Shown one piece after another: positions 1 to 64,000 of a stretch of DNA of 64,000 nucleotides. Position 1 is the first letter of the stretch. Every line of letters starts with the position of its first letter. The notes under the pieces are model-generated. The model did no database searches and was not told where the DNA came from. It was given only the letters and a program-made list of their open reading frames with translations. The position numbers were made by a program, and so were the translations under genes. Origin of the DNA: Methanotrichaceae archaeon (lineage in GTDB: Archaea > Halobacteriota > Methanosarcinia > Methanotrichales > Methanotrichaceae); assembly GCA_963803145.1 (NCBI GenBank), contig CAWDLW010000023.1, positions 1 through 64,000 on the forward strand, in the 5' to 3' direction.

Positions 1-1
1 C

Positions 2-247
2 ACAAGCATCGAGCCTGCAAAGGCACGGTTTGTCGGCACTGAGGTCTTCAAGAAGATGAAAATCATCCATTGGGCTCCTACAAGCGGTATTGCTGTAAGC
101 GTGCTCAGGCCTGATGGAGTGGACTCTGGGGTTGGGGAGGCAGGAATTGCTAAGGAGCTCGGGAACGTAGTCCAATTCGAGCGCTATGGTTTTGTACGCA
201 TAAATTGCTTGGGCGAACCTGTGGTGGCCTACTTCACCCACAAATAG
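2..247 (+). CDS. gltX: Glutamate--tRNA ligase, C-terminal fragment (gene begins before window)
   Basis: Frame open from base 2; archaeal GluRS C-terminal motifs IIHW, VVQFERYGFVR, AYFTHK. Confidence 0.9.
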   Translation, partial: TSIEPAKARFVGTEVFKKMKIIHWAPTSGIAVSVLRPDGVDSGVGEAGIAKELGNVVQFERYGFVRINCLGEPVVAYFTHK

Positions 248-1059
248 GCGTTTTGTGTTAGCGCTGCGGCTAAAAAGGATGCAAGCGCAACGGCCATTCC
301 CAGCTTCAGAGCACGCTGAGCACCTGAGGCATCGCCTTTTACTATTTTTATTATCGATACAATGAAGAAGATGTCTGCCAAGCTTACTATTGCAATGTAT
401 GCCCTTCCAAATGGCGCTAGGTAGCTTAGACAAATGGCGACAGCAGCAAATGCGATGGCCAGAACGCCTGATGCTCTCTCGCCTGCTAAAATAGGCAAAG
501 TCCTAGCATTGCCCTGGCGGTCTCCCTCGATATCCTCTATCGCCTTGGCGATCTCCCTGCTCATTGTTGCAAGGAATGATAGAAAGAACGGTATGATGTT
601 TGCCTCCATCCCCTTATAGCCGAATGCTGCCCCGCCGAAGATGAATGTTGAGCCCGTCAGATAGGCAACGCATAGGTTGCCGGCCAGAGGCATTGCCTTG
701 AGGTCTCTGGCATAAAAGAAGAGGAGAACCGAGCTAACTAATGCCAAGCCCAGGCAGAACCGATTTACTAGGCCAGCGAGAGCGCAACCGCTTACGAATA
801 GCGCCAATGACCATCTCAGAGCAGCGTCTGAGCTGATCCGCCCGCTGGGAATTGGCCTCTTCGGTCGGTTGACTGCATCTATCTCGCGGTCGAAGAAGTC
901 GTTCACTGAGTTTCCCGCGCCCGTTATCAGGAACACGGCTAGAAAGATCAGCGTGGCAGTCTCGATCTTCCATCCGGCTGCAATCAATAACCCTATTATC
1001 GCCGCTACTCCTGCCATCAGGCAATTCATAGGTCGCAGTATCTCTAGAAAAACCTTCAT
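229..1059 (-). CDS. Digeranylgeranylglyceryl phosphate synthase (UbiA prenyltransferase family)
   Basis: Multi-TM protein with NDFFDREIDAVNRPKRPIPSGR and EIAKAIEDIEGD Asp-rich motifs. Confidence 0.9.
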   Translation of the reverse strand: MKVFLEILRPMNCLMAGVAAIIGLLIAAGWKIETATLIFLAVFLITGAGNSVNDFFDREIDAVNRPKRPIPSGRISSDAALRWSLALFVSGCALAGLVNRFCLGLALVSSVLLFFYARDLKAMPLAGNLCVAYLTGSTFIFGGAAFGYKGMEANIIPFFLSFLATMSREIAKAIEDIEGDRQGNARTLPILAGERASGVLAIAFAAVAICLSYLAPFGRAYIAIVSLADIFFIVSIIKIVKGDASGAQRALKLGMAVALASFLAAALTQNAYLWVK

Positions 1060-1441
1060 TCAAGTCCTCTTCGGGGCAGCCTATCTCTCTGCTGCGCATG
1101 AGGTATAGCAGATATATTTCAGTTAAGTATGTATCGATGTTAGGTGGAGGGGATATTTTGCCGAAATGCTTAATTTCAACATCGCTGATTTGACTATCGC
1201 TGACTGGACCGCTCAGCATTATCCGATAGGTACGACGGTCACCTGTTGAGGGTTTCTCTCTGCATATGACCCTCTCGCGTTCTAGACTCAGTACGATCTT
1301 TGAACAGCAGCTGCTATTGATGCCCAGAAGCTTTCTCAGCTCCGATTGGTACAAACCGTCTGTCTTGGAGCTTATAAGCTCTATGGCCTTCTCCTCTATG
1401 GAACCTTTTGCAAGTATGCGTTCCGCCAATTCTGACACCAA
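734..1441 (-). CDS. Winged-helix (MarR-like) DNA-binding protein; C-terminal ~108 codons overlap the next gene and are probably read-through
   Basis: GLYQSELRKLLGINSSCCSKIVLSLERERVICRE wHTH motif; start uncertain (frame open to ~1504). Confidence 0.65.
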   Translation of the reverse strand: MVSELAERILAKGSIEEKAIELISSKTDGLYQSELRKLLGINSSCCSKIVLSLERERVICREKPSTGDRRTYRIMLSGPVSDSQISDVEIKHFGKISPPPNIDTYLTEIYLLYLMRSREIGCPEEDLNEGFSRDTATYELPDGRSSGDNRVIDCSRMEDRDCHADLSSRVPDNGRGKLSERLLRPRDRCSQPTEEANSQRADQLRRCSEMVIGAIRKRLRSRWPSKSVLPGLGIS

Positions 1442-1737
1442 TGCCTCAGGACGCCCGATGTGTATGGCAAACAGGATTTTTTTTAATATAGAGTTATCAA
1501 TTAGTTATCGCTCTTAGTGGTATATATCCTTTGTGAGGCTTTGTGCTATTTTATAGCAATATATTACACAAAATATAGGTCTCTAAGTTTACTTTTTCTA
1601 GAATTACAACAAACACTTTTAACATAAAAGGAAAATAGCATCTGCATTATAAGACTTTAGAAAACGATGTTCCTTATTAGTATCTCCTTATAAATTAATG
1701 GGACTATAAACTTATCTGTTCAGTTATCATCAATAGT

Positions 1738-2577
1738 CTATTCAACTGAAGCGTTCAAGGGCATATCCTTCTTCGCAGCAGGGAACTTTGTGCGAATTTC
1801 CTTGCTTCTGAGAATCGGAATGCCGATGCTATCCAGCATCTCGGAGATCCAGTACCTTTCGCCTGATCGCATAGATTTTCTATCGATATAGGCATACTCT
1901 GCTCCTGATTTGCGCTGTGCCTCTAAGATGATATCCCTATCCAGATTTCCCAGCTGGTAACTTGAGAAGAGGTGGCCAAAAGAAATATTTGCCTCAAACA
2001 TTAGGCTTGTCTGTCGTGGGACATAATGTCCTCCACCAAATCCAAGAAAGACCGGAAAGTCAGATAACTCAATGTCGAGTATCGCCCTTGACACGGCCTC
2101 TCCTGCCTGTTGATCCTGCCATTGCTGCTCACTGCTTCCTATCTCTGCGAAGAAGGATGGTGTGGTCAAGTCAGTCGGACCGTGGTGAGTGGCTTCAGCC
2201 GATATTTCGAAGCCTTCAGGGGTGTTATCAGCTATATTATGAAGGAAAGATCTAAGGCCAGATGGTGCCGCCGCTGACAACTCAAGCTCTTCATCTACTT
2301 TTTCGCCTGTAAAATGTCCTCCCAGCCAGGGCTTGCCACTTTCAGATTTATGCCTGCTTGCAAAAATAATCAGTTTTGGATGTAAGCCCAACGCAGTCAG
2401 CCGGGCATCAAGGCAATGAAGTGTGATCTGCCGTTCACTATGGACAATAAGTCTGAATGGGCCTGAGGATTCATAATCCTCATGTTTTTCCCAGGAAGCC
2501 AGCTCGTGAAGATGCTGAAGTATATTGAGGCTAGCCAGGTCTGCCGTGGAGCAGATTATGGCAACCTCATCGTTCAT
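1738..2577 (-). CDS. dtdA: D-aminoacyl-tRNA deacylase (archaeal DTD2 type)
   Basis: FASRH, EATHHGPT, FAEIGS, GFGGGHY motifs. Confidence 0.92.
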   Translation of the reverse strand: MNDEVAIICSTADLASLNILQHLHELASWEKHEDYESSGPFRLIVHSERQITLHCLDARLTALGLHPKLIIFASRHKSESGKPWLGGHFTGEKVDEELELSAAAPSGLRSFLHNIADNTPEGFEISAEATHHGPTDLTTPSFFAEIGSSEQQWQDQQAGEAVSRAILDIELSDFPVFLGFGGGHYVPRQTSLMFEANISFGHLFSSYQLGNLDRDIILEAQRKSGAEYAYIDRKSMRSGERYWISEMLDSIGIPILRSKEIRTKFPAAKKDMPLNASVE

Positions 2578-3638
2578 ATCTCCTTGCCTATGCCAAGCAT
2601 CTTTGCAACCATTGGAGCATAATCGACACTAGTGTACTTAATCTCGCCGAGCGGCATAATCGTGAGAATTGGATTACCTCTTATCAGATCCTCAGAGGAT
2701 AATGCCCTTATCTCCTTATCCATACGGCTCTTTAACTCAGGATAGCCTGTTGAGAGAAATGCGCCGAATATCTCTCCCGGCTGAAGATAGCTGAATAGTG
2801 GAGCCCCGATTCTGCGGAAGGCATTGTGAACCTTCGCTAGATCTTCCCTGTCATGACCGTGGCGGATTTTGACGCGATAGAAGGACATGAGCTCGCAGCA
2901 GATCTTCTTCCAATCGATGTATGCCTCGCGCATGAGAAGGCCGCTCTGGAAGAACTTTGTCCTTTTGCCGGAAATAGTAGGCCTGGATATACCTGTCCTG
3001 CGAGAAAGCTCTAGATCTGAAAGCATGGGATACTTTACGAATGCATAGAGTGTGAGCTTATCCTTCTCAGTAAGCTTTGAGTCCTCGGCGGAAGGATGCA
3101 CAGAAGATGTGATCTCTTCTGGCAGGTCTGCTCTGCCGAGATCGAAGATGCCATTTACAGCTAGGGCAGCATCAGATGAGTAGTTTGATGTCTGGAATGG
3201 ATAATGAATGTATTCGATATCATCTACGAAGTTCTTCAGGTAATATTCGTCTATAAGAGGATCAAAGTTGACCTTGAAATCAGTAAGACTCTTTGAGTAA
3301 AACATAGAGACCGAATCTGTATCAGTAGCAGTATGTGAGACGCAGTTTGGATAATTTATCCACTTTCCAGAAGCATCCGCTCCTTGTCTTGTTTCAAAGG
3401 GCGCTGTAGGCTTATATTTGACGAAGACTACTGTCAGAATTTCTGCACCTACGGCTTCTCCTGAAGGATCATTAAGAAGCTTGATCAGTTGCCAGTCTCT
3501 GAATTTACGTTTGCTTTTGAATATTGTAGATCTATCCACGCCAATATTTGAAGCGAGATCTATGTCGCTGAAACCAGGATATCTGGCAAGACCGTAAAGA
3601 ACTAATCTCTCCTTTGATGTTAATTTTAGCTGCATCAA
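2574..3638 (-). CDS. Transcriptional regulator with two tandem Lrp/AsnC-like HTH modules
   Basis: Internal duplication: LTSKERLVLYGLARYPGFSDIDLASNIGVDRSTI / LTEKDKLTLYAFVKYPMLSDLELSRRTGISRPTI. Confidence 0.75.
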   Translation of the reverse strand: MMQLKLTSKERLVLYGLARYPGFSDIDLASNIGVDRSTIFKSKRKFRDWQLIKLLNDPSGEAVGAEILTVVFVKYKPTAPFETRQGADASGKWINYPNCVSHTATDTDSVSMFYSKSLTDFKVNFDPLIDEYYLKNFVDDIEYIHYPFQTSNYSSDAALAVNGIFDLGRADLPEEITSSVHPSAEDSKLTEKDKLTLYAFVKYPMLSDLELSRRTGISRPTISGKRTKFFQSGLLMREAYIDWKKICCELMSFYRVKIRHGHDREDLAKVHNAFRRIGAPLFSYLQPGEIFGAFLSTGYPELKSRMDKEIRALSSEDLIRGNPILTIMPLGEIKYTSVDYAPMVAKMLGIGKEI

Positions 3639-3776
3639 GGAGAGATATACTTTTCAACGTATTTATAGATTGCTTTTTCTTAGATTTCTATATAGAACAT
3701 TTCTGAAGATATGACTGATAAGGAGTAGTAGTTTTGTCGAATTTCAATTCGATAACTGCGATGCAGCATTTTGGAT

Positions 3777-4397
3777 TCAATCTAATAACTTTATATATTT
3801 CCTTTCCGATATGGAGAAGGGCAGGTCGTGTCCGGGAATAACAGCATCCGCGATACTTACGATTCTAGCCATGCTCAAGACTGCCATCGTTCTGTCCACG
3901 TGAAGTGCTGGGGGAACGTTTTTGATAAAATTGTTGAAGGTTGGCAGAGCATCGCCTGCTATTGCTAGTTTTTTTATCAGCACGCGCTTTCCATCCATTG
4001 GTTTACTGTCCTGTACATAGCCCACAATGCTGTCGGCGGTATCCACGATCACCGATATGCTGTCTAATGTGTGGCCGGGCGTCTCGATAACACTAACCTC
4101 CGGAGCTATTATCTGGCCTTCCTTAGGATACAAAAGCTTAGCCCTTGAAAAGAGATAATTGTTGCCGCAGTGATCCGGATGAGAATGAGTATTCACCAGG
4201 AAATCTATATCCTCAGGCTTCATGCCCCTTTTAGCGAGGGCTTCAGTAATTTGTCTCTCCTCGCCCATAAGACCAGTATCCACTATTATTTTTTTAGATC
4301 CGGAAACTACAAGTGTTACTGACGATCTTGCATCCAAAATTGCGCCGGATTCGTCCCTGATGATTGATCCCGGCTTTAGGAGAAACACTCTGGGCAT
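3777..4397 (-). CDS. MBL-fold metallo-hydrolase
   Basis: VDTG, THSHPDH, TPGHT, AGD, PGH motifs. Confidence 0.9.
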   Translation of the reverse strand: MPRVFLLKPGSIIRDESGAILDARSSVTLVVSGSKKIIVDTGLMGEERQITEALAKRGMKPEDIDFLVNTHSHPDHCGNNYLFSRAKLLYPKEGQIIAPEVSVIETPGHTLDSISVIVDTADSIVGYVQDSKPMDGKRVLIKKLAIAGDALPTFNNFIKNVPPALHVDRTMAVLSMARIVSIADAVIPGHDLPFSISERKYIKLLD

Positions 4398-4521
4398 TGT
4401 ACAAAAGAAGGATGTAGCCGGATATTACCATTACCCTTGCCGATACAATTTCATTGTTATTGCATCGTTATTGCATCGCTGCCACATCCTTACTGCATTG
4501 ATTCCGGCTACCGCAACAGCG

Positions 4522-5862
4522 CTACTGAAGATAGCGCTGTAGCTTTGAGTTAAGCCTCTCAACCTGCTCAACCGCAGTGCCAATGTACTTATGGGGATCA
4601 AGAAGGCTCCCTATCACTTCAGGCGAGAGGTGCTCAGTTACGACCTTCTCCTCAAGCAGCACATCAGCAAGCTCTCGTTTCTCCTCAAATGCCTTCATCG
4701 ATGCTTTTCTCATAATCTCATGTGCCTGCTGGCGTCCAACACCTTTCTTCGCAAGCTCAACCATCACATTCTCAGCCATGTTCAAGCCGTGAAGAAGGTT
4801 TAAGTTCCTCTCAATGTTCTCATGCCGCAGCCTCAGGTTGGATAGGACACGTGATGCGAGGGTGAGCAGGTGGTCCGTCAGGACGAATGCCTCCGGAAAC
4901 TCCACTCGCTCGCAGCTCGAGTTCGTGAGGTCGCGCTCATCCCAGAGAGGTATGTTCTCGAAAGCTGGAAGCACCTGCGCGCGGACGATTCTTGATAGGC
5001 CGCATATCTGCTCAGACTTTATCGGGTTTCGTTTATGAGGCATTGTGCTTGATCCGACCTGCTTTTTGCCAAAGCCCTCTTCAACCTCTGCTATCTCAGT
5101 TCTTTGTAGAGTCCTGATCTCAACGAAGATCTTATCCAGCGTTGAGGCAACGAGCGCCATCCAGCAGATCATCTCTGCATGTCTGTCTCTTTGAATGACC
5201 TGGTTAGATACATCAACCTCATTGAGGCCAAGATATTCTATGGCCATCTTCTGGATCTCCATGCCGTGAGGACCGTAGGCGGCCTGAGTTCCGACGGCTC
5301 CGCTCATCTTGCCAACCTCTACACGTGGTCGGAGCTGCTGAAGCCTATCGATATGCCTGGCGATCTCTGATGCCCAGATCGCGAACCGAAGACCATAGGT
5401 AGTTGGAACTGCGATCTGGCCGTGAGTTCTTCCTGCACAGACGAGGTTTTTATTCTTCATTGCAATATCCAAAAGTATGGAGAGAAGTCTCTTCAGCTTG
5501 GGCTCAAGAATGTCAAGCGATGCCTTGATCTGGAGGCCTGTGGCCGTATCCAGGATATCGTTTGAGGTCGCGCCGAGATGGATCCATTCTCCGTAGTCAG
5601 GGCAGACCTCTGCCATCGCCAGGACGACAGCCATCATGTCGTGGCCGATCTCATCCTCAATCTGCTTTGCTCGTTCAGGGCTTGCCGCCGAGGCTGCACA
5701 TGCGATTGCACTGCTCGCGCCCTTTGGGATCAGTCCAACCTCTTCTTCGGCCTTCGCCAGAGCTGCCTCTACTTTGAAAAGGCATTTTAATCTGAAATCT
5801 TCCTCCCAGATCTGCTTCATCTCGGGAGTGCCGTACCTGAAATCAATCGGGTGAATAGCCAT
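4522..5862 (-). CDS. purB: Adenylosuccinate lyase
   Basis: GATSND, GRTHGQ, GSSTMPHKRNP signature. Confidence 0.97.
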   Translation of the reverse strand: MAIHPIDFRYGTPEMKQIWEEDFRLKCLFKVEAALAKAEEEVGLIPKGASSAIACAASAASPERAKQIEDEIGHDMMAVVLAMAEVCPDYGEWIHLGATSNDILDTATGLQIKASLDILEPKLKRLLSILLDIAMKNKNLVCAGRTHGQIAVPTTYGLRFAIWASEIARHIDRLQQLRPRVEVGKMSGAVGTQAAYGPHGMEIQKMAIEYLGLNEVDVSNQVIQRDRHAEMICWMALVASTLDKIFVEIRTLQRTEIAEVEEGFGKKQVGSSTMPHKRNPIKSEQICGLSRIVRAQVLPAFENIPLWDERDLTNSSCERVEFPEAFVLTDHLLTLASRVLSNLRLRHENIERNLNLLHGLNMAENVMVELAKKGVGRQQAHEIMRKASMKAFEEKRELADVLLEEKVVTEHLSPEVIGSLLDPHKYIGTAVEQVERLNSKLQRYLQ

Positions 5863-6275
5863 GGAAAAAAGAATTGTTCGAGGGGTTGATGGAGCTTTTG
5901 GTACATGAGAAATATCATAGGATATATTTGAGGTTGAACGTATTCATCCCTCCGGTTAGCCATGGTAAATTATACAACTTGAAGAACTATTAAAATTGGC
6001 TTAACTAGCGTTTTAGATAACTCATCGTTCACGTACTTCGTTCACATATTTTATAGAATAAATTTTCAACAATTGCCCAGCGACGATTTTTCGGCAGCAA
6101 CTAAAACAAAAAGGTGCAAATAATCCTGAGTGCGCACCCATGCCTCTGTAATCGAAGAAGCTATCTATAAAATACATCCCTGGCTTTGAAGATCTAAAAA
6201 ATGAAGTTATGGGTTTACAGGTTGTATATATTAGTCGGAGCCGGGATTAGCCTTTGCATCCCAGTTCCATTTTCC

Positions 6276-7427
6276 CTACTTCTTTGGGCTGAACTTTATA
6301 GCATGATCATATAGGATCTCTGAGTAGGATGGTCCTGTTTTTGTGGCCTTTTCCATGTAGTTCCTCCACAATATATAAATCGGCTGATTCGGATGTATGC
6401 CGTAGCTTCCTGGACCATAGGGAACCTCAAAGCAGTGCGGATCGCCATTGGCATGCCTAGCGATCTTATAGACATACAGATATTTCGCATTCGGATCTCC
6501 AGGGAGATACGCCTCAGCAGTTCCGTTGAAATCCTGATCAGTGATGGCTCCGGCGCCATTCCATATATCTGCTCCATAGACGGCAAAGTTCGAGTAAGTT
6601 GCCTTTCCAGTGGCTACATGGTTAACCCCATAGACGATTATGAAATCATTAGTATCGTTGCCCAAAGTAACTGGTGGATTTCGCACGAAAGGATAGTACA
6701 GCGAGAGATTAGGGAAAGAAGGTGTCGGCGAAAAGACAGCTTGATTTACAGTCCATAGATAGCACGCATCGTTATCAGGGATCAAGGCATCAATTCCTCT
6801 CTGGATAGCATCAATCCCCACTGGGAACGCTATGCTAGTTGGAAGCTCTGTGGCATTTAATCCGCTGTATTTATGGAGAATCGCTTCTCTCAGTTGTTCG
6901 AGTCGATTGAACGGATTTCCAGCCAGCCCGTTTGGCGTTCCTTCAGTATTGATGATCAAATTGTTCACTGTATCGGCTATATTGGCAAAGATCCATCGAG
7001 TCTCATTTCCATATGTCCTATCCACTATATAATGATCGTAACTAAAGTATCGGCATTCGGGCGGTGTTCTTCCTACGAAAACAACAGCTTCATCAGGACC
7101 AAGATTCCAAAAGGAAGATAAGTTCGTGCTCAATCCAAGCGTTCTAGCTATCTTAGAAAACAGTCCAGGTACCTTAGACCCAGGCGCCGGTGGAACAAAA
7201 CATGACAAATATTTTGTGCTAGGATTGTTTCCATAACACGAAGGTAAAACTCCCAAGTCATGTAATTTGATTGTATCTAAAAAACCTAGCCCACCCTTCT
7301 GTACAGTGAATCCATCCTTTTCCAAAGCTTGTTTAAAGGCATTCACATCTCCTGTTATCGCATTCTGTGCAAGGCCTGTTCCAATTAACATGGCGAATAA
7401 AACCGACAATATTATATATACTCTCAT
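6276..7427 (-). CDS. Secreted hypothetical protein; paralog of 8319-9815 with ~111-aa in-frame internal deletion (possibly degenerate)
   Basis: Signal peptide; colinear with the 498-aa ORF except GNPFN-R-LEQLREAIL junction. Confidence 0.75.
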   Translation of the reverse strand: MRVYIILSVLFAMLIGTGLAQNAITGDVNAFKQALEKDGFTVQKGGLGFLDTIKLHDLGVLPSCYGNNPSTKYLSCFVPPAPGSKVPGLFSKIARTLGLSTNLSSFWNLGPDEAVVFVGRTPPECRYFSYDHYIVDRTYGNETRWIFANIADTVNNLIINTEGTPNGLAGNPFNRLEQLREAILHKYSGLNATELPTSIAFPVGIDAIQRGIDALIPDNDACYLWTVNQAVFSPTPSFPNLSLYYPFVRNPPVTLGNDTNDFIIVYGVNHVATGKATYSNFAVYGADIWNGAGAITDQDFNGTAEAYLPGDPNAKYLYVYKIARHANGDPHCFEVPYGPGSYGIHPNQPIYILWRNYMEKATKTGPSYSEILYDHAIKFSPKK

Positions 7428-7480
7428 ATAAGATATTCCTCTCAGCAGTTATTTTATCATCAATTGTAATCAAAATACAA

Positions 7481-7580
7481 AAAACTTTGGCTGTATATGT
7501 AGAATCACTATACTCTAATGCATTGGACAGATTACTAAGCAACCGAAGGATTATCGTGCGAGAATCTATCACCCGCACGT
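7481..7580 (-). promoter_or_regulatory. Conserved upstream region of paralog 1
   Basis: Aligns by eye with 9854-9950 (aaactttggct..tagaat..aatgcattgga.agatta..aagcaa.cgaag..tatcgtg.gagaa). Confidence 0.6.
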
Positions 7581-7771
7581 AAACATTACTCTAAAACCAA
7601 TATCTGTAGGCAGTAAGTTGATTATAGTACCTGGCGATTACAAGTAATCAAACATAGAATCTGAATCGCGCATCCTTAGCATATTTGATCGAAGAACATA
7701 TTTGTAAATTGTATTCTGGCCATAAGGTTCGAAAAATGAAAAGGTGAATTTGGAGGTTACACATACTTTTA

Positions 7772-8221
7772 TTATCTTATCCCTTTGACATTTTGGAAAG
7801 GATTGGTCATCCGGTGAAGATCATAAAGCAAAGTCCCTCCCATTTTGCCTTCCTGAAGATATATCAGCTCAATCTTGCTATCGGAAATAATTGTCCCTAG
7901 GTCATATCCGTCTTTAAATTCAGCAATGTAAAGCGTTTTGTTATCTAAGCCAATTACTCCAGATAAGTCTTCGGTAATTTTTGTTCCGTTTTCAGACGGA
8001 AATGTTAGATTTCCCGTAAAGAGGCGATCCTTCTGTTCAACGATAGCAAGATTAACGCTCAGATTTTCTACCAGTTTATATGATCCGTTTGATGCAAAAT
8101 ATCCATTTTCAGAACCAGACCAGTTTCCAACTAGGTTTGGAACTTGTGCCTTTGGAACCTGTGCTGTACAAATCCCCATGGCCAAAAAAGCCAACAATAT
8201 CAAGTGCCAAAATTTTCTCAT
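7772..8221 (-). CDS. Small secreted hypothetical protein
   Basis: Signal peptide, GGAGG SD, PNLVGNWSG start of a predicted beta-rich domain. Confidence 0.75.
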   Translation of the reverse strand: MRKFWHLILLAFLAMGICTAQVPKAQVPNLVGNWSGSENGYFASNGSYKLVENLSVNLAIVEQKDRLFTGNLTFPSENGTKITEDLSGVIGLDNKTLYIAEFKDGYDLGTIISDSKIELIYLQEGKMGGTLLYDLHRMTNPFQNVKGIR

Positions 8222-8318
8222 TCTAATCCTCCTTTCTACTTTTTAGAATTTCCGCATTAATTTTACAGGTTATATGGTTAAAGCTGGGATTTGCCCTGTT
8301 ATCCCAGCTCCATTTACC

Positions 8319-9815
8319 CTATTTCCTTGGACTGAACTTTATGGCCCGATCATACACTATCTCTGAGTAAGATGGCCCGGTTTGTGTAGCCCTTTCCAGG
8401 TAGAGCCTCCACCCAATAAAAAGCGGCTGATCCAAATCTATACCATAACCTTTTGCATTGTAGGGAAGCTTATAGCAATGCTGATCACCACTGCAATTCC
8501 TGGCGATCTTGTAGACATAGAGGTATTTTGCATTGGGATTATCGGGCAGGTATTCCTGGGCGGTTCCATTGAAATCCGTGTCAGTGATCATTCCGACGCC
8601 GTTAAATGCATCCGCTCCGTACGGTACGAAGTTCTCGTATGTTGCTTTTCCTGTAGCTACATGGTTAACCCCATAGACGATTATAAACTCATTGGGATCA
8701 TTGCCCAAAGTAACTGGTGGATTCTGCAAGAAACCATAGTATAGCGAGAGATTGGGGAAAGGTGGCGTTGGCAAATCGGCAGTTCGGTTTGATGTCCATA
8801 GATAGCATGCATCGTTGGTAGGGCCTATGGCATCGATTCCTCTCTGAATTCCATCGCTCCCTACTGGGACTCCTTGACTAGTTGGAAGCTCAGTGGCATT
8901 CAAATTGCCATATTTATTGAGAATCGCTTCCCTAAGCTGTTCTAAATCTGGCATAAGATCAAACTCTGTTTTGCCCGTTCCGCGAACTCTTATCTCTGGC
9001 ATATTATACGGGTCCAGTTTCGTGGATTCATTGGGAGTTATACGGAAGACTTTGGCGGGTTTATTAGCGATGTAAGCATCTCCAGCTCGCTCATCTGCGA
9101 ATAGAGATGGCCGGATGAATACGCCAAATGTATCAGAGTTGTTCTCTACACCCATATTAAACATAGCTGAAGGAATCACTTGGGTGTTTATTATGTCGCC
9201 CGAATACCCTGCTGATAGGGCAGCGGCCTGGATGCGTTGATCAATGCCTTTATCGGCTGTAGTGATTACTATCGTGGTTTGATTGTAAGGATTCCCAGGC
9301 AACCCATTGGGGGTTCCTTCAGTCTTGATATTTAGGTTGTTTATTGTATCTACCAGATTGGCGAAGATCCATCGAGTCTTATTTCCATATGTTCTCTCCA
9401 TTAAAAAATAATCGAGACTGAAGTATCTGCATTCTGGCGGTGTTTTTCCTACGAAAACAAGGGCTTCATCTGCGCGAAGATTAGGGAACGGAGTTATATT
9501 CGCAGTTACTCCAAGCGCCTTAATTATATTTGCTATTATTCCAGTTACCTTTCCAGATGCAGGAGGAACAAGATATACCAGATATTTTGTGGATGGGTTG
9601 TTCCCATATGCAGAAGGCAATATTCCCATATTATACAATTTCATAAAATCAAAATAACCTAATCCGCCCTCTCGTACAGTGAATCCATCCTTTTCTAAGG
9701 CCTGTTTAAAAGCATTCACATCTCCTGTTGTCGCATTCTGTGCATTGCATGTTCCTATTAACACGGCCAATGCACACGCAAGTATTATGGATCGTTTCAT
9801 ACTGTGTTTCTCCAT
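8319..9815 (-). CDS. Secreted hypothetical protein (full-length paralog; likely start 9800)
   Basis: Signal peptide MKRSIILACALAVL; many N-x-S/T sequons. Confidence 0.8.
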   Translation of the reverse strand: MEKHSMKRSIILACALAVLIGTCNAQNATTGDVNAFKQALEKDGFTVREGGLGYFDFMKLYNMGILPSAYGNNPSTKYLVYLVPPASGKVTGIIANIIKALGVTANITPFPNLRADEALVFVGKTPPECRYFSLDYFLMERTYGNKTRWIFANLVDTINNLNIKTEGTPNGLPGNPYNQTTIVITTADKGIDQRIQAAALSAGYSGDIINTQVIPSAMFNMGVENNSDTFGVFIRPSLFADERAGDAYIANKPAKVFRITPNESTKLDPYNMPEIRVRGTGKTEFDLMPDLEQLREAILNKYGNLNATELPTSQGVPVGSDGIQRGIDAIGPTNDACYLWTSNRTADLPTPPFPNLSLYYGFLQNPPVTLGNDPNEFIIVYGVNHVATGKATYENFVPYGADAFNGVGMITDTDFNGTAQEYLPDNPNAKYLYVYKIARNCSGDQHCYKLPYNAKGYGIDLDQPLFIGWRLYLERATQTGPSYSEIVYDRAIKFSPRK

Positions 9816-9853
9816 AAAGTTAATTGATCATTATTTATTATTTATTGTAGAAG

Positions 9854-9950
9854 AAACTTTGGCTTTGTATATAGAATACTATGCCCGCAATGCATTGGAG
9901 AGATTATAAGCAAACGAAGAACTATCGTGAGAGAACCTCAAACCCCGTAC
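9854..9950 (-). promoter_or_regulatory. Conserved upstream region of paralog 2
   Basis: Aligns with 7481-7580. Confidence 0.6.
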
Positions 9951-10031
9951 ATATTGGCAAATATAGAATCGGCATCAACAGGCTAATCCTGAATAGTATG
10001 GTCTGAAGGTTATCAGTAATTTTATATTTAG

Positions 10032-11501
10032 CGGTCATTAACATCCCCGGCCATAGATCCTTCAAAAATCGGCATACTAGAAGAAAGGGCGCATCTGATA
10101 GATTTAGGCATCAATGCACTGGAGTTGCTTCCGCCTGCTGATAGTTGGGTAGATCGCCAGTGGGGATATGCAACAAGCAATTACCTTGCAGCCGATTATG
10201 ATTTAGGAACACCTTTTGGTAATGGTTGGTCCACCGCAACTACTGATCTTATCAACCTGATCACAACATGCCACCAAAAAGGGATTCGCTTTATTGTAGA
10301 TATGGCTATGGGATTTGCCAATCGTTGCCCGTATGAAAACATCAATTTCATGGATTTTCATGTCAAAGAGACGAAGGACCCAAGCTTGATTGATCCTGAA
10401 AAAGATAGCCGGGATAACTATGGTGGCCAGCTTTTCAAATATAACTATTCAGTAGAAGGGTATGACCCAGTAAGCGGTGCTCGGGGAACGATATACCCGG
10501 CTCGGCAATATATGAAAGTGCAGCTTGCACATTGGATGAATTTCTATCGTGCTGACGGCATCCGTATAGACAGCATTAAGACCATCATGAACTGGGATTT
10601 CGTAAATGAATTCAAGGATAATTCACGTGATATATGGAGAGCACGTAACCAACAAATTGGCATTGATTCTGAGCATGCCGATGCTAGATTCATTGTTGTT
10701 GGTGAAGTGCTAGATTACAATGAAGAAAAAGAGCTGATCAAACAGAATCGGGTTGATGGCGTCTGGAATGATGACTTTAAAAAGCGAGTTCGCTGCGCCA
10801 TCCTCGGCAGGAAAGCGTCCCAAGATTCTGAATTTGAACAGACAATTCGGAGAATGATCGATTGCCATGAGATAGGCTATAGTGATGGTGCACAGGTAGT
10901 CAACTATGTAGGTTCACATGATACTGAAGGATCCGAGAATGTACGCCTATATAATTTCTTGCAGAATAACCAAATCTATGAAACAGAGCAGAGAATCAAG
11001 CTGGCGTTTGTTTGTTTATTGACTGCTGTAGGCATTCCCATGATCCTGGCAGGAGATGAGTTCGCAGAAAAAAGCGATCTGGAAGCAATATCTCCATATA
11101 AGCAAATGGATGCGGTAAACTTCGAAAGACTTGATGATCCATGGAGGAAAAGGGTCTTTGAATATGTGGCCAGACTAGTTCATTTCCGGACGCACTCACC
11201 AGCTCTAGGTGTCAATGACACTGAGTTCTTGCACGTAGATTTCACTGAAGGGAAACGTGTTTTCGCATGGAGGCGAGGATTGCCACAAAGTTCAGACCAA
11301 GTTGTGGTTGTTGCCAATTTCTCAGATTGGGGAACATCGGATCCCTTGAATCCCAGCTCAGAATACATTGTTCATAACTGGCCTGCAACGCCACCCGGCA
11401 AAATCTGGAAAGAGATAACCCTTAATCGTCAGGTGCCAAGTGAATGGATAGGCCGAGAGCCTCTATTCCCATGGGAAGCAAAAGTGTACGCAATGGTATA
11501 A
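10032..11501 (+). pseudogene. 5'-truncated GH13 alpha-amylase/branching-enzyme-like gene
   Basis: HLIDLGINALELLP lies upstream of the first TTG (10125) with an in-frame stop at 10029; catalytic regions GIRID, VGE, SHD intact. Confidence 0.75.
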
Positions 11502-11722
11502 ACTGTATAATCTCACTATTCTTGACAGCTCATACATTTTTACTGGCTTTGCGATATAGCCACCTATACTATACAATCTTTTGATATCCCCACAGAAATA
11601 GATCACTGACTGAAAAAAATTATTTCATAGATAAATTATATATACGGTCATGGCTTATATGAGAGTTGTAGGGTGAGCGGCATAGCAATTGAGGAGTTTG
11701 TTACCACACAAAGTGACCATCT

Positions 11723-13912
11723 ATGATCGGCAAAACAGCCCTTATGTTTTTAGTGGCGCTCATTTTATCGGCTATTGTCGTTTCTGGAACAGGCGGAACA
11801 GGTCAATCAAATGTATCAGATAATTCGATTAAAATGATTACGGAAAGCATGGCAGGGCAGATGACTACAGGAGCGACCTATGATATTCTAAGCAATTTCT
11901 ATGCTGAGCCAGATCCCTCAGATCCCTCTGAAGATACGTGTATAACCGTATTCAGAGATAAGTTCCCAACCGATGATCACCAGAATTTATACGTCGAGAT
12001 ATCATCCGCTTATGGCAAAAAATTGTTGGTATCGCCCAAAAGCAGTTTTACATTTGGGTTCAACCCCTTAGAGGATGGCCAGATACTCGCAGATCCTATC
12101 GGAGAAGGAACGATTGATCTCTCAATCGATAAAGATGTTAATATAGATTATAGTGAAATAAAAACGTTTGCCAATAATGGAAATATCCATTACAATGGTA
12201 GATTAAAATATCCTGTATATCAATACGGAAATTATAAAGAAATTCCCAATATATATAATATTGATTCTAAAAAAGATGGAATAGGGGATGATGATGGTAG
12301 CTCTAAAATTCTGCCTGTGGGGATTGATGCTGTTTTAAAACTCATCAATGAAGGCAGCAAAGAGAAACTTCCTATCCCGATAATCGGTCCACTATTATCA
12401 GCACTTATGATGGCAGTTGATATCAGGAATGCTTTGGGCTATTTAGCTGTATTTCCGAATATAACGATCGGCGATAATATAAATGAATCTGAAGCAATGA
12501 CAAAAAGATATTCAAATGTACTGAACAAACGAGATATCGTAGAGGTGCCCTGGAACCCGGAATCTGAGTTGGCGTCCTCCAGCAAGACCTATCAAAGCAT
12601 CGTAGCTAAGATCCCAATTCGTATCACAGCCCAAAAGCAGAACGAGATCTACATTCATGGACTCTACATGTGCAAGAGCCCGCAAAAAAAATCGGGAAAG
12701 AGCTCAATTATAAATTTCTATTGCAAAGCCGATCTGATGCATGGCTCGGGTAATGCTGGCCTTCAACAATCAACAGAACAAGCTAACACCACCGGCCCTG
12801 TTGAAAAAGGTTGGACAATGACCTTCGGCGGGCAGGATAGTGATCTGGGCACCTCAGTTCAGCGTATCAGCGATGGTGGCTATATCATCACAGGCGTAAC
12901 ATCTTCCTATGGTGCAGGCGGTTGCGATGTCTGGCTGATCAAAACAGATAAGGATGGAAACAAGCTTTGGGATAAGACCTTCGGCGGACTAAAGGATGAT
13001 CGAGGCTACTCCGTTCAGGAGACTACCGATGGCGGATTTATCATTACAGGCTACACGAATTCTTATGGTGCAGGCTCTTGGGATGTCTGGCTGATCAAAA
13101 CCGATAGAGATGGAAACAAGCTTTGGTACAAAACCTTCGGTGGATCAAAAGATGATCGGGGCTACTCAATCCAGGAGACTACCGATGGCGGATTTATCAT
13201 TACAGGCTACACGAACTCCTATGGCGCAGGCAGCAAGGATCTCTGGCTAATCAAGACCGATAAAGACGGAAACAAGCTTTGGGACAAAACCTTTGGCGGG
13301 CAGGATAGCGATTGGGGCTACTCTATCCAGGAGACTGCAGATGGCGGATTTATCATTACGGGGAACACATTCTCATATGGTGCAGGCAGTAGTGATGTCT
13401 GGCTGATTAGGACTGATGAAGACGGAAACAAGCTTTGGGATAAGACCTTTGGTGGAGCGGATAGTGATTGGGGCTACTCTGTCCAGGAAACTACCGATGG
13501 CGGATTTATCATTACAGGCGGGACGAATTCCTATGGTGCAGGCGGTTGTGATGTCTGGCTGATCAAAACTGATAAAGACGGAAACAGGCTTTGGGATAAG
13601 ACCTTTGGTGGAGCGGATAGCGATTGGGGCTACTCTGTTCGAGAGACTTCTGATGGCGGATTTATAATCGCTGGCGTAACGTCCTCCTATGGTGCAGGCA
13701 CTGATGACGTCTGGCTAATCAAGACCGATAAAGACGGAAACAAGCTGTGGGATAAGACCTTCGGCGGAGTGGATAGCGATTGGGGCTACTCCGTCCAGGA
13801 AACTACCGATGGCGGATTTATCATTACAGGGAACACGTGCTCCTATGGTGCAGGCATTGATGATGTCTGGCTGATTAGAACTGATAAATTGGGCAATATT
13901 ACGATGTCTTAG
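11723..13912 (+). CDS. Secreted protein with C-terminal seven-repeat (predicted 7-bladed) beta-propeller
   Basis: Signal peptide; seven 52-aa repeats [41 protein letters not shown]. Confidence 0.85.
12812..13900 (+). repeat. Intragenic tandem repeat, 7 x 156 bp
   Basis: accttcggcg at 12821 and 12977 (156-bp period), continuing to the gene end. Confidence 0.9.
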
Positions 13913-13973
13913 TAATTCCAAATGACGATAAATCTTTACGCATCTTACCACTAATCTGTAATATGGTGAGACT

Positions 13974-14945
13974 ATCAGTAAGATAACAATAATGCTATTG
14001 ATCGCTCTGTTTATCGGATCGATCTCCTCATCTACAGCTGCTGAAAAGGTAACTGTTTCAGGATCGACTACAGTATTGCCTTTGGGAGAAGCTGCTGCTG
14101 AAGCATTCAACGCCCAGCAAAATGCTTACGACGTTACAGTAACCGGCGGAGGAACGGGGGCGGGCATAACTGCAATCGCTGAGAACAGGTCTGACATAGC
14201 CATGGCCTCAAGAGAAGTGACCTCTGATGAACAGAAAAGGTATGGTGACAACTTCAAAGAGTTCGAGATCGGTCTGGATGGGATATGCATTGCCGTGAGC
14301 AAGCAGGTCTACGATGCAGGGATTAAGAATCTGACTAAAAATCAGGTGAAGGGGATCTATGCAGGCCAGATCACGAACTGGAAGGAACTCGGGGGGCCTG
14401 ATAGACTGATCTATGCGATCGCTAGGGAACCAGGATCTGGAACAAGGGATACATTCAACGAGGTAATTATGGGCAATATAACGGCTGAGACACCAGGAGT
14501 GCACACCGTAGCAATGGGAAGCGCCGAGGTCAAGACCGCGATTGTCGGAAGCAATAATGCCATAGGGTACCTGGGATTCAGCTATATAGGCGGCAATATT
14601 GGCATTGTGACCCTTGATGGCATCATGCCGAGTATTCAGACCATTAAGAATAACTCCTATGAGCTGAGCCGTCATCTCTACTTCTACACCTTCGGCAGTC
14701 CGAGGCCAGGCGCAATGGTTTTCATCAATTTCATGTTAGGACCTGAAGGACAGCAGATTGCGCAGGAGAATGGCTTCATACCAATTACCGCAAGTATTCA
14801 GCCTGCGCAGTCTAATGTAAGCCAGCCCAGTGCACAGGCTCCCGTGGGACAATCTCCAGCCCAAAAGACGCCTGGATTTGAGGGCTTATTTGCCTTGGGA
14901 AGCCTGTTTGGAGTCTCCTATGTCATAATATGGAGAAGGATCTAA
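13974..14945 (+). CDS. pstS: Phosphate-binding protein PstS family with C-terminal PGF-CTERM anchor (start ATC 13974 or ATG 13992)
   Basis: VTVSGSTTVLP, GGGTGAGI, DIAMASRE, REPGSGTR; tail KTPGF + TM + RR. Confidence 0.88.
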   Translation: MSKITIMLLIALFIGSISSSTAAEKVTVSGSTTVLPLGEAAAEAFNAQQNAYDVTVTGGGTGAGITAIAENRSDIAMASREVTSDEQKRYGDNFKEFEIGLDGICIAVSKQVYDAGIKNLTKNQVKGIYAGQITNWKELGGPDRLIYAIAREPGSGTRDTFNEVIMGNITAETPGVHTVAMGSAEVKTAIVGSNNAIGYLGFSYIGGNIGIVTLDGIMPSIQTIKNNSYELSRHLYFYTFGSPRPGAMVFINFMLGPEGQQIAQENGFIPITASIQPAQSNVSQPSAQAPVGQSPAQKTPGFEGLFALGSLFGVSYVIIWRRI

Positions 14946-14949
14946 AAAT

Positions 14950-14990
14950 AGTCGGCAACAGGTTCAAGCTCCGACTTTATTTTATATTTT
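14950..14990 (+). terminator. Hairpin plus T-tract after pstS
   Basis: agtcgg...ccgact followed by ttattttatatttt. Confidence 0.55.
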
Positions 14991-15209
14991 GTTAATTTCA
15001 CTAAATAATTTTATAATAAGGCTGATACCCTGACAAAAATAATTGAATAATGTAATCACGATTTAATCATGATTAAGTGATTCATAAAAATCAATCTATG
15101 AGGCTTCCGTCAGGCTATTCAGCCTTATTCGGGAGCAGCTCATAGTCTCTTTGCCTTTTTTGCCTTTATTTTGCTTCTCCGGTAAGCCTTGAGCTTTCTG
15201 TCGCAACAT

Positions 15210-15533
15210 CTAGTTCGGATATATCATTGGGTAAGGTGGAGGACAAGCGTATGGAGGACAGGTATATGTGCAACCTGCCCAGGGGCCATTGCAAACTGGG
15301 TAAGGGTAGCCGCAGGGATATGGATATCCATATGGATAACAGCACGGAGGCTGATATAGATACTGACAGGGATAGCAGCTGTTTACCGGGCTGGGATAAT
15401 AACATGGGTAAGAGTTACAGCATTGATACGGCGTCTGGCATGAATATGAAGATCTGCAGTCCATACCCAAACTGCACGAAATATACAGCAATCCCAAGGC
15501 TAGAAGAGCTATAGCCATCTTATAAGGACTAAT
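15210..15533 (-). CDS. Small secreted Cys/Pro/Tyr-rich protein (start ATT 15533 or ATG 15518)
   Basis: Signal peptide then low-complexity YPC/CCYP repeats; GGAGG SD upstream. Confidence 0.65.
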   Translation of the reverse strand: MSPYKMAIALLALGLLYISCSLGMDCRSSYSCQTPYQCCNSYPCYYPSPVNSCYPCQYLYQPPCCYPYGYPYPCGYPYPVCNGPWAGCTYTCPPYACPPPYPMIYPN

Positions 15534-15644
15534 CTAAATCCCTCCAAGCGATGATTGTTCTTTATTGTATATAATCGTTCCCGTCTTATGATATATATTT
15601 AAATTAAAATCAGTCAGTTTGAAAGTATCAACAAATAATATTTT

Positions 15645-15671
15645 AGATTCGCTGGGATGCCCAGCGAATCT
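15645..15671 (-). terminator. Perfect 12-bp-stem hairpin downstream of 15704-16567
   Basis: agattcgctggg-atg-cccagcgaatct. Confidence 0.55.
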
Positions 15672-15703
15672 TTGTAACTTGCTTTATACCAAATGGCCAT
15701 AGT

Positions 15704-16567
15704 TCAAGCATTTCCGGCAGCAATGGTTTTTTCTGTATTCTCCTTAAGGGCATCCATCATTTCCATCTGGGCCACTGCCTGGCTCGATGCGCTATTATTC
15801 AGGGGCACCTTTGCGCTATTGTTTAAATTCTTGGCTGCACTTTCATTTGGCTGGACGGCTGTCTGGTTAATAGCTATCTGGTTAATGGCTATCTGGTTAA
15901 TAGCACTCTCATTTGTTGGCAGCGATATTATATTGCCAGATTTTGCCTCAGAAGGATAAGGCATCACTATCAGATATGGCCCCTCACCAGTCTCTCTGGA
16001 ATTGAAGTCAACACTGTAGTTGCTATTGCTTACTGCCATCAGCATGAATGATATAAGACCTCCATTGGCCTTCGCATCCAACAGCTTCTTGGATACGTCA
16101 AAGGCGACGATATTATCCCCATCTGTGCTTATATCCATCTTGGTTATATCGTTCCTCTCCACGATATCAAGAATCGGCTTCAGATTGAAGATCAGATCGA
16201 GATAGCTCGAATTCTCACTCCAATCAGAACTAACAGGCATCGCCGCAATCATAGCGGATTCATTCCCTTGCTTCTTGATGGATGCTGCTTTAAGCACAAG
16301 AATCCCAATATCGTTCTCTGTCATTTTGAGGCCTGAAATATTGAACTGTATCATTGGCACGCCTGAGTATCTGCTCTTCATGCTGCCATTGATATCTGCT
16401 ACGTCCACCTCACACCTCAGAGTATCTGTGTTGTATACCCCTTCTTTATCCATTCCAAAATATACATCCTGGGATGCAGGGATCTTGGTTACTTCCGAAA
16501 GCTCGCAGAGCGCAGTGCCGACGATCATTAATGCCAGTACTGTTAGAAAGATCAGTCTATTATTCAT
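15704..16567 (-). CDS. Secreted protein, DNRLRE/CBM96-like domain with AINQI-repeat tail
   Basis: GGAGG SD before ATG 16567, signal peptide; IPASQDVY...FDVS...FNSRETGEGPYLIV pattern. Confidence 0.6.
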   Translation of the reverse strand: MNNRLIFLTVLALMIVGTALCELSEVTKIPASQDVYFGMDKEGVYNTDTLRCEVDVADINGSMKSRYSGVPMIQFNISGLKMTENDIGILVLKAASIKKQGNESAMIAAMPVSSDWSENSSYLDLIFNLKPILDIVERNDITKMDISTDGDNIVAFDVSKKLLDAKANGGLISFMLMAVSNSNYSVDFNSRETGEGPYLIVMPYPSEAKSGNIISLPTNESAINQIAINQIAINQTAVQPNESAAKNLNNSAKVPLNNSASSQAVAQMEMMDALKENTEKTIAAGNA

Positions 16568-16773
16568 ATGTAATCCTCCCCTCAAGACTGATATACTGTA
16601 AAATGCCCTGATATTTAAAATTGATGATTGATAATTTACCAAAGCCATGATAATGTTGTATATTAGTTGCTGTGTAAATCTCTTCTCTAATGTTAGAGAT
16701 TTTATGGATATAACTTATATTTTCTGACGTTTCAGCGGATCATAAAATAGCAGCTTTCCTGGCACAGAGATAT

Positions 16774-19700
16774 TTACATGAAGTCGGCAAGCCCCATCTG
16801 CTTGGATTTATCGTTCTTAAAGATTGAATCTATCTCAATCTTCAGAATCTCAAGCCTCTGCTTTGTATAACTGCTCACATCGTAATCCTTTGCAACCTTC
16901 ATAGATACCTCTAAGTATTTTCGAACGCTGCCTTCGTGAACAGTAAGAATGATTCTGCCTCCACATTTTGGGCAGACCTCCTTTAGCGGAGGCCTGCGAT
17001 ACTTCATCCCGCATTTCACGCACCTGACCTTTTGCTTCGAAAACGCATGCAGGTTGCCTATCAGATCCGGCAGGAAATGAGAGTTAATGACACGTTCTGC
17101 AACATCTTTGGCATCTACGGCTCTGATGAGCGCCGCAAGCTCAAGCTGCGCATCCATCTTGTCTATCATTGTCTCAAGAGTTTTGTAAGCACTGTTCTTC
17201 GGGCCTGCAGCAATATCCGAGGTGTCATGGCTGAACTTGAAGCCCTCATATTGAGCGTCTGTCCCTAGGCGCTTTGATACAAGATCGAACTTCGCCTCAA
17301 GATCTTTTGGATTAGCTCCATGCAGTGTTGCTTCATAAAACTCAAGCGGGTAAATACTCGTCAAATCGAGGTTATGAGCCTCCTTATCGACCTCCGCAGG
17401 ATTTAGGCGAGTCGTCATGACAAGGGGAGCATCCATTTTGCCGCCTCTGCGCTCTGGAAGGTATGACATTGAGAAGTTGAGGAGTGCATCCATGAGAAGC
17501 ATCACACAATCCTCGTCCCCATCGCAGTTCCTTCGTTTAGCCGCGTGGAAGAATGGATGGCCGAAGCCTGCAGATGCCGCTGTGTAGCCTATCAGTCGGC
17601 ATAGAACGCCTGCAGATGTATGAGGCGCAAGGCCGACCAATAGCGTTCCTATGAGATCCTGCCGCGAGTTTGCGTTGTAATATGGCTTGAGACCATAGAA
17701 CTTCACAAGAAGCTCATCTAGAAACTGGGCCACCTTTAGGAGATAATCGCCACCATCCCTGGAAAGTATAATATCCTGCACCCTAAGCTCGCAAACCTGG
17801 GTCTCGCTAAGAAGAGGCTTTCCATAAGTATCTTCGACATAGCCAAGCTCCCTCAGCTTTTCAAGGCTGGTACCCATTTCATCTGGCCGGAAATGCGTAA
17901 GAGGCAGATCCGTGAGATCATATCTGATTGTTCCATCTTTGAATATGTTGACCCCATGCTTTGCCCTGAGTATTCCCTTCTCGATAGCCTCTGGTGTCTT
18001 GTCTCGTGATGTCAGGCCCATGACACCTTTCAGAACCTCTGGCTCACGCTCGCCTAGACTCTCCAAAGCCTCGGCATAAAGCTTCTTTATATCAATCTTC
18101 ATCTTGGAGGCTGCAGTCGTCTCAGAACCGCATTTAGGACATTTCTCCTGCGCAGGGATGTTACAGCTCGGACATACCCTCTTCTTATTCGTATGACCGC
18201 CACATTCGCACCTGAATGCGAATCCCTCCTTGCCACAGTCCCTGCAGACGCGCCGCTCGATCTCGACATCGATTATTCCTGTCTTATTTCCCTGTGAATA
18301 TTTTGCAGCCTCCTGCACAGACCTGGACTTGCCTCCGGCACTGCTTGTTGGGAAGAGGACGTGGGGCGGCGGCTTCATCAGCCTTCTATCTGATTTCTCG
18401 GGCCTTCCCATCCTGGCCCCGATGCGCGTTGGCGCTCTAGCCCTTACGGTTATTCCTGCAAGCCTGTTGACAGCTTCCAGTGTGGAGCCATCCATTTTTT
18501 CCCAAGCCGTTTTCAGCCCTTCGGGTTCTATCCCTAAGCAGAGTAGAAGCGGCAGAGAGTCCTCGATTACTATCTTACTTTCTCGCACCTTATGCTGGAC
18601 CAGAAGAACCTCGAGTGCATCCTTTGCCTCCATCGGTAAGCTTAGCCTTTGTTCATTCAAGATGCCCCTGGATGAGATTATGGCGGCAAGATGCTCAAAC
18701 TCCTCAGGCTTAAGATCGTGCCAAAAGTATGTATGAGAAGGATGGAGCGGTATGCCGTATTTCCTTGAGATAGCTATGGCATCAACGCCACTGATCTTCT
18801 CAAAATCGCTGGGATCGCCTCCTGCATTCTTCAACTCAGCAGCCCACCACTCAAAGGTATACGATGCTGGTGCTAGAGGGCGATTATTCTCCAGGAACTC
18901 CCCATAGCTTATCAAGATCTCTCCTAAATCAAGTATCTCGGAAACATGTGCCTTCAGAGCGATGGATATCTGCTTTGGGTCTTTGGGGCTGCTCGGCATC
19001 CATGAGAGAATATCTTCAGGTTGATCAAACCTGACAACGTCCCCATTGAGCAGCCGAACTGTAGGACCTTCTATGGAGCTGACCGGAGCTACAGCCGCAG
19101 CCTTGCCGGGCTGCTCGACTTTGATCTGAGTTCCTGCAGCCATGAACTCGCCCAACAAAATCATGGAAGCAGGGTTAATTCCAGCTGCGGCAAGTCCAGT
19201 GTTCCTACATCTGCCGTAGCGTAAGCGGAAGCCTCCGGGTCTCGATGGATGCGAGAAGACTGGTCTACCTGCAATCAGATCTCTTAAAAACTTCGGGCCT
19301 GAGTTACCGCTTTCCGTTTTGGTGCTTCCCAGGCTATCCAGCCACTCCCAGCCCTCTATTCCGAGCTTTGAGACATGCTTCTTAAGCTTGGGCCTTTTCA
19401 GTGCTATGCCTTCAGCAGCAACGAGAGCTATTCCGCCCCTCACTCGGTTTGTCTCTATCCTTGGAAGGTCGCGGAACCCCGAGACCTCTTCCTCCTCTGT
19501 CGGCTCGCCGTCAATGCAGATCGGACAATTCCTCACTATAGTTCTGATCTCGTCATCCGATGGAGAGTACTGGAGACCAGCAACGCGCTTATAAAGCCCT
19601 ATCTCCTCCACATAGCGCTCTACCTCCTCAGGCCTGGGTTTCCAGGGAGCAATCCCAGCACTCCTGCGGACATAGTCTGCCACTAGAACGGAAAGCGCCT

Positions 19701-20148
19701 GTGCTGTGCCGCCTGCAGAACGGATGGGTCCAGCATAGTAAACTTTGAGGTAATCTGTGCCATCATCGTTTTTTCCGAGCGATACTCGTGCTATACCTTC
19801 TATTGGTGCAGCCACAACACCCTCAGTCAGCAGCGCAACGGCAGTGCGAATGGCGCTATCCACAGATTCTATCTTTGATGAGCCTTTGCCGAGCCTTCCC
19901 TCAGCAAAATCTATGCCGATAGATAGGGCGGCTTCCTCTCTGCTCATCCCTTCTGCTTCCAGCTCCCGGATTCGTGCGGCGATGCCCGGTATGCCGATAA
20001 GCTTTTCCACTCTTTCTGCGAGGTCGATTGCCAGAGGGATCTCTACCTCGGTTGAGGGGTCCTTTCCCTCGCTTCGCGCCTCATGGGCTATAGCCATTGC
20101 ATTCTTGAGGCTACTTTCAAGAAACTCGAAATACTCAGACGTTTTCAC
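16774..20148 (-). CDS. polC: DNA polymerase D large subunit DP2 (no intein evident)
   Basis: [30 protein letters not shown]-terminal CxxC zinc fingers. Confidence 0.97.
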
Positions 20149-20573
20149 TGATTATCCCAGAGGTTTAGGCCTGTTATTGAATCGTACTCCCTTATCAGCG
20201 GCTCGCCAAGCAGCTCTTGGATACATAGCTCTGCAGCAAATACCTTTCCGCCGATTAGGTGGCCGCCCCAAACACGGCCCTCGGAATCCGATAAAGCAGC
20301 GTGAGCATGAGCAAATGGCTGGTTGTCGCGGATTGATATGTTTCCGCTACATGATACAAGTTCCACAGGCTTATCTATCGAAATCTTATGGTACTCGTGA
20401 GAAACCTGATCATAGTAAGCCAACTCCGCCTGCACCAGGGCTCCAATAGCGCTGAATATGCCAGTCCCTATCTTCTCTTTTTTCGCCGAATCCGCTATCT
20501 GATTAACGATATCTATTCCATGATCGAGTCTAGCGATCAGGCAGCGCCCAAGCTTCAATTCTTGAGCCAGCAT
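20145..20573 (-). CDS. PPC domain (DUF296) protein
   Basis: [23 protein letters not shown] motifs. Confidence 0.88.
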
Positions 20574-21006
20574 TCCATCCCCATTTTAACTCTTACCTCA
20601 TAACTATCATAAATACATGCAATATCCGCTTATCTAAATAGCGGTATGTATATCAGAATATTGAAATGGCATGGTTGGCAAGCAACTGATCCAGGACGAG
20701 TTTATAGCTTCACGTTGATTGTGCAATAACCTTTCATGTAGATATTGTGCCAGTTGATAGTGCTTTTTCTATCTTTATCAAATTCGTTACAACATTACCC
20801 CTTGCTTGCTTATGCGCAAGAACGACGAGTGTTGTCGAAAATTTCCATAACAAATTGATAAGAGACGTTCTATTATTTACACTGTTTTAAGGTTTCGATA
20901 TCATTAGAAACCATAGAAATTATATTGTTGCATTTTTCCAGTGGAACCCTGGATTCGTAACTGAGCTTAGGACGAAACATAGAACGGCAGCGTTATCTAT
21001 TTTTGT

Positions 21007-21990
21007 TTGAAGCCATATTCATTAGCGATGAATCTAGAGTCTCTGACGGCAGAACTTCGCGGGTTTGTGGGGATTACTCGCAAAAAACAGATAGGTGATC
21101 TGATCAAGTATTTTCCGGTCGACTCAGACAATATCATTGCTTCCTTCGGAGAGGATGCAGCTGTTATAGACGATGGTGAGGAGGTCATGCTCCTTGCAGC
21201 AGATGGCATCTGGTCGAAGCTCATGGAGGCAGATCCAGAATGGGCCGGCTACTGCGCAGTTCTCGTGAATGTGCACGATATTGCAGCGATGGGCGGCTGG
21301 CCGATTGCTATGGTTGATGTTCTCTCGGTGAACTCGCAGGAGACTACCGATGCTGTCCTAAGAGGCATGCGCAAGGGAATTGAAAAGTTCAATGTGCCCA
21401 TAATTGGCGGCCATTTACATCCCGATACACCATACAGCGCCCTGGATGTTGCAATACTGGGAAAGGCGCGAAAGGATGCGGTGATATCAAGCAGCACAGC
21501 CAGGCCCGGAGAGGTAGTAGTGGCTGCTGCAGATATGGATGGCAAAGTGCACCCGAAATTTGGGATAAACTTTGATTCAACAAGCTTCAAAGATCGGGAA
21601 ACGCTGCTTACCCAGTTGGGCGCTATGCGGGAGCTGGGTGAGAAGGGGCTTGTCAGGGCTGGAAAGGATATTTCTAACCCAGGAATGCTTGGAACTTTGG
21701 GGATGCTTCTTGAGACAAGCAGGGTCGGTGCCGTTGTTGATCTGGATGCCATACTGATTCCAGAGGGACTGGATCTGTTAAGCTGGCTGAAGATGTACCC
21801 GGGAATGGGCTTCGTTGTAACGACTAAACCAGAAAAGGCCGATGAAGTCATGGAAATTTTTAGCCGCAGAGGTCTCACGCCAGCAATCATCGGCAATGTA
21901 GTGGAGGACAGAAAACTTGTCATTCGATCAGGTAAAGATCAGACTGTCCTCTTCGACCTTGAAAAGGAATGCGTGACCGGAATCAGGTGA
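21007..21990 (+). CDS. Methanogenesis marker protein 2 (AIR-synthase-related; likely start 21028)
   Basis: GEDAAVI, AADGIW, VNVHDIAAMGG, GGHLHPD, KDISNPG. Confidence 0.9.
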   Translation: MKPYSLAMNLESLTAELRGFVGITRKKQIGDLIKYFPVDSDNIIASFGEDAAVIDDGEEVMLLAADGIWSKLMEADPEWAGYCAVLVNVHDIAAMGGWPIAMVDVLSVNSQETTDAVLRGMRKGIEKFNVPIIGGHLHPDTPYSALDVAILGKARKDAVISSSTARPGEVVVAAADMDGKVHPKFGINFDSTSFKDRETLLTQLGAMRELGEKGLVRAGKDISNPGMLGTLGMLLETSRVGAVVDLDAILIPEGLDLLSWLKMYPGMGFVVTTKPEKADEVMEIFSRRGLTPAIIGNVVEDRKLVIRSGKDQTVLFDLEKECVTGIR

Positions 21991-21994
21991 TCAC

Positions 21995-22786
21995 ATGGAC
22001 TCGATGTTTATCCGGTCTCTGGAGGAGAGGGCGAGGCGGAAGCATGCACGTATAGGCATCGGCATATGGAACGCGGATGACGAGCTGATCGACTGCCTAA
22101 AATCTGCCGCTGAGTATGCGGATATTGTCTTAGTAGGAACTCTGAATTGCGATTGTGACCTGGATTACATCGCAACAGATGAGCCCTGGAAGGGGCTGGT
22201 GAAACTCTTGGCGGAGGGCAAAATAGATGGGGCAGTCAGAGGCAACTTGCCTGCTGGAAGGACGATGAGAGCATTATCTCATCAGTTTGGGATAATAGTG
22301 AAGCGATTGGCCTTAATAGAGCTCTCAGGCTGGTCGTTCTTCCTTGGGCCTGTGGGAATTGACGAGGGCGATTCCATATCAGATAGGCTAAGCCTGGCGC
22401 TGGATGGCGCGAAGTATCTGATGAACATGGGCATTTCACCGAAGGTCTCGATCCTCTCAGGCGGCAGAATGGAGGATCTGGGCAGAAGCGAGAAAGTTGA
22501 TCGAAGCCTTGCAGAAGGAGAGTTCATAGCTGCTAGAGCGAGGGATGCAGGCAGGGATGTAGCGCACAAGGGAATCCTGATCGAGAACTGCAAGAACGAT
22601 GATCTGATAATAGCGCCGGATGGTATTTCAGGAAATCTTATTTTCCGAACACTGTTGCTTTTATGCGGTGCTAATGCTCTTGGAGCGCCTGTTTTGATGG
22701 ATAAGATATTCGTTGATTCAAGCAGGGCACGCGGGAACTTCGATGGACCTATTATGCTTGCAAGCGCTATGGCTGGGATGAGATAG
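21995..22786 (+). CDS. mtxX: Methanogenesis marker protein 4 / MtxX
   Basis: DGAVRG, GPVGIDEG, LSGGRMED, APDGISGNLIFR, FVDSSR. Confidence 0.88.
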   Translation: MDSMFIRSLEERARRKHARIGIGIWNADDELIDCLKSAAEYADIVLVGTLNCDCDLDYIATDEPWKGLVKLLAEGKIDGAVRGNLPAGRTMRALSHQFGIIVKRLALIELSGWSFFLGPVGIDEGDSISDRLSLALDGAKYLMNMGISPKVSILSGGRMEDLGRSEKVDRSLAEGEFIAARARDAGRDVAHKGILIENCKNDDLIIAPDGISGNLIFRTLLLLCGANALGAPVLMDKIFVDSSRARGNFDGPIMLASAMAGMR

Positions 22787-22832
22787 CGGTAAAATTAAGA
22801 ATAGCAGCAGTAAAAGAAATGACGATGAGATT

Positions 22833-24164
22833 TCAGCTCTTTATAGCTGCCTTCTCATCCTTGGTGTAAGTATCCCTAAGATCAACTACCTTCTTGCTCT
22901 TTCCTGCGGTTCTGGGGATGCTGCCCTTCTCCACAAGCTCGACCTTGCTGCGAATGTTCAGCACTGACTTGAGCTTGCTTTCAACCTTCTTCTGGATATG
23001 AGCTAGATCCTGAATCTCGCCTGTAAATGCCTCATCTTTCAACTCAACTTGAATTGTCAGCTCATCGAGGCCGTGTTTCGGTCTGTCGACTACAACCTGG
23101 AAGTAGTTACCGATCTCAGGCATGCTCACTAGCACATCCTCGATTTGGCTTGGGAATACATTGATTCCACGTACAATCAGCATATCGTCAGCCCGCCCAA
23201 GGAATCTGTGGAGCTTTCTTGCGGTTCTTCCACAGCTGCATTTTTCATCCAGGATGTAGGTCACATCTCCTGTGTGATATCTGATGAGCGGCATTGCTTC
23301 CTTTGTTAGAGAGGTCAGAACAAGCTCACCGGGCTCCCCTGGAGCACATGGCTCCTCGTTCTCATCCAGAACCTCCACAATGAAGTGATCCTCCCAGATG
23401 TGCAGACCGTTCTGCTCCTGACACTCGAATGCTACACCAGGGCCGAACATCTCCGACAGCCCATAGGAATCGTAGGCTTTTATTCTCAGCGCATCCTCAA
23501 GCTCGTTCCTGGCCTCATCAGACCATGGCTCGGCGCCAAAGCATCCAATTCTAAGCTTCAGCTTATCCACAACACCTCGATCCTTTGCAGTCTCTGCGAG
23601 GTAAAGAGCATATGAAGGAGTGCAGTGTAATGCAGTCACGCCGAAGTCCTGCATTATCTCAAGCTGGCGATCTGTATTGCCGACGCCAGATGGAACTGCC
23701 ATTGCACCCATGCGCTCGATTCCATAGTGAATGCCTAAGCCGCCTGTGAAAAAGCCGTAGTTAACAGCATTCTGGAAAACGTCCTTCTTGGTAACGCCCA
23801 CCATCACAAAGTCTCTTGCCATCAGGTCAGACCAGGTTTCGATATCGTTCTTTGTGTAGCCGACGACAGTGGGCTTTCCTGTCGTTCCTGAGGAGGCGTG
23901 AACTCTGACGACCTCATCGCGGGGAACGGCAAAGAGGCCAAAGGGATAGGTCTCTCGAAGGTTTGCTTTCCGGGTGGTGGGAAGTCTGCTTAAATCTTTG
24001 AGGCTCTGAATGTCTTGCGGAGAGATGCCTGCCTCTTTCAGCTTGTCGTGATAGAATGGCACATTTTTGTAGACCTTCTCAACTGTGCTCTTGAGCCGCT
24101 TGAGCTGCAGATCCTCAAGCTCGGCCCTATTCATAAGCTCGAATTCAGGTTGCCAATAAGTCAT
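22833..24164 (-). CDS. paaK: Phenylacetate--CoA ligase family protein
   Basis: HASSGTTGKP, YGLSE, GRADDMLIVRGINVFPSQIE. Confidence 0.88.
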   Translation of the reverse strand: MTYWQPEFELMNRAELEDLQLKRLKSTVEKVYKNVPFYHDKLKEAGISPQDIQSLKDLSRLPTTRKANLRETYPFGLFAVPRDEVVRVHASSGTTGKPTVVGYTKNDIETWSDLMARDFVMVGVTKKDVFQNAVNYGFFTGGLGIHYGIERMGAMAVPSGVGNTDRQLEIMQDFGVTALHCTPSYALYLAETAKDRGVVDKLKLRIGCFGAEPWSDEARNELEDALRIKAYDSYGLSEMFGPGVAFECQEQNGLHIWEDHFIVEVLDENEEPCAPGEPGELVLTSLTKEAMPLIRYHTGDVTYILDEKCSCGRTARKLHRFLGRADDMLIVRGINVFPSQIEDVLVSMPEIGNYFQVVVDRPKHGLDELTIQVELKDEAFTGEIQDLAHIQKKVESKLKSVLNIRSKVELVEKGSIPRTAGKSKKVVDLRDTYTKDEKAAIKS

Positions 24165-24338
24165 ATCGATACCTGGATAAATTTGATATATCGATGTAGC
24201 TTCCCGATTACGCTACGCCGTGCCTTGAGAAATGTAGTCAGAGTATATCAATAATTCCCTATCTAAGGAAAGAAGCGCAGGAGATTGAAAGATTGAGCTT
24301 TATAAAGCAGGACTGGTTCATGCTTGCCTTCCACTTTT

Positions 24339-24488
24339 TTAGTCCACATGGGCTACACAAGTCCAATGATAATACCCATGAATACCAGTGCCTGTCACCT
24401 GGTCGAACTCCTCCAGTTCACAGCCGCAAATCTGGCAGATTTCGCCATCTTCCACCTCGATCTCTCCATCATTGCATAGTATTATCAT
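24339..24488 (-). CDS. 49-aa zinc-finger microprotein (absent from ORF track)
   Basis: MIILCNDGEIEVEDGEICQICGCELEEFDQVTGTGIHGYYHWTCVAHVD; CxxC...HxxC; TTTAAA box ~24 nt upstream. Confidence 0.7.
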   Translation of the reverse strand: MIILCNDGEIEVEDGEICQICGCELEEFDQVTGTGIHGYYHWTCVAHVD

Positions 24489-24593
24489 CGAGTTAAAATA
24501 GTAACCAGTGCCTTTAAACCTTTCGTCTTGGATCTCCTGGAATTTGCCTTATTTAATAATTTTTTATAAATTTCCTACTGTTGGCTTCTGTAA

Positions 24594-26342
24594 TTATTTT
24601 ACCTGGACTGCAGAAAAGTCGCCGCTCTTTGCCCTTTTTATCTCCCTATCGATTATCCTTCTAAGAATGGCTGCAGAGCACGCATATATCGCTTCTACTC
24701 CGGCAAACCCCAGATTTTCGCTGAGGAGGCTCACCCTTTTGCTGTAAGGAGTATCGGAAGCATAGTGCAGCATCCCAAGTTCATAACTTCGTCTCTCTGA
24801 TAGATCTATCTCTGTTCCTGCAGGAGTTCGTTTCTTGTATAGGCTCTCATAGATAGCGCACAGATATGGCCCTGCTTCCATCTCTATATCATTATAGTCC
24901 TCTTGGCGAAACTTCTCCATCATCTCCCAATTGTGAAGAAAGGTCCCCTTGACAGTGATCGCCTTCTGACTGTCGAACACAGCCGAGTTTATCATCAGAT
25001 CCCTCATATCTCTAATTGAGAAACAGTTATTGAAAGTGAATGCATTCTTCGAGTGCATGTCATAAACCTCTGTTGGAATCATGACATCTCCAAGGCGTCC
25101 TTGCATGGTTGCAGCCTTGCCCATTATATATATGCCCTCCAGGTCTCTGATCCTTGAGCAGATCAGGCTCAGTAGATAGTAGGCTGCCAATCCCAGAGGA
25201 TAATCAATATTGAGGATTATAGCTCTGCTCTTTTGAAGCATCTCTGAACCGTCGAGCCGCAGCCGTGGATCCATCCTTTCAGGCTTGAGATTGCAGACCT
25301 CTACAATCTGGCATCTGATATCTAATGACGTAGATGCCTCATAGCGCATTATGCCGGACTCTTCTTCCATCTTTCTCATCTCGTCCTTTCGCCCGGGATC
25401 CGCATCAAGGTAGCTTTGTAGTGCATTGTAGACCAGACTATCCTGTAGGCGCGGCTCTTCATCTGACTGAATCAGGCCCCATATGCTGTTGAGCCATTCC
25501 TTATTAGCATCCATTAGCCTGTCGAGGATTGCCCCTCTATGGCTGGATGCAAATCCGGAGAGGAGATCTGCCAGGCTATAATCATTGCTGGATACAAAAT
25601 ATACCGGCCTTTCCGCTAAATTCAGGTTCTTGAACTGGAACGAAAACTGATCCCACCATTCCTGGTATACCTGCCTGTAATCATCGAGCTTATCGGAACT
25701 GAGCACCACTTTGAAGCTCTTGGTGGACTTAGCCAGAGCTGCCGCCTTCTCATTCCAGTTCTCGCCCCAGACCTTCCGCAGCAGCGCCCAGTTGTCCTGC
25801 GATATGTCAATCGCCTTTCTTAAGCGCTCATCAACATCATCAGCCCTGACAGCGCCTGAGGCCAGGTCCCGTCCTATATGAGTCCGAGCTAAACGGGTAT
25901 GCATCTTATTCCATTCCATCTGGAAACAGGTCAGAGATGAGATCAGGTCGTCTATATCAGAGGGGCTGCAGATGAATACAACCAGCCTTCCTCCGCCATC
26001 TGAGAGCATGAAACGGTTTCGTACTTGAGCCCTGGCTGGCCGCCAGAGAGTAAAATCCTTCAAACTCCCAAGGCATGCTCTAGACAGGGCATCCTCGGTC
26101 TGGCCCATGTATATGCTCTCTACCCTCTCCAGAAAGGGCGGAAGGCGCCTGACAGAGTAAAGGAAAGCAGAGACATCCACCTCATCAGAGCTGGCCAGAG
26201 AATGAAGGCTGGACTTCATCTCGGCATGCATCGTCTCCAGATCGCAAATGGCCAGCGTCACCTGACTGCCTAAAAGGGAGTAACATGCCTTGAGATACTT
26301 CTCAACTGTTTCTTCCTTGGATCCTTGGAGCATATGCCTCAT
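24594..26342 (-). CDS. Hypothetical protein with nucleoside-phosphorylase-like C-terminal motifs
   Basis: YIMGKAA...GDVMIP, DIEMEAG, YASD motifs; directly downstream of the permease. Confidence 0.6.
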   Translation of the reverse strand: MRHMLQGSKEETVEKYLKACYSLLGSQVTLAICDLETMHAEMKSSLHSLASSDEVDVSAFLYSVRRLPPFLERVESIYMGQTEDALSRACLGSLKDFTLWRPARAQVRNRFMLSDGGGRLVVFICSPSDIDDLISSLTCFQMEWNKMHTRLARTHIGRDLASGAVRADDVDERLRKAIDISQDNWALLRKVWGENWNEKAAALAKSTKSFKVVLSSDKLDDYRQVYQEWWDQFSFQFKNLNLAERPVYFVSSNDYSLADLLSGFASSHRGAILDRLMDANKEWLNSIWGLIQSDEEPRLQDSLVYNALQSYLDADPGRKDEMRKMEEESGIMRYEASTSLDIRCQIVEVCNLKPERMDPRLRLDGSEMLQKSRAIILNIDYPLGLAAYYLLSLICSRIRDLEGIYIMGKAATMQGRLGDVMIPTEVYDMHSKNAFTFNNCFSIRDMRDLMINSAVFDSQKAITVKGTFLHNWEMMEKFRQEDYNDIEMEAGPYLCAIYESLYKKRTPAGTEIDLSERRSYELGMLHYASDTPYSKRVSLLSENLGFAGVEAIYACSAAILRRIIDREIKRAKSGDFSAVQVK

Positions 26343-26363
26343 CTTTCATCTCCAAAGCAGCAG

Positions 26364-27698
26364 CTAGAGAGAAAAGCGGCTCAAGTCCAACAGCAGCAGC
26401 AATGAAAGAAAGGCCATTGCCCACATAGCCCCGGGGATCTGGCTTCTTTTTCCACTTGCAGCTTTGAGCGTAACCCAGCTCAGGCATCCCCATATGATTC
26501 CCTGGGCTATAGAATTGGTAAGGGGCATGAGGAACATGGCCATGAAGAATGGGATAGCATCGTCTGAGCGCTCCCAGCGCACATATATTAGCGGCTTGAG
26601 CATAAACACTCCTGCCAGTACCAGGACAGGAGCTGTAGCCGCTGTCGGAACAAAGGACAGAAGAGGCGAGAGGAATAGAAATGGCAGAAACAGAAGGCCG
26701 CTCACGAGAGCAGCGAGCCCGGTCCGTCCGCCTTCTTTAACGCCTGTAGCCGACTCTATATATGATGTGGAGGGGCTGGTCCCAATAATTCCTGACAGGA
26801 TCACGCTCAATGCATTTACCCTCATGCTTCTCTGCAGGTTTCGAGGGATTCTATCCTCATCAATCAGGTTTCCTGCTTCGCATATCCCAATGCAGGTGGA
26901 GAGTCCGTCAAAGAAGCAGGAGAAAAGGAAGAGGAATATCACTGGCCATAGATGTGGGTTTAGAGCTCCATAGCAGTCCAGCTGCATCACAAGGCTCAGA
27001 TCCGGCCAGGCAATCAGGCTGTTGGAGGGACCTGCAGTCAATGAAAGCGAGCTGCTTAATAGATAATTCGAAGCCTGTATCATCAAGGCGGTGGCCACGA
27101 TTCCGATTATAAAGCTGCCCTGCACTTTTCGCACAACAAGCACAGAGGTAATCATGAGCCCTGCCAGGAAGATGAGAGTTGTAATGTTGATCTTTCCCCA
27201 GCCAAGGATTCCGTTATCCGCGGGGACTACAAATCCGGCAGCCTCAAATCCGATCATTGCAATGAAGAGGCCTATCCCTCCAGCCAGGCCAAATCTGAGC
27301 ATTGGAGGGATTTCCATCAATATGCGTCTATCCCTGTCGATCAAAATGAGAAGCAAGAAGATCAATCCTGCCCAGAATACACATCCAAGGGCGACTCTCC
27401 ACGGGATGCCTTCTGCTTGGACCAATGAAGCTGCCATGAGCGCATTCAGGCCCATTCCTGGAGCCACAAGGATGGGATTTTTGGCATAGAGCCCCATCAT
27501 TATGCTGCTAAAGGCGCTCACCAGGACAGTGGCCGTAAGCACTGCACTAAAGGGCATGCCCGCTGCATGGAGAATTGTTGGATTGACTGTAATAATGTAC
27601 ATTGAGGCCATAAAGATGGTGATCCCAGCCAAGACCTCTGTCTTAACATCTGTGCCGTTATTATCCAGATCAAACCATTGAGATAGGCTGAAGCTCAT
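26364..27698 (-). CDS. NCS2/AzgA-family purine permease
   Basis: EVLAGIT, YIITVNP, APGMGLNA, YIESATGVKEGGRTGL. Confidence 0.92.
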   Translation of the reverse strand: MSFSLSQWFDLDNNGTDVKTEVLAGITIFMASMYIITVNPTILHAAGMPFSAVLTATVLVSAFSSIMMGLYAKNPILVAPGMGLNALMAASLVQAEGIPWRVALGCVFWAGLIFLLLILIDRDRRILMEIPPMLRFGLAGGIGLFIAMIGFEAAGFVVPADNGILGWGKINITTLIFLAGLMITSVLVVRKVQGSFIIGIVATALMIQASNYLLSSSLSLTAGPSNSLIAWPDLSLVMQLDCYGALNPHLWPVIFLFLFSCFFDGLSTCIGICEAGNLIDEDRIPRNLQRSMRVNALSVILSGIIGTSPSTSYIESATGVKEGGRTGLAALVSGLLFLPFLFLSPLLSFVPTAATAPVLVLAGVFMLKPLIYVRWERSDDAIPFFMAMFLMPLTNSIAQGIIWGCLSWVTLKAASGKRSQIPGAMWAMAFLSLLLLLDLSRFSL

Positions 27699-27987
27699 AG
27701 ATCGGTCTTTTCCCGGTATATCTGCTGTCGCTTGGCTCCAAGTGAGACTCTACCATTTATTTATTTTTTGCTCTCTGCGATTAAAAAGCCCTAATGAAAG
27801 CAGGAGATCATGCCTAGATTTAACCTTCAAATTCCACTTTCTGAAACTTCAATATTCGTAGCAGCATGAGCTGTAGTCAGTTCACATATCTTATTATCAT
27901 TCACTCCAAACCTCTGCAGGCAATCGATTGCCGACCTGAATCGATAAATTCATAACGATCCTATCACGCTAGTTACAGCCTGTAGAG

Positions 27988-30336
27988 GTGCGAGTATTGA
28001 AGATAGTCGGTCTAACCGATAGCGAAGTTAATTCCAATTTGCGCGCAGCCGGCATAGGTATGTCGGTCTCCGAGGCGCGCTCCATTGCAGAAGTACTGGG
28101 ACGAGATCCTACGCTCACTGAGCTATTCTGCTATGATGCTATGTGGTCTGAGCACTGCTCATACAAAAGCAGCCGAGCTACATTGAAAGAGTTCCTTCCA
28201 ACAGAAGGTCCCAATGTCGTGATGGGTCCCGTTGAGGATTCAGGCATTGTTGCCATTGACGATAAATGGTGCGTCGTCATCTCACATGAGAGCCATAACC
28301 ATCCGAGCCAAGTGCTGCCCAACGAGGGAGCAGCCACTGGAATTGGCGGAGATGTCCGTGATGTGAACTGCATGGGCGCAACAGTGGTTGCAACCGCAGA
28401 TCCTCTAAGATTTGGCGATCCTTACGGCCCTCAGGCAAACAAGGTCAGATGGGTGGCCGAAGGCGTTGTAGACGGTATATGGCAGTACGGCAATGCTCTC
28501 GGCGTTCCAAATATGGCCGGTGATGTGGTATTCAATGAAAGCTTCGATTTCAACTGCCTTGTCAACGTCGTTGCAATCGGCGTAATGAAGAGAAATGAGA
28601 TCATAAGGTCGCGTGCGCCAAAAGGTGCAGACGAAGAAGAGTATGATGTCATCCTAGTCGGAAAACCGACGGATGCGAGCGGCCTCGGTGGTGTGACATT
28701 TGCATCAGTCGGTTTGAAAGAGGAAGATGAGTCCACTAACCGGGGGGCCGTCCAAATTCCAGATCCATTCCTAAAGAACGTGCTTTTCAAAGCAAACGAT
28801 GATCTTTTTAGGCTCACCAGAGATTCAGGACTTGAAATAGGCTTCAAGGATCTGGGCGGAGGAGGCTTCACCTGTGCTACATCCGAGATGGGAGCCGCAG
28901 CTGGCTTTGGAATGGAAATCGATTTGGATAATATGCACAAGGCCGGGGACTTTCCACCTGAGGTTCTTTCAATCGCCGAGACCCAAGAACGCTTCCTGAT
29001 CATATCGCCCCCGGAGCTCAGGGAAAAGATTCTCAGGATTTACAATGAGGATTGGGATCTGCCCAATGTATATGAGGGCGCAAGGGCAAGCGTTGTCGGC
29101 AAGATAACCAAAAACGACAGATTCGTAGTAAAGCATAAAGGCCAGACGGTAGTCGATGTGCCGATCCAGCATCTCACAGGCGGCATCCGTTATAAACGCG
29201 AAGAAAAGCCGCGTCTAAGAAGCTTTACTGAGCCGACCATCGAGGAGCCAAAGAATTACAACGAGATTATGCTCAAGATCCTCGGATCTCCAAATATAGC
29301 ATCCAGGGAGCATATCTACAGATACTACGATACAAGCGTCATGGGCAACACAGTCATCAGGTCGGGAGAGGCGGATGCCGGGCTGATTGCGCCTGTTCGT
29401 GGTGAAAAGTTCGGAGTTGCCCTTTCAGTTGATTCGAACCCATTTTATGGAAGGATCAGCCCCTATTGGGGCGGAGCCACTGCTGTTGCTGAGGCAATGA
29501 GGAATATTGCTGCAATTGGAGCTACGCCCTCATGCATCACGGATTGTCTGAACTTTGGGAACCCTGAGAAGCCTGAGGCCTTCTGGGAGTTCCGTGAGGC
29601 TGTCAAGGGCCTGGCCGAATCCTGCAAGAAGATCTGGATGAAGGGATATGCGGATCAGCCGATTCCCATTGTTTCAGGAAATGTAAGCTTCTACAATGAA
29701 TCTCCAGCAGGCTCTGTAGATCCATCACCAGTTATCGCATGTGTCGGAATCATCAAAGACTTCGATAAGGCAGTCACCCAGGATTTGAAGGCTGCAGGGG
29801 ACAAGCTCTACCTGATCGGCCCGAGGTATGATGAGCTTGGAGGCTCTGAGTACTATAAGACCATCTTCGGAGTGACTGGAGCAAATGTTCCAATCGTCAG
29901 GTTTGAGCTTGAGAGAAACATGATCTATGCTGTGATCGATGCCATAGATCAGGGCCTTGTAGCAGCCTGCCACGATATATCCAATGGCGGTCTTGCATGC
30001 ACAGCAGCCGAAATGGCACTGGTGCTGCCGGCCAAGCTTGGATTTGAGCTTGATCTTGATAAGGCTGATAAGGCTGGTAAAGCCGGAGACACAAACTTGA
30101 GGACCGATAAGCTCCTCTTCTCCGAATCCGCAGGATTCGTCATCGAAGTAAAGCAGGGCTCCGAGGATAAGCTGACAGATATTCTGAGGGGATATGGCCT
30201 TGAGCCGATGGAGATCGGAAAGGTTACGGAAGCAAGAAGAATGACCGTGAAGAGAAAGGATAAGGTTGCAATGGACCTTGATCTGGATGCGGCAAGAAAT
30301 GTTTGGACAACTGGACTTTCAGAGGCGATGAGATGA
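27988..30336 (+). CDS. purL: Phosphoribosylformylglycinamidine synthase subunit PurL
   Basis: WSEHCSYKSS, ESHNHPS, ETQER, NFGNPEKP, SGNVSFYN. Confidence 0.97.
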   Translation: MRVLKIVGLTDSEVNSNLRAAGIGMSVSEARSIAEVLGRDPTLTELFCYDAMWSEHCSYKSSRATLKEFLPTEGPNVVMGPVEDSGIVAIDDKWCVVISHESHNHPSQVLPNEGAATGIGGDVRDVNCMGATVVATADPLRFGDPYGPQANKVRWVAEGVVDGIWQYGNALGVPNMAGDVVFNESFDFNCLVNVVAIGVMKRNEIIRSRAPKGADEEEYDVILVGKPTDASGLGGVTFASVGLKEEDESTNRGAVQIPDPFLKNVLFKANDDLFRLTRDSGLEIGFKDLGGGGFTCATSEMGAAAGFGMEIDLDNMHKAGDFPPEVLSIAETQERFLIISPPELREKILRIYNEDWDLPNVYEGARASVVGKITKNDRFVVKHKGQTVVDVPIQHLTGGIRYKREEKPRLRSFTEPTIEEPKNYNEIMLKILGSPNIASREHIYRYYDTSVMGNTVIRSGEADAGLIAPVRGEKFGVALSVDSNPFYGRISPYWGGATAVAEAMRNIAAIGATPSCITDCLNFGNPEKPEAFWEFREAVKGLAESCKKIWMKGYADQPIPIVSGNVSFYNESPAGSVDPSPVIACVGIIKDFDKAVTQDLKAAGDKLYLIGPRYDELGGSEYYKTIFGVTGANVPIVRFELERNMIYAVIDAIDQGLVAACHDISNGGLACTAAEMALVLPAKLGFELDLDKADKAGKAGDTNLRTDKLLFSESAGFVIEVKQGSEDKLTDILRGYGLEPMEIGKVTEARRMTVKRKDKVAMDLDLDAARNVWTTGLSEAMR

Positions 30337-31127
30337 AGATCGCTGTGATGCAGTTTCCAGGCACCAACTGCGAGTATGAGACGCTTGTAGCTGTTAAAGC
30401 ATCTCACATGGATGGAGAGATCTTCCGATGGAACAGATCAGCAGGAGAGCTCTCGGATTTCGATGGCTATGTGGTTCCGGGCGGATTCGCATATCAGGAT
30501 AGGGTTCGAGCCGGCGCGATAGCCTCCAAGGAGCCTGTCATGGATGCTCTAAGGGAGGAAGCCGAGAAAGGAAAGCCCATCATCGGCATCTGCAATGGTT
30601 TCCAGATCCTCGTCGAGACTGGGCTGCTTCCGGGCACAGGCAAGATCGATATGGCCCTGGCCCAGAATGCGATGATCTCGAAGGGCAGGGTTGTGAGGCG
30701 CGGCTACTACTGCGATTGGATAAACATCAGGCATGAAGCTCCTTCGAAGAGGTGCAGCGGGTCATTCCTGATCGATAAGGACGCAATACTGCGGATACCC
30801 ATAGCTCACGGCGAGGGCAATCTGGTTACAACTACTCCGGGGCTCATAGAGAAGCTGAATGAGGAGAATCAGGTGGTCTTCCGCTACTGCGACCCGGCGG
30901 GAAATATTGGGAATGAGTTCCCTGTGAATGTAAACGGAAGCACTGAAAGCATAGCAGGCATCTGCAATCCGGAAGGAAATGTCCTGGGAATGATGCCGCA
31001 TCCTGAGAGGTCATTCTTCGCCTGGCAGCTGCCGTCATTTGATCCCAGAAAACATCTACGGGATGCTCCCGGCCCAGGAAGGCAGGTCTTCGAGTCGATG
31101 AAGCGCTACATTGAGGTGAATGCATGA
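30333..31127 (+). CDS. purQ: FGAM synthase glutaminase subunit PurQ
   Basis: FPGTNC, GICNGFQIL, IAHGEG, MMPHPER; ATGA overlap with purL. Confidence 0.96.
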   Translation: MKIAVMQFPGTNCEYETLVAVKASHMDGEIFRWNRSAGELSDFDGYVVPGGFAYQDRVRAGAIASKEPVMDALREEAEKGKPIIGICNGFQILVETGLLPGTGKIDMALAQNAMISKGRVVRRGYYCDWINIRHEAPSKRCSGSFLIDKDAILRIPIAHGEGNLVTTTPGLIEKLNEENQVVFRYCDPAGNIGNEFPVNVNGSTESIAGICNPEGNVLGMMPHPERSFFAWQLPSFDPRKHLRDAPGPGRQVFESMKRYIEVNA

Positions 31128-31594
31128 GCCGAATTAACTTGCGCGTCTGGCTGAGCATTCCGGATGCCGAGGCTGCGACTGTTAAGAATACGCTTGTTCG
31201 GAGAATGGGCTTCGGGGATGTGCTCCAGGATGTAAAAAAGGAGAGGCTCTTCAGCATCGAGGTTGATTCAGGAGATCCGAAGGAGCTGGCGAAGGCATTT
31301 GCCAAGGAGCTTGTGAACGAGAACAAGGAGAGCCATAAGGTCCTCTTCGATGAGCTCAAGTTCGAAGGCGGCTATGTGCCGGTGAAGGTTGCGCTGCACA
31401 TCGAGGATGGCGAGGCCATATCCACGAGGGATAGGCTGAGGAATCGGCTTGGCTTCAAGAACGTCGTGGACGTGAAGAAGGCTACGATCTGGAAGCTGTA
31501 TCTCAAAGGGAAGAACCCAAAGGACCATGCCAGGGATATAGCAGAGAATCTGCTAATCAATCCGCATAAAGACAGCTATGAGATATTGAGCTGA
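31124..31594 (+). CDS. purS: FGAM synthase subunit PurS (two fused PurS-like domains)
   Basis: Follows purQ; two PurS-like halves ending LVNENKES / LLINPHKDSY. Confidence 0.85.
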   Translation: MSRINLRVWLSIPDAEAATVKNTLVRRMGFGDVLQDVKKERLFSIEVDSGDPKELAKAFAKELVNENKESHKVLFDELKFEGGYVPVKVALHIEDGEAISTRDRLRNRLGFKNVVDVKKATIWKLYLKGKNPKDHARDIAENLLINPHKDSYEILS

Positions 31595-31807
31595 GATCTA
31601 TCTCAGGCTCAACCTCAGGCCCAGAACCAGTCTTAGCCCAGGGCTAAGCCAGCAGGCCAAGAATTCGGTCTGCACTAATTTTTCTAAAATATCGCATCAG
31701 ACCTATTTATGAAAACGGTCCCAGTTCAAGCCCTTTAGCATTTCCATTACAAGCGCAAGATTGGCATAGGCTTATTATGATAGATCTTTAATGAAAGATG
31801 ATGGGAT

Positions 31808-34015
31808 ATGGGATATGGGATGAAGGCACCGATACTCAGTTCTACAATGCAGATCTTCATAGGCCTCGTCTCAGGCATCACCATCGGCCTGATCTTTGGA
31901 GATGCTTGTGCAATCCTGCAGCCACTGGGAACTGCATTTATCAAGCTCCTGCAGGTGACAGTGCTGCCTTCCGTAATTATATCCCTCATTTCAGGCATTG
32001 GAGGCCTGAAGCGATCCGATGCCGGCCTCATAGCCAGGAACGGCAGCCTGGTTATGCTGATGATGTGGTCTGTGGGCATTGTGTCCTTCCTGTCCATGCA
32101 GCTGGCCTTTCCAGTGCTCCTAAATCCCTCGTTCTACAGCACCAGGGTCCTCCCTAACCCAGAGGCCACTAATATGATTGACCTCTTCATACCCTCTAAT
32201 ATATTCCATTCTCTTTCTGAGGGAACAATTCCAGCGATTGTTTTTTTCTCACTCCTGCTGGGGTTCACATTAATAGGCGATGACAAGAACAAGCCTCTAG
32301 TGAGCCTGATAAACGGCCTATCCTCAGCAATCTCACGCATGACCCATATCATCTCCAGAATTATCCCCCTCGGCGTCTTCATAATAGCCGCAAGCACTGC
32401 AGGGACTCTCACTTTTGAGCGATTTCTTCAGCTCCAGGTCTTTTTTAGCTCAATGGCAGTGCTTTCAATCCTCATGACACTCATGGTGCTGCCCCTGATG
32501 GTATCATGCTTTACGCCGTTTACCTACAGGGAAATCGTCTCAACGTCATCCAAAGCAGTCATTCTGGGCTTCTCCACTGGCAGTAGCTTCATCACACTTT
32601 CTCTGATCTCTGAAAGCATACAGAAACTTTTCCAAAGCTACGGCAACACGGAAAAGCTGAGGTCCTACAGCGAGATCCTGGTGCCCCTTGGTTACACCTT
32701 CCCCTCCATTGGATCCTTTATGCCCTTTCTATTCATTCTCTTCACAGCCTGGTTTTACCATGACCCACTCAACCTTGAAAGACAGCTGATCCTCATCTCT
32801 GGCGGATTTCTCAGCCTCTTTAGCTCTTATAGAGCTGCCATCGAGTTCATGCTGAATCTGCTGGGTCTGCCAAATGATGCCATCAATCTGTACATGAGCT
32901 CATATTCCCTCCATGTCCACCTCGTAGCTCCTCTGGTCAGCATGTCCATCTTCTCCTTTGCAGCCATTTGTACTGCCCTTCTATCCAACTTCGCCAGATT
33001 TAGATTGAAGAAAGCAATCTTTTCGGCATTGGTCGTCGTGATTGTTTTCTCTGTATCGATAATTGGATTGAACCTGGGCTTTTCTCATCTTCTGGCAAAC
33101 ACATACAGCAGTGATGAGACTGTATCGAATATGGACCTACCAAAACAGGATGACGGCTCATTCATGAATAAATCGCTGGATGTGAAGGTATATATGAGTC
33201 CAGCAGACTTGCCGCACATTGATCAAAGGAAGAATGCCACCGAAGGTGCGCTGGACAGGATCAAGCACCAGTCCGTCCTCAGAGTGGGGTACAACCCCGG
33301 ATCAATTCCCTTTGCTTTCTTCAATAAAAGGGGATCTCTGGTGGGGCATGATGTGGAGATGGCTTATGAGCTGGCCCACTTCATAGGAGTCAAGAAGCTG
33401 GAATTCATCCCTGTCACTGATAGCTCCATGGCCGAGTTTTTAAACAATGGCACCTGCGATATCATCATGAGTGGTGTGATGGTAACGCCTGAAAGGCTCG
33501 ATAGGTTCAGGTTCACATCGCCCTACATGACACTTCACCTGGCTATGGTTGTAAAAGATAATAGAAAAGGTGACTTCACGGACCTAGAGAATATCCAGAA
33601 AATGGAAGGGCTTAGATTGGCGTCACCTGCCGGGTCTGAGTATCTGAACATTTCATCGCAGCTATTTCCAAATGCGAGTCTTGTGAAGCTCAATAACTCC
33701 TGGGAGTTCTTCAAAGGAGATAGAGCTGATGCGCTCCTGACCACAGCGGAAGAGGGATCGGTCATGACACTGCTCTATCCATTCTATGATGTAGCCATGT
33801 TTGATACCACTGATACCTATAAGGTTCTGTGTGCCTATCCTATTGCCAAAGGCAGTGACGAATCTTTCCAAACGCTCCTGAACTATTGGATCAAGATGGA
33901 TGAAGAGTATGGGACGTTGAATAAGAAGTATGATTACTGGATACTTGGCAAGGGCGTGGAGAAGAAGCAGCCTCGCTGGTGCATTGCAAGGGATGTGCTT
34001 CATTTGATGAGATAA
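31808..34015 (+). CDS. Dicarboxylate/amino acid:cation symporter fused to family-3 substrate-binding domain
   Basis: N-terminal DAACS TMs (AFIKLLQ, FSTGSS); C-terminal LRVGY..IPFAF, GHDVEMA, DIIMSG.MVTPER. Confidence 0.88.
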   Translation: MGYGMKAPILSSTMQIFIGLVSGITIGLIFGDACAILQPLGTAFIKLLQVTVLPSVIISLISGIGGLKRSDAGLIARNGSLVMLMMWSVGIVSFLSMQLAFPVLLNPSFYSTRVLPNPEATNMIDLFIPSNIFHSLSEGTIPAIVFFSLLLGFTLIGDDKNKPLVSLINGLSSAISRMTHIISRIIPLGVFIIAASTAGTLTFERFLQLQVFFSSMAVLSILMTLMVLPLMVSCFTPFTYREIVSTSSKAVILGFSTGSSFITLSLISESIQKLFQSYGNTEKLRSYSEILVPLGYTFPSIGSFMPFLFILFTAWFYHDPLNLERQLILISGGFLSLFSSYRAAIEFMLNLLGLPNDAINLYMSSYSLHVHLVAPLVSMSIFSFAAICTALLSNFARFRLKKAIFSALVVVIVFSVSIIGLNLGFSHLLANTYSSDETVSNMDLPKQDDGSFMNKSLDVKVYMSPADLPHIDQRKNATEGALDRIKHQSVLRVGYNPGSIPFAFFNKRGSLVGHDVEMAYELAHFIGVKKLEFIPVTDSSMAEFLNNGTCDIIMSGVMVTPERLDRFRFTSPYMTLHLAMVVKDNRKGDFTDLENIQKMEGLRLASPAGSEYLNISSQLFPNASLVKLNNSWEFFKGDRADALLTTAEEGSVMTLLYPFYDVAMFDTTDTYKVLCAYPIAKGSDESFQTLLNYWIKMDEEYGTLNKKYDYWILGKGVEKKQPRWCIARDVLHLMR

Positions 34016-34068
34016 GAGATGCATCATCGCAGACGTCATATCAATAATGTATTGTATCGTCACTTCAC

Positions 34069-34415
34069 ATCCAGAGGAATTAGCAAAGGCATTTGCCAAG
34101 GAGCTTGTGAGCGAGAATAAGGAGAGCTACAAGGTCCTCTTCGACGAGCTCAAGTTCGAAGGCGGCTATGTGCCGGTGAAGGTTGCCCTGCATATCGAAG
34201 ATGGCGAGGCCATATCCATAAGGGACAGGCTGAGGAACAAATTGGGATTCAAGAACGTCGTGGATGTAAAGAAGGCTACAATTTGGAAGCTGTATCTCAA
34301 GGGTGCGAATCAAGAGAAGCAGGAGAAGGTGGCCAAGGAGATTGCCGAGGGGCTGCTGACGAATCCGCATAAGGATAGCTATGAGGTAATGGGGAGACAG
34401 AAAATTGTGGTGTGA
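34069..34415 (+). pseudogene. Duplicated 3' two-thirds of purS
   Basis: Close direct repeat of 31275-31582; lacks the purS N-terminus. Confidence 0.85.
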
Positions 34416-34448
34416 TGGATGGTAATCAAGCCATGTTGATGTTAACTA

Positions 34449-34474
34449 GAGTGAGGGCTTTTTGGCCTTCACTC
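34449..34474 (+). terminator. Hairpin downstream of purS duplicate
   Basis: gagtgagggc-tttttg-gccttcactc. Confidence 0.5.
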
Positions 34475-35940
34475 AAGTCAAACAAGTGCATCAGACAGCA
34501 AGTAGCGTAGAATAAATTAACGGGAATAACCTTAGGCTTGCATTACAATCCTTATTAGCACGATAGTGCGGGGAAAGGGATACTCGCATATTTTTACTAG
34601 TAAGGAATGAATCTGAAGCTACAGCGTATCCACGCAAAAAGTGGAATAGAGCAAATATAAATGTTAATGCGCACGATAAGCTTAGAGATATCTTCTGGAT
34701 AGCGCAGCAGAATTTTGCCGATGAGGATTGGGCGCGAGACCATAATGGCAGCGATTCCTATCCTAGATAACTGGTTATCATCGCTGCCTGGCAGCGGTCC
34801 ATACCTCCAGGGTCCTCTGGCTCTTCTCCGCTTTAGCAATGAGCCTTGGTTTGTCCTAGGCCCTTACCCTTCGAATGGTAGCATACAATCCGCTTCTCCC
34901 CTCGAAAAATCTCCACTACAAGTGCCAAATACCTGAAAAACGCGTTTATTTAAGACTCTGTGTAGATCAACGCACAATAAGAACCAAGCATCGACAGAAC
35001 ATATATACTATAGAAGAGCTCACTAACCATCAGATGCCCGCTGCGCCTCCAAATGATATAGAAAATAAGATTGCGCCTTCCATAGCGCGCATTCTTGACA
35101 ATAATGCTCAGGTTGTAGGTGCGGGAGTATTAATAAATGAGAGAACAATAATAACCACTGCTCAGGTAATAGCCGAGGCACTTGGAAAAAGTGATGATTT
35201 TCCAACTAATGCCCCGACACTAACCGGCCAGATACATTTGGATTTCCCGTATATTAAAAAGGGAAGTATCTTCTTAGCGGAAAATGTGAATTTGGTGCCC
35301 CGGAGGTCAGATGGGGGTGGAAACACCGCACTTATAATGCTAAAATCTTCTGCTCCAGAAGGGGCAAGGCCAATGAGTTTTTTTATCAAAGATAATATAT
35401 CGAAAGATCTATGGGGGCATCGGTTCTGGGCATTTGTCTTTTCATCGGCCAATCCATTAGGAAATTGGATCTATGGAAAATTGCTTAATTTTCAAGAAAA
35501 TACTAAGCTAATTAAAATAAATATAGAATATATCGATATGTATGGTGCTAGGTTTGAGGGCACGCCCATTTGGGATGAAAATCTAAATGAATTTATCGGA
35601 ATAGGAACAGATTTAATTGGATCGGACGAAGAAGGTTGGTCCGGCAATATAGATCCAGCTGATAATCTCGTACATGAATATTCAATTTTGAACGAATATG
35701 GAAAACGATCAGGTAACTCCGAGGTTAGGACTGAAAACGAACCCAATGTGAAATCAACCTCGGGGAATAAAGAAAACACCGATAAATTACCCGAAGAGGC
35801 GATTCCAGCTGGATTTAGTTTAGGACGAGAATTTACGGGTCATTCGAGCTATATAAGTCGGATTGCATGGTCTCCAGATGGCCAAATTCTTGCTTCTGGA
35901 TCGAATGATAAAACAATAAAATTATGGGATTTCGAGAAAG

Positions 35941-37376
35941 GTATGTGTTTAGCTACACAATTTTAGCCTTAGCATCTGTAGACTATCGAGTCCCTGTTGT
36001 GACCATGTTGCGATCACAGTCATGAGCCTTTCATGAATAGTCGTTCCTTTGCTATTGCGCAAAGTTCCTATGATCTTCCTCTGTACAACATGTTCACGGA
36101 GCGCTCTTTCAGCTCTGTTATTGGTTGGCTCTACACCTGGCTGAATGATAAAAGTGAACCAGTACTCAAAGCCATTGCTAATTTTGCCAATAAGCTTTCT
36201 GACTTTCTCGCTGGCATATTTGCCATTAACCAGCTGCTTGAGCGTAGCTCTTGCCAGATACCATAGCACTCTTCGGACTTCTGGCGGAGGATCGTTCTTT
36301 AGAGCATCGATTAGTAGATCATAGATCTTTCTGAGTGCTCCATGTAATGGAACCGCCTCCGGAATCTTCTCTGCTAGATCTTTTGATTCTCGAAGTAAGT
36401 GAGCCCAGCATCTCTGTAAGTGCTTTGAGAAACGTACATAAGGTTTCCAACCATCACAAACGATGGTTCCCTTGAACTTTCTCGTCAAAACCTCTACCAG
36501 GACCTTCATGCCCCGGCTCTTGCGAATCACGACAAAAGTTTCAGCCAGAGTTGCAAATACCCATAGCCAGTGAGTCTTACCCTGAACATCAATTGATGTC
36601 TCATCTACGTAAAGAACCTGTGCAGCTCGAATTCTTTCCAAAATAGTATTGTATTCCAGTGCAACGGCATCTGCAGCACGGCGAGTTAAGTCAAGTATCG
36701 TTGCAGGGCTTATATCCAGACCATACAGTCGCTTCAGTGCATCTCTGATTTTCCTATGAGGCAACCTGTCCTTGTATTTCAGTAACGTCGCCTGTGCAAT
36801 TGTATTGTTACCGAACATGCCTTCGCTTGGGCAACCAGAATCGGTTCCAACAACCTCTTTCAGGCAGTGAGGGCATATGTAATGGCAGATTTTGTACTCG
36901 GTAACTGTAACTGGTTGTGGTTCGGGAATTTCCTCGATAATCTTCGATTCTATTCTGAACGGATCACCAAGCTTCATACCGCAATCAGGACATCGATCTC
37001 TTGTGACTTGCACTTGCTTGTCAGGCTTGGCTATTGGCCTTGTCAGACCCTTATGTCCTTTCTTCTGACCAGGCTTTCCCGTTTCATTCTGATCATTTCT
37101 TCGATTGCCGCCACGTCTCAGACTCGGCGGAGTATGAGCATTCTCATACTTAGCCAATCGGGCTTCTAGATCAGCTAATCGAGCTTCAAGTTCCTCTATG
37201 CGCCTTTTGAGAAATTCATTCTCGCGTCTTAATAGGTCATTTGGCTCTTGGGGTTGCCTGATGATCTCGTCTTTATCCATATGCCAGCTAGCAGAATATT
37301 ATAGGCATATTATATAAGGTCATGGCTAAAAGGGTCTAAATCCATAAGGATGATACTATAGGGGCTAAACACATAC
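35941..37376 (-). mobile_element. IS66-family element (single ORF)
   Basis: TIR GTATGTGTTTAGC/GCTAAACACATAC; 8-bp TSD CGAGAAAG. Confidence 0.93.
35949..37280 (-). CDS. IS66 transposase
   Basis: Coiled coil, TPPS, KPGQKKGHKG, CPDC zinc ribbon, DET, QRCWAHLLR, TNNRAERALR. Confidence 0.93.
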   Translation of the reverse strand: MDKDEIIRQPQEPNDLLRRENEFLKRRIEELEARLADLEARLAKYENAHTPPSLRRGGNRRNDQNETGKPGQKKGHKGLTRPIAKPDKQVQVTRDRCPDCGMKLGDPFRIESKIIEEIPEPQPVTVTEYKICHYICPHCLKEVVGTDSGCPSEGMFGNNTIAQATLLKYKDRLPHRKIRDALKRLYGLDISPATILDLTRRAADAVALEYNTILERIRAAQVLYVDETSIDVQGKTHWLWVFATLAETFVVIRKSRGMKVLVEVLTRKFKGTIVCDGWKPYVRFSKHLQRCWAHLLRESKDLAEKIPEAVPLHGALRKIYDLLIDALKNDPPPEVRRVLWYLARATLKQLVNGKYASEKVRKLIGKISNGFEYWFTFIIQPGVEPTNNRAERALREHVVQRKIIGTLRNSKGTTIHERLMTVIATWSQQGLDSLQMLRLKLCS

Positions 37377-38314
37377 CGAGAAAGGAAAATTATTATTTAC
37401 TCTCCAAGGTCATCACGATACAATTTCAGATATTTCCTGGTCGTCAGACAGTAGGCGACTCGTTTCAGCATCAAAAGATGGCAAGATGATAATCTGGAAT
37501 ACAGAGACGGACGTGATTGAACTTCAGCGCGATGAGCCCGCTCCCGTAGACAGCATTGCCTGGAATCCAGTAAGGAATGAGATTATAGCATATTCTTCTG
37601 GAAAGCAACTGAAGCGTTGGGTTCTTTCCAAAAAGGACTTTACGAAAGAGAGTCTTCATGATTCCACCTCTTCCTTGCAATTGATTGAAAATCATTCGGA
37701 TACCATTTATTGCGTGAGATGGTCTCCAAGCGGTCAGATTCTTGTATCTTCTTCAGGTAACCACGCGATCAGCATATGGGATATGAGTAATGAAGTCTCC
37801 AACGGTCGCTATAGATTTTCTAGGATTGAAAAGGCCCATTCAGATAGTATTTATGGAATTTCGTGGTCTCCTGCTGGGGAGATCTTCGCCTCGGGATCGA
37901 ATGATGGGACCATAAGGATCTGGGGCAAAGATGAAACTTTGCAGAGGGAATTGGAAAAATGCCCCGAAGGTATCTGTGACTTGGCTTTTTCATTTCAAGG
38001 CAGATTTCTGGCCTCAAAATCTGTTAACGGAACTGTGCGTATCTGGGATTCCAAAGGATGGATATTAATCGCCGAGCTTAAGGTGAAATCTTCTGTACAT
38101 TTCAATTGGGGTTTGGCCTTTCACCCATCTAAGCTATTTTTAGCCACCTTAGACGGAACAGATGAGAAAATTCGAGTATGGAACCTAGATTCCGCTGCCC
38201 TAGAACTATTTCATCTTCTTAATATTAATCCGAAAGCCATTGACGATGTATATTCCGAAGTTGACTCATTGGGTTTTGCTGATTACCGAGATGCTTTCGT
38301 GGATCTATTTGTAA

Positions 38315-39852
38315 CCTTAACTCCGGTTTTTAGGGAATAACTCAAGTCCAATTTTTTCGTCAAGCCTTTCTAATTTTTTAGGTATTTCTGAGATAATATT
38401 ACAATCATTTAATTCTATCAAGTAAACTTTACTAAGTTCTAACAGGACATCTTTTGGAGATTGTTTATCCAGAAGATTCGCCTTCTTCAAGGCCATTTCG
38501 ATTTTCGTATAGGCATATAAAGATAAAAACGATACAAAAATATGCCCAAATACACTCTCGTTATCCTGCAAGTAGAGCGTATCTGATTGAAGTACGTTCT
38601 TATAGGTATCAAAAAGCTTCTCGATTCTATCTCTACTCTTATATTGCATGAAAATTTCTTTCTCACCGAGATCGAGATTTGATACAATCAGAATTCTTCC
38701 CGCACGTTTTTGCGCTTCACTAAGTTCCTGGTTATCGATTAATCCTTCATCTAGCTTTCCATATAGAGTGGTATTTTCTTCAAGCATTAAATGCTGGTCC
38801 TCGAATAAATAAAGGAAGACGTTGTCGAGTTTTCGTTTTCCGCATCGTATCAGCCTTTTTTTATAGAAAAGGTGATCATTCAAATGAATTCTCGTTTCAT
38901 ATAGGCGGCTATTTCTCCTAGCTGGCAGAATGAAGTTCATCTTCTTTTCAAGCAGAAATTTGATGGCATCTTCGGAGAAGAATCCTCTATCGAGTATGAT
39001 AGTGCCCCCCTCTTTCTCTACCTCAATTATACTATTGTAGAGACTCTTTATGTCGCGAACGCTTCCCGGTATCATCCTGATCATCGTGGGAAGTCCTGTT
39101 TCCAGAGAGCAAAATAGGGCAATGTTCACTTGAGGAACATGGATTTTATCCTTATTGTAACCAAACTCTGCAATATTTAATGATGATCGGGTCAATATTG
39201 CACTCAAATCGTACACTAGATCCCGGTCTCTTTCGGACAATGCCTTAAAGACGGATTGCTGCGCATAACTATCTGTCCCAACTACTTTGAGGACATGGCT
39301 CAAATTTTTGGCATCTAAATTTGGTTTTATTCCAGTAACATTATACAATTTGTCCCAGGCACTGCGTACCCTTTTCAAGGGGATATAGCCCATTGTTCGC
39401 GTTATTGCAAGAGCATATATCTCTTCCCACTCACCCTCGAATGCATCTGCAAGATACGATCTCATTTCACTAAGAAGTCGATCGAATAACACAGCGTTGC
39501 CGTATTCTTTAATTCCTCGCAGATTTGTGGCAGTTATTGATCTCTTGATACCCTCAACGAGACCCTTAACCCTATCAAGTTTACCGATATATTCGGAGAT
39601 TTTCCTTCGTTTCTTTAGCTCCTTGTCCCAGTATGTCGTTGAATGATAGACATAATAATTACCGCTTATCTCTTTGACCTCGATTCCTTTCTTCCCCTGC
39701 TTTCGTTGCTCAATCAACCATGATTTCGCCCATTCTTCCATGTATGGTTTATTAGGGTATACATGAATTTATGGTTTTCGATTATAGGACAACCTGTGAT
39801 AGTGATATTCAAAGATTGAAATGATGTTAAACCCTAAATTTCGGAGTTAAGG
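38315..39852 (-). mobile_element. IS1634-like element, copy 1
   Basis: TIR CCTTAACTCCG/CGGAGTTAAGG; flanking direct repeat TTTGTAA. Confidence 0.88.
38317..39741 (-). CDS. IS1634-like DDE transposase
   Basis: VYDLS, GYNKD..PQVN, LDRGF, YKSRDRIEKLF. Confidence 0.88.
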   Translation of the reverse strand: MEEWAKSWLIEQRKQGKKGIEVKEISGNYYVYHSTTYWDKELKKRRKISEYIGKLDRVKGLVEGIKRSITATNLRGIKEYGNAVLFDRLLSEMRSYLADAFEGEWEEIYALAITRTMGYIPLKRVRSAWDKLYNVTGIKPNLDAKNLSHVLKVVGTDSYAQQSVFKALSERDRDLVYDLSAILTRSSLNIAEFGYNKDKIHVPQVNIALFCSLETGLPTMIRMIPGSVRDIKSLYNSIIEVEKEGGTIILDRGFFSEDAIKFLLEKKMNFILPARRNSRLYETRIHLNDHLFYKKRLIRCGKRKLDNVFLYLFEDQHLMLEENTTLYGKLDEGLIDNQELSEAQKRAGRILIVSNLDLGEKEIFMQYKSRDRIEKLFDTYKNVLQSDTLYLQDNESVFGHIFVSFLSLYAYTKIEMALKKANLLDKQSPKDVLLELSKVYLIELNDCNIISEIPKKLERLDEKIGLELFPKNRS

Positions 39853-41839
39853 TTTGTAAATATCAAGACAAAGGAACCATTGGTCGTAGGTATAGATGCA
39901 TCGTGGGGTATGGGCAAGACTACCTTGATGCATATGATCGAAAAAAGGTTGCTAGAACCTGATTTAAAAAATGATTTCAAAACGGTATGGTTTAATGCAT
40001 GGAAATTCGATCAAGAGGAATCATTATGGGCTGCAATGGCTCTAACAATCATTGATAGCCTCAAGAAAAGATATGGGCTAATTGGAAAATCGATTTTCTG
40101 GTTGAGGAGAATGCGGAAAAGCTTATCATCTAGACAAGCTATTTGGATGTTTATAAAGATCTTAATTGCTGCATTCCTGGTATTAGCAGCAGTGTCATTC
40201 GTTTCTAGCACGGGTTTAACCAAAGATTCGGGGTTTAATGAAGCTATTTCATATATTCTTTCGAAAGTTAAGTATTATATATATTTATTACCAATACCGA
40301 CATTTGTCTCCAAAAATCCATCAATCGGAAGCTTGGTTCTTCTAATTGGAGCTGTTTTATTGGTAGTCAAGCAATACTCAGACATGAAGCCCTTCCAACT
40401 CTCAACAAAGAAGATTTTTGATCAGCCCAATTACGAAGATAAAATAGGCTTCATCGGGAGCTTTCAAAAGGATTTCGGGGATATTATCTCAATTGCTACT
40501 AACTCGCTTGTAGGCGGAAAAACTTCAAAGCTAGTAATTTTCATCGATGATTTGGATAGATGTTCGCCCCCGAAGCCCGTCGAAATAATAGAAGCAATAA
40601 ATATATTTTTGGATGCAAAAAATTGTATTTTCGTAATAGGAATGGATGGGCCAACCATTGCGGCAAGTGTTGAAACGAAATACAAAGACCTAAAGAATTA
40701 TTTTGATAACTTCGATACCAATGAATTGTCACTCGGGCAGCGCTTTCTTGAGAAGATTATTCAAATCAACTTTCGAATACCAAAATCAACACAGGATGCC
40801 GTAAAGGATTTTATTAATAGACAAATGGGAATACAAGCTTCTCAAGAAGCTCGAAAAGATGGGGGGCTACGAGTTGAGCCTCCTTCTGAAGTATTGGTCC
40901 AGAAAGCAAGAGAATCATTAGAAAATATTCTACCTAAAGCCAGGAAGGAAGGGAAGACGCTCGATCAAATTTCGAAGGAAATCTTGGCAGAAAAACCTGA
41001 TCTAACGAAAGTCGCTATAGATAAAGCAAAAAAAGACGTTTTCCCTTCATATTTATTCGAGGAATATCCTGAAGTCAGTAGAGTTTTGGAGAAGGTTCCT
41101 GAATTGCTAGAGTTCAATCCAAGAAAAATAAAGCGATTTCTAAATGATTATCGCCTTCAGGCATTGATTGCAAACCGACGCGGTTTATTCGATAATAGGT
41201 GTATTAATCTGGAGTCGTTAGCAAAATTTGTAATTATTTCGATGAGGTGGCCGGATATCATAAATGTAATCGTTAATGATAAGGACTTTATTAACCGATT
41301 GAAGGCTGCATACGAGTTAAACCAAATCGAGATTTCTGGAAAGAATCTTAAAAAAGAAGAGAGACAGAAACTTGATTCCTTCCTCAAAGAGCCATTAATC
41401 GAAAGGATGATAAATGCAAAAGATTTCATAGAATTAATGGGCGATATTCTCTTGCGGCCCAATTCCTTCGAAATCTTCCTCTGTTTGTCAGAAATTGGCA
41501 CGCCAGTTTGAAAAGCTGACTTTAATCTTCAACCTGCATTCCACATATTAAACTCTTGATTTCTGAATTTTCAGCTTTTAAATATCAGAAATATCTTTAA
41601 GTCAAAGGGCATGGCGCATCATTGCAGCACTATGTGGGGTATTACGTTTTAAAGTAATTAATAGCTAGCTAAAATTAAATTGATAAAACGGAGAAGAATG
41701 CAAACGCTGGAGATAAATTATTAATATAATTTATCAATAAATGTAGGGTGAAACTTTTTGCCAGACAAGGCGAAAACTCATAAAAAAGGTAGCGATAAAA
41801 ATGAGGAGGACCATCAGAAAGCTCTTGAATTACTTAAAA

Positions 41840-43399
41840 CCTTAACTCCGCGAATATGGGGAATAAATTGGGCTTTTAAGTGGTTATTTCGGCTCTAGAT
41901 TCTTATTTGAGCGAAAGCTTAATTAACCTTTATTCCCCATATGGTGAATATGGAGACTTGGGCTAAAGAGTGGTTAGAGGATCAAAGAAAGAAAGGAGTT
42001 AAATGCCTTGAAATAAAACAGCATGGCGCTAAGCATTATGTTTACCATTCCACGACACATTGGGATAAAACTCAAAATAAAGCGATAAAGACCTCAAAAT
42101 ATATTGGTAAACTTGATCAAGAGCGCGGTTTAATAAGGTCCCATGAAGAAGATAGCCAAAATGTAAAGGTTGAAAAGTCAACAAAGGTTAGAAGCATTAC
42201 CGAGTACGGCAATGCCCTTTTGCTTCACGAAGCCATGAAAGACATAAAACCGCTATTGATGGAAGGTTTTCCTAACAATTGGTCGGAAATTTATTCGCTT
42301 TCTATGTTGAGAGTTATGGGAAATGTCCCTTTAAAAAGAGCTGAAAGCGCATGGCAAAAGCTCTATAATGTGGAATCCATTGAACCTAATCTCAAGTCTC
42401 AACATCTCTCTAAAGTAATGCAAGATATTGGCGGCAACCGCAAAGGTCAGAGCATATTATTTAAGGGCCTTCTCGATCAAAGTGAACAGCTTGTATACGA
42501 TTTAAGTTATATATTTTCGCGTTCTGTGAGCATACGTCAAGCAGAAAAGGGCTATAATAAAGATAAAATTCAATTACCTCAAATTAACATAGTGCTACTT
42601 TGTAACGCTGAAACTGGGCTGCCAACTATGATAAGATCCCTTCCAGGCAGTGTCAAAGACATAGCAACCCTGAGAAAATCCCTTTCTGAATTTGATATCC
42701 AAAACAAGATGCTCATATTGGATAGAGGTTTCTCCTCAGAAGATGTCTTTTCGGATTTAAATGAACTTGATATCTCATACCTTATTCCGGCGAAAAGAAA
42801 TAGCCATTATTATGATACGCGCATTCACCTAAATAGTCACTTTCGCTACCGTAAGCGGCTAATTCGATGTGGTAGCAGAATGTGCAAAGACAAGTATCTC
42901 TATCTATTTGAAGATCAAGAACTCTTGCTTGAAGAGCGTAATACCCTTTACGATAAACTTGATAAAGGTGAGATTGATAGAAATCAGTTTGATAAAAATT
43001 TTAAAAAAGCTGGAAGGATTTTAATTCTGTCAAATCGAAAGATGTCTGAGCAGGAAGCTTATGAATTCTACAAGAAAAGGGACGTTGTCGAGAAATTATT
43101 CGATACCTATAAATCAACTTTGTATGCAGATAGATTATACCTACATAACGATGAAAGCGTTTTCGGACATGTATTTATTGGATTTTTATCTCTCTACGCA
43201 TATTGTAAAATCGAATCTCTATTAAAGAAAGCCAATCTAAATAGAACTATGACACCAATGGATTTACTATTTGAGTTTAGCAAAATATATCATATCGACT
43301 TTGGTGAAGAGGACGCTATTATGGAAATTCCTAAGAAAGTTCGTGATCTAGATGTAAGGCTTAAACTAAATCTATTCCCCACGTAATGCGGAGTTAAGG
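41840..43399 (+). mobile_element. IS1634-like element, copy 2 (diverged)
   Basis: TIR CCTTAACTCCGC/GCGGAGTTAAGG; 6-bp TSD TTAAAA. Confidence 0.88.
41941..43386 (+). CDS. IS1634-like DDE transposase
   Basis: Homologous to 38317-39741 (VYDLS, LDRGF, YKKRDVVEKLF). Confidence 0.88.
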   Translation: MVNMETWAKEWLEDQRKKGVKCLEIKQHGAKHYVYHSTTHWDKTQNKAIKTSKYIGKLDQERGLIRSHEEDSQNVKVEKSTKVRSITEYGNALLLHEAMKDIKPLLMEGFPNNWSEIYSLSMLRVMGNVPLKRAESAWQKLYNVESIEPNLKSQHLSKVMQDIGGNRKGQSILFKGLLDQSEQLVYDLSYIFSRSVSIRQAEKGYNKDKIQLPQINIVLLCNAETGLPTMIRSLPGSVKDIATLRKSLSEFDIQNKMLILDRGFSSEDVFSDLNELDISYLIPAKRNSHYYDTRIHLNSHFRYRKRLIRCGSRMCKDKYLYLFEDQELLLEERNTLYDKLDKGEIDRNQFDKNFKKAGRILILSNRKMSEQEAYEFYKKRDVVEKLFDTYKSTLYADRLYLHNDESVFGHVFIGFLSLYAYCKIESLLKKANLNRTMTPMDLLFEFSKIYHIDFGEEDAIMEIPKKVRDLDVRLKLNLFPT

Positions 43400-43565
43400 T
43401 TAAAACTCAGTTTCTAAACTCTCCTGATAAAAATCAACCTTGACAGGATCTGCAGAAGCTAGCTAACGATAAAGATATTAGAGGTCTGACAGTATTGTCA
43501 CGGTGGGATATTGTTGAGGCATACCTGATTGCTGATTGATAGCGTTTTCGGGATTATCAACCTAA

Positions 43566-44746
43566 CTATATAAGTTTCTCCTTTCCAATTTTTCGACTTT
43601 TTCCAATAATTTCCGCCTCAAGCGTCGGATCAAGCTTAAAAGCATTACTGGCCGCTACTATGAATTCTTCTTTGCGACCCAATTTAGCAAATATAATTGC
43701 TTTATTTACCCATGCTATTGCATTTTTTGGATTAAGTGCAATAGCTTTTTCAAATATAACTAATGCTTTTTCATAATTCTTTAATTCAAGTAGGGCAGCT
43801 CCCATATAATTCCATACATCTACATCGTTAGGATCCAATTCTATTCCCTTGTTAGATGCTTCCAAAGCTTCCGTATGCTTGTCGATCATACTGAAGGCAA
43901 GACATAAATTTTTCCATGCATCTTTCATCTTTGGATTAATTTCAGTTGCCCTTTGAAAAGATATTATACCCTCTTCGTATTTGCCTAATGTAGCTAAGGA
44001 TGAACCTTTATTAAGCCAGGCAAGTTCATTCCCAGAATCCAACTCTATGGCTTTTTCAGAAGCTTGCAAAGCTTCAGCATGCCTATAAAGGCCACCTAAT
44101 GCAGAACTTTTGTTAGTCCAAGCTATAGAATCCCTCGGATCTAATCTAATCGCTTTTTCTGCAGCTTTTAGAGCTTCTTTTGATTTACCTAATCGTTCTA
44201 ATGAATTACTCAAATTGCTCCAAGCCATAGCATTATTAGGATCAGATTTAACTGCCGTTTTATAAGCTTCCAGAGCATCTATATCGTTTCCTGTATCACT
44301 TAGCATTGAACCCTTAATAGTCCATAGCTGGGATTCCTTCGGGTCTAATTCTATTGCTCTGCTAACAGCTTTTAAAGCTTCCTCGTTTCTACCTAACTTG
44401 GCAAGAGCAGTACCTTTATTAGCCCAGGCCATGGCATTTCTGGAATCTAATCCTATAGCTTTTTCAGAAGCCTGCAAAGCTTCAGCATGCCTACCCAGGA
44501 TACCTAAAGCATAAGCTTTTTTATCCCATTCAAATTCATCATGAGACTCCGATTTAGCGGCATTCACTGACGGGTTCAGCCCTTCTGCAATTACACCAAA
44601 TGCAGAATCCATTCTTTCTAATTCTAGCGCAAATTCTTGATTTAATTCCATAGTTTTTTTAAAAGCTTCAAGCATTTCATTATTTTTATTGAAATAGTGC
44701 GCCGATAAAGCTAATAATCCCCAAGCTATAGAGAATTTGGGATCTA
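43566..44746 (-). pseudogene. TPR-repeat protein, 5'-truncated by IS630
   Basis: Repeated AW.NKG..L..LG..EEAL...KAI.LDP; TPR frame (IDPKFSIAW) continues to the IS junction. Confidence 0.8.
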
Positions 44747-45829
44747 TAGTTAATCCACGTAATTTTTACCTCATAGATACCCTTAAATAATTAATATACG
44801 ATATAGCCGTTCATGGGCAGGAAACCTGTAATTGTAAGACATATCTCGAAGGTAGAATTAGATCAATTGTATAAAGATGAGAGAAACATAAGAATTAAAG
44901 AACGGCTACTAGCGATAATACATTTATACGAAGGAAAGAATGTATATATAGTAGCTGATATTCTTAAACGAAGTGAAAAGACAATAAAGAATTGGCTAAG
45001 CGATTGGAACAAACAAGGATATGATGGATTGATACCACAGAATAGAAACGGCAAAGAACCAATGATATCTTTTGATGAATGGGATAAAATTATCGAAGAG
45101 ATTGAGGACAAAGGAATGACTATAAAAGAGGTAATAAAATATGCAAAAGACACAAGAGGCGTAGAATATTCGTATAAAGGTGGTTGGAAGATTTTAAGAT
45201 CAATAAAGAAAGTCAAATATGGTAAACCATATATTAGAAATAATAAGAGGCCTGTTAATGCAGAAAGTTTTCTAAAAAAAGGATAGATTCAGTAATAACA
45301 ACAGTCAAAGAACCTATTATTGGATTCCTTGATGAAAGCTCTTTGCAACAGCGACCTAATACACGCAGGGTTTTAAACACCCATATGCTAAATTATCAAC
45401 CTGGAAAAGTTAGGTCTAGAACTGTTTTTGGGTTCATTGCATTGAATGGAAATGATGAAGTTATGGTCTCTCACTCATCCAAGAAAGAAGATTTAATGAT
45501 CTTCGCCCAAAAATTGAGAAGTAACAATATTATGAGACCAATATGTATTGTCCTAGATAATGCTAGAATACATCTAGCTAAGAAGTTTAGGGCATTAGCC
45601 CACGAACTTGATATCCATTTAATATATAACGTGCCATATTCCCCTGATTTAAATCCTATAGAGTTCGGTTGGAAGGATTTTAAAAGAGAGATATCAAAAT
45701 ATACTGATTTTGATGAAGCTATTGAGGATGCCCAAGATTGCGCTTTACAAATATTTTATTCCAATAAAGATGGATACTCTAAGTCTTGGATAAAGCAGTT
45801 TATAAGGTAAAAAGTTGGGAGAATGACTA
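44747..45829 (+). mobile_element. IS630-family element, copy 1
   Basis: Imperfect TIR TAGTTAATCCACGTAATTTTTAC / GTAAAAAGTTGGGAGAATGACTA, TA on both sides. Confidence 0.9.
44813..45810 (+). CDS. IS630 transposase split in two frames (-1 slip at A7 run ~45274)
   Basis: HTH ORF 44813-45286; -1 frame carries FLDES, LDNA, YSPDLNPIE. Confidence 0.85.
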
Positions 45830-45881
45830 TAGTCATCCCAAACTCAGATCAGGATAAAGCTTTTGAACTGTAGCCTCTTGA

Positions 45882-45940
45882 AGCCCGCGCGGCGACTGAG
45901 CGCGCTATCGTCACCGTTAGTATTAGCCCCAGAAGGAAGT
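45882..45940 (+). repeat. Structured repeat copy A (3' half only; 5' leader 45830-45881 shared with copy E)
   Basis: agcccgcgcggcgactgagcgcgctatcgtcaccgttagtattagccccagaaggaagt. Confidence 0.9.
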
Positions 45941-45990
45941 GTCAGCTCTAAATACATTGGCTGGCCCAAATGTGAAGTCAAAACAGTTCC

Positions 45991-46489
45991 TTATTCTCCT
46001 GCAAGCTTCAGAACAGCTTTTCGTGTCTGCTTCGCCAGGCGAAAGCCTAATTCCTGGAGCCTATCGATAGATGGTTCAACTGCTTCCAGGTGCCCCGCAC
46101 GTTTTGCATCCAGCAGTAATCCCAGTGTACCTCTAATAGGTATTCCTTTTGCAGTGGCAATGCGCCGAGCCAGCGCATCATCCAGAAGCGGGAGGGCTTC
46201 CCGGCATTTCAAGCGCCAGCATCAGTACCTGGGATTCACCAGGTCCGAGATCTGTTATTAGGGGCTCTGCTTTTGCGCTGACAGGCACTTGGATCTTGAC
46301 CCAGCTTAGATTCTCCAGCTTTGGCAGGTCTAATCCTTTTGCGATGCCTGCATCCAGTTCAGCTCGGACGGAAGGAGGGACAATAATAGATCCAACAAGG
46401 GCTGGAAGAATCCTCAATTGACCTATCTGATGCAGATATTGCAGTGGCGATGTATTGCAGATGACCTTGGGCAGGGCTTTTTTAGGCAA
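45991..46489 (-). pseudogene. DUF3368-type PIN toxin, frameshifted
   Basis: VICNTSPLQYL...LGPGE in one frame, LLDDALARR..GTLGLL in the next. Confidence 0.85.
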
Positions 46490-46733
46490 GGCTGGTCTCC
46501 GCCTTGAGATCTTCTTCCGTCAAGCGGAAAGTGTCCACGCCATACTTTGCCAGGTTAGCCAAGAATATCGTTCGTGGAACTCCTGCCAGCTTTGCAGCTG
46601 CACCCGAGGATAATTTTCCAAGTTCAAAGAGCTTTACAGCAGCAGCTAATCTCAACTCCTTTCCGAGTTCATCCGGAGACATCTTCATCGCTAACAAGGC
46701 ATCATCCGGAACTTGCAAGACTATCTCGCTCAT
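46482..46733 (-). CDS. UPF0175-family antitoxin
   Basis: AVKLFELGKLSSGAAAKLAGV; overlaps toxin start. Confidence 0.85.
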   Translation of the reverse strand: MSEIVLQVPDDALLAMKMSPDELGKELRLAAAVKLFELGKLSSGAAAKLAGVPRTIFLANLAKYGVDTFRLTEEDLKAETSLA

Positions 46734-46858
46734 ACGATCTAATCTCTTTTCATTGCTATTGTATTTTTGCATCTAGCTTTGTGGTTGATAGTTCATCCTT
46801 TGTTTATAATTACAGCCTGATATCCGACAAATGCAGAATAGTTTATCCTGTCTCAGTT

Positions 46859-46965
46859 AACCTTGTCGGCTGTTTCGAGAGACTTCCCCCAGCGAGGGGT
46901 TAGGGGCAGCCCGCGCGGCGATTGAGCGCGCTAGTAAACCGCTAGTGTTAGCCCCAGAAGGAAGT
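46859..46965 (+). repeat. Structured repeat copy B
   Basis: aacct...acttcccccagcgaggggttaggggcagcccgcgcggcgattgagcgcgctagtaaaccgctagtgttagccccagaaggaagt. Confidence 0.92.
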
Positions 46966-47218
46966 ATAAGGATCTTGAATTGTCATAGGCCATAGGAAAG
47001 ATTGAAATGTGCGTTGTCTTAGGTGAACGAGCACTTTCTGAAGAAGAGATTATATAGATAGGGATTATTTATTGTATCAAAGTTATAGGCGAGGCTGTAA
47101 ATCCTAATCGAAGCATATAATTACTAAATAGTGTGCAATAAAGGCATTTGCTGAGAAAATCACATTATGGTCATTGGTGTCCACCAAACACAATGGCTCA
47201 GAGTTTAAGCGAGGCCTC

Positions 47219-47404
47219 TCAAGGATTCTCGCTTTTCTCTGATAATCTCTTTCGAAGAATAAGCCTAGCACCTTCTTCAAATACGTGTGAAATATTTCTA
47301 AATTCACCAGCAGCTACGGCCTCTTCAGCTGCTTTATACGTTTCAGGGCTTATACTAACGCTGAATTTTTTTGTGGGCATCGCTAAAAACAATGCTGCGC
47401 CCAT
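47219..47404 (-). CDS. Ribbon-helix-helix (CopG-like) protein
   Basis: KKFSVSISPE...GEFRNISHVFEEG. Confidence 0.75.
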   Translation of the reverse strand: MGAALFLAMPTKKFSVSISPETYKAAEEAVAAGEFRNISHVFEEGARLILRKRLSEKSENP

Positions 47405-47480
47405 CTAAATAGTTTTCTCACCGAGTATTACCAACAACCTTAAATAGAAATATGACCAGGTATTATTTTGGTGGACATCA

Positions 47481-47705
47481 ATGAATGGAAAGACCCATCT
47501 AGAGGAAGCTATCCTTGTCTCTCAGATCAGGGAATCAATTGCACAGAAGTTGATTGGAAAGTATTCAACAACTTTTCTATACAGGATCGAAATTATCTGG
47601 CCCTGTTCAATATTAATCCAGATCGTTGAAAATAGTTTTCTGAATACCCTAACGACGAATGTCCTAGGCTCCTCTCAGGATATTCCAGAAGCAGAGGCGG
47701 TCTAA
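47481..47705 (+). CDS. Hypothetical protein
   Basis: GGTGG SD-like motif upstream; stop abuts next ATG; no family recognised. Confidence 0.35.
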   Translation: MNGKTHLEEAILVSQIRESIAQKLIGKYSTTFLYRIEIIWPCSILIQIVENSFLNTLTTNVLGSSQDIPEAEAV

Positions 47706-48284
47706 ATGCCCTCCCCAAACAATCCCGAAAGCGCCGTTCCGCTAGCAATCGATCCAGCAACCACATCCATATTATCAGAGCTGACCACATCACTAGCCGA
47801 ACTTCAGCCCCTCGCCCCCAAGATCGCCGATCTGAAAAATGAAACCCTGGAAAAAGAAGCCGCAATCCTGAAAGCAATCCTGGAGAAGCTCACGCATCTG
47901 GTGCCTCTGCTGAGCGAAGACTGCGAGCAATGTTACCGCCGTGAGATTGTCATCCTGACCGATGAGGAGAGAGTTCAGCTTGATGATTTTGGCTTTTTCA
48001 GCGAGCACAGGCTGATTCTCTACGAGAACGGCCTGCTGGTGAGGACTCACCGCTATGGCCAATCTATGGATCATGGCCAATCAATGGAAGCTTCACACGT
48101 AGGATGGGAGAACACCGATGAGGATGTGCTTACTCCTGAGGCGGCTATAATCGCATTCGGTTTCACGGCCATTTCACAGGGCTTGACAAAGGCTCTTGAA
48201 GAGGCATCATCGATGGCTGCACTCAAAGAGATGCTTGAAGAAGATGTAGCGGCTTTAACTAAGGCATTGGAGGCTCTATTATAG
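47706..48284 (+). CDS. Hypothetical protein (paralog of 54491-55075)
   Basis: 192-aa ORF conserved in two copies, CEQC motif, helical termini. Confidence 0.8.
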   Translation: MPSPNNPESAVPLAIDPATTSILSELTTSLAELQPLAPKIADLKNETLEKEAAILKAILEKLTHLVPLLSEDCEQCYRREIVILTDEERVQLDDFGFFSEHRLILYENGLLVRTHRYGQSMDHGQSMEASHVGWENTDEDVLTPEAAIIAFGFTAISQGLTKALEEASSMAALKEMLEEDVAALTKALEALL

Positions 48285-48496
48285 GCAGCTGCTGACCTGA
48301 TGGCAGGAACCACAAGCATTCGATTGCATCGAGCGAGACCGTCCATAGCTAATAGTAATTGCCTCCACTCGAAAGCTTCAAAATTTTAGCGTTCTCATAG
48401 GCCGCATCATACATCTCAGCTTGATCATATTCTCATACTTGCAAAATCATTATATGGGTTGAATGGGATAAATGGGTAAAAGAGTTGATTGAAAGG

Positions 48497-48760
48497 ATGC
48501 CGCTTGCCAAAATGGATGACCGGGGGAGGCTGCAGCTTCCCAGCGACCTAAGGCATAAAATGAAGCTCAAAGAGGGCGACGAATTTGTTGCAGAGAAGCT
48601 TGGAGAGGATACGATTCTTCTAAAGAAGATTAACATAAGAGCACTGCTGGAAGATGCAATAGAAAAGGCTAAATCCGTAGATCTTGACAAGCTGGAAAAA
48701 GAGATTGAGGAGGAAAGCAACCAGCTTGCCCGAAAGATGTACAAGGTATCTTCTAGATAA
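48497..48760 (+). CDS. AbrB/MazE-family antitoxin
   Basis: AKMDDRGRLQLPSDLRHKMKLKEGDE. Confidence 0.88.
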   Translation: MPLAKMDDRGRLQLPSDLRHKMKLKEGDEFVAEKLGEDTILLKKINIRALLEDAIEKAKSVDLDKLEKEIEEESNQLARKMYKVSSR

Positions 48761-49166
48761 TACCCTCTTTATTGCCGCAGTCAAGAAGGGCTGGACTAAG
48801 AGCACTGAACTAATCTATACTCTTCTAGATAGCCCAGTGGAATTATTTGCCAATAAGCTCCTTATTTTCGAATACGAGAAATATGCCAGCGCCCTTCATA
48901 CCTATGAACTTTTAGAGCACTTGAAGAAGACTATGATTTTGGTAAATCCTTCTCAGGAAGAAGTCGATGTATGTGCAGCGTTCTTTCCTGAAAACGAGCT
49001 ATCGGATATAGTTCACGCAGCTACTTGTCTTTCAGTTGGTGCAATCCTAATCACCAATGATAACCATTTCAATAAAATTAAAGAAGCTAGGTTGATTGAG
49101 GCCTGGAGCATGACAAAGGCGATAAAGCGGCTTCTAGGAGAAGATAAGGATTATGAAGACAATTAG
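48726..49166 (+). CDS. PIN-domain (VapC-like) toxin
   Basis: YLLDNT, EY, DIVHAATC, LITNDNHF. Confidence 0.85.
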   Translation: MPERCTRYLLDNTLFIAAVKKGWTKSTELIYTLLDSPVELFANKLLIFEYEKYASALHTYELLEHLKKTMILVNPSQEEVDVCAAFFPENELSDIVHAATCLSVGAILITNDNHFNKIKEARLIEAWSMTKAIKRLLGEDKDYEDN

Positions 49167-49188
49167 CACATGATAGTTCTTGAAACAT

Positions 49189-49440
49189 TTAGGCAAGGCT
49201 TGCCTCCGCCTTGAGATCTTCTTCCGTTAGGCGAAAAGTATCCACGCCATAGTTTGCCAGGCTGGCCAGGAATATCGTTCGTGGAACTCCTGCAAGCTTT
49301 GCAGCCGCACCGGAGGATAGTTTTCCAAGTTCAAAGAGCTTTGCAGCTGCAGCTAATCTCAACTCCTTTCCGAACTCGTCTGGAGACATCTTCATAGCCA
49401 ATAAGGCATCATCCGGAACTTGTAAGACTATCTCGCTCAT
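49189..49440 (-). CDS. UPF0175-family antitoxin, orphan copy
   Basis: Near-identical to 46482-46733; partner toxin absent after TTGCCTAAA. Confidence 0.82.
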   Translation of the reverse strand: MSEIVLQVPDDALLAMKMSPDEFGKELRLAAAAKLFELGKLSSGAAAKLAGVPRTIFLASLANYGVDTFRLTEEDLKAEASLA

Positions 49441-49560
49441 ACGATCTAACCTCTCTTTATGGCTATTGTATTTTTGCATATAGCTTTGTGGTTGATAGTT
49501 CATCTTTTGTTTAACAGCCAGATATCCTACAAATACAGAACCGCCCATCAGGTCTCTGTT

Positions 49561-49668
49561 AACCTAATTGCCTGTTTCGAGAGACTTCCCCCAGCGAGGG
49601 GTTAGGGGTAGCCCGCGCAGCGACTGAGCGCGCTATCGTCACCGTTAGTATTACCCTCAGAAGGAAGT
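49561..49668 (+). repeat. Structured repeat copy C
   Basis: Full copy with ggggta/taccct variant. Confidence 0.92.
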
Positions 49669-49932
49669 ATAATGCTTTTGAATTTAATAGCAGACCTAAG
49701 CACTGAACCAATTAGCACTGAACCAATTATTCCATGATCGATCGTAAGAGAAGCCCATCAGGGTGAATATAGTAAATGAATGCGGACTAAGGAAGATGAT
49801 TTGGGATTAAGTACTTAGTGAGACGGTAGCCATAAGATAATGCAATCAGATAGATCTGAGGTATATTAGTACTCTTACTGAGGCATAATAAATGCAGCAA
49901 TCTCTTCATCCCTGAAGGCAACTATAATTCCG

Positions 49933-50234
49933 ATGGATAAATTCGAAGCCCTGAGAGAAAAAGTGCTAGTTAGCTCAGGCCATACGTTAAACGCAATTGC
50001 CGTTTTCGGCTCCTTCGCCCGAGATGAAGAGACCCGAAGAGAGCGATATAGATCTAATGGTCGAGCTGAAGCCGCGAGAGCTGGCCCATGCTTGGGCTTG
50101 AAGTGTTTGGCCTGGAAGAAGAGCTGAGCCGAATCCTGGGCAGAGATGTAGAATTGGTGACAGAGCGGGCTCTTAGCCCTTATATAAAGCCGTATGCAGA
50201 GATGGATATGGTTATGCTCTATGAAGAAGGATGA
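49933..50234 (+). pseudogene. Minimal nucleotidyltransferase (MNT) antitoxin, frameshifted
   Basis: AVFGSFAR, DIDLMVE and LGRDVELVT spread over frames. Confidence 0.82.
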
Positions 50235-50265
50235 TTATGTATATCTTCGCCATATACTCGATTCA
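50221..50265 (+). pseudogene. HEPN/DUF86 N-terminal remnant
   Basis: MKKDDYVYLRHILDS overlapping MNT end, then truncated. Confidence 0.6.
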
Positions 50266-50422
50266 GGCTTAGAATGGGTCGACCCATTTCCATCGATTGG
50301 CGGGGCTTCGATTACGGTCTCCATAGGGCCGGTTTCGATTGTCTAAGCTCATCATCATAACAAGGTTATCATAGAACATTTTCACCTAGACTTTAAATAA
50401 TAAGAATCCATAGGTAGTATCT

Positions 50423-50605
50423 ATGTGTGAGAGTTTGGAGCGCAAGACTATAACTCCCCAACTTCCCTACGATCAGGAAGAGCCAGGTGAGGATGAGGAG
50501 ATCACCCTTGCACTTATGAAGCTCTCAGCTCTATCACTGCAGGATTTCTTAGAGAGCGAACCAGATATCTATACGGACGATGATCTTAAAGTCAGATACC
50601 GATGA
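50423..50605 (+). CDS. Putative antitoxin
   Basis: Acidic tail LQDFLESEPDIYTDDDLK; ATGA overlap with MazF-like gene. Confidence 0.7.
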   Translation: MCESLERKTITPQLPYDQEEPGEDEEITLALMKLSALSLQDFLESEPDIYTDDDLKVRYR

Positions 50606-50949
50606 AAGGTGATATCGTCCTTGTTCCTTTCCCAAACTCCGATTTGAGTACATGGAAGCGTAGGCCAGCGTTAATCCTTTATGAAGATCTTATAGAAAAT
50701 GAGACTACAATTGCTTACGTATCATCGCGTATCCCTATAATCCCAGCTTCTAGCGATATTCTGATAACAAGAGGAACGCGGTCTTTTAATGAGTCTGGCT
50801 TAAAGTGGAACTCAGTTATAAAATTAAATAAGATAGCTGCTATTAAAACCCATTTTATTGCCGGATTGCTTGGTGTTGCGGATGAAACCTTGAAGGCTGA
50901 AGTTAATAGGGCATTGGATGCTTGCTTAAAGTTTCCAGCAAAATTGTAA
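50602..50949 (+). CDS. MazF/PemK-family toxin
   Basis: KGDIVLVPFPNSD...KRRPAL, GLKWNSVI. Confidence 0.88.
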   Translation: MKGDIVLVPFPNSDLSTWKRRPALILYEDLIENETTIAYVSSRIPIIPASSDILITRGTRSFNESGLKWNSVIKLNKIAAIKTHFIAGLLGVADETLKAEVNRALDACLKFPAKL

Positions 50950-50957
50950 GGTTCTAT

Positions 50958-51224
50958 TTAGCTCCGGGCATACTCCAGATCCACTTCCAGCTCCGTCTCT
51001 CCATAATGGCGCTTGATCTTACGATGACCTAGAAGTTCCTCGAATTGCAAGCGTGCCAAGCCACTCAGTGCTGCAGCTTTGCCGGAAGAAAGCACTCCAT
51101 GCTGGTAAAGAGCCAAAGCTAGCTCTTTGTAAAGCTCTGCTTCAACATCATCAGGGGGAACTCTGAGGGCGTTTGCTACGTCTTCGGGAATCTTCAATGT
51201 GGGGGCACCCATGAATTTATGCAC
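50958..51224 (-). CDS. UPF0175-family antitoxin (second subtype, orphan)
   Basis: ELALALYQHGVLSSGKAAALSGL. Confidence 0.82.
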   Translation of the reverse strand: MHKFMGAPTLKIPEDVANALRVPPDDVEAELYKELALALYQHGVLSSGKAAALSGLARLQFEELLGHRKIKRHYGETELEVDLEYARS

Positions 51225-51397
51225 CTCTTCATAATTCTCGCTCGGATTATTTTTTAAGCTTTGGGAACAATAATAACAAGATTGGATTCGACCTAGAGCT
51301 TTAAGTCGGATGTGACACGTAGAAGGGCGTTAAAATACGATGGAATCACCATCAATTCCGCCATAGACATAAGAATAATGAATACTGTTATTCTACT

Positions 51398-51784
51398 ATG
51401 AAAATCAAACTGACAAGTGTATTTGTAGACGACCAAGGCAAGGCTCTCAAGTTTTATACAGAGGTCTTGGGCTTTGTTAAGAAATCGGATGTTACAGCAG
51501 GGAAATACAGATGGTTAACGGTTGTTTCGCCTGAAGAGCAAGACGGTGCCCAGTTACTTCTTGAGCCTAAGGATAATCCTGCGGCAAAATCCTACCAGGA
51601 ATCTATTTTCAAGCAAGGTATTCCCGCCGCTATGTTCTTCGTTGATGATATTCAGAAAGAGTATCAGAGACTGAAGAGACTTGGAGTGAAATTCACAATG
51701 GAGCCGACAAAAACACCCGGCTCGACTATTGTCGTGTTTGATGATACCAGCGGAAACCTGATACAGTTAGCTCAGCTTGGGTAG
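51398..51784 (+). CDS. VOC/glyoxalase family protein
   Basis: VDDQGKALKFYTEVLGF, FFVDDI, DDTSGNLIQL. Confidence 0.9.
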   Translation: MKIKLTSVFVDDQGKALKFYTEVLGFVKKSDVTAGKYRWLTVVSPEEQDGAQLLLEPKDNPAAKSYQESIFKQGIPAAMFFVDDIQKEYQRLKRLGVKFTMEPTKTPGSTIVVFDDTSGNLIQLAQLG

Positions 51785-51893
51785 GATTTCACAGATAACG
51801 TCAGCGTGACAAAGTTGATCCTTTGAGGGTTATCAGTTTAGGCATTGCCGCAGCCGATCTATCCTGCAAATCAAGGGACCTGGGCAACGAAGA

Positions 51894-52127
51894 CTAGACG
51901 AGATAGGAACCGATAACAAATTCATGTAGAGTATATTTCCCTTTTTCGCTTTCAAAGGGAATAATCAGGTATTTTCATTTTTCAATTCTCTCGATGTATC
52001 CTCGCTTCTCCAATCTTGTGAGCATTATTTTCAATGTGCTTTTATCAATCCGAGTCTTTTGATACATTTGGTCAATTGAAAATATCTTGCTCCCTTTTGC
52101 CATAGATTTGAGATCCTTAATAGCCAT
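51894..52127 (-). pseudogene. AbiEi-like (type IV TA antitoxin) N-terminal remnant
   Basis: KIFSIDQ...LTRLEKRGYIERIEK*KYLIIP...KGKYTLHEFVIGSYLV*; internal stop at 51975-51977. Confidence 0.65.
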
Positions 52128-52240
52128 GCAACCCACTGTCTTGATTTTCCCCTTTAATACACCAAAGTTATCATAATGTTAATTTTGGTGTATACAAGGG
52201 GGAATCTTGTGAATTCAAATGAATATAACTCCTCTCAATC

Positions 52241-52350
52241 AACCTAATAGCACGCGTTTTCGAAACCTTCCCCCAGCGAGGGGTTAGGGGTAACCTGCCC
52301 GGCGACTGAGGGCGCTAGTAAAACCCCTAGTGTTAGCCCCGGAAGAAATT
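52241..52350 (+). repeat. Structured repeat copy D
   Basis: Full copy with gccc/gggc compensatory inner stem. Confidence 0.9.
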
Positions 52351-52422
52351 GCAAGGCTTCTAAGATATATTAGTCAGCCCAAACTCAGATCAGAATAAAG
52401 CTTTTGAACTGTAGCCGCTTGA

Positions 52423-52481
52423 AGCCAGCGCGGCGATTGAGCGCGCTATCGTCACCGTCAGTTTTAGCCCCAGAAGGAAGT
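52423..52481 (+). repeat. Structured repeat copy E (3' half; leader 52371-52422 matches 45830-45881)
   Basis: agccagcgcggcgattgagcgcgctatcgtcaccgtcagttttagccccagaaggaagt. Confidence 0.9.
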
Positions 52482-52751
52482 TTATTGCCTTTGAATTTAA
52501 TAGCAGGCCCAAGCACTGAACTAATTTTTCCACGATCGATCGTAAGAGAAGGTCATCAATGTGAATATAGTAAATGAACGCGGACTAAGGAAGATGTTTT
52601 GGGATTGAGTACTGAGTGAGACGATAGCTATACGGTAATGCAAATTTAAGTAGATAGAATGCAAGCAGATAGATCAGAGGTATATCAGCACTCTTACTGA
52701 GGCGCAACAAATGCAGCAATTTCTTCATTCCTGAAGGCAACTATAATTCCG

Positions 52752-53062
52752 ATGGATAAATTCGAAGCCCTAAGAGAAAAAGTGCTGCCTTTGCTCAGGC
52801 CATACGTTAAACGCAATTGCCGTTTTCGGCTCCTTCGCCCGAGGTGATGAGACTCCAGAGCGATATAGATCTAATGGTTGAGCTGAAGCCGCGAGAGCAG
52901 CGCCCATGCTTGGGCTTGAAGTGGTTTGGCCTGGAAGAAGAGTTGAGCCGAATACTGGGCAGAGATGTAGAATTGGTGACAGAGGGCGCTCTTAGCCCTT
53001 ATATAAAACCGTATTCAGAGAGGAATATGGTTATGCTCTATGAAGAGCCTCAAAGCTTTTAG
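52752..53062 (+). pseudogene. MNT antitoxin, frameshifted second copy
   Basis: Homologous to 49933-50234, including ~250 bp upstream. Confidence 0.82.
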
Positions 53063-53168
53063 CGTTCTCATAGGCCGTATCATACAGCTCAGCCTGATCT
53101 TATTCTCATGCCCTGCAAAATCGTTATATGGGATGAATGGGTTAAATGGGTAATGGAGTGATTGAAGA

Positions 53169-53432
53169 ATGCCGCTCGCCAAAATGGATGATCGCGGGAG
53201 GTTGCAGCTTCCCAGCGATCTGAGGCATAAGATGAAGCTCAAAGAGGGCGACGAATTTGTTGCAGAGAAGCTTGGAGAGGATACGATTATCCTTAAAAAG
53301 ATTAACATAAGAGCGCTGCTTGAAGATGCGATAGAAAAGGCTAAATTCGTGGATCTTGACAAGCTGGAAAAAGAGATCGAGGAGGAGAGCAACCAGCTTG
53401 CCCGAAAGATGTACAAGGTATCTTCTAGATAA
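53169..53432 (+). CDS. AbrB/MazE-family antitoxin, copy 2
   Basis: Near-identical to 48497-48760. Confidence 0.88.
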   Translation: MPLAKMDDRGRLQLPSDLRHKMKLKEGDEFVAEKLGEDTIILKKINIRALLEDAIEKAKFVDLDKLEKEIEEESNQLARKMYKVSSR

Positions 53433-53838
53433 CACCCTCTTTATTGCTGCTGTCAAGAAGGGATGGACTAAGAGCACTGAGCTTGTCTATGCTCTTCTAG
53501 ATAGCCCAGTAGAATTATTCGCCAATAAGCTCCTTATTTTCGAATACGAGAAATATGCCAGCGCCCTTCATACCTATGATCTCTTGAATCACTTGAAGAG
53601 GACTATGATTTTGGTCAATCCTTCTCAGGAAGAAGTCGATGCATGTGCAGCGTTCTTTCCTGAAAACGAGCTATCTGACATAGTTCACGCAGCTACTTGT
53701 CTTTCAGTTGGTGCAATCCTAATCACCAATGATAACCATTTCAATAGGATTAGAGAAGCTAGGTTGATCGAGGTCTGGAGCATGACAAAGGCGATAAAGC
53801 GGCTTTTAGAAGATGATAAAGATTTTGAAGATAGTTAA
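53398..53838 (+). CDS. PIN-domain toxin, copy 2
   Basis: Near-identical to 48726-49166. Confidence 0.85.
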   Translation: MPERCTRYLLDNTLFIAAVKKGWTKSTELVYALLDSPVELFANKLLIFEYEKYASALHTYDLLNHLKRTMILVNPSQEEVDACAAFFPENELSDIVHAATCLSVGAILITNDNHFNRIREARLIEVWSMTKAIKRLLEDDKDFEDS

Positions 53839-53930
53839 GTATACGATTGCCCTTGAGATGATTTCTTTATCCGATACAGTTTCTTATTCTGTTATAATTC
53901 TATGAGCCAAATCGTCCATCTGCCTCAATC

Positions 53931-54040
53931 AACCTTATAGCATGCGTTTTCAAAACCTTCCCCCAGCGAGGGGTTAGGGGCAGCCCGCGCGGCGACTGAG
54001 CGCGCTAGTAAACCGCTAGTATTAGCCCCAGAAAGTAAGT
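53931..54040 (+). repeat. Structured repeat copy F
   Basis: Full copy. Confidence 0.92.
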
Positions 54041-54137
54041 ATGAGGCCCTTGAATCATTGGACCCGATATGGTTATCTTTAAGAGCGACAAAAATTTTAT
54101 TGCATCTCAACTCACCAAGAAGAGATGCAGGGTGGGC

Positions 54138-54320
54138 TTATGCCTGCCCTTTAAACTTGACACCATGCTTTTCCAAATATTCGCGTATCGCCTTCTCTGC
54201 AACCTCTGAAACTCCTCTCATTTGCCCTGTAGATTCGAAGGCGAATTTTCTCAACGCCGCGGCCACTTCTGGTGATAACGATATATTCATTTTAGTTGGC
54301 GTTTTTCTCTCAGGCTCCAT
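54138..54320 (-). CDS. Ribbon-helix-helix protein
   Basis: TKMNISLSPEVAAALRK...VSEVAEKAIREYL. Confidence 0.78.
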   Translation of the reverse strand: MEPERKTPTKMNISLSPEVAAALRKFAFESTGQMRGVSEVAEKAIREYLEKHGVKFKGQA

Positions 54321-54490
54321 GCTTGTTATATGTCTAAATCTTTAACTATTAACCTTTTATCATATTAAGCCACTTAGGAAGAAAAAGAGTTAAATATCTT
54401 ACTCTCCTATTAGGTCATTGGTGAGTTGAGATGATTGGAAGAACAATTTTTGAGAGCGGTTTAGAGACCTTAGCATCGGAGGCGGTCTAA

Positions 54491-55075
54491 ATGCCCTCCC
54501 TACTCCACCCCGAAAACTCCGTCCAGACAGCAGCCGATCCAATAGACACAATAGCGACCGATCCAGCAACCACATCCATGTTATCAGAGCTGACTGCATC
54601 ACTAGCCGAACTTTGGCCCCTCACCTTCAATATCATCGATCTGCAAAAGCAAACCCTGGAGAAAGAAGCCTCCATCCTAAAAGCAATCGTGGAGAAGGCC
54701 ACGCCTCTGGTGCCTCTGCTGTGTGAAGACTGTGAGCAATGTTACCGCCGTGAGATTGTCATCCTGGCCAGAGAGGAGAGAGTGCAGCTTGATGATTTCG
54801 GCTTTTTCAGCGAGCACAGGCTGATTCTCTACGAGAACGGCCTGCTGGCAAGAACTCATCGCTATGGCCAATCAATGAAAGATCTGAATTTTGGATGTGA
54901 GAACACCGATGAGGATGTGCTTACACCTGAGTCTGCTATAACCACATTCGGCTTCACGGCAATTTCAAAGGGCTTGATGAGGATTCTTGGAGATGCGTCA
55001 TCGATGGCTGTACTCAAAGAGGAGCTAGAAGGCAGGCTTGCGGCTTTAGCTGAGGCATTGGAGGCTCTACGATAA
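54491..55075 (+). CDS. Hypothetical protein (paralog of 47706-48284)
   Basis: GGAGG SD; colinear homology. Confidence 0.8.
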   Translation: MPSLLHPENSVQTAADPIDTIATDPATTSMLSELTASLAELWPLTFNIIDLQKQTLEKEASILKAIVEKATPLVPLLCEDCEQCYRREIVILAREERVQLDDFGFFSEHRLILYENGLLARTHRYGQSMKDLNFGCENTDEDVLTPESAITTFGFTAISKGLMRILGDASSMAVLKEELEGRLAALAEALEALR

Positions 55076-55101
55076 AGGGATTAGCTAATCTTATTTTATT
55101 C

Positions 55102-55212
55102 AACCTTACAGCATATATTTTCCCGAACCTTCTCCCGAAAAGGGGCTGGGGGTTGCTCGCATGGCGACTAAGCGCGCTAGAATAACCGTTAGTATTAGCC
55201 CCAGAAGAAAAT
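55102..55212 (+). repeat. Structured repeat copy G (diverged)
   Basis: aacct...ccttctcccgaaaaggggctgggggttgctcgcatggcgactaagcgcgctagaataaccgttagtattagccccagaag. Confidence 0.85.
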
Positions 55213-55381
55213 GCAGTCTCTCTAATTACAATGAATTTAGCCAAAAGCAAAGTTAGAGACATTCTTTTATGTATACTCTTGAATTTAAATTTCTTGAAGA
55301 ACGCTATCTTTTGCCTGTTGCTCACATGCCGGGAAGTTCCAATAGCATCAATCTGGATGAACCGGCAATGGTTCGATGCCT

Positions 55382-55880
55382 TTATTCTCCTGCAAGCTTC
55401 AGAACAGCTTCTCGTGTCTGCTTCGCCAGGCGGAAGCCTAATTCCTGGAGCCTATCAATAGATGGTTCAACTGCTTCCAGGTGCCCCGCACGTTTTGCAT
55501 CCAGCAATAATCCCAGTGTACCTCTAATAGGTATTACTTTTGCAGTGGCAATGCGCCGAGCCAGTGCATCATCCAGAAGCGGGAGGGCTTCCCGGCATTT
55601 CAAGCGCCAGCATCAGTACCTGGGATTCACCAGGTCCGAGATCTGTTATTAGGGGCTCTGCTTTTGCGCTGACAGGCACTTGGATCTTGACCCAGCTTAG
55701 ATTCTCCAGCTTTGGCAGGTCTAATCCTTTTGCGATGCCTGCATCCAGTTCAGCTCGGACGGAAGGAGGGACAATAATAGATCCAACAAGGGCTGGAAGA
55801 ATCCTCAATTGACCTATCTGATGCAGATATTGCAGTGGCGATGTATTGCAGATGACCTTGGGCAGGGCTTTTTTAGGCAA
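55382..55880 (-). pseudogene. DUF3368-type PIN toxin, frameshifted, copy 2
   Basis: Near-identical to 45991-46489 with the same frameshift. Confidence 0.85.
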
Positions 55881-56124
55881 GGCTTGCCTCCGCCTTGAGA
55901 TCTTCTTCCGTTAGGCGAAAAGTATCCACGCCATAGTTCGCCAGGCTGGCCAGGAATACCGTTCGTGGAACTCCTGCCAGCTTTGCAGCTGCACCGGAGG
56001 ATAATTTTCCAAGTTCAAAGAGCTTTACAGCAGCAGCTAATCTCAACTCCTTTCCGAGTTCATCCGGAGACATCTTCATCGCTAACAAGGCATCATCCGG
56101 AACTTGCAAGACTATCTCGCTCAT
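55873..56124 (-). CDS. UPF0175-family antitoxin, copy 3
   Basis: Near-identical to 46482-46733. Confidence 0.85.
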   Translation of the reverse strand: MSEIVLQVPDDALLAMKMSPDELGKELRLAAAVKLFELGKLSSGAAAKLAGVPRTVFLASLANYGVDTFRLTEEDLKAEASLA

Positions 56125-56248
56125 ACGATCTAATCTTTCGTTATGGCTATTGTATTTTTGCATATAGCTTTGTGGTTGATAGTTCATCTTTTGTTTATAA
56201 TTACAGCCAGATATCATGCAAGTGCATAACCGCTCATTCAGTTACGTC

Positions 56249-56356
56249 AACCTTATCGCCTGTTTCGAGGGACTTCCCCGTAGAGGGGTTAGGGGCAGCC
56301 CGCGCGGCTTCTCTCGCGCGCTGGAATAGCCGTTAGTGTTAGCCCCAGAAGAAGGT
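56249..56356 (+). repeat. Structured repeat copy H
   Basis: Full copy; loops changed (gtaga, gcttctct) while stems are kept. Confidence 0.9.
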
Positions 56357-56440
56357 GAAGCTTTTGAATTATTTCATTCAGCTCCAAAAACAAAGTAAGG
56401 ACGATTCTCCAATACACTCTTGTGATCTCTTAGCCTGTGC

Positions 56441-56686
56441 TCATACTACCTTGAATGCCACGCCCACCGCCTGGAACTCTGATGTATCCTGGCGCTCAAG
56501 CTTCGATTTGATCCCCTCGAATCTCCTTACGGTCTCCTGAGAGTACAATCTCTCGCCGCACCTGAGACATACCTCGGCACATACTTTCAGGACCGCTGTA
56601 TTTACGCCGCCCCGAATTACCTTTTCTACTTCCTTCTCCACTAGACTACCGCCACAAACAGGGCATCTCTCGAAAGACGTCATCAT
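56441..56686 (-). CDS. YgiT-type zinc-finger protein
   Basis: CPVCGG...AEVCLRCGERLYS. Confidence 0.85.
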   Translation of the reverse strand: MMTSFERCPVCGGSLVEKEVEKVIRGGVNTAVLKVCAEVCLRCGERLYSQETVRRFEGIKSKLERQDTSEFQAVGVAFKVV

Positions 56687-56696
56687 TCAACCCTAT

Positions 56697-56752
56697 AGAT
56701 CCTCCTCCAGCTCCATTTCTCAATAATGGCACTAGATCTTATGATGACCTAC
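56697..56752 (-). pseudogene. 3' fragment of UPF0175 subtype-2 gene
   Basis: Resembles 50976-51031 (agatcc..tccagctcc..tct..ataatggc.ct.gatctta.gatgaccta). Confidence 0.55.
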
Positions 56753-56864
56753 ATGAATCGCTCCGAATACTTTTCACAGGCCGGAGTATATAAAGTCAAT
56801 CATTTCAAGATTATACGCAATTTGCGCAAAGTCTTTTATCATCTTCAATAGATAATCTGATAAT

Positions 56865-57059
56865 ATGGAGACAAAGGAATTGATTCATCGAGAGATCGAG
56901 GCTTTCCCTGAGCCCTATCTCGAAGAAGTGCTAGACTTTATACACTTTTTAAAGGATAAGGCAATGAAAAAGAGAATGGAAGCTGCGATTCTAAGTGAGT
57001 CAGTTCTTGCCAGGGATTGGCTGAGTCCAGAGGAGGATGAAGCTTGGAAAAATTTATAA
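56865..57059 (+). CDS. DUF2281-like antitoxin
   Basis: PEPYLEEVLDFIHFLK...SESVLARDWLSPEEDEAW. Confidence 0.82.
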   Translation: METKELIHREIEAFPEPYLEEVLDFIHFLKDKAMKKRMEAAILSESVLARDWLSPEEDEAWKNL

Positions 57060-57376
57060 AAGGAGATATAGTTGTACTTCCCTTTCCGTTCTCAGACTTG
57101 ACTGAGGCGAAAAGGCGTCCTGCTCTAGTACTCGCAGAACTTGATGGGACCGATAGAATTCTTTGCCAGATAACGAGCCAGAATTTCGAAGACAGATACG
57201 CTGTTTCAATAGATGAATTAGACTTCGAAGAGGGCTCCCTTAGAAAAAGAAGCAATGTTAGACCGAATCGAATATTCACTGCGGATAGCAAGATAATTCT
57301 GTATAAAGCAGGCCATATCAAATCCAGTAAGATAGATGAAGTCGTGAATAGAATAATCGAAATCTTGACCCGCTAA
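57044..57376 (+). CDS. MazF/PemK-family toxin
   Basis: KGDIVVLPFPFSDL..AKRRPALV, CQITS. Confidence 0.9.
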   Translation: MEKFIKGDIVVLPFPFSDLTEAKRRPALVLAELDGTDRILCQITSQNFEDRYAVSIDELDFEEGSLRKRSNVRPNRIFTADSKIILYKAGHIKSSKIDEVVNRIIEILTR

Positions 57377-57435
57377 TCTGCATTGCTGCTTTCCACGATC
57401 TCAATATCCTCATTCGCTATCTACATGTCCCACTC

Positions 57436-57546
57436 AACCTCGTAACCTGCATTTCGAAAATCCTCCCCCAGCGAGGGGTTAGGGGCAGCCTGCGCGGGCG
57501 TTGGAGCGCGCTATCGTCACCGTTAGTTTTAGCCCCAGAAGGAAGT
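57436..57546 (+). repeat. Structured repeat copy I
   Basis: Full copy. Confidence 0.9.
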
Positions 57547-57593
57547 GTTAGCTTTTAAATTATGTAATTAGCCATAATCCAAATCTGAGCGGA

Positions 57594-58037
57594 CTATGTA
57601 TCTGCTTGTATCTTCAGAAATTCCTCTATTGCATCTATAAACTGATCAAAATCGTCGATATTATCTATCAGGATGGAAAATGCAACTTTATCATCGATTT
57701 TTCCATACCTGTGAACAACTATATTTCTGAATCCCTTCATCTTTCGGATCTTACCACTAATCTCCTCAGTCAAAATACCTTTTTTTGCCAGGCTCTCCAC
57801 TATTCCTTCCTCACTCTCGGGCATCTCCAATCTCAGATCAGAGTTAATGATGGCGCAAATATCGATCACATTCTCGACTGCAAATTCTGCCCTCTTGTAG
57901 ATACCATCTTTAACTAGCCCTAGCCTTGAAAACTCCTCGAAGCTCTGTGGAAGATGAGATCTTACCAACTCTATGCTATCCTCTATCTCAGTCATCTTAT
58001 CTCTGATGAGATCAACTCTGAGGCCCTTCTTTCTCAT
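57594..58037 (-). CDS. HEPN/DUF86 (HepT-like) RNase toxin
   Basis: FRNIVVHRY Rx4H motif. Confidence 0.9.
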   Translation of the reverse strand: MRKKGLRVDLIRDKMTEIEDSIELVRSHLPQSFEEFSRLGLVKDGIYKRAEFAVENVIDICAIINSDLRLEMPESEEGIVESLAKKGILTEEISGKIRKMKGFRNIVVHRYGKIDDKVAFSILIDNIDDFDQFIDAIEEFLKIQADT

Positions 58038-58048
58038 TCTCCCCCCGC

Positions 58049-58438
58049 TTACCTTATTGCCTCCACACCAATATAATCATAATACCTGGGCTTGAAGGCT
58101 TCAAAATCCTTAATGGTCTCATATGCCTTATCGTACAGGAACTGCTTGCTATCGCAATACAGGATCTTTCCCTGCAGAACATCCCTCCTGAGATAAACGG
58201 GAAGCTGCTGGAAGATCTTGATGTCATAGATATCTTCGAACAGCTCCGAAAGAACCCTAAGCCTGAATTCGGAGGCATCCTCGCCCTCATAGTAAACACT
58301 GAGATCGATATCTGAGCCTTCTCTTATCCTGTCCTGTGAGGCTGAGCCGTAAAGAATTATAAAGCGAACTTTCTCGCGGCCGAGTTCTTTGATCTTCTGG
58401 ACGGCATGCTCAATTTTCTCGGATAGAAGTTGGCGAAT
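58049..58438 (-). CDS. MNT nucleotidyltransferase antitoxin (absent from ORF track; apparent ATT start)
   Basis: 129-aa open frame IRQLLSEK...IILYGSASQDRIREGSDIDLSVY...; GS-x10-DxD motif; ends 11 nt before HEPN. Confidence 0.85.
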   Translation of the reverse strand: MRQLLSEKIEHAVQKIKELGREKVRFIILYGSASQDRIREGSDIDLSVYYEGEDASEFRLRVLSELFEDIYDIKIFQQLPVYLRRDVLQGKILYCDSKQFLYDKAYETIKDFEAFKPRYYDYIGVEAIR

Positions 58439-58653
58439 AGGACGTCCCTCTCAGATTTATCGTTGTATGCAGTTCATAAGCTAGTTTAGCAAATTATTTG
58501 TGGCTATAGGTTTAAAGATATTTCGCCAATCGTCCAAAAAAATAGGCGAATTAGGAAGAACTTAAGGGTTAAAGTTTCAATAAAATTTTTAATGTCTCAA
58601 AAGTGCATTACTGAGTTTGGAGATAATCCATCAGCAGCGAGCAAGATTTCTTT

Positions 58654-58752
58654 GACAGGTCTAATCCTTTTGCAATGCCGGTATCCAGTTCAGCTTGGAC
58701 GGATGGAGGAACAATAATGGAATCAACAAGAGCTGGAAGAATCCTCAATTGA
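58654..58752 (-). pseudogene. Internal fragment of DUF3368 toxin gene
   Basis: Matches 46323-46421. Confidence 0.75.
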
Positions 58753-59032
58753 GGAAGTTCTTATAGCATGTTCAAGCTTCATCCTGGGTTGAAGAAACGC
58801 TATTGTGGGTGGAAATCTATGGCAAAACGGCAAATTCTTTCGATCTGTTGGAAATGTGACTGCTGATACAATCAAACACTATATTAAGGAATCTCAAGGG
58901 AAACAGAAAGCAGAGTTTCAATCGCGCAGATCAAGAGAATATGGACAACGAAGACTGGACGATTTCTGAATTCAAAAAAACTGGTCGTGCGGCCCGAAGC
59001 ATACCCCACCCTTTAGGGAGGTGGCCGCACGC
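58753..59032 (+). mobile_element. IS200-type (Y1 TnpA) remnant with right-end hairpin
   Basis: Frameshifted C-terminus GNLWQNGKFFRSVGNVTADTIKHYIKESQ; end hairpin gtgcggcc..ccacccttt-agggaggtggccgcac. Confidence 0.75.
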
Positions 59033-59141
59033 AGTTTTATTGATAACTGTTGCAAAGCATGACTATATAAAGAAATCATGTTGATAATGCATTAACATGA
59101 TCTGAAAGACAATTATATGTAAAATAAAAACAGGTGATAAA

Positions 59142-60545
59142 ATGAAAAAATGCATAGCAATGCTTATTTCGCTCTTGGCTCTGACATCGCTTTTAATTAT
59201 ATATGCCATGGCCGATACCGGGAATGAAACTTCTAATAATGGCATTGTTGCAGTCGCAGAGAACCCTGTGATCTTGAAGGACGAGGTACTGCAGAATAGA
59301 GATAGTGCCAATTACACAGAGGTGCGACACATAGTCCTCAAGGGAACCGATGAACAGATCGGCAAGGCCCTGGGCGAGATCGCTAGGAAGGATTACAATG
59401 TCAGCCTGTACCCGTATGCTGATCCCATTTATGCCAAAGCTCGCCTGGACTACATGCAGAAGAATTACCCGGCTTTCTATGAGAGGATGAAGGGAGTGGC
59501 TGAGGCATACAACGTTTCCCTTAACTCCACAAACCTAGATCTCAGCGCTCTTATTTACGATGTAAAATTTCCTGACTGCTCAATGGTCTACTTCCCACCA
59601 TCTGTAACCTCTAATGGCCATGCCATGGTCTGCAGAAACGTTGACTTTTACAAAGTACCCTATGACATACTGGTTGGCAAGACTAATATCTCTAGCCAGC
59701 CCGATATATTGTCTAGAACCTTTGTGCTGGAGACCTATCCTACTGGGGGCTATTCGAGCCTGGTATTAGGCGCCGTGGATCTAATGGGATTTAGCGTCCA
59801 TGGATTCAACTCTCAAGGTCTGGGCGTTGATATGCAAGATGACAACCTCGGCCCCACCAACCCCAATTTTCAACTAGTTGGAGGCAGGAATAGCGGCATC
59901 TCAATATTAGATGTAGAAAGGATGATACTGGATAACTGCAAGAGCATCGATGAAGCGAAAATGGCCCTGCTAAACAACAAGATTTACTTATTCAATGTCG
60001 GCTTTCACTTCATGATCTACGATAAATACGGCAAATCCACCATAGCTGAGTTTCAAGGTCCCTTCGACCCACTAAAGGATGGCAGCAATGGCAGCATTCA
60101 CTTTACAGATCATTCCAACTCCACTGTTGTGATGACCAACCATCCAGTATACCTGTTTCCCACAATAGAGATTGTGAACAAATACATAGAGGACAATCCG
60201 ATCCCAACCTCATGCTATTACGACACTTGGGTGCGCTATAAGACTCTGTCAGACATCATATCGAACCACAAGGGAAAATTCACACCCCAGTATATGCTCG
60301 ATACTCTCAGTCATGTTAATGAAGAAGTGACTGGTGGTAGCCAGACTGGTGGAAGCGAGATGGACTTCAAAAAATCGAGAACTTTAGCAAACTTTCTGCT
60401 GGATCTTACCAATAGCACCTTATCAGTACGATTCTATCTAAGAGATGGCTGGACAGATCCAATGGAGGACCAAGATTTTTACTGTCCGAAAGGACCCCGT
60501 GGAGTTATCTTCTCACCGTTCTTTAACTTCACTCTTGAAAAATAA
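59142..60545 (+). CDS. Secreted Ntn-hydrolase (peptidase C45 / acyltransferase-like)
   Basis: Signal peptide; DCSMVY putative nucleophile Cys, RNVDF, GFNSQGL, MTNH. Confidence 0.8.
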   Translation: MKKCIAMLISLLALTSLLIIYAMADTGNETSNNGIVAVAENPVILKDEVLQNRDSANYTEVRHIVLKGTDEQIGKALGEIARKDYNVSLYPYADPIYAKARLDYMQKNYPAFYERMKGVAEAYNVSLNSTNLDLSALIYDVKFPDCSMVYFPPSVTSNGHAMVCRNVDFYKVPYDILVGKTNISSQPDILSRTFVLETYPTGGYSSLVLGAVDLMGFSVHGFNSQGLGVDMQDDNLGPTNPNFQLVGGRNSGISILDVERMILDNCKSIDEAKMALLNNKIYLFNVGFHFMIYDKYGKSTIAEFQGPFDPLKDGSNGSIHFTDHSNSTVVMTNHPVYLFPTIEIVNKYIEDNPIPTSCYYDTWVRYKTLSDIISNHKGKFTPQYMLDTLSHVNEEVTGGSQTGGSEMDFKKSRTLANFLLDLTNSTLSVRFYLRDGWTDPMEDQDFYCPKGPRGVIFSPFFNFTLEK

Positions 60546-60761
60546 GAGTCAGCATGCGCTGAAGGGTGTAGAATATGGAATGCAATGCGATGAATCAAGC
60601 GACGTTGAGGATTGTGTGGCTGATTGCAAGTTAGAAATTGTGAGGCATGGTGCATGCCTCTCCATTGTATCTGTGAGAAACTGGATGGTTGATCTCGAAG
60701 AAATGGCTAACTTCTCGAGCTCCTCCCATGCCTTGCTAAGCGCAATCTCGATTTGCATTTA

Positions 60762-61843
60762 TAGTCAATTTTGCATCTAACTTCCTAATAGAAAACCTTA
60801 ATATTCAAGGCGTTAAATTATAGCTGATGGGAAGAAAACCTAAAGTCATAAAACATATCTCAAAAGAAGAGCTAGAAGACCTATATAGAAAAGAAAAAGA
60901 TCCAAGAATTAAAGAGAGGCTGTTAGCGATAATTCATCTTTATGAAAAGAAAAACATTTACGAAGTTCAGGACATTTTGAAAAAGAGCGATCGAACTATC
61001 AAGGATTGGTTAAGTAGATGGAATAATAAAGGCTATGAAGGACTAATACCAGGAAGCGGAGGTGGCGTTGAACCGAGGATACCTTCTCAGGAATGGGATA
61101 ATATTATTAAAGAGATTGAAGGTAAAGGGATGACTATCAGAGATGTTATGGTTTATGTCAAGACTACGAGAGGTGTAGACTATTCTTATAACACGACGTG
61201 GAAAATTTTAAGAGTGGATAAAGGAGTTAAGTATGGGAAACCCTATATTAAAAATGAGAAAAGACCAGAATATGCGGAAAAAATTTTAAAAAAGAATAGA
61301 TTGCGTGTTATCAACAGTCACTGATCCCATTGTGGGTTTTCTAGATGAGAGTTCATTGCAACAAAATCCCAATAAAAGACGAGTGATAAACACTCCTGTG
61401 ATAAAATATGATCAAGGCAGAAAGAGATCTAAGACTATATTCGGTTTTATGGCTATAAATGGCAACGATGCAGTCATGCTATCTGATTCGTCTAAGGCAG
61501 AAGATATGATTAGTTTTATCCAAGTAATAAGAACAGCTAACATTATGAAGCCAATATGTCTCCTGCTCGATAATGCAAAGATACATCTGGCAAAAACAGT
61601 TAGGATATTAGCTCAAGAATTGGATATCCACTTTATCTACTTGCCCCCATATTCGCCAGATTTGAATCCTATTGAGTTTGGATGGAAAGATTTGAAAAGA
61701 GATTTGAGTAAATTCCTTAATTTTGATGAGGCTATCGAAATGAGTGAAGAGTGTGCCCTAAAAATTATATATTTCAGGAAAGATGGATACTCTAGGCATG
61801 TGATAAATAAGGTTTTTAGTGAAGAAAGTTAGGAGATTGACTA
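60762..61843 (+). mobile_element. IS630-family element, copy 2 (diverged)
   Basis: TIR TAGTCAAT../..ATTGACTA, TA on both sides. Confidence 0.9.
60827..61832 (+). CDS. IS630 transposase split in two frames (slip at TTTTAAAAAAG ~61284)
   Basis: HTH ORF plus FLDES/LDNA/YSPDLNPIE ORF. Confidence 0.85.
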
Positions 61844-62229
61844 TAATTTTTGTTATGTTGCATAATTCGATGCCTCAACACTATGAGTATCCTTCGCGAC
61901 TACTGTCATATAGACCGCCGGGCTATTTCTCGTTAACGGATAATCCTGGAATTCAACGATATATTTAGCCTGAGAGAGTAAATGCTCGGACAGGAACGGC
62001 GCACAGAAAATTCCAAACCTATTTTATTGATGACTCGTTATAAAATGGTTGCTGATAAATCTATATACTTGATGATCAAAGCTGGCGCGGTTTGCGCCTT
62101 ATATGGCTGATAAGCATAGGAATCTCTAAACAAGCCCATATAAGGCGCCGAGACTACAGGTTCTCCGATCTATTACGTACGGGGTGAGATCCCCACATCC
62201 TTCATCACAATCTGGCTTTATCCTTTCTC

Positions 62230-62832
62230 TTACCCATTAATATCACGTATTACTATTGGTGAAGTCGAATGTTTCTGTTGTGAATTTGGCAACTGTGATG
62301 TTGGTGAGGGGGACGATGGTGTTTCAGAAGGATTCGTTGAGGCTCCTGAACCAGCTTTGGCATATGCTTCATTTGCCCGTTCATTATCCCCTACCTTGGT
62401 AAAGAGATCTCCGATACTTCGCCAAAGATATTCATTGTTGGGATCGATATTCAATGCGTTATTGAAGCATTTCGAAGCTGAATCATAATCGCCGAGGCGG
62501 GTAAATGTTCTACCTTCGCTGGTCAGTATATCTGCATTTGATGGGTCTAATTCAGAAGCCATTGTATAATACACAAGCGCTTGATGATAGAATCCCATAT
62601 TGTTCATTGTATCTCCTTGGCCTGCCCAGTTTAAAGCAGATTGCGGATTGTTTTCAATTACCTTGGCAAAGCAGACAAATGCATCGGCATAATTGTTCTC
62701 TGATAGCAACTGGTTGCAATCGTCTGAGTTACTGAGGGATGTGCTTTGACTGGCGCAGACCCCTGTTAAAAAATAACTCAACAAACAGAACATAATTAAG
62801 ATCTTTCCTCGTATCGTTTTCTGTTTGAACAT
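62230..62832 (-). CDS. Secreted TPR protein with Ser/Pro-rich tail (possibly C-truncated)
   Basis: Signal peptide, about three TPRs, ends shortly after a linker. Confidence 0.7.
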   Translation of the reverse strand: MFKQKTIRGKILIMFCLLSYFLTGVCASQSTSLSNSDDCNQLLSENNYADAFVCFAKVIENNPQSALNWAGQGDTMNNMGFYHQALVYYTMASELDPSNADILTSEGRTFTRLGDYDSASKCFNNALNIDPNNEYLWRSIGDLFTKVGDNERANEAYAKAGSGASTNPSETPSSPSPTSQLPNSQQKHSTSPIVIRDING

Positions 62833-63028
62833 TCCTCATACACCTTAAATAACCGTTACAATTCTATAACTATATAGCTTTATACTCCTCCTTGTAAATT
62901 AACTCTTAAAAGCAATGCATTGGCTACGGCGCATATTTGCTATAACAGGCCGATTCGCTTTACCTATTCATCCATTGATACATGAACGATCATTGAAACG
63001 AGTCCTAGAAAACAAATCATTCAGGATC

Positions 63029-63142
63029 AAGAGATCGAGAAGGAAAGCCACCAGCTTGCCCGGAAAATGTATAAGGTATCTTCTAGATAATATTCTCTTC
63101 ATAGCCGCAGTCAAAAAGAGATGGACTAAGAGCACTGAACTC
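63029..63142 (+). pseudogene. Fragment of the AbrB/PIN gene junction
   Basis: Matches 53370-53483 (aagagatcga...gactaagagcactga). Confidence 0.75.
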
Positions 63143-63226
63143 ACGGAGAGAGCACCATTATGCAATTCGTGAATCTACACCGTTAAGCTTTTTATAGTTC
63201 GCAGCTACATATGACATGGTGGTATT

Positions 63227-64000
63227 ATCACCCTCAGACTTATCTCAATATTAATTAGCTTCATCATAATTATTTCCCCAGCCGCATCGGTGGAGACGGT
63301 TATAACGGTGTCTGGGTCCACCTCAATGCTCCCTTTGATAGCTGCCGCTGCCGAGGCTTTCAATGATCTGCAGAAAGAGTATTTCGTTACAGTTACAGGA
63401 GGAGGCACGGTGCCTGGCATTACTAACACTGCAGAACGAAAAGATGACATAGCCATGGCATCCAGAGCGCTTACAGAGGAAGAGAAGTCTAATTATGGAA
63501 ATCGGTTCCAAGAGTTTCTCATAGGATATGGGGATATCGTAATAGCTGTAAGCCAGGCTGTTTATAATAAAGGAGTTACAGACCTTTCGAGTGAACAGGT
63601 TAAAAATATCTACCTGGGCAAGATAACCAATTGGAAAGGGGTAGGAGGCCCAGACCAAAATATCTATGCGATAGCCAGAATGAATGGCTCGGGAACCGGG
63701 GATATCTTTAATGAGGTCATTCTGGGAAATGTGAGCGCTGAGACACCTGGAGTTAGCACCAATACTTTATCGGATGGAGAGACCTATACGGCTATAAATG
63801 GGAGTGATAAAGCCATAGGGTACCTGGGACTAATCTATGCTCAGAGAGGCAACATTAAACCAATAGCTTTAGATGGCATTCAGCCAAGCGTTAATAGCTT
63901 GAGGAATGGCTCTTATAAGCTCACTACTAAGCTTTACTTATATACATATGGAGATCCTAGCCCTGGGGACAAGAAATTCATTGAATTTTTACTTAGTGCC
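63227..64000 (+). CDS. pstS: Second PstS-family phosphate-binding protein, runs off window (apparent ATC start; absent from ORF track)
   Basis: ITLRLISILISFIIIISPAASVETVITVSGSTSMLPL...DIAMASR...RMNGSGTG; homologous to 13974-14945. Confidence 0.82.
   Translation, partial: MTLRLISILISFIIIISPAASVETVITVSGSTSMLPLIAAAAEAFNDLQKEYFVTVTGGGTVPGITNTAERKDDIAMASRALTEEEKSNYGNRFQEFLIGYGDIVIAVSQAVYNKGVTDLSSEQVKNIYLGKITNWKGVGGPDQNIYAIARMNGSGTGDIFNEVILGNVSAETPGVSTNTLSDGETYTAINGSDKAIGYLGLIYAQRGNIKPIALDGIQPSVNSLRNGSYKLTTKLYLYTYGDPSPGDKKFIEFLLSA

Follow-up and report, generated by a model that had tools for sequence, protein, structure and literature searches.

Re-assorted gene modules bounded by a structured, lineage-specific dispersed repeat in a Methanotrichaceae archaeon

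The attC sites of integrons carry inverted R'' (RYYYAAC) and R' (GTTRRRY) boxes together with L''/L' boxes, and fold into one long imperfect hairpin with a variable centre. The dif (pdif) modules of Acinetobacter plasmids are small, often toxin-antitoxin units that lie between 28-bp XerC/XerD sites of alternating orientation, and REP-type repeats are known substrates for recombination. Integrons and CALINs (attC clusters without an integrase) are reported to occur in Archaea too by a survey with 75 genomes (PMC9668308), whilst REP/BIME, REPIN and ERIC elements are described as intergenic repeats of bacteria (PMC2817692, PMC3116915). Both attC and REP sites are reported as targets of IS1111/IS110 elements (PMC11187229, PMC11208160), among them the IS110-family element ISPpu9, which targets REP (10.1101/2025.01.17.633520).

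We have analysed here a window of 64,000 nucleotides (GCA_963803145.1 CAWDLW010000023.1:1-64000) from a Methanotrichaceae archaeon whose genome is a MAG (99% complete, 4.13 Mb, 6.77% contamination; congeners 3.0-3.3 Mb). The window contains seven full and two half copies of a repeat at 45881-57554, all on the plus strand (nhmmer E 1e-14 to 7e-32), a density of nine copies in 11.7 kb (Table 1). A reversed control pattern had no matches in 31 genomes. The genes between the copies are of the types that the initial annotation listed (DUF3368, UPF0175, PIN, AbrB/MazE, PemK/MazF, MqsA-like (YgiT), HepT and NTP_transf_2), except that the supposed AbiEi gene at repeat D is just a 53-aa MarR-like HTH fragment. 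The 'leader' that it named as a separate entity is the 3' extension of ~77 nt that repeat units usually carry.

Table 1. Features of the repeat array and of its surroundings in the window
Feature	Position	Strand	Content
IS1634-like transposase	41941-43386		
IS630-like insertion sequence	44745-45831	+	Split transposase, 44813-45810; left array end; inserted at TA in copy A leader
Copy A	45832-45947	+	3' extension ('leader') and half repeat 45881-45947 (model positions 48-114); left side cut by IS630-like insertion
Module X1	45991-46780	-	DUF3368/PIN-type gene split into two ORFs (45991-46212, 46178-46489); UPF0175 antitoxin-like gene 46482-46772
Repeat B	46860-46973	+	Full
Module RW1	47104-48284	mixed	Small ORF 47104-47307 (-); 74-aa ORF 47481-47705 (+); orphan W gene
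W gene of RW1	47706-48284	+	192 aa
Module Y1	48374-49165	+	AbrB/MazE-like gene; PIN gene
Lone UPF0175 gene	49189-49548	-	Without partner; joined to Y1 outside repeat
Repeat C	49562-49676	+	Full
Module Z1	49677-50346	+	Frameshifted MNT (nucleotidyltransferase) gene, frameshift read directly from sequence; truncated HepT start
Unique modules between Z1 and repeat D	50423-52136	mixed	Next four rows
Antitoxin-like ORF and PemK/MazF	50423-50949	+	
UPF0175	50958-51224	-	
Glyoxalase	51398-51784	+	
MarR-like HTH fragment	51975-52136	-	53 aa
Repeat D	52244-52358	+	Full
Copy E	52359-52486	+	3' extension and half repeat 52422-52486 (model positions 48-112)
Modules Z2 and Y2	52487-53837	+	Z2 frameshifted MNT; Y2 AbrB-like and PIN; joined at 53046 outside repeat
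Repeat F	53934-54048	+	Full
Module RW2	54138-55075	mixed	Arc-like small ORF 54138-54320 (-); W gene 54491-55075 (+, 194 aa)
Repeat G	55105-55220	+	Full; 3' extension to about 55307
Module X2	55382-56217	-	DUF3368/PIN-type gene (split); UPF0175
Repeat H	56250-56364	+	Full; 3' extension to about 56421
H-I cassette	56441-57376	mixed	MqsA/YgiT-like gene (-); DUF2281/VapB-like antitoxin and PemK/MazF (+)
Repeat I	57439-57554	+	Full
Right-hand array end	57594-58400	-	HepT 57594-58037; adjacent MNT-like ORF, read from sequence, no Pfam match
IS630-like transposase	60827-61832		

The array resembles integrons and CALINs in several respects. Co-oriented structured sites lie about 1-3 kb apart, with the CALIN-type spacing of at least two co-oriented sites <4 kb apart bounding cassettes; the sites keep their orientation whatever that of the genes; the accessory cargo is rich in toxin-antitoxin genes; cassette order varies between relatives; and there are many sites per genome, spread over many contigs. 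The earlier description of the locus as an integron-like array is therefore apt for its layout, but neither a site peculiar to the array nor an integron integrase was found. The best TIGR02249 match in the genome scores 48.8 bits against a cut-off of 265, with none above it, which in a 99% complete genome excludes a complete integron only, as a CALIN needs no integrase. By eye, no R''-L''/L'-R' hairpin of the attC type was seen: the repeat has three predicted local hairpins in a multi-branched fold and two GTTAG boxes that are direct rather than inverted, and its centre is not variable but is its most conserved part. A further difference from integrons and CALINs is that the homology of neighbouring modules continues into both sides of the repeat. 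It had also been stated that the window holds no recombinase. This is correct for tyrosine recombinases, since none of the 13 PF00589 matches lies within the window, but not for transposases (one IS1634-like, two IS630-like). No recombinase is consistently found beside the arrays: in seven others, 135 ORFs match 102 Pfam families, and the 25 listed as commonest include no mobility genes other than IS transposases.

The repeat is a dispersed family of about 120 copies. The genome gives 121 nhmmer matches (79 full length) at 55 loci, over half of which (31/55) are single copies, unlike the sites of integrons and CALINs; of 66 pairs of neighbours, 55 have the same orientation, and four other arrays have 6-12 copies each. 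Searched for exactly, a 24-nt pattern gives 41, 12 and 31 matches in the three genomes from the genus and none in the other 28 of the 31 relatives. Copies are abundant in both congeners, and covariance model matches extend to 13 of the 61 genomes of the family and 8 of its 16 genera, with counts of 1-12 outside the genus. These diverged copies of other genera lie between housekeeping-type genes, and distant copies retain H1, UUAGGGG and H2 with its loop. We read the array as a local cluster of a structured intergenic repeat that is dispersed and lineage-specific, with copies accumulating co-oriented in islands of toxin-antitoxin and accessory genes. High copy number, lineage specificity, structure and intergenic position are shared with REP/BIME, REPIN and ERIC, but those are bacterial; the repeat is about 115 nt with three hairpins, compared with the 20-40-nt REP palindrome, its neighbours are co-oriented and mostly direct, compared with the alternating or inverted doublets of BIMEs, and no RAYT-type (Y1 HUH transposase) gene of the REPIN-RAYT kind is flanked by copies. 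Small toxin-antitoxin-type modules in various combinations between recombination sites recall pdif modules, but here the sites are ~115-nt, co-oriented and chromosomal.

An IS110-family element (DEDD transposase) sits at one fixed repeat position in the 7 copies inspected, and for 8 of the 9 IS copies a truncated repeat is found at a distance of about 0.9 kb. This is similar to IS1111/IS110 elements at attC or REP sites, the likeness being that of an IS using the repeat as its target and not of a cassette-shuffling mechanism.

Around a core of about 115 nt lie a 5' extension of ~35-75 nt and a 3' extension of ~77-100 nt, which bring the whole unit to about 230-290 nt. The core is predicted to fold, on one strand, into hairpin H1 followed by a closing stem GGGGC/GCCCC around H2, with the conserved loop GGCGAYTGA, and a variable H3. 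The predicted partners pair in 87.3% of 1807 cells, compared with 36-55% for slid partners, and the covariation score was reached by none of 500 shuffles; in H2, two pairs show 28 and 12 double changes. The excess of G-T wobbles (104) over A-C (28) indicates that the plus strand is the one that folds. We infer that the primary function of the repeat is that of a folded RNA or single-stranded DNA element. No match to Rfam was found at gathering score in the window or at E<=1 in 45800-57700, and ARAGORN found no genes.

The two halves of the array share five duplicated blocks but not their order, and each half is headed by a leader and half repeat (45830-45940 and 52371-52481, 94% identical). 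The four shared modules run X-RW-Y-Z in one half and then, in exact reversal, Z-Y-RW-X. The X regions (45991-46960 and 55382-56351) are 94% identical, Y1 and Y2 (53046-53837) 91%, and the MNT modules (49610-50227 and 52423-53046) 85%. One tandem duplication plus deletions cannot produce this arrangement, and divergence differs among the module pairs (82 to 98%). As had been noted, some junctions (53046 and 49166-49188) fall outside the repeats, a 5' subtype and the UPF0175 module are common to B, C and H, and C and E have a 3' subtype and the MNT module in common. B and F also have a common 3' subtype as claimed, but the 'RHH' genes said to follow both are dissimilar (nothing by BLASTP at E<=100). 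The subtype CTATCGTCACCG is present in A, C, E and I, ahead of three different modules, and the YgiT cassette stands behind four unrelated upstream contexts, with repeats before it that carry four different third hairpins. In G002:C4, the H-I cassette (90%, kept as a unit) is followed by the B cassette (RW1, 85%) with a hybrid repeat between them, and pieces of the G000:C8 array occur in other orders in G001 and G002. When 500-nt flanks were compared among 131 distinct repeats, 29 pairs shared the upstream flank only, 42 the downstream flank only and 1 both. Homologous modules thus recur in different order and context in the window and in two related genomes, and assembled sequence bears out the proposal that repeat-bounded modules have been re-assorted, both inside the array and from genome to genome, with the breaks in homology located in the repeat.

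The proposed confinement of crossovers to the repeat centre was not recovered: no single crossover stands out there, and from one end of the repeat to the other the segments are combined almost independently. Linkage (z = 32) is confined to the two halves of the H2 stem; z is 4-5 for neighbours and below 2.5 for most other segment pairs. Such assortment fits gene conversion or homologous exchange better than a single cleavage point. Half copies A and E do start at AGCC (model position 48) behind a common leader, as first described, and 16 of 23 5'-truncated copies start at positions 48-53, a cluster that could mark a preferred break. At least 11 of these have one leader in common, which points to one origin. 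Full repeat, leader and half repeat stand together as a unit at no fewer than 8 further places, and three kinds of first cassette (DUF3368, MNT and YgiT) are found behind leader and half repeat, YgiT in record 11 of run X2, a contig from a different sample.

W (192 aa) is an orphan family linked to the repeat, which lies 37-143 nt downstream in 9 of 21 W genes. It matches no sequence family. Its structure model (pLDDT 75.7) has PURA as the best, weak Foldseek match (E 0.075) and Pur-alpha as the best VIA-align match (Z 6.2, rmsd 2.3 over 53 residues), below that tool's own noise guidance; the modelled beta4-alpha core faintly recalls PUR/RAD52-type single-strand binders.

Our best explanation, held at about even confidence, is that this dispersed, structured repeat of the lineage serves general recombination and gene conversion as portable homology. 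Each copy would supply 60-100 nt of near-identical sequence, so that copies in the genome, or in DNA taken up from relatives, could exchange by homologous recombination and short-tract gene conversion; modules of 1-3 kb would thereby be deleted, duplicated and re-joined, giving rise both to new module orders and to mosaic repeats. The exchange would presumably be carried out by the host's general recombination system. The longest invariant stretches of the repeat are only about 13-24 nt, so that efficient homologous recombination here is an assumption. The re-assortment is read from assemblies, contigs of other samples included, and the recombination events are deduced from it. The reversed module order behind two leaders is not something that plain homologous exchange would predict. 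Co-orientation within arrays, whatever the direction of the genes, and a strand-specific fold would also result from site-specific recombination at a folded strand, as with attC.

A dedicated, integron-like cassette system of this kind, in which the folded strand is the site for a putative recombinase acting in trans, we consider improbable, though it is the strongest competitor. It would account for the co-oriented pairs, the covarying fold, the integron-like cargo and the reversed order, as well as for recurrent units of gene and repeat (W with its downstream repeat, UPF0175 with its own); leader and half repeat would be a hybrid 'head' site arising from insertion at model position 48, with three different first cassettes behind it. 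Set against this are the missing IntI and the lack of a recombinase consistently adjacent to arrays, a predicted multi-branched fold and GTTAG boxes that by eye are direct, unlike attC, the single-copy loci and housekeeping-type neighbours, the independent assortment of segments along the whole repeat, and the origin of most half copies in one event.

It is somewhat less likely still that the repeat is primarily a small RNA gene or RNA regulatory element and module shuffling an incidental by-product. The parts would be a weak TATA-like box in the 5' extension (TTATAG-like, ~25 nt ahead of H1), a predicted structured transcript of ~90 nt and the T-run 3' of the core, the box and the run being read from the sequence. 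The strand-specific fold with G-U wobbles is as expected for an RNA, and so is the H2 loop GGCGAYUGA, conserved across genera on a co-varying stem and, we presume, resembling the kink-turn pattern. However, the TATA-like motif is poorly conserved (background identity of 0.13-0.42 at model positions 3-12), repeat orientation is unrelated to that of neighbouring genes, and no Rfam family matches at E<=1.

We give little credence to a non-autonomous transposable element (MITE- or REP-like) inserting into intergenic DNA, with arrays as tolerant islands and common flanks as duplications that end at copies by chance. Copy number, intergenic position and lineage restriction would suit it, as would presence and absence at orthologous sites: a copy in G000:C17 corresponds to an 88-nt spacer in G001, and a ~290-nt unit of G001 is missing from G000:C48. 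Unlike a MITE, though, the repeat consensus shows no terminal inverted repeats, and no clean target-site duplication was seen in the three occupied/empty comparisons examined; the one junction without a repeat, in G001:C38, resembles a deletion at AGCTTT microhomology, and two single copies are kept at orthologous sites in G000 and G002. The five PF01797 matches come from three identical intact IS200/IS605-type copies and, as two pieces, from a fourth that is broken; none of these Y1 transposase genes adjoins a repeat array, and the common flanks are one-sided in 71 pairs and two-sided in 1.

That two strain haplotypes of one locus were wrongly joined at D/E is very improbable even though each half holds X, RW, Y and Z once behind a leader and half repeat, and the MAG is contaminated and larger than its congeners: the 1,087-bp IS630-like element, which has 8 further copies, 100% identical, in the genome, is resolved inside contigs, which makes long reads likely, and these would bridge a repeat of 115 nt; full repeat, leader and half repeat are found together elsewhere too; and even a chimeric contig would represent haplotypes differing in cassette order, with re-assortment independent in G001 and G002.

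Beyond recombination at portable homology, a bolder possibility, and a doubtful one, is that this lineage has an archaeal cassette platform without IntI or attC. The folded strand (H1, the G-run and the H2 loop) would be the site for a lineage-specific factor, for which the co-distributed W is a candidate, with 'leader plus half-site' heads as the points of cassette capture. If this were true, capture at heads would explain why half copies begin at position 48 and why the modules behind the two leaders run in reversed order.

The modules lying between copies of a ~115-nt repeat have been re-ordered, both inside the window and between genomes. Seven full and two half copies of this repeat lie in 45830-57546, all on the + strand and lettered A to I from left to right (nhmmer E-values 1e-14 to 7e-32). 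The reversed 24-nt core pattern had no match in 31 genomes, and chance is thereby excluded as the source of the repeats. The ORFs between the copies are mainly toxin-antitoxin parts. The genes and gene sets found there are DUF3368/PIN with UPF0175, AbrB/MazE-like with PIN, PemK/MazF with small antitoxin-like ORFs, MqsA/YgiT-like, HepT with MNT, a glyoxalase, a MarR-like fragment and W, an orphan protein family of ~190 aa.

Repeat copies, duplicated blocks, W genes and IS110-family elements
Feature	Position	Strand	Remark
Half copy A	45881-45947	+	
Repeat B (full)	start 46860	+	nhmmer
Repeat C (full)	start 49562	+	nhmmer
Repeat D (full)	start 52244	+	nhmmer
Half copy E	52422-52486	+	
Repeat F (full)	start 53934	+	nhmmer
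Repeat G (full)	start 55105	+	nhmmer
Repeat H (full)	start 56250	+	nhmmer
Repeat I (full)	start 57439	+	nhmmer
Block X	45991-46960 vs 55382-56351		94% identity
Block UPF0175 + repeat			three copies, 87% identity
Block W	47743-48278 vs 54552-55069		82% identity
Block Y	48374-49165 vs 53046-53837		91% identity
Block Z	49610-50227 vs 52423-53046		85% identity
W genes (orphan, two copies)	47706-48284, 54491-55075		192/194 aa
IS110-family copy	G000:C8:490322-491878 (L058:7322-8878)		beyond window
IS110-family copy	G000:C23:210257-211875		beyond window

Re-ordering at the repeats, as proposed in the initial annotation, is borne out by five blocks duplicated within the window, all in the same orientation, together with comparisons across genomes. 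Four modules, X (DUF3368/PIN + UPF0175), RW (small ORF + W), Y (AbrB-like + PIN) and Z (MNT), run in that order at 45991-50227 and in exactly the reverse order, Z, Y, RW, X, at 52423-56351, each series being headed by a leader and a half repeat; were the order random, 2 of the 24 possible arrangements of four modules would still appear ordered. The reversal rules out one tandem duplication followed by deletions, and it is predicted by no mechanism considered here. The unequal divergences of the blocks suggest several events. That some junctions lie outside repeats was also correct, at 53046 and 49166-49188.

Several of the toxin genes in the array look decayed, as read from the sequence. One frameshift is common to both MNT copies (49933-50227 and 52760-53046), the DUF3368/PIN gene is split into two overlapping ORFs in both of its copies (45991-46489 and 55382-55880), and the first MNT is followed by the start of HepT only. 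The shared frameshift and the shared split imply either that the genes were broken before duplication or that frameshifting is programmed. Just past the last cassette, a 103-nt fragment (58650-58752) with 89% identity to the DUF3368/PIN interior (46319-46421) is a remnant of a further X module.

The same modules occur in other orders in G001 and G002, the two congeners of the genome holding the window (G000). On contig C4 of G002, the H-I cassette (90%) directly precedes the B cassette (85%), and the repeat between them is I-like on its upstream side and B-like on its downstream side. The YgiT cassette, YgiT-MazEF at 56441-57376 in the window, lies behind four unrelated upstream contexts in three genomes, and pieces of another G000 array are found in G001 and G002 in other orders. 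A collinear comparison of whole arrays between G000 and G002 was abandoned, these being too diverged and mosaic. Full repeats with 500-nt flanks numbered 138, or 131 distinct ones once duplicates from overlapping loci were removed; among these 131, 29 pairs share the upstream flank only, 42 the downstream flank only and one both; of the 42, 21 stem from one IS in the repeat, 13 from a shared 3' extension and eight are clean. On G001:C38 (L054, 1237-1242, against window 56172-56358) UPF0175 abuts the YgiT region, the repeat and ~75 nt upstream being absent; the G000 counterpart has AGCTTT at both edges of the gap, and this repeat-free junction looks like a microhomology deletion. No public run contained more than 12% of the words sampled, and every run consists of contigs. 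Most joints in them have sides shorter than 30 nt at 88% likeness and may stem from other copies or organisms, and the evidence from public runs is limited to record 11 of run X2, where the side measures 126 nt.

The repeat core folds on one strand into a first hairpin, H1 (CCCC/GGGG), followed by a stem GGGGC/GCCCC around H2 and a variable H3. Pairing is found in 87.3% of 1807 cells, which are not independent of each other, compared with 36-55% for slid partners. The observed covariation was reached by none of 500 shuffles, with 28 and 12 double changes in two H2 pairs. G-T wobbles outnumber A-C (104 against 28), indicating that it is the + strand, in the orientation used here, that folds. 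A closing helix ACTTC/GAAGT was dropped since it pairs in only 60% of cells. Searches returned no Rfam match at gathering score or E<=1, and no tRNA with ARAGORN.

The repeat unit exceeds this core: many copies share a 5' extension as well as one of ~77-100 nt at the 3' end. The leader noted before the half repeats is the repeat's own 3' extension: a half copy consists of the 3' extension and then model positions 48-115 of the repeat profile. One homologous leader is common to most half copies, which implies one origin, and 16 of the 23 5'-truncated matches start at model positions 48-53. Two odd, composite copies were seen on contig C8 of G000. At 500649-500875, positions 3-72 are followed by 102 unrelated nt and positions 48-101, so that H2 is duplicated; at 489722-489834, positions 7-54 are joined directly to 38-100.

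The proposal that repeat halves travel with their neighbors holds in part. B, C and H have a common 5' subtype because the UPF0175 block extends into the repeat, and C and E have a common 3' part because the MNT block begins inside it. B and F, however, have the same third hairpin yet unrelated genes downstream, the hairpin CTATCGTCACCG precedes three different modules, and YgiT cassettes carry four different third hairpins. Across the 131 copies, strong linkage is confined to the two sides of the H2 stem (z = 32), with neighboring segments at z = 4-5 and most other pairs below 2.5. This weak linkage implies that the repeats are fine-grained mosaics. No single central crossover, as had been suggested, was resolved: in one-flank pairs identity is raised at 3-34 (upstream pairs) and from ~84 on (downstream pairs), with no sharp step. 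Mapping of the crossover from such pairs was set aside, since the 28 upstream-only and eight clean downstream-only pairs are not enough for it and lack independence.

The repeat forms a family spread over the whole genome and is not an attribute of this array alone. A search of the 4.13-Mb genome with a profile of the seven full window copies gives 121 matches, of which 79 are full length. They fall at 55 loci, which include five arrays of 6-12 copies and 31 single copies. In 55 of 66 neighboring pairs both repeats point the same way. As a check on whether repeat orientation follows the replication strand, cumulative GC skew was computed for six contigs; it is weak and without relation to repeat orientation. 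Exact matches to the 24-nt pattern number 41, 12 and 31 in the three genomes of this genus; the other 28 relatives searched have none. All 47 repeat stretches found in a species-collection search came from four Methanotrichaceae archaeon MAGs. A covariance model built from 79 copies gives 46 to at least 60 matches per genome inside the genus and 1-12 weaker matches in 10 further genomes, which amounts at E<=0.001 to 13 of 61 genomes and eight of 16 genera. The distant copies retain H1, UUAGGGG, H2 and the loop GGCGAYUGA, their stem changes are compensatory, and the best copies in other genera are flanked by housekeeping-type genes. Our literature search found no report of such repeats in Methanothrix/Methanosaeta. 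A second dispersed repeat of ~160 nt, unrelated to the first, lies at 58886-59041 and has 78-80% copies on C17, C23 (142 kb), C27 and C43.

We favor general homologous recombination and gene conversion between the dispersed copies, which would serve as portable homology, and put the chance of this at about even. Homologous exchange is favored because there is no integron integrase in the 99%-complete genome, no recombinase regularly linked to arrays among the families examined and a site that, by eye, looks unlike attC. None of the genome's 13 tyrosine recombinase matches falls in the window or lies regularly beside an array, and for 135 ORFs from seven other arrays, IS transposases are the only mobility genes among the 25 Pfam families hit most often. 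Archaeal integron arrays as described in PMC9668308 are attC-based, whereas the repeat here, judged by eye, appears to lack inverted R''/R' boxes and has a conserved center. That a dedicated site-specific system acts on the repeat is unlikely, although the co-orientation of repeats within arrays, a fold specific to one strand, truncation points that cluster at positions 48-53 and the reversed order behind two leaders are all points in its favor. Transposition of the repeat in the manner of a MITE would account for differences in repeat presence at orthologous sites, but is weakly supported, given the lack of inverted ends, of clean target duplications and of clean empty sites, and the conservation of two single copies between species. 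Assembly chimerism is unlikely, as identical 1.09-kb IS copies appear to have been resolved inside contigs and the cross-genome evidence would stand regardless.

Insertion sequences are found inside the repeat unit. A 1.56-kb IS110-family element (DEDD transposase) is inserted as GTTAGTTT / IS / TTTTAGCCCC at the same position in seven inspected copies, with the right junction visible in six and the seventh running off its contig. A truncated repeat lies ~0.9 kb from eight of nine copies of the element. This fixed-position insertion fits the targeting of REP or attC sites known for the family, as described in PMC11187229 and PMC11208160. An IS630-like element with a split transposase (44745-45831) sits at a TA within the 3' extension of the repeat. 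Eight further copies in the genome are 100% identical to it, another group is at ~77.7%, and a more distant relative (69%) lies at 60827-61845. An IS1634-like transposase gene lies at 41941-43386, and the stretch 41832-43408 has 98% identity to four places in G002, against 74-90% in flanking and cassette DNA, which suggests that it spread recently between species.

The W family keeps close company with the repeat. Of 31 genomes four have matches, with 24 in G000, 20 in G002 and one in each of two others; three of the four belong to the repeat-rich genus. A repeat lies within 3 kb of 17 of 21 W genes. Of 38 repeats at that distance, 37 run in the direction of the gene, and for nine W genes a repeat in that direction lies 37-143 nt downstream. 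There was no match in Pfam, NCBIfam, PHROGs, PADLOC, PDB sequences or 39 distant relatives, and only unnamed clusters in the ESM Atlas. The predicted model (pLDDT 75.7) combines helices at the N-terminus with four strands and one long helix. The folds closest to it, Pur-alpha (Z 6.2) and PURA (E 0.075), both score within noise, and the core may bear a faint likeness to a PUR-like beta4-alpha fold.

Little is understood of accessory-gene islands in Archaea, where capture of the integron type has been reported only recently. What is new here is that a structured, dispersed repeat comes with cassettes arranged as in a CALIN, the kinds themselves being already known. This easily searchable repeat marks the exchange borders of toxin-antitoxin and accessory modules in an acetate-using methanogen lineage. 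If ordinary homologous recombination is at work, this would be a clear archaeal case of dispersed repeats that supply portable homology to modular genome evolution; a site-specific process would mean that the integron principle had been invented a second time, independently. Under either reading the repeat, the W family and the repeat-targeting IS110-family element are concrete objects for experiment.

Follow-up and report, generated by a model that had tools for sequence, protein, structure and literature searches.

Apparently integron-style arrays of a co-oriented repeat in a methanogen, without the usual integron enzyme or site

Results

Arrays of a repeat element, here called R, in a Methanotrichaceae archaeon look integron-style, without the usual integron enzyme or site. 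We analysed positions 1 to 64,000 (forward strand) of contig CAWDLW010000023.1 from assembly GCA_963803145.1; this stretch of 64,000 nt is the window, and the small gene modules between R copies, for the most part toxin-antitoxin pairs, are called cassettes. R has a definable anatomy and distribution, its copies are co-oriented, the modules between them are reshuffled, some repeats are chimeric, and a conserved centre contains a covarying hairpin. Our preferred reading, tentative and somewhat short of probable, is that R acts at the DNA level, as a strand-specific site of junction or recombination in an integron-like cassette system; that the system is peculiar to one Methanotrichaceae clade is proposed with the same reserve. 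It is not a classical integron, because IntI and the attC boxes are missing and exchange is located in the centre of R.

Anatomy and distribution of R

An nhmmer search with a profile from the seven window copies returned nine matches in the 64 kb (E 1e-17 to 1e-39), all on the + strand, seven full and two 3' halves (profile positions 64-139 in this search), at the places that an earlier note on this DNA had given. Full copies occupy 46857..46983 (nhmmer 46847-46981, E 2.8e-39; Infernal 126.4 bits), 49559..49686 (49550-49684, E 5.9e-39; 117.5 bits), 52239..52369 (52229-52365, E 4.4e-38; 125.2 bits), 53929..54059 (53920-54055, E 1.9e-39), 55100..55230 (55090-55227, E 5.2e-34; 118.7 bits), 56247..56373 (56239-56370, E 3.1e-32) and, last in the array, 57434..57564 (57424-57561, E 1.6e-37; 119.8 bits). 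The copy at 55100 is the most divergent of the seven and runs into a linker-like stretch up to ~55300, and that at 56247 has a 6-bp CGCGCG stem with a different loop. Linker 52370-52420 separates the third full copy from a + strand half copy, 52421..52497 (nhmmer match 52422-52497, profile positions 53-128), which is a tandem repeat of R's 3' unit. The other half copy, 45880..45953 (+; nhmmer match 45881-45949, profile positions 53-126), follows a linker remnant (45834-45879), and an IS630-like insertion sequence (44745..45831, +; HTH ORF 44813-45286 and DDE_3 ORF 45343-45810 by Pfam, ends from 16 genomic copies) sits at a TA within that linker. To its right, 45834-45881 equals linker 52375-52422, and the two half-copy regions (45830-45940 and 52371-52481) are 94% identical. 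The copies had been described as all intergenic; no ORF with a family match overlaps any of them, and the ORFs that do overlap are few, unsupported and at most 123 aa long.

The conserved core, TCAACC...GAATTAT, measures ~131 nt rather than the ~108 bp first claimed; it is preceded by a ~40-nt extension that is only weakly conserved and followed by a ~70-nt linker. A variable left arm (~positions 1-30) leads into a strongly conserved centre (~positions 31-77), which consists of a CCCC/GGGG hairpin, the invariant run GAGGGGTTAGGGG and a hairpin with a covarying stem and a conserved 9-nt loop; in the copy at 53929..54059 these hairpins lie at 53961-53973 and 53986-54004, respectively, by fold and pair counts. 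A variable right part and the linker follow. The centre (90-100% conservation), not the ends, is the most conserved region, and the ends show a weak inverted similarity (TCAA..AGCC versus GGCT..TTGA).

The 4.13-Mb genome holds 123 matches, 64 of them full-length; many of the other 59 are truncated or decayed. Genome-wide the strands are balanced (64 + and 59 -), whereas adjacent matches within 5 kb lie on the same strand in 55 cases and on opposite strands in 12, the 55 including full-plus-half pairs of one element. Four arrays, of 9, 8, 11 and 11 matches, each have all their matches on one strand. A search of archaeal relatives, as the earlier note had advised, found related copies in 12 of 61 family genomes searched, and across genera the centre is kept while its surroundings change. 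Mean identity is 0.759 within the genome versus 0.769 to another metagenome-assembled genome (MAG), and 30 of the 64 own copies have their nearest neighbour in another genome; the copies are old, without clustering by genome. Since they are old, and yet the centre is conserved and its hairpin stem compensated, the centre appears to be under selection.

Cassettes are reshuffled and some repeats are chimeric

UPF0175/DUF3368, AbrB-MazE/PIN, PemK, MqsA-like and HepT modules and a glyoxalase lie between the window repeats. The blocks follow one another as A, B, C, A', D ... D', C', B', A''. Cassette A (45991..46855, -; Pfam) joins a UPF0175 antitoxin (46482-46772) to a DUF3368 PIN-like toxin, which is divided between two ORFs that overlap (45991-46212 and 46178-46489). 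Its region, 45991-46964, is 93.75% identical to 55382-56354, where cassette A'' (55382..56217, -) carries a second UPF0175 and split DUF3368 pair, and 46481-46988 shares 87% identity with 49188-49690, the region of cassette A' (49189..49548, -; Pfam), which has the UPF0175 antitoxin only. Cassette X+B (46990..48284, +) contains small ORFs and a 192-aa member of the multi-copy 'B' family (47706-48284), for which no family match was obtained. The 194-aa member (54491-55075) belongs to cassette Y+B' (54061..55075, +), and R begins 24 nt past its stop codon. Cassette C (48371..49166, +; Pfam), with an AbrB/MazE-like antitoxin (48485-48760) and a PIN toxin (48684-49166), abuts its neighbours without any R; 48371-49159 is 91.5% identical to 53042-53831, within cassettes D' and C' (52498..53838, +; Pfam, NCBIfam and homology blocks), which encode an MNT-like nucleotidyltransferase fragment (52817-53062) and AbrB/MazE-like (53169-53432) and PIN (53356-53838) proteins, all on the + strand. 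Cassettes D and E (49690..52230, mixed strands; Pfam) hold unknown small ORFs, a PemK/MazF toxin (50602-50949, +), UPF0175 (50958-51224, -) and a glyoxalase/bleomycin-resistance-type protein (51398-51784, +); 49610-50227 matches 52423-53046 at 86% identity, and the match begins within R. The three genes of cassette F (56374..57433, mixed strands) are MqsA/YgiT-type zinc-finger antitoxin-like (56441-56686, -), DUF2281/VapB-like (56865-57059, +) and PemK/MazF (57044-57376, +). Beyond the last R lies a HepT-like (HEPN) toxin gene (57594..58037, -; Pfam PF01934, E 7.3e-28). Three other arrays carry HepT/MNT, PIN/DUF2281, ParE, HicA/UPF0150, DUF4258/DUF2283, glycosyltransferases and acylphosphatase-like genes between their repeats.

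About 12 of the ~16 block junctions in the window fall at an R; the 4 without one count against our preferred reading, as does block Y, which in a sister species is not directly preceded by R. The block 46883-48283 is found in the sister species (85% identity) behind a different cassette, 56249-57541 (cassette F) recurs at G002:C4:21192-22486 (90% identity), and blocks 54061-54454 and B are also present in G002:C4. In the sister species cassette F is followed by one R and then X+B, whereas in the window F's R is followed by HepT. The sister-species R at this junction is chimeric: its left arm matches the window R at 57436, and from the CTAG/CTAG hairpin region onwards, through the tail and into the right flank, it agrees with the R at 46859, indicating that the switch occurred between ~positions 30 and 78.

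In 13 pairs of the genome's own copies with homologous far-left flanks, left-arm identity was 0.835 versus 0.677 in other pairs, whereas identity was not raised in the centre (0.876 versus 0.873) or the covarying hairpin (0.818 versus 0.818). A-type R copies have only their peculiar left arm in common, and D/D' copies only the 3' half. Break points occur at several places, namely in the left arm/centre, at the half-copy start (~position 55) and at the 3' end. They do not converge on one nucleotide, and homologous or illegitimate exchange accounts for them at least as well as a precise site-specific reaction would. In a segment-linkage test, odd and even columns within one segment correlated at only 0.20-0.22. 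No paralogous 'empty site' was found in comparisons of R flanks, the left and right flanks having different paralogues. In contigs from one public sample 52422 runs straight into 56297 (sides 126-154 and 202 nt), a different order of cassettes in a population related to this one. R is present or absent at an orthologous locus in three species, and an orthologous array adjoining the PHP gene differs in size between two species.

One hairpin of the proposed fold covaries

The earlier note had proposed a covarying multi-stem fold, and the variants that it quoted are present: GGGGT..ACCCT in the copy at 49561, GCCC/GGGC at 52241, CGCGCG/CGCGCG with another loop at 56249 and a GAAA loop at 55102. 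When 59 copies were compared (7 window copies and 52 taken from two further MAGs), paired cells made up 92.4%, versus 40-49% with partners slid, and both-sided changes are concentrated in one hairpin, the CGCGC/GCGCG stem (pair 69-87: CG 50, UA 8; pair 70-86: GC 37, CG 8, AU 6, other 8). We then compared duplexes of cognate and non-cognate arms in the 64 own-genome copies with 5000 permutations. The covarying hairpin was never equalled (0/5000), and the nearly invariant CCCC/GGGG hairpin gave 1/5000 with a tiny effect. No excess over permutation was found in these copies for the GGGGC/GCCCC stem (1341/5000), the CTAG/CTAG stem (1047/5000), the outer stem (2160/5000) or arm-tail pairings (446-975/5000); negative controls gave 338/5000 and 2116/5000. 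The larger alignments called for in the earlier note thus yield significant covariation for a single helix; within the genus, the remaining stems are unproven. RNAalifold, which it had also suggested, recovered two hairpins and a local GGG/CCC pairing and nothing of the rest of the fold. In a more divergent set, drawn from other genera and comprising 22 distinct copies, both-sided changes occur at 15 of 22 pairs versus 1-7 in slid controls; this set leans towards structure because the alignment was fitted to the model.

The whole element is no more stable than shuffled sequence: in the seven copies, minimum free energy was no better than that of dinucleotide shuffles on the + strand (z -0.57 to +1.30) or the - strand (z -0.69 to +1.76). 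The wobble bias towards the + strand is real and modest (pair 62-112: CG 36, UG 19; pair 94-103: GU 34, GC 12; ~15 G-U versus ~5 A-C cells in the covarying hairpin). These results support a selected single-stranded structure consisting of one hairpin and its conserved surroundings, not the whole multi-stem fold.

A possible mechanism

Two R copies recombining at their conserved centres could excise, insert or reorder modules, which would explain the reshuffling; after such an exchange the left arm would stay with the left module and the right part with the right module. The agent might be a putative site-specific enzyme whose substrate would be the centre folded as a single strand, or homologous recombination seeded on ~20-25 identical bases. 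Co-orientation would be expected because inserting a putative circle through R preserves direction, and addictive toxin-antitoxin modules would protect arrays from deletion. The earlier note had looked to recombinase genes near R homologues. Against our preferred reading, no recombinase could be linked to the arrays, no array examined has an adjacent integrase and no excised circle was seen; two tyrosine-recombinase genes lie within 5 kb of repeats, on C12 (truncated) and C33, and their nearness may be coincidence.

R resembles the pdif modules of Acinetobacter plasmids, in which toxin-antitoxin and resistance modules are flanked by Xer sites, in that small, often toxin-antitoxin modules with short recombination sites recur in varied contexts. 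Whereas pdif sites have a length of 28 bp and change direction from one to the next, R is ~131 nt long and co-oriented, and an informal look recognised no dif-like 11-6-11 site in it.

R as a selfish repeat or as an RNA element

From the list in the earlier note (recombination site, ncRNA, REP-like element or ssDNA priming site), the sequence evidence favours the DNA-level readings, a recombination junction or a REP-like dispersed repeat. On the latter, which we judge unlikely, R would be a selfish, non-autonomous, modular repeat of the MITE, REP or BOX kind, copied to new intergenic sites by a transposase encoded elsewhere, and the reshuffling would follow incidentally from the ordinary recombination that variable toxin-antitoxin islands undergo. 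Its many intergenic, often truncated or decayed copies, weakly inverted ends and clade-restricted distribution would suit such a repeat, as would the 32 of the 56 clusters that are lone matches outside arrays. So would the modular build: 3' unit plus linker is tandemly repeated (full plus one or two halves) at 11 places including the window, the 5' module recurs inverted at the far end of a related ~290-nt element, and a further small element is nested inside R. The presence or absence of R at the orthologous locus fits this reading too, and the lone clusters and the many truncated or decayed copies count against our preferred one. However, the one comparison of filled and unfilled sites showed no target-site duplication. 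Thus, as regards the scattered known family with such duplications that the earlier note had envisaged, only the scattering holds; no known family was matched. Nor was an autonomous element found with ends matching R: those of the IS200, IS4-like and IS630-like elements are unrelated to it, and Y1 transposase is confined to IS200 copies. Local co-orientation (55 versus 12) is unexpected from random insertion, conservation peaks in the centre and not at the ends, and copies are diverged (mean identity 0.76) with species intermixed, whereas active MITEs typically form a near-identical burst.

Among described repeats, R is similar to REP/BIME and REPIN elements in being dispersed, intergenic, GC-rich, clade-specific and strand-specific, with a hundred or more copies and long-maintained hairpins. 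Those bacterial elements come with RAYT (Y1 HUH) transposases; R, in contrast, is archaeal, multi-part and about four times longer, and flanks no RAYT-like gene. Like BOX of Streptococcus pneumoniae, ERIC and Correia it is built of modules, with one unit, internal or 3', that varies in number, and it has predicted hairpins and an intergenic position; BOX elements are not known to bound reshuffled cassettes in co-oriented arrays, and no sequence relation to R would be expected. Archaeal and bacterial MITEs, surveyed in PMC11602168, are comparable in size, copy number, intergenic location, nesting and clade specificity, and differ in that R has only weakly inverted ends, no parent IS found, old copies and strong local co-orientation.

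Slightly less likely still is that R acts as RNA, either as a cis element (a processing, stabilising or protein-binding site) in long array transcripts or as a family of small non-coding RNA genes, with the conserved loop of the covarying hairpin as a putative binding site in both versions. The compensated hairpin stem, 9-nt loop and + strand wobbles, together with a centre conserved across genera, are what an RNA would show, and one-way orientation suits a single long transcript. The loop pattern GGC-GA-YU-GA beside the stem is, we presume, loosely like a K-loop, although some copies break the rule. T-G wobbles are, however, also tolerated in single-stranded DNA, and therefore the strand bias does not single out RNA. 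Folding energy is no better than that of shuffles on either strand, there are more than 100 copies, many of them decayed, and Rfam gave no match to R, even at E up to 5. R is also not tied to the direction in which neighbouring genes run or to where they end: by crude ORF calls, 37 genes are opposite and 36 the same on its 5' side, and 48 and 27 on its 3' side, which argues against a UTR element.

Comparison with classical integrons

It is very improbable, and largely refuted, that the arrays are CALINs, classical integron arrays of cassettes with no integrase nearby, and R an attC site: the 99% complete genome has no integron integrase (best TIGR02249 score 48.8 bits versus a cut-off of 265), exchange points lie in R's centre rather than its 3' end, R is no simple imperfect palindrome, its arm-tail pairing lacks covariation, and the main text of PMC9668308, which places archaeal integrons and CALINs on record, mentions no taxon of Methanosarcinia type (neither 'Methanos' nor 'Methanot' occurs in it). 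With the attC box consensuses, RYYYAAC (5' end) occurs in 7/64 copies, GTTRRRY (tail) in 1/64 and both in 0/64, which agrees with the earlier note that R is not a canonical attC; nor is it a tRNA. Integrons also differ from the R system in having R''/R' boxes and, as site, a two-armed imperfect palindrome with exchange at the 3' end rather than in the centre, which in R is also the most conserved part, and many R copies are singletons outside arrays or tandem halves. Sedentary chromosomal integrons have homogeneous attC sites, such as the Vibrio VCRs, and the co-oriented ~130-nt R sites and small cassettes rich in toxin-antitoxin genes, with a glyoxalase, resemble them. Like integron arrays and CALINs, the R arrays place co-oriented structured sites of ~60-140 nt between small cassettes that recur in varied order, lack an adjacent integrase and favour one DNA strand for folding. 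Toxin-antitoxin is likewise the commonest functional class reported in PMC9668308 for archaeal integrons and CALINs, at 10.5% of function-predicted cassette proteins.

Architecture and distribution of the repeat

Between 45.88 and 57.56 kb, the structured repeat under study (R) occurs as seven full copies and two copies of its 3′ half, all on the + strand, and it is absent from the rest of the 64 kb. Repeat finding, alignment and nhmmer support this number and orientation, which the earlier note had read from the sequence alone, and with E values of 1e-17 to 1e-39 the window matches cannot be due to chance. Aligning 60 full genomic copies with their flanks defined the unit as a core of ~131 nt, running from TCAACC to GAATTAT, with an upstream extension of ~40 nt that is weaker than the core and, downstream of most copies, a linker of ~70 nt. 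Half copies are tandem reiterations of the 3′ unit that begin at approximately position 55 and have a linker in front; full copies followed by one or two halves were found at 11 genomic places.

The genome of the window (4.13 Mb, 51 contigs, 99% complete, 6.8% contamination) contains 123 R matches, 64 of them full length. Neighbouring matches no more than 5 kb apart lay on the same strand in 55 cases, a figure that includes the full and half parts of single elements, and on opposite strands in 12, with genome totals of 64 on the + strand and 59 on the − strand. Four arrays had all their matches on one strand (9/9, 8/8, 11/11 and 11/11), and 32 of the 56 clusters were lone matches. An exact 18-letter pattern from the centre of R retrieved 54 stretches from five Methanotrichaceae/Methanosaeta metagenome-assembled genomes (MAGs), together with 23 single matches in unrelated bacteria, which is approximately the chance expectation for 596 Gb. 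With a covariance model, the family was detected in 12 of 61 Methanotrichaceae genomes, the window's own included: it is abundant in the window's genus (at least 56, at least 46 and at least 56 scored matches in three genomes), present at intermediate numbers in a second genus (genomes G011 and G023, with 14 and 13) and sparser in others (9, 6 and then single matches). No BLAST match was obtained in 16 genomes from two other families of the class.

The copies in the window's genome share a mean pairwise identity of 0.76 and are not grouped by genome, as the nearest neighbour of 30 of the 64 full copies was found in another MAG; those lying no more than 20 kb apart were barely more alike (0.783 versus 0.757). 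The family is not the product of a recent burst, and homogenization among its copies is weak. Despite the overall divergence, the centre of R (positions ~31–77) is 90–100% conserved.

Structural conservation of the centre

The earlier note had proposed a covarying multi-stem fold, which we coded as five helices and scored on 59 copies of R. Pairing cells accounted for 92.4%, compared with 40–49% when the partners were slid; true two-sided changes were restricted to one hairpin, the stem of which (CGCGC/GCGCG) has variants including CGCCC/GGGCG, CGTCC/GGACG, CGTGC/GCACG and CGCAC/GTGCG around a conserved 9-nt loop, GGCGAYTGA. In a duplex test, which asks whether the half-helices of a copy pair better with each other than with those of other copies (64 full copies from the window's genome, 5000 permutations), segments were taken from a profile alignment, as segments cut by regular expression were too noisy. 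The covarying hairpin scored −8.03 kcal/mol for cognate and −5.65 kcal/mol for non-cognate halves, a difference reached in 0 of 5000 permutations. The CCCC/GGGG hairpin was marginal (1 of 5000, with a very small effect), and the long-range GGGGC/GCCCC helix, the CTAG/CTAG helix and the outer stem did not rise above the negative controls. Pairing of the 5′ end or arm with the tail was likewise no better for cognate than for non-cognate halves (975, 446 and 490 of 5000 permutations; negative control, 338).

Unguided RNAalifold recovered two hairpins and a local GGG/CCC pairing, and not the rest of the fold. Minimum-free-energy folds varied from copy to copy, and whole-R folding energies were ordinary on both strands. 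One hairpin of the proposed fold stood, and the GGGGC/GCCCC, CTAG/CTAG and outer stems fell to control level within the genus; the claim that T-G (G-U) wobbles favour the + strand was borne out by the pair counts, with a modest bias. Among 22 distinct cross-genus copies, both-sided changes were counted in 15 of 22 pairs, compared with 1–7 in slid controls, in an alignment that is model-fitted and leans toward the model; in some of these copies the CTAG hairpin is swapped for an unrelated hairpin and a GGGGT/ACCCC closing helix is kept. The structural claim therefore holds firmly for one hairpin and the invariant sequence around it, and the other stems are putative. The strong conservation of the centre, and the compensation of its hairpin stem, in copies that are old and diverged indicate selection on the centre of R in many copies. 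A K-loop reading of the hairpin loop was rejected, since several copies violate the K-loop rule.

Gene cassettes between the repeats

In the window array, the intervals between R copies encode three UPF0175 modules, of which two include a DUF3368 PIN-like protein and one lacks this toxin, two AbrB/MazE and PIN pairs and PemK/MazF (twice), as well as one MqsA/YgiT-like zinc-finger protein, one DUF2281/VapB-like protein, one MNT fragment, one glyoxalase-type protein and two 'B' proteins of 192–194 aa from a family without a name; a HepT gene lies directly past the last R copy. Three other R arrays carry similar cargo, along with glycosyltransferases, acylphosphatase-like genes, epimerase fragments and insertion sequences. 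Directly upstream of the window array is a gene for a TPR protein (43566–44675, − strand), and a KAP-family P-loop NTPase (39880–41511) lies between two diverged IS4-like transposase genes (38317–39741, − strand; 41941–43386, + strand).

The B family, encoded at 47706–48284 and 54491–55075 in the window and on contigs C8, C15, C43, C45, C20, C16, C18 and C51 of the same genome, had no Pfam or NCBIfam match; six-frame searches matched it 23 times in this genome, and the counts for the two sister species were 20 and 1. R follows in the same orientation in 9 of 17 B paralogues examined and is inverted in one more. The B protein was rejected as the enzyme of R because G001, a genome of the same genus, has at least 46 repeats but one B match, and G011 and G023 have 14 and 13 repeat-like matches and no B. 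A small open reading frame (ORF) at 47481–47705 adjoins the start of B, which may be half of an unrecognized two-gene module. Both copies of cassette A encode the DUF3368 PIN-like toxin (45991–46489 and 55382–55880, − strand) not in one ORF but in two that overlap (73 and 103 aa); unsplit DUF3368-domain ORFs of 157–179 aa are found in other arrays (L088:10264–10737 and L089:19147–19686). The split is attributed to a frameshift that both copies share, or perhaps to programmed frameshifting.

Reshuffled modules and the repeat

Comparison of the window array with itself gave the block order A, X+B, C, A′, D, E, D′, C′, Y+B′, A″, F, in which primes mark further copies of a cassette. Approximately 12 of approximately 16 block junctions coincide with an R, and the four without one lie at 48279–48370, 49160–49188, ~50228 and 53042–53046. 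The left and right flanks of an R copy have different paralogues, and for none of the 64 full copies did we find a paralogous site that joins both flanks without R. An array of a sister species (G002:C4:21–28 kb) has cassettes F, X+B and Y+B in common with the window in a different order, and the R that separates its F from its X+B is a chimera, with the left flank and left arm matching those of the 57436 copy and the part from the CTAG/CTAG hairpin region through the tail to the right flank matching the 46859 copy. In 13 pairs of R copies from the window's genome with homologous far-left flanks, left-arm identity was 0.835, compared with 0.677 in other pairs; the centre (0.876 versus 0.873) and the covarying hairpin (0.818 versus 0.818) showed no excess over background. 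The R pair at D and D′ has the 3′ half alone in common.

In contigs of one public sample, position 52422 is joined to 56297, an alternative cassette order in a related population; these contigs are short and broken at repeats, and most R–R joints in them are short-sided and possibly derive from other copies; this joint alone was used. At one orthologous locus, three species carry, respectively, R with its linker, the upstream extension with only the first 13 nt of R, and a 1.39-kb gene instead. An array beside a PHP gene is orthologous in two species and differs in size. On contig C8 of the window's genome (432–434 kb; L088:5064–8253), three tandem units each combine R with 5′ sequence of an NAD-dependent epimerase gene, as two truncated fragments (63 and 118 aa) and a full 309-aa gene, which suggests that unequal exchange at R duplicated gene starts. 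In an all-against-all BLAST, 36 of 420 alignment ends lay inside R; because these ends track the conservation profile of R itself, the break-point histogram was uninformative, and a segment-linkage (mosaic) test had a low noise ceiling.

Proposed role of the repeat and alternatives

The reading that we tentatively place first, at slightly below even confidence, is that R is a junction or recombination element acting at the DNA level. Copies in the same orientation would recombine through their conserved centres, thereby excising, inserting and reordering the modules between them, with the left arm of R going with the left module and the 3′ part going with the right module. The agent could be an enzyme recognizing the centre as a folded + strand, or homologous recombination seeded on ~20–25 conserved bases. 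Given the scattered break points and the junctions without R, homologous recombination fits at least as well as an enzyme.

Alternatively, R might be a selfish repeat of the MITE, REP or BOX kind, which we consider unlikely but well worth weighing. Like BOX and REP, R is built as a modular dispersed repeat, and its consensus ends show a weak, interrupted inverted match (TCAA..AGCC / GGCT..TTGA). No target-site duplication was seen at the one orthologous filled/unfilled locus compared. In the window's genome the Y1 transposase (PF01797) matches fall in four IS200 copies, three of them identical and the fourth broken, and no copy adjoins R; a single-copy Y1 gene flanked by the repeats, as in REP/REPIN-RAYT systems, was not found there. 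Among the insertion sequences compared, the ends of the IS200 (617 nt), IS4-like and IS630-like elements are unrelated to those of R; R is not a derivative of these elements of its own genome, and its reading as an IS200/IS605-derived element (PATE) was rejected because the IS200 ends differ. An IS4-like end (AACCTTA...) that resembles the start of R, and an R-tail-like string beside that element, were attributed to chance, as no R is present there. TnpB genes occur in or near some R arrays and are regarded as island clutter because IS110 and IS630 occur there as well. R belongs to none of the known families for which membership could be tested. The junction and selfish readings overlap, since a selfish repeat can also serve as a substrate for reshuffling.

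A role as RNA, for which the compensated hairpin and the + strand wobbles might speak, seems to us rather improbable. Rfam 15 at gathering thresholds gave no match in the window and nothing except RNase P RNA across 12 related loci, a search at E up to 5 over 52150–54200 gave two chance-level matches, both outside R, and a tRNA/tmRNA scan found none, in line with the earlier note, which did not recognize R as a tRNA. In crude ORF calls, the 5′-side neighbour gene lay on the opposite strand to R in 37 cases and on the same strand in 36, and the 3′-side neighbour in 48 and 27 cases, respectively; with neighbour genes on either strand, a fixed 5′ or 3′ UTR role is unlikely.

That R is a classical attC site is highly improbable, as an IntI match above cut-off, the paired R″/R′ boxes and an arm-to-arm palindrome are all lacking, and exchange lies in the centre of R rather than at its 3′ end. 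attC boxes (R″, RYYYAAC; R′, GTTRRRY) stand at the two ends of the site; judged by this consensus, the 5′ end carries RYYYAAC in 7 of the 64 full copies and the tail carries GTTRRRY in 1, with no copy carrying both. Box counts and palindrome test agree with the earlier note, which did not recognize R as attC. A six-frame search of the window's genome for IntI (TIGR02249) gave 18 weak matches, the best at 48.8 bits against a cut-off of 265, and 14 control genomes likewise stayed below the cut-off, so that the search had no positive control. No integrase adjoins the arrays in the window or at six other array or cluster loci, and no recombinase gene is consistently found beside R arrays. R is therefore not a classical integron. 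The R system nevertheless works like a sedentary chromosomal integron or CALIN in that its sites are co-oriented within arrays (55 versus 12 neighbour pairs), although 4 of the ~16 window block junctions have no site. The main text of PMC9668308, on archaeal integrons, names no Methanosarcinia-type taxa.

Within the reading of R as a junction element, a more specific and in our view doubtful possibility is a previously undescribed, IntI-independent system of cassette capture and shuffling. Its site would be the 131-nt element, its crossover the 45-nt folded single-strand centre, the hairpin and fixed loop of which would be read by a recombinase or nuclease, and its cargo toxin-antitoxin and defence modules. 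Only with an enzyme of its own and a defined crossover would the system count as categorically new. No description of the R family was found in the open-access literature on archaeal integrons, Methanosaeta/Methanothrix repeats and archaeal MITEs; the supplementary tables of PMC9668308 and PMC11602168, which are outside this scope, might list loci.

As a cassette-exchange site, R would provide a second, integron-independent way to stockpile and reorder small genes, in Archaea, and would point to a new enzyme that reads a folded single strand. If merely selfish, it would still be a large, old and clade-specific repeat family with a selected hairpin. R is a landmark of variable islands that hold toxin-antitoxin and defence genes, it interrupts the assembly of these genomes, and it could be used as a marker for strain typing and for finding accessory gene pools. 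Methanothrix-type archaea rank among Earth's main producers of methane, and to our knowledge little is known of how their accessory genes move.

Related, nested and neighbouring elements

The IS200 of the window's genome (C13:56916–57532, also on C15 and C33) is 617 nt long, encodes the Y1 transposase only and has GC-rich hairpins at both ends. An IS630-like element occurs at ~30 genomic places, where copies are 100% identical across 336–340 nt of the compared end; those in the window (44745–45831 and 60827–61832) represent a version that is ~80% identical. Two IS630-like copies lie inside the linker beside an R.

A small element with the conserved motif AAGCCGC..TCCGCAGGCGGAA..GTAAG is inserted in R just past the covarying hairpin (C8:500637–500875 and loci L015, L026, L033, L034 and L059) in the window's genome and in another MAG. 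It had no Rfam match, and its reading as a group II intron was rejected because no intron RNA family was detected in 12 loci.

A 'type 2' element of ~290 nt consists of the 5′ module and centre of R, followed by a second hairpin, CGCGCG-AGATCNNCAGA-CGCGCG, and terminates in an inverted copy of the 5′ module of R, which makes it MITE-like. It is found in the window's genome at C9:4341–4634 (also on C38 and C17), C15:396896–397000 and 399639–399741, on C25 and at C23:205873. One copy lies ~70 nt from the gene for RNase P RNA. This archaeal RNase P RNA is present on three contigs with near-identical surroundings (C9:3971–4272, C38:46774–47075 and C17:254302–254603), probably reflecting assembly redundancy or a strain mixture, in line with the 6.8% contamination.
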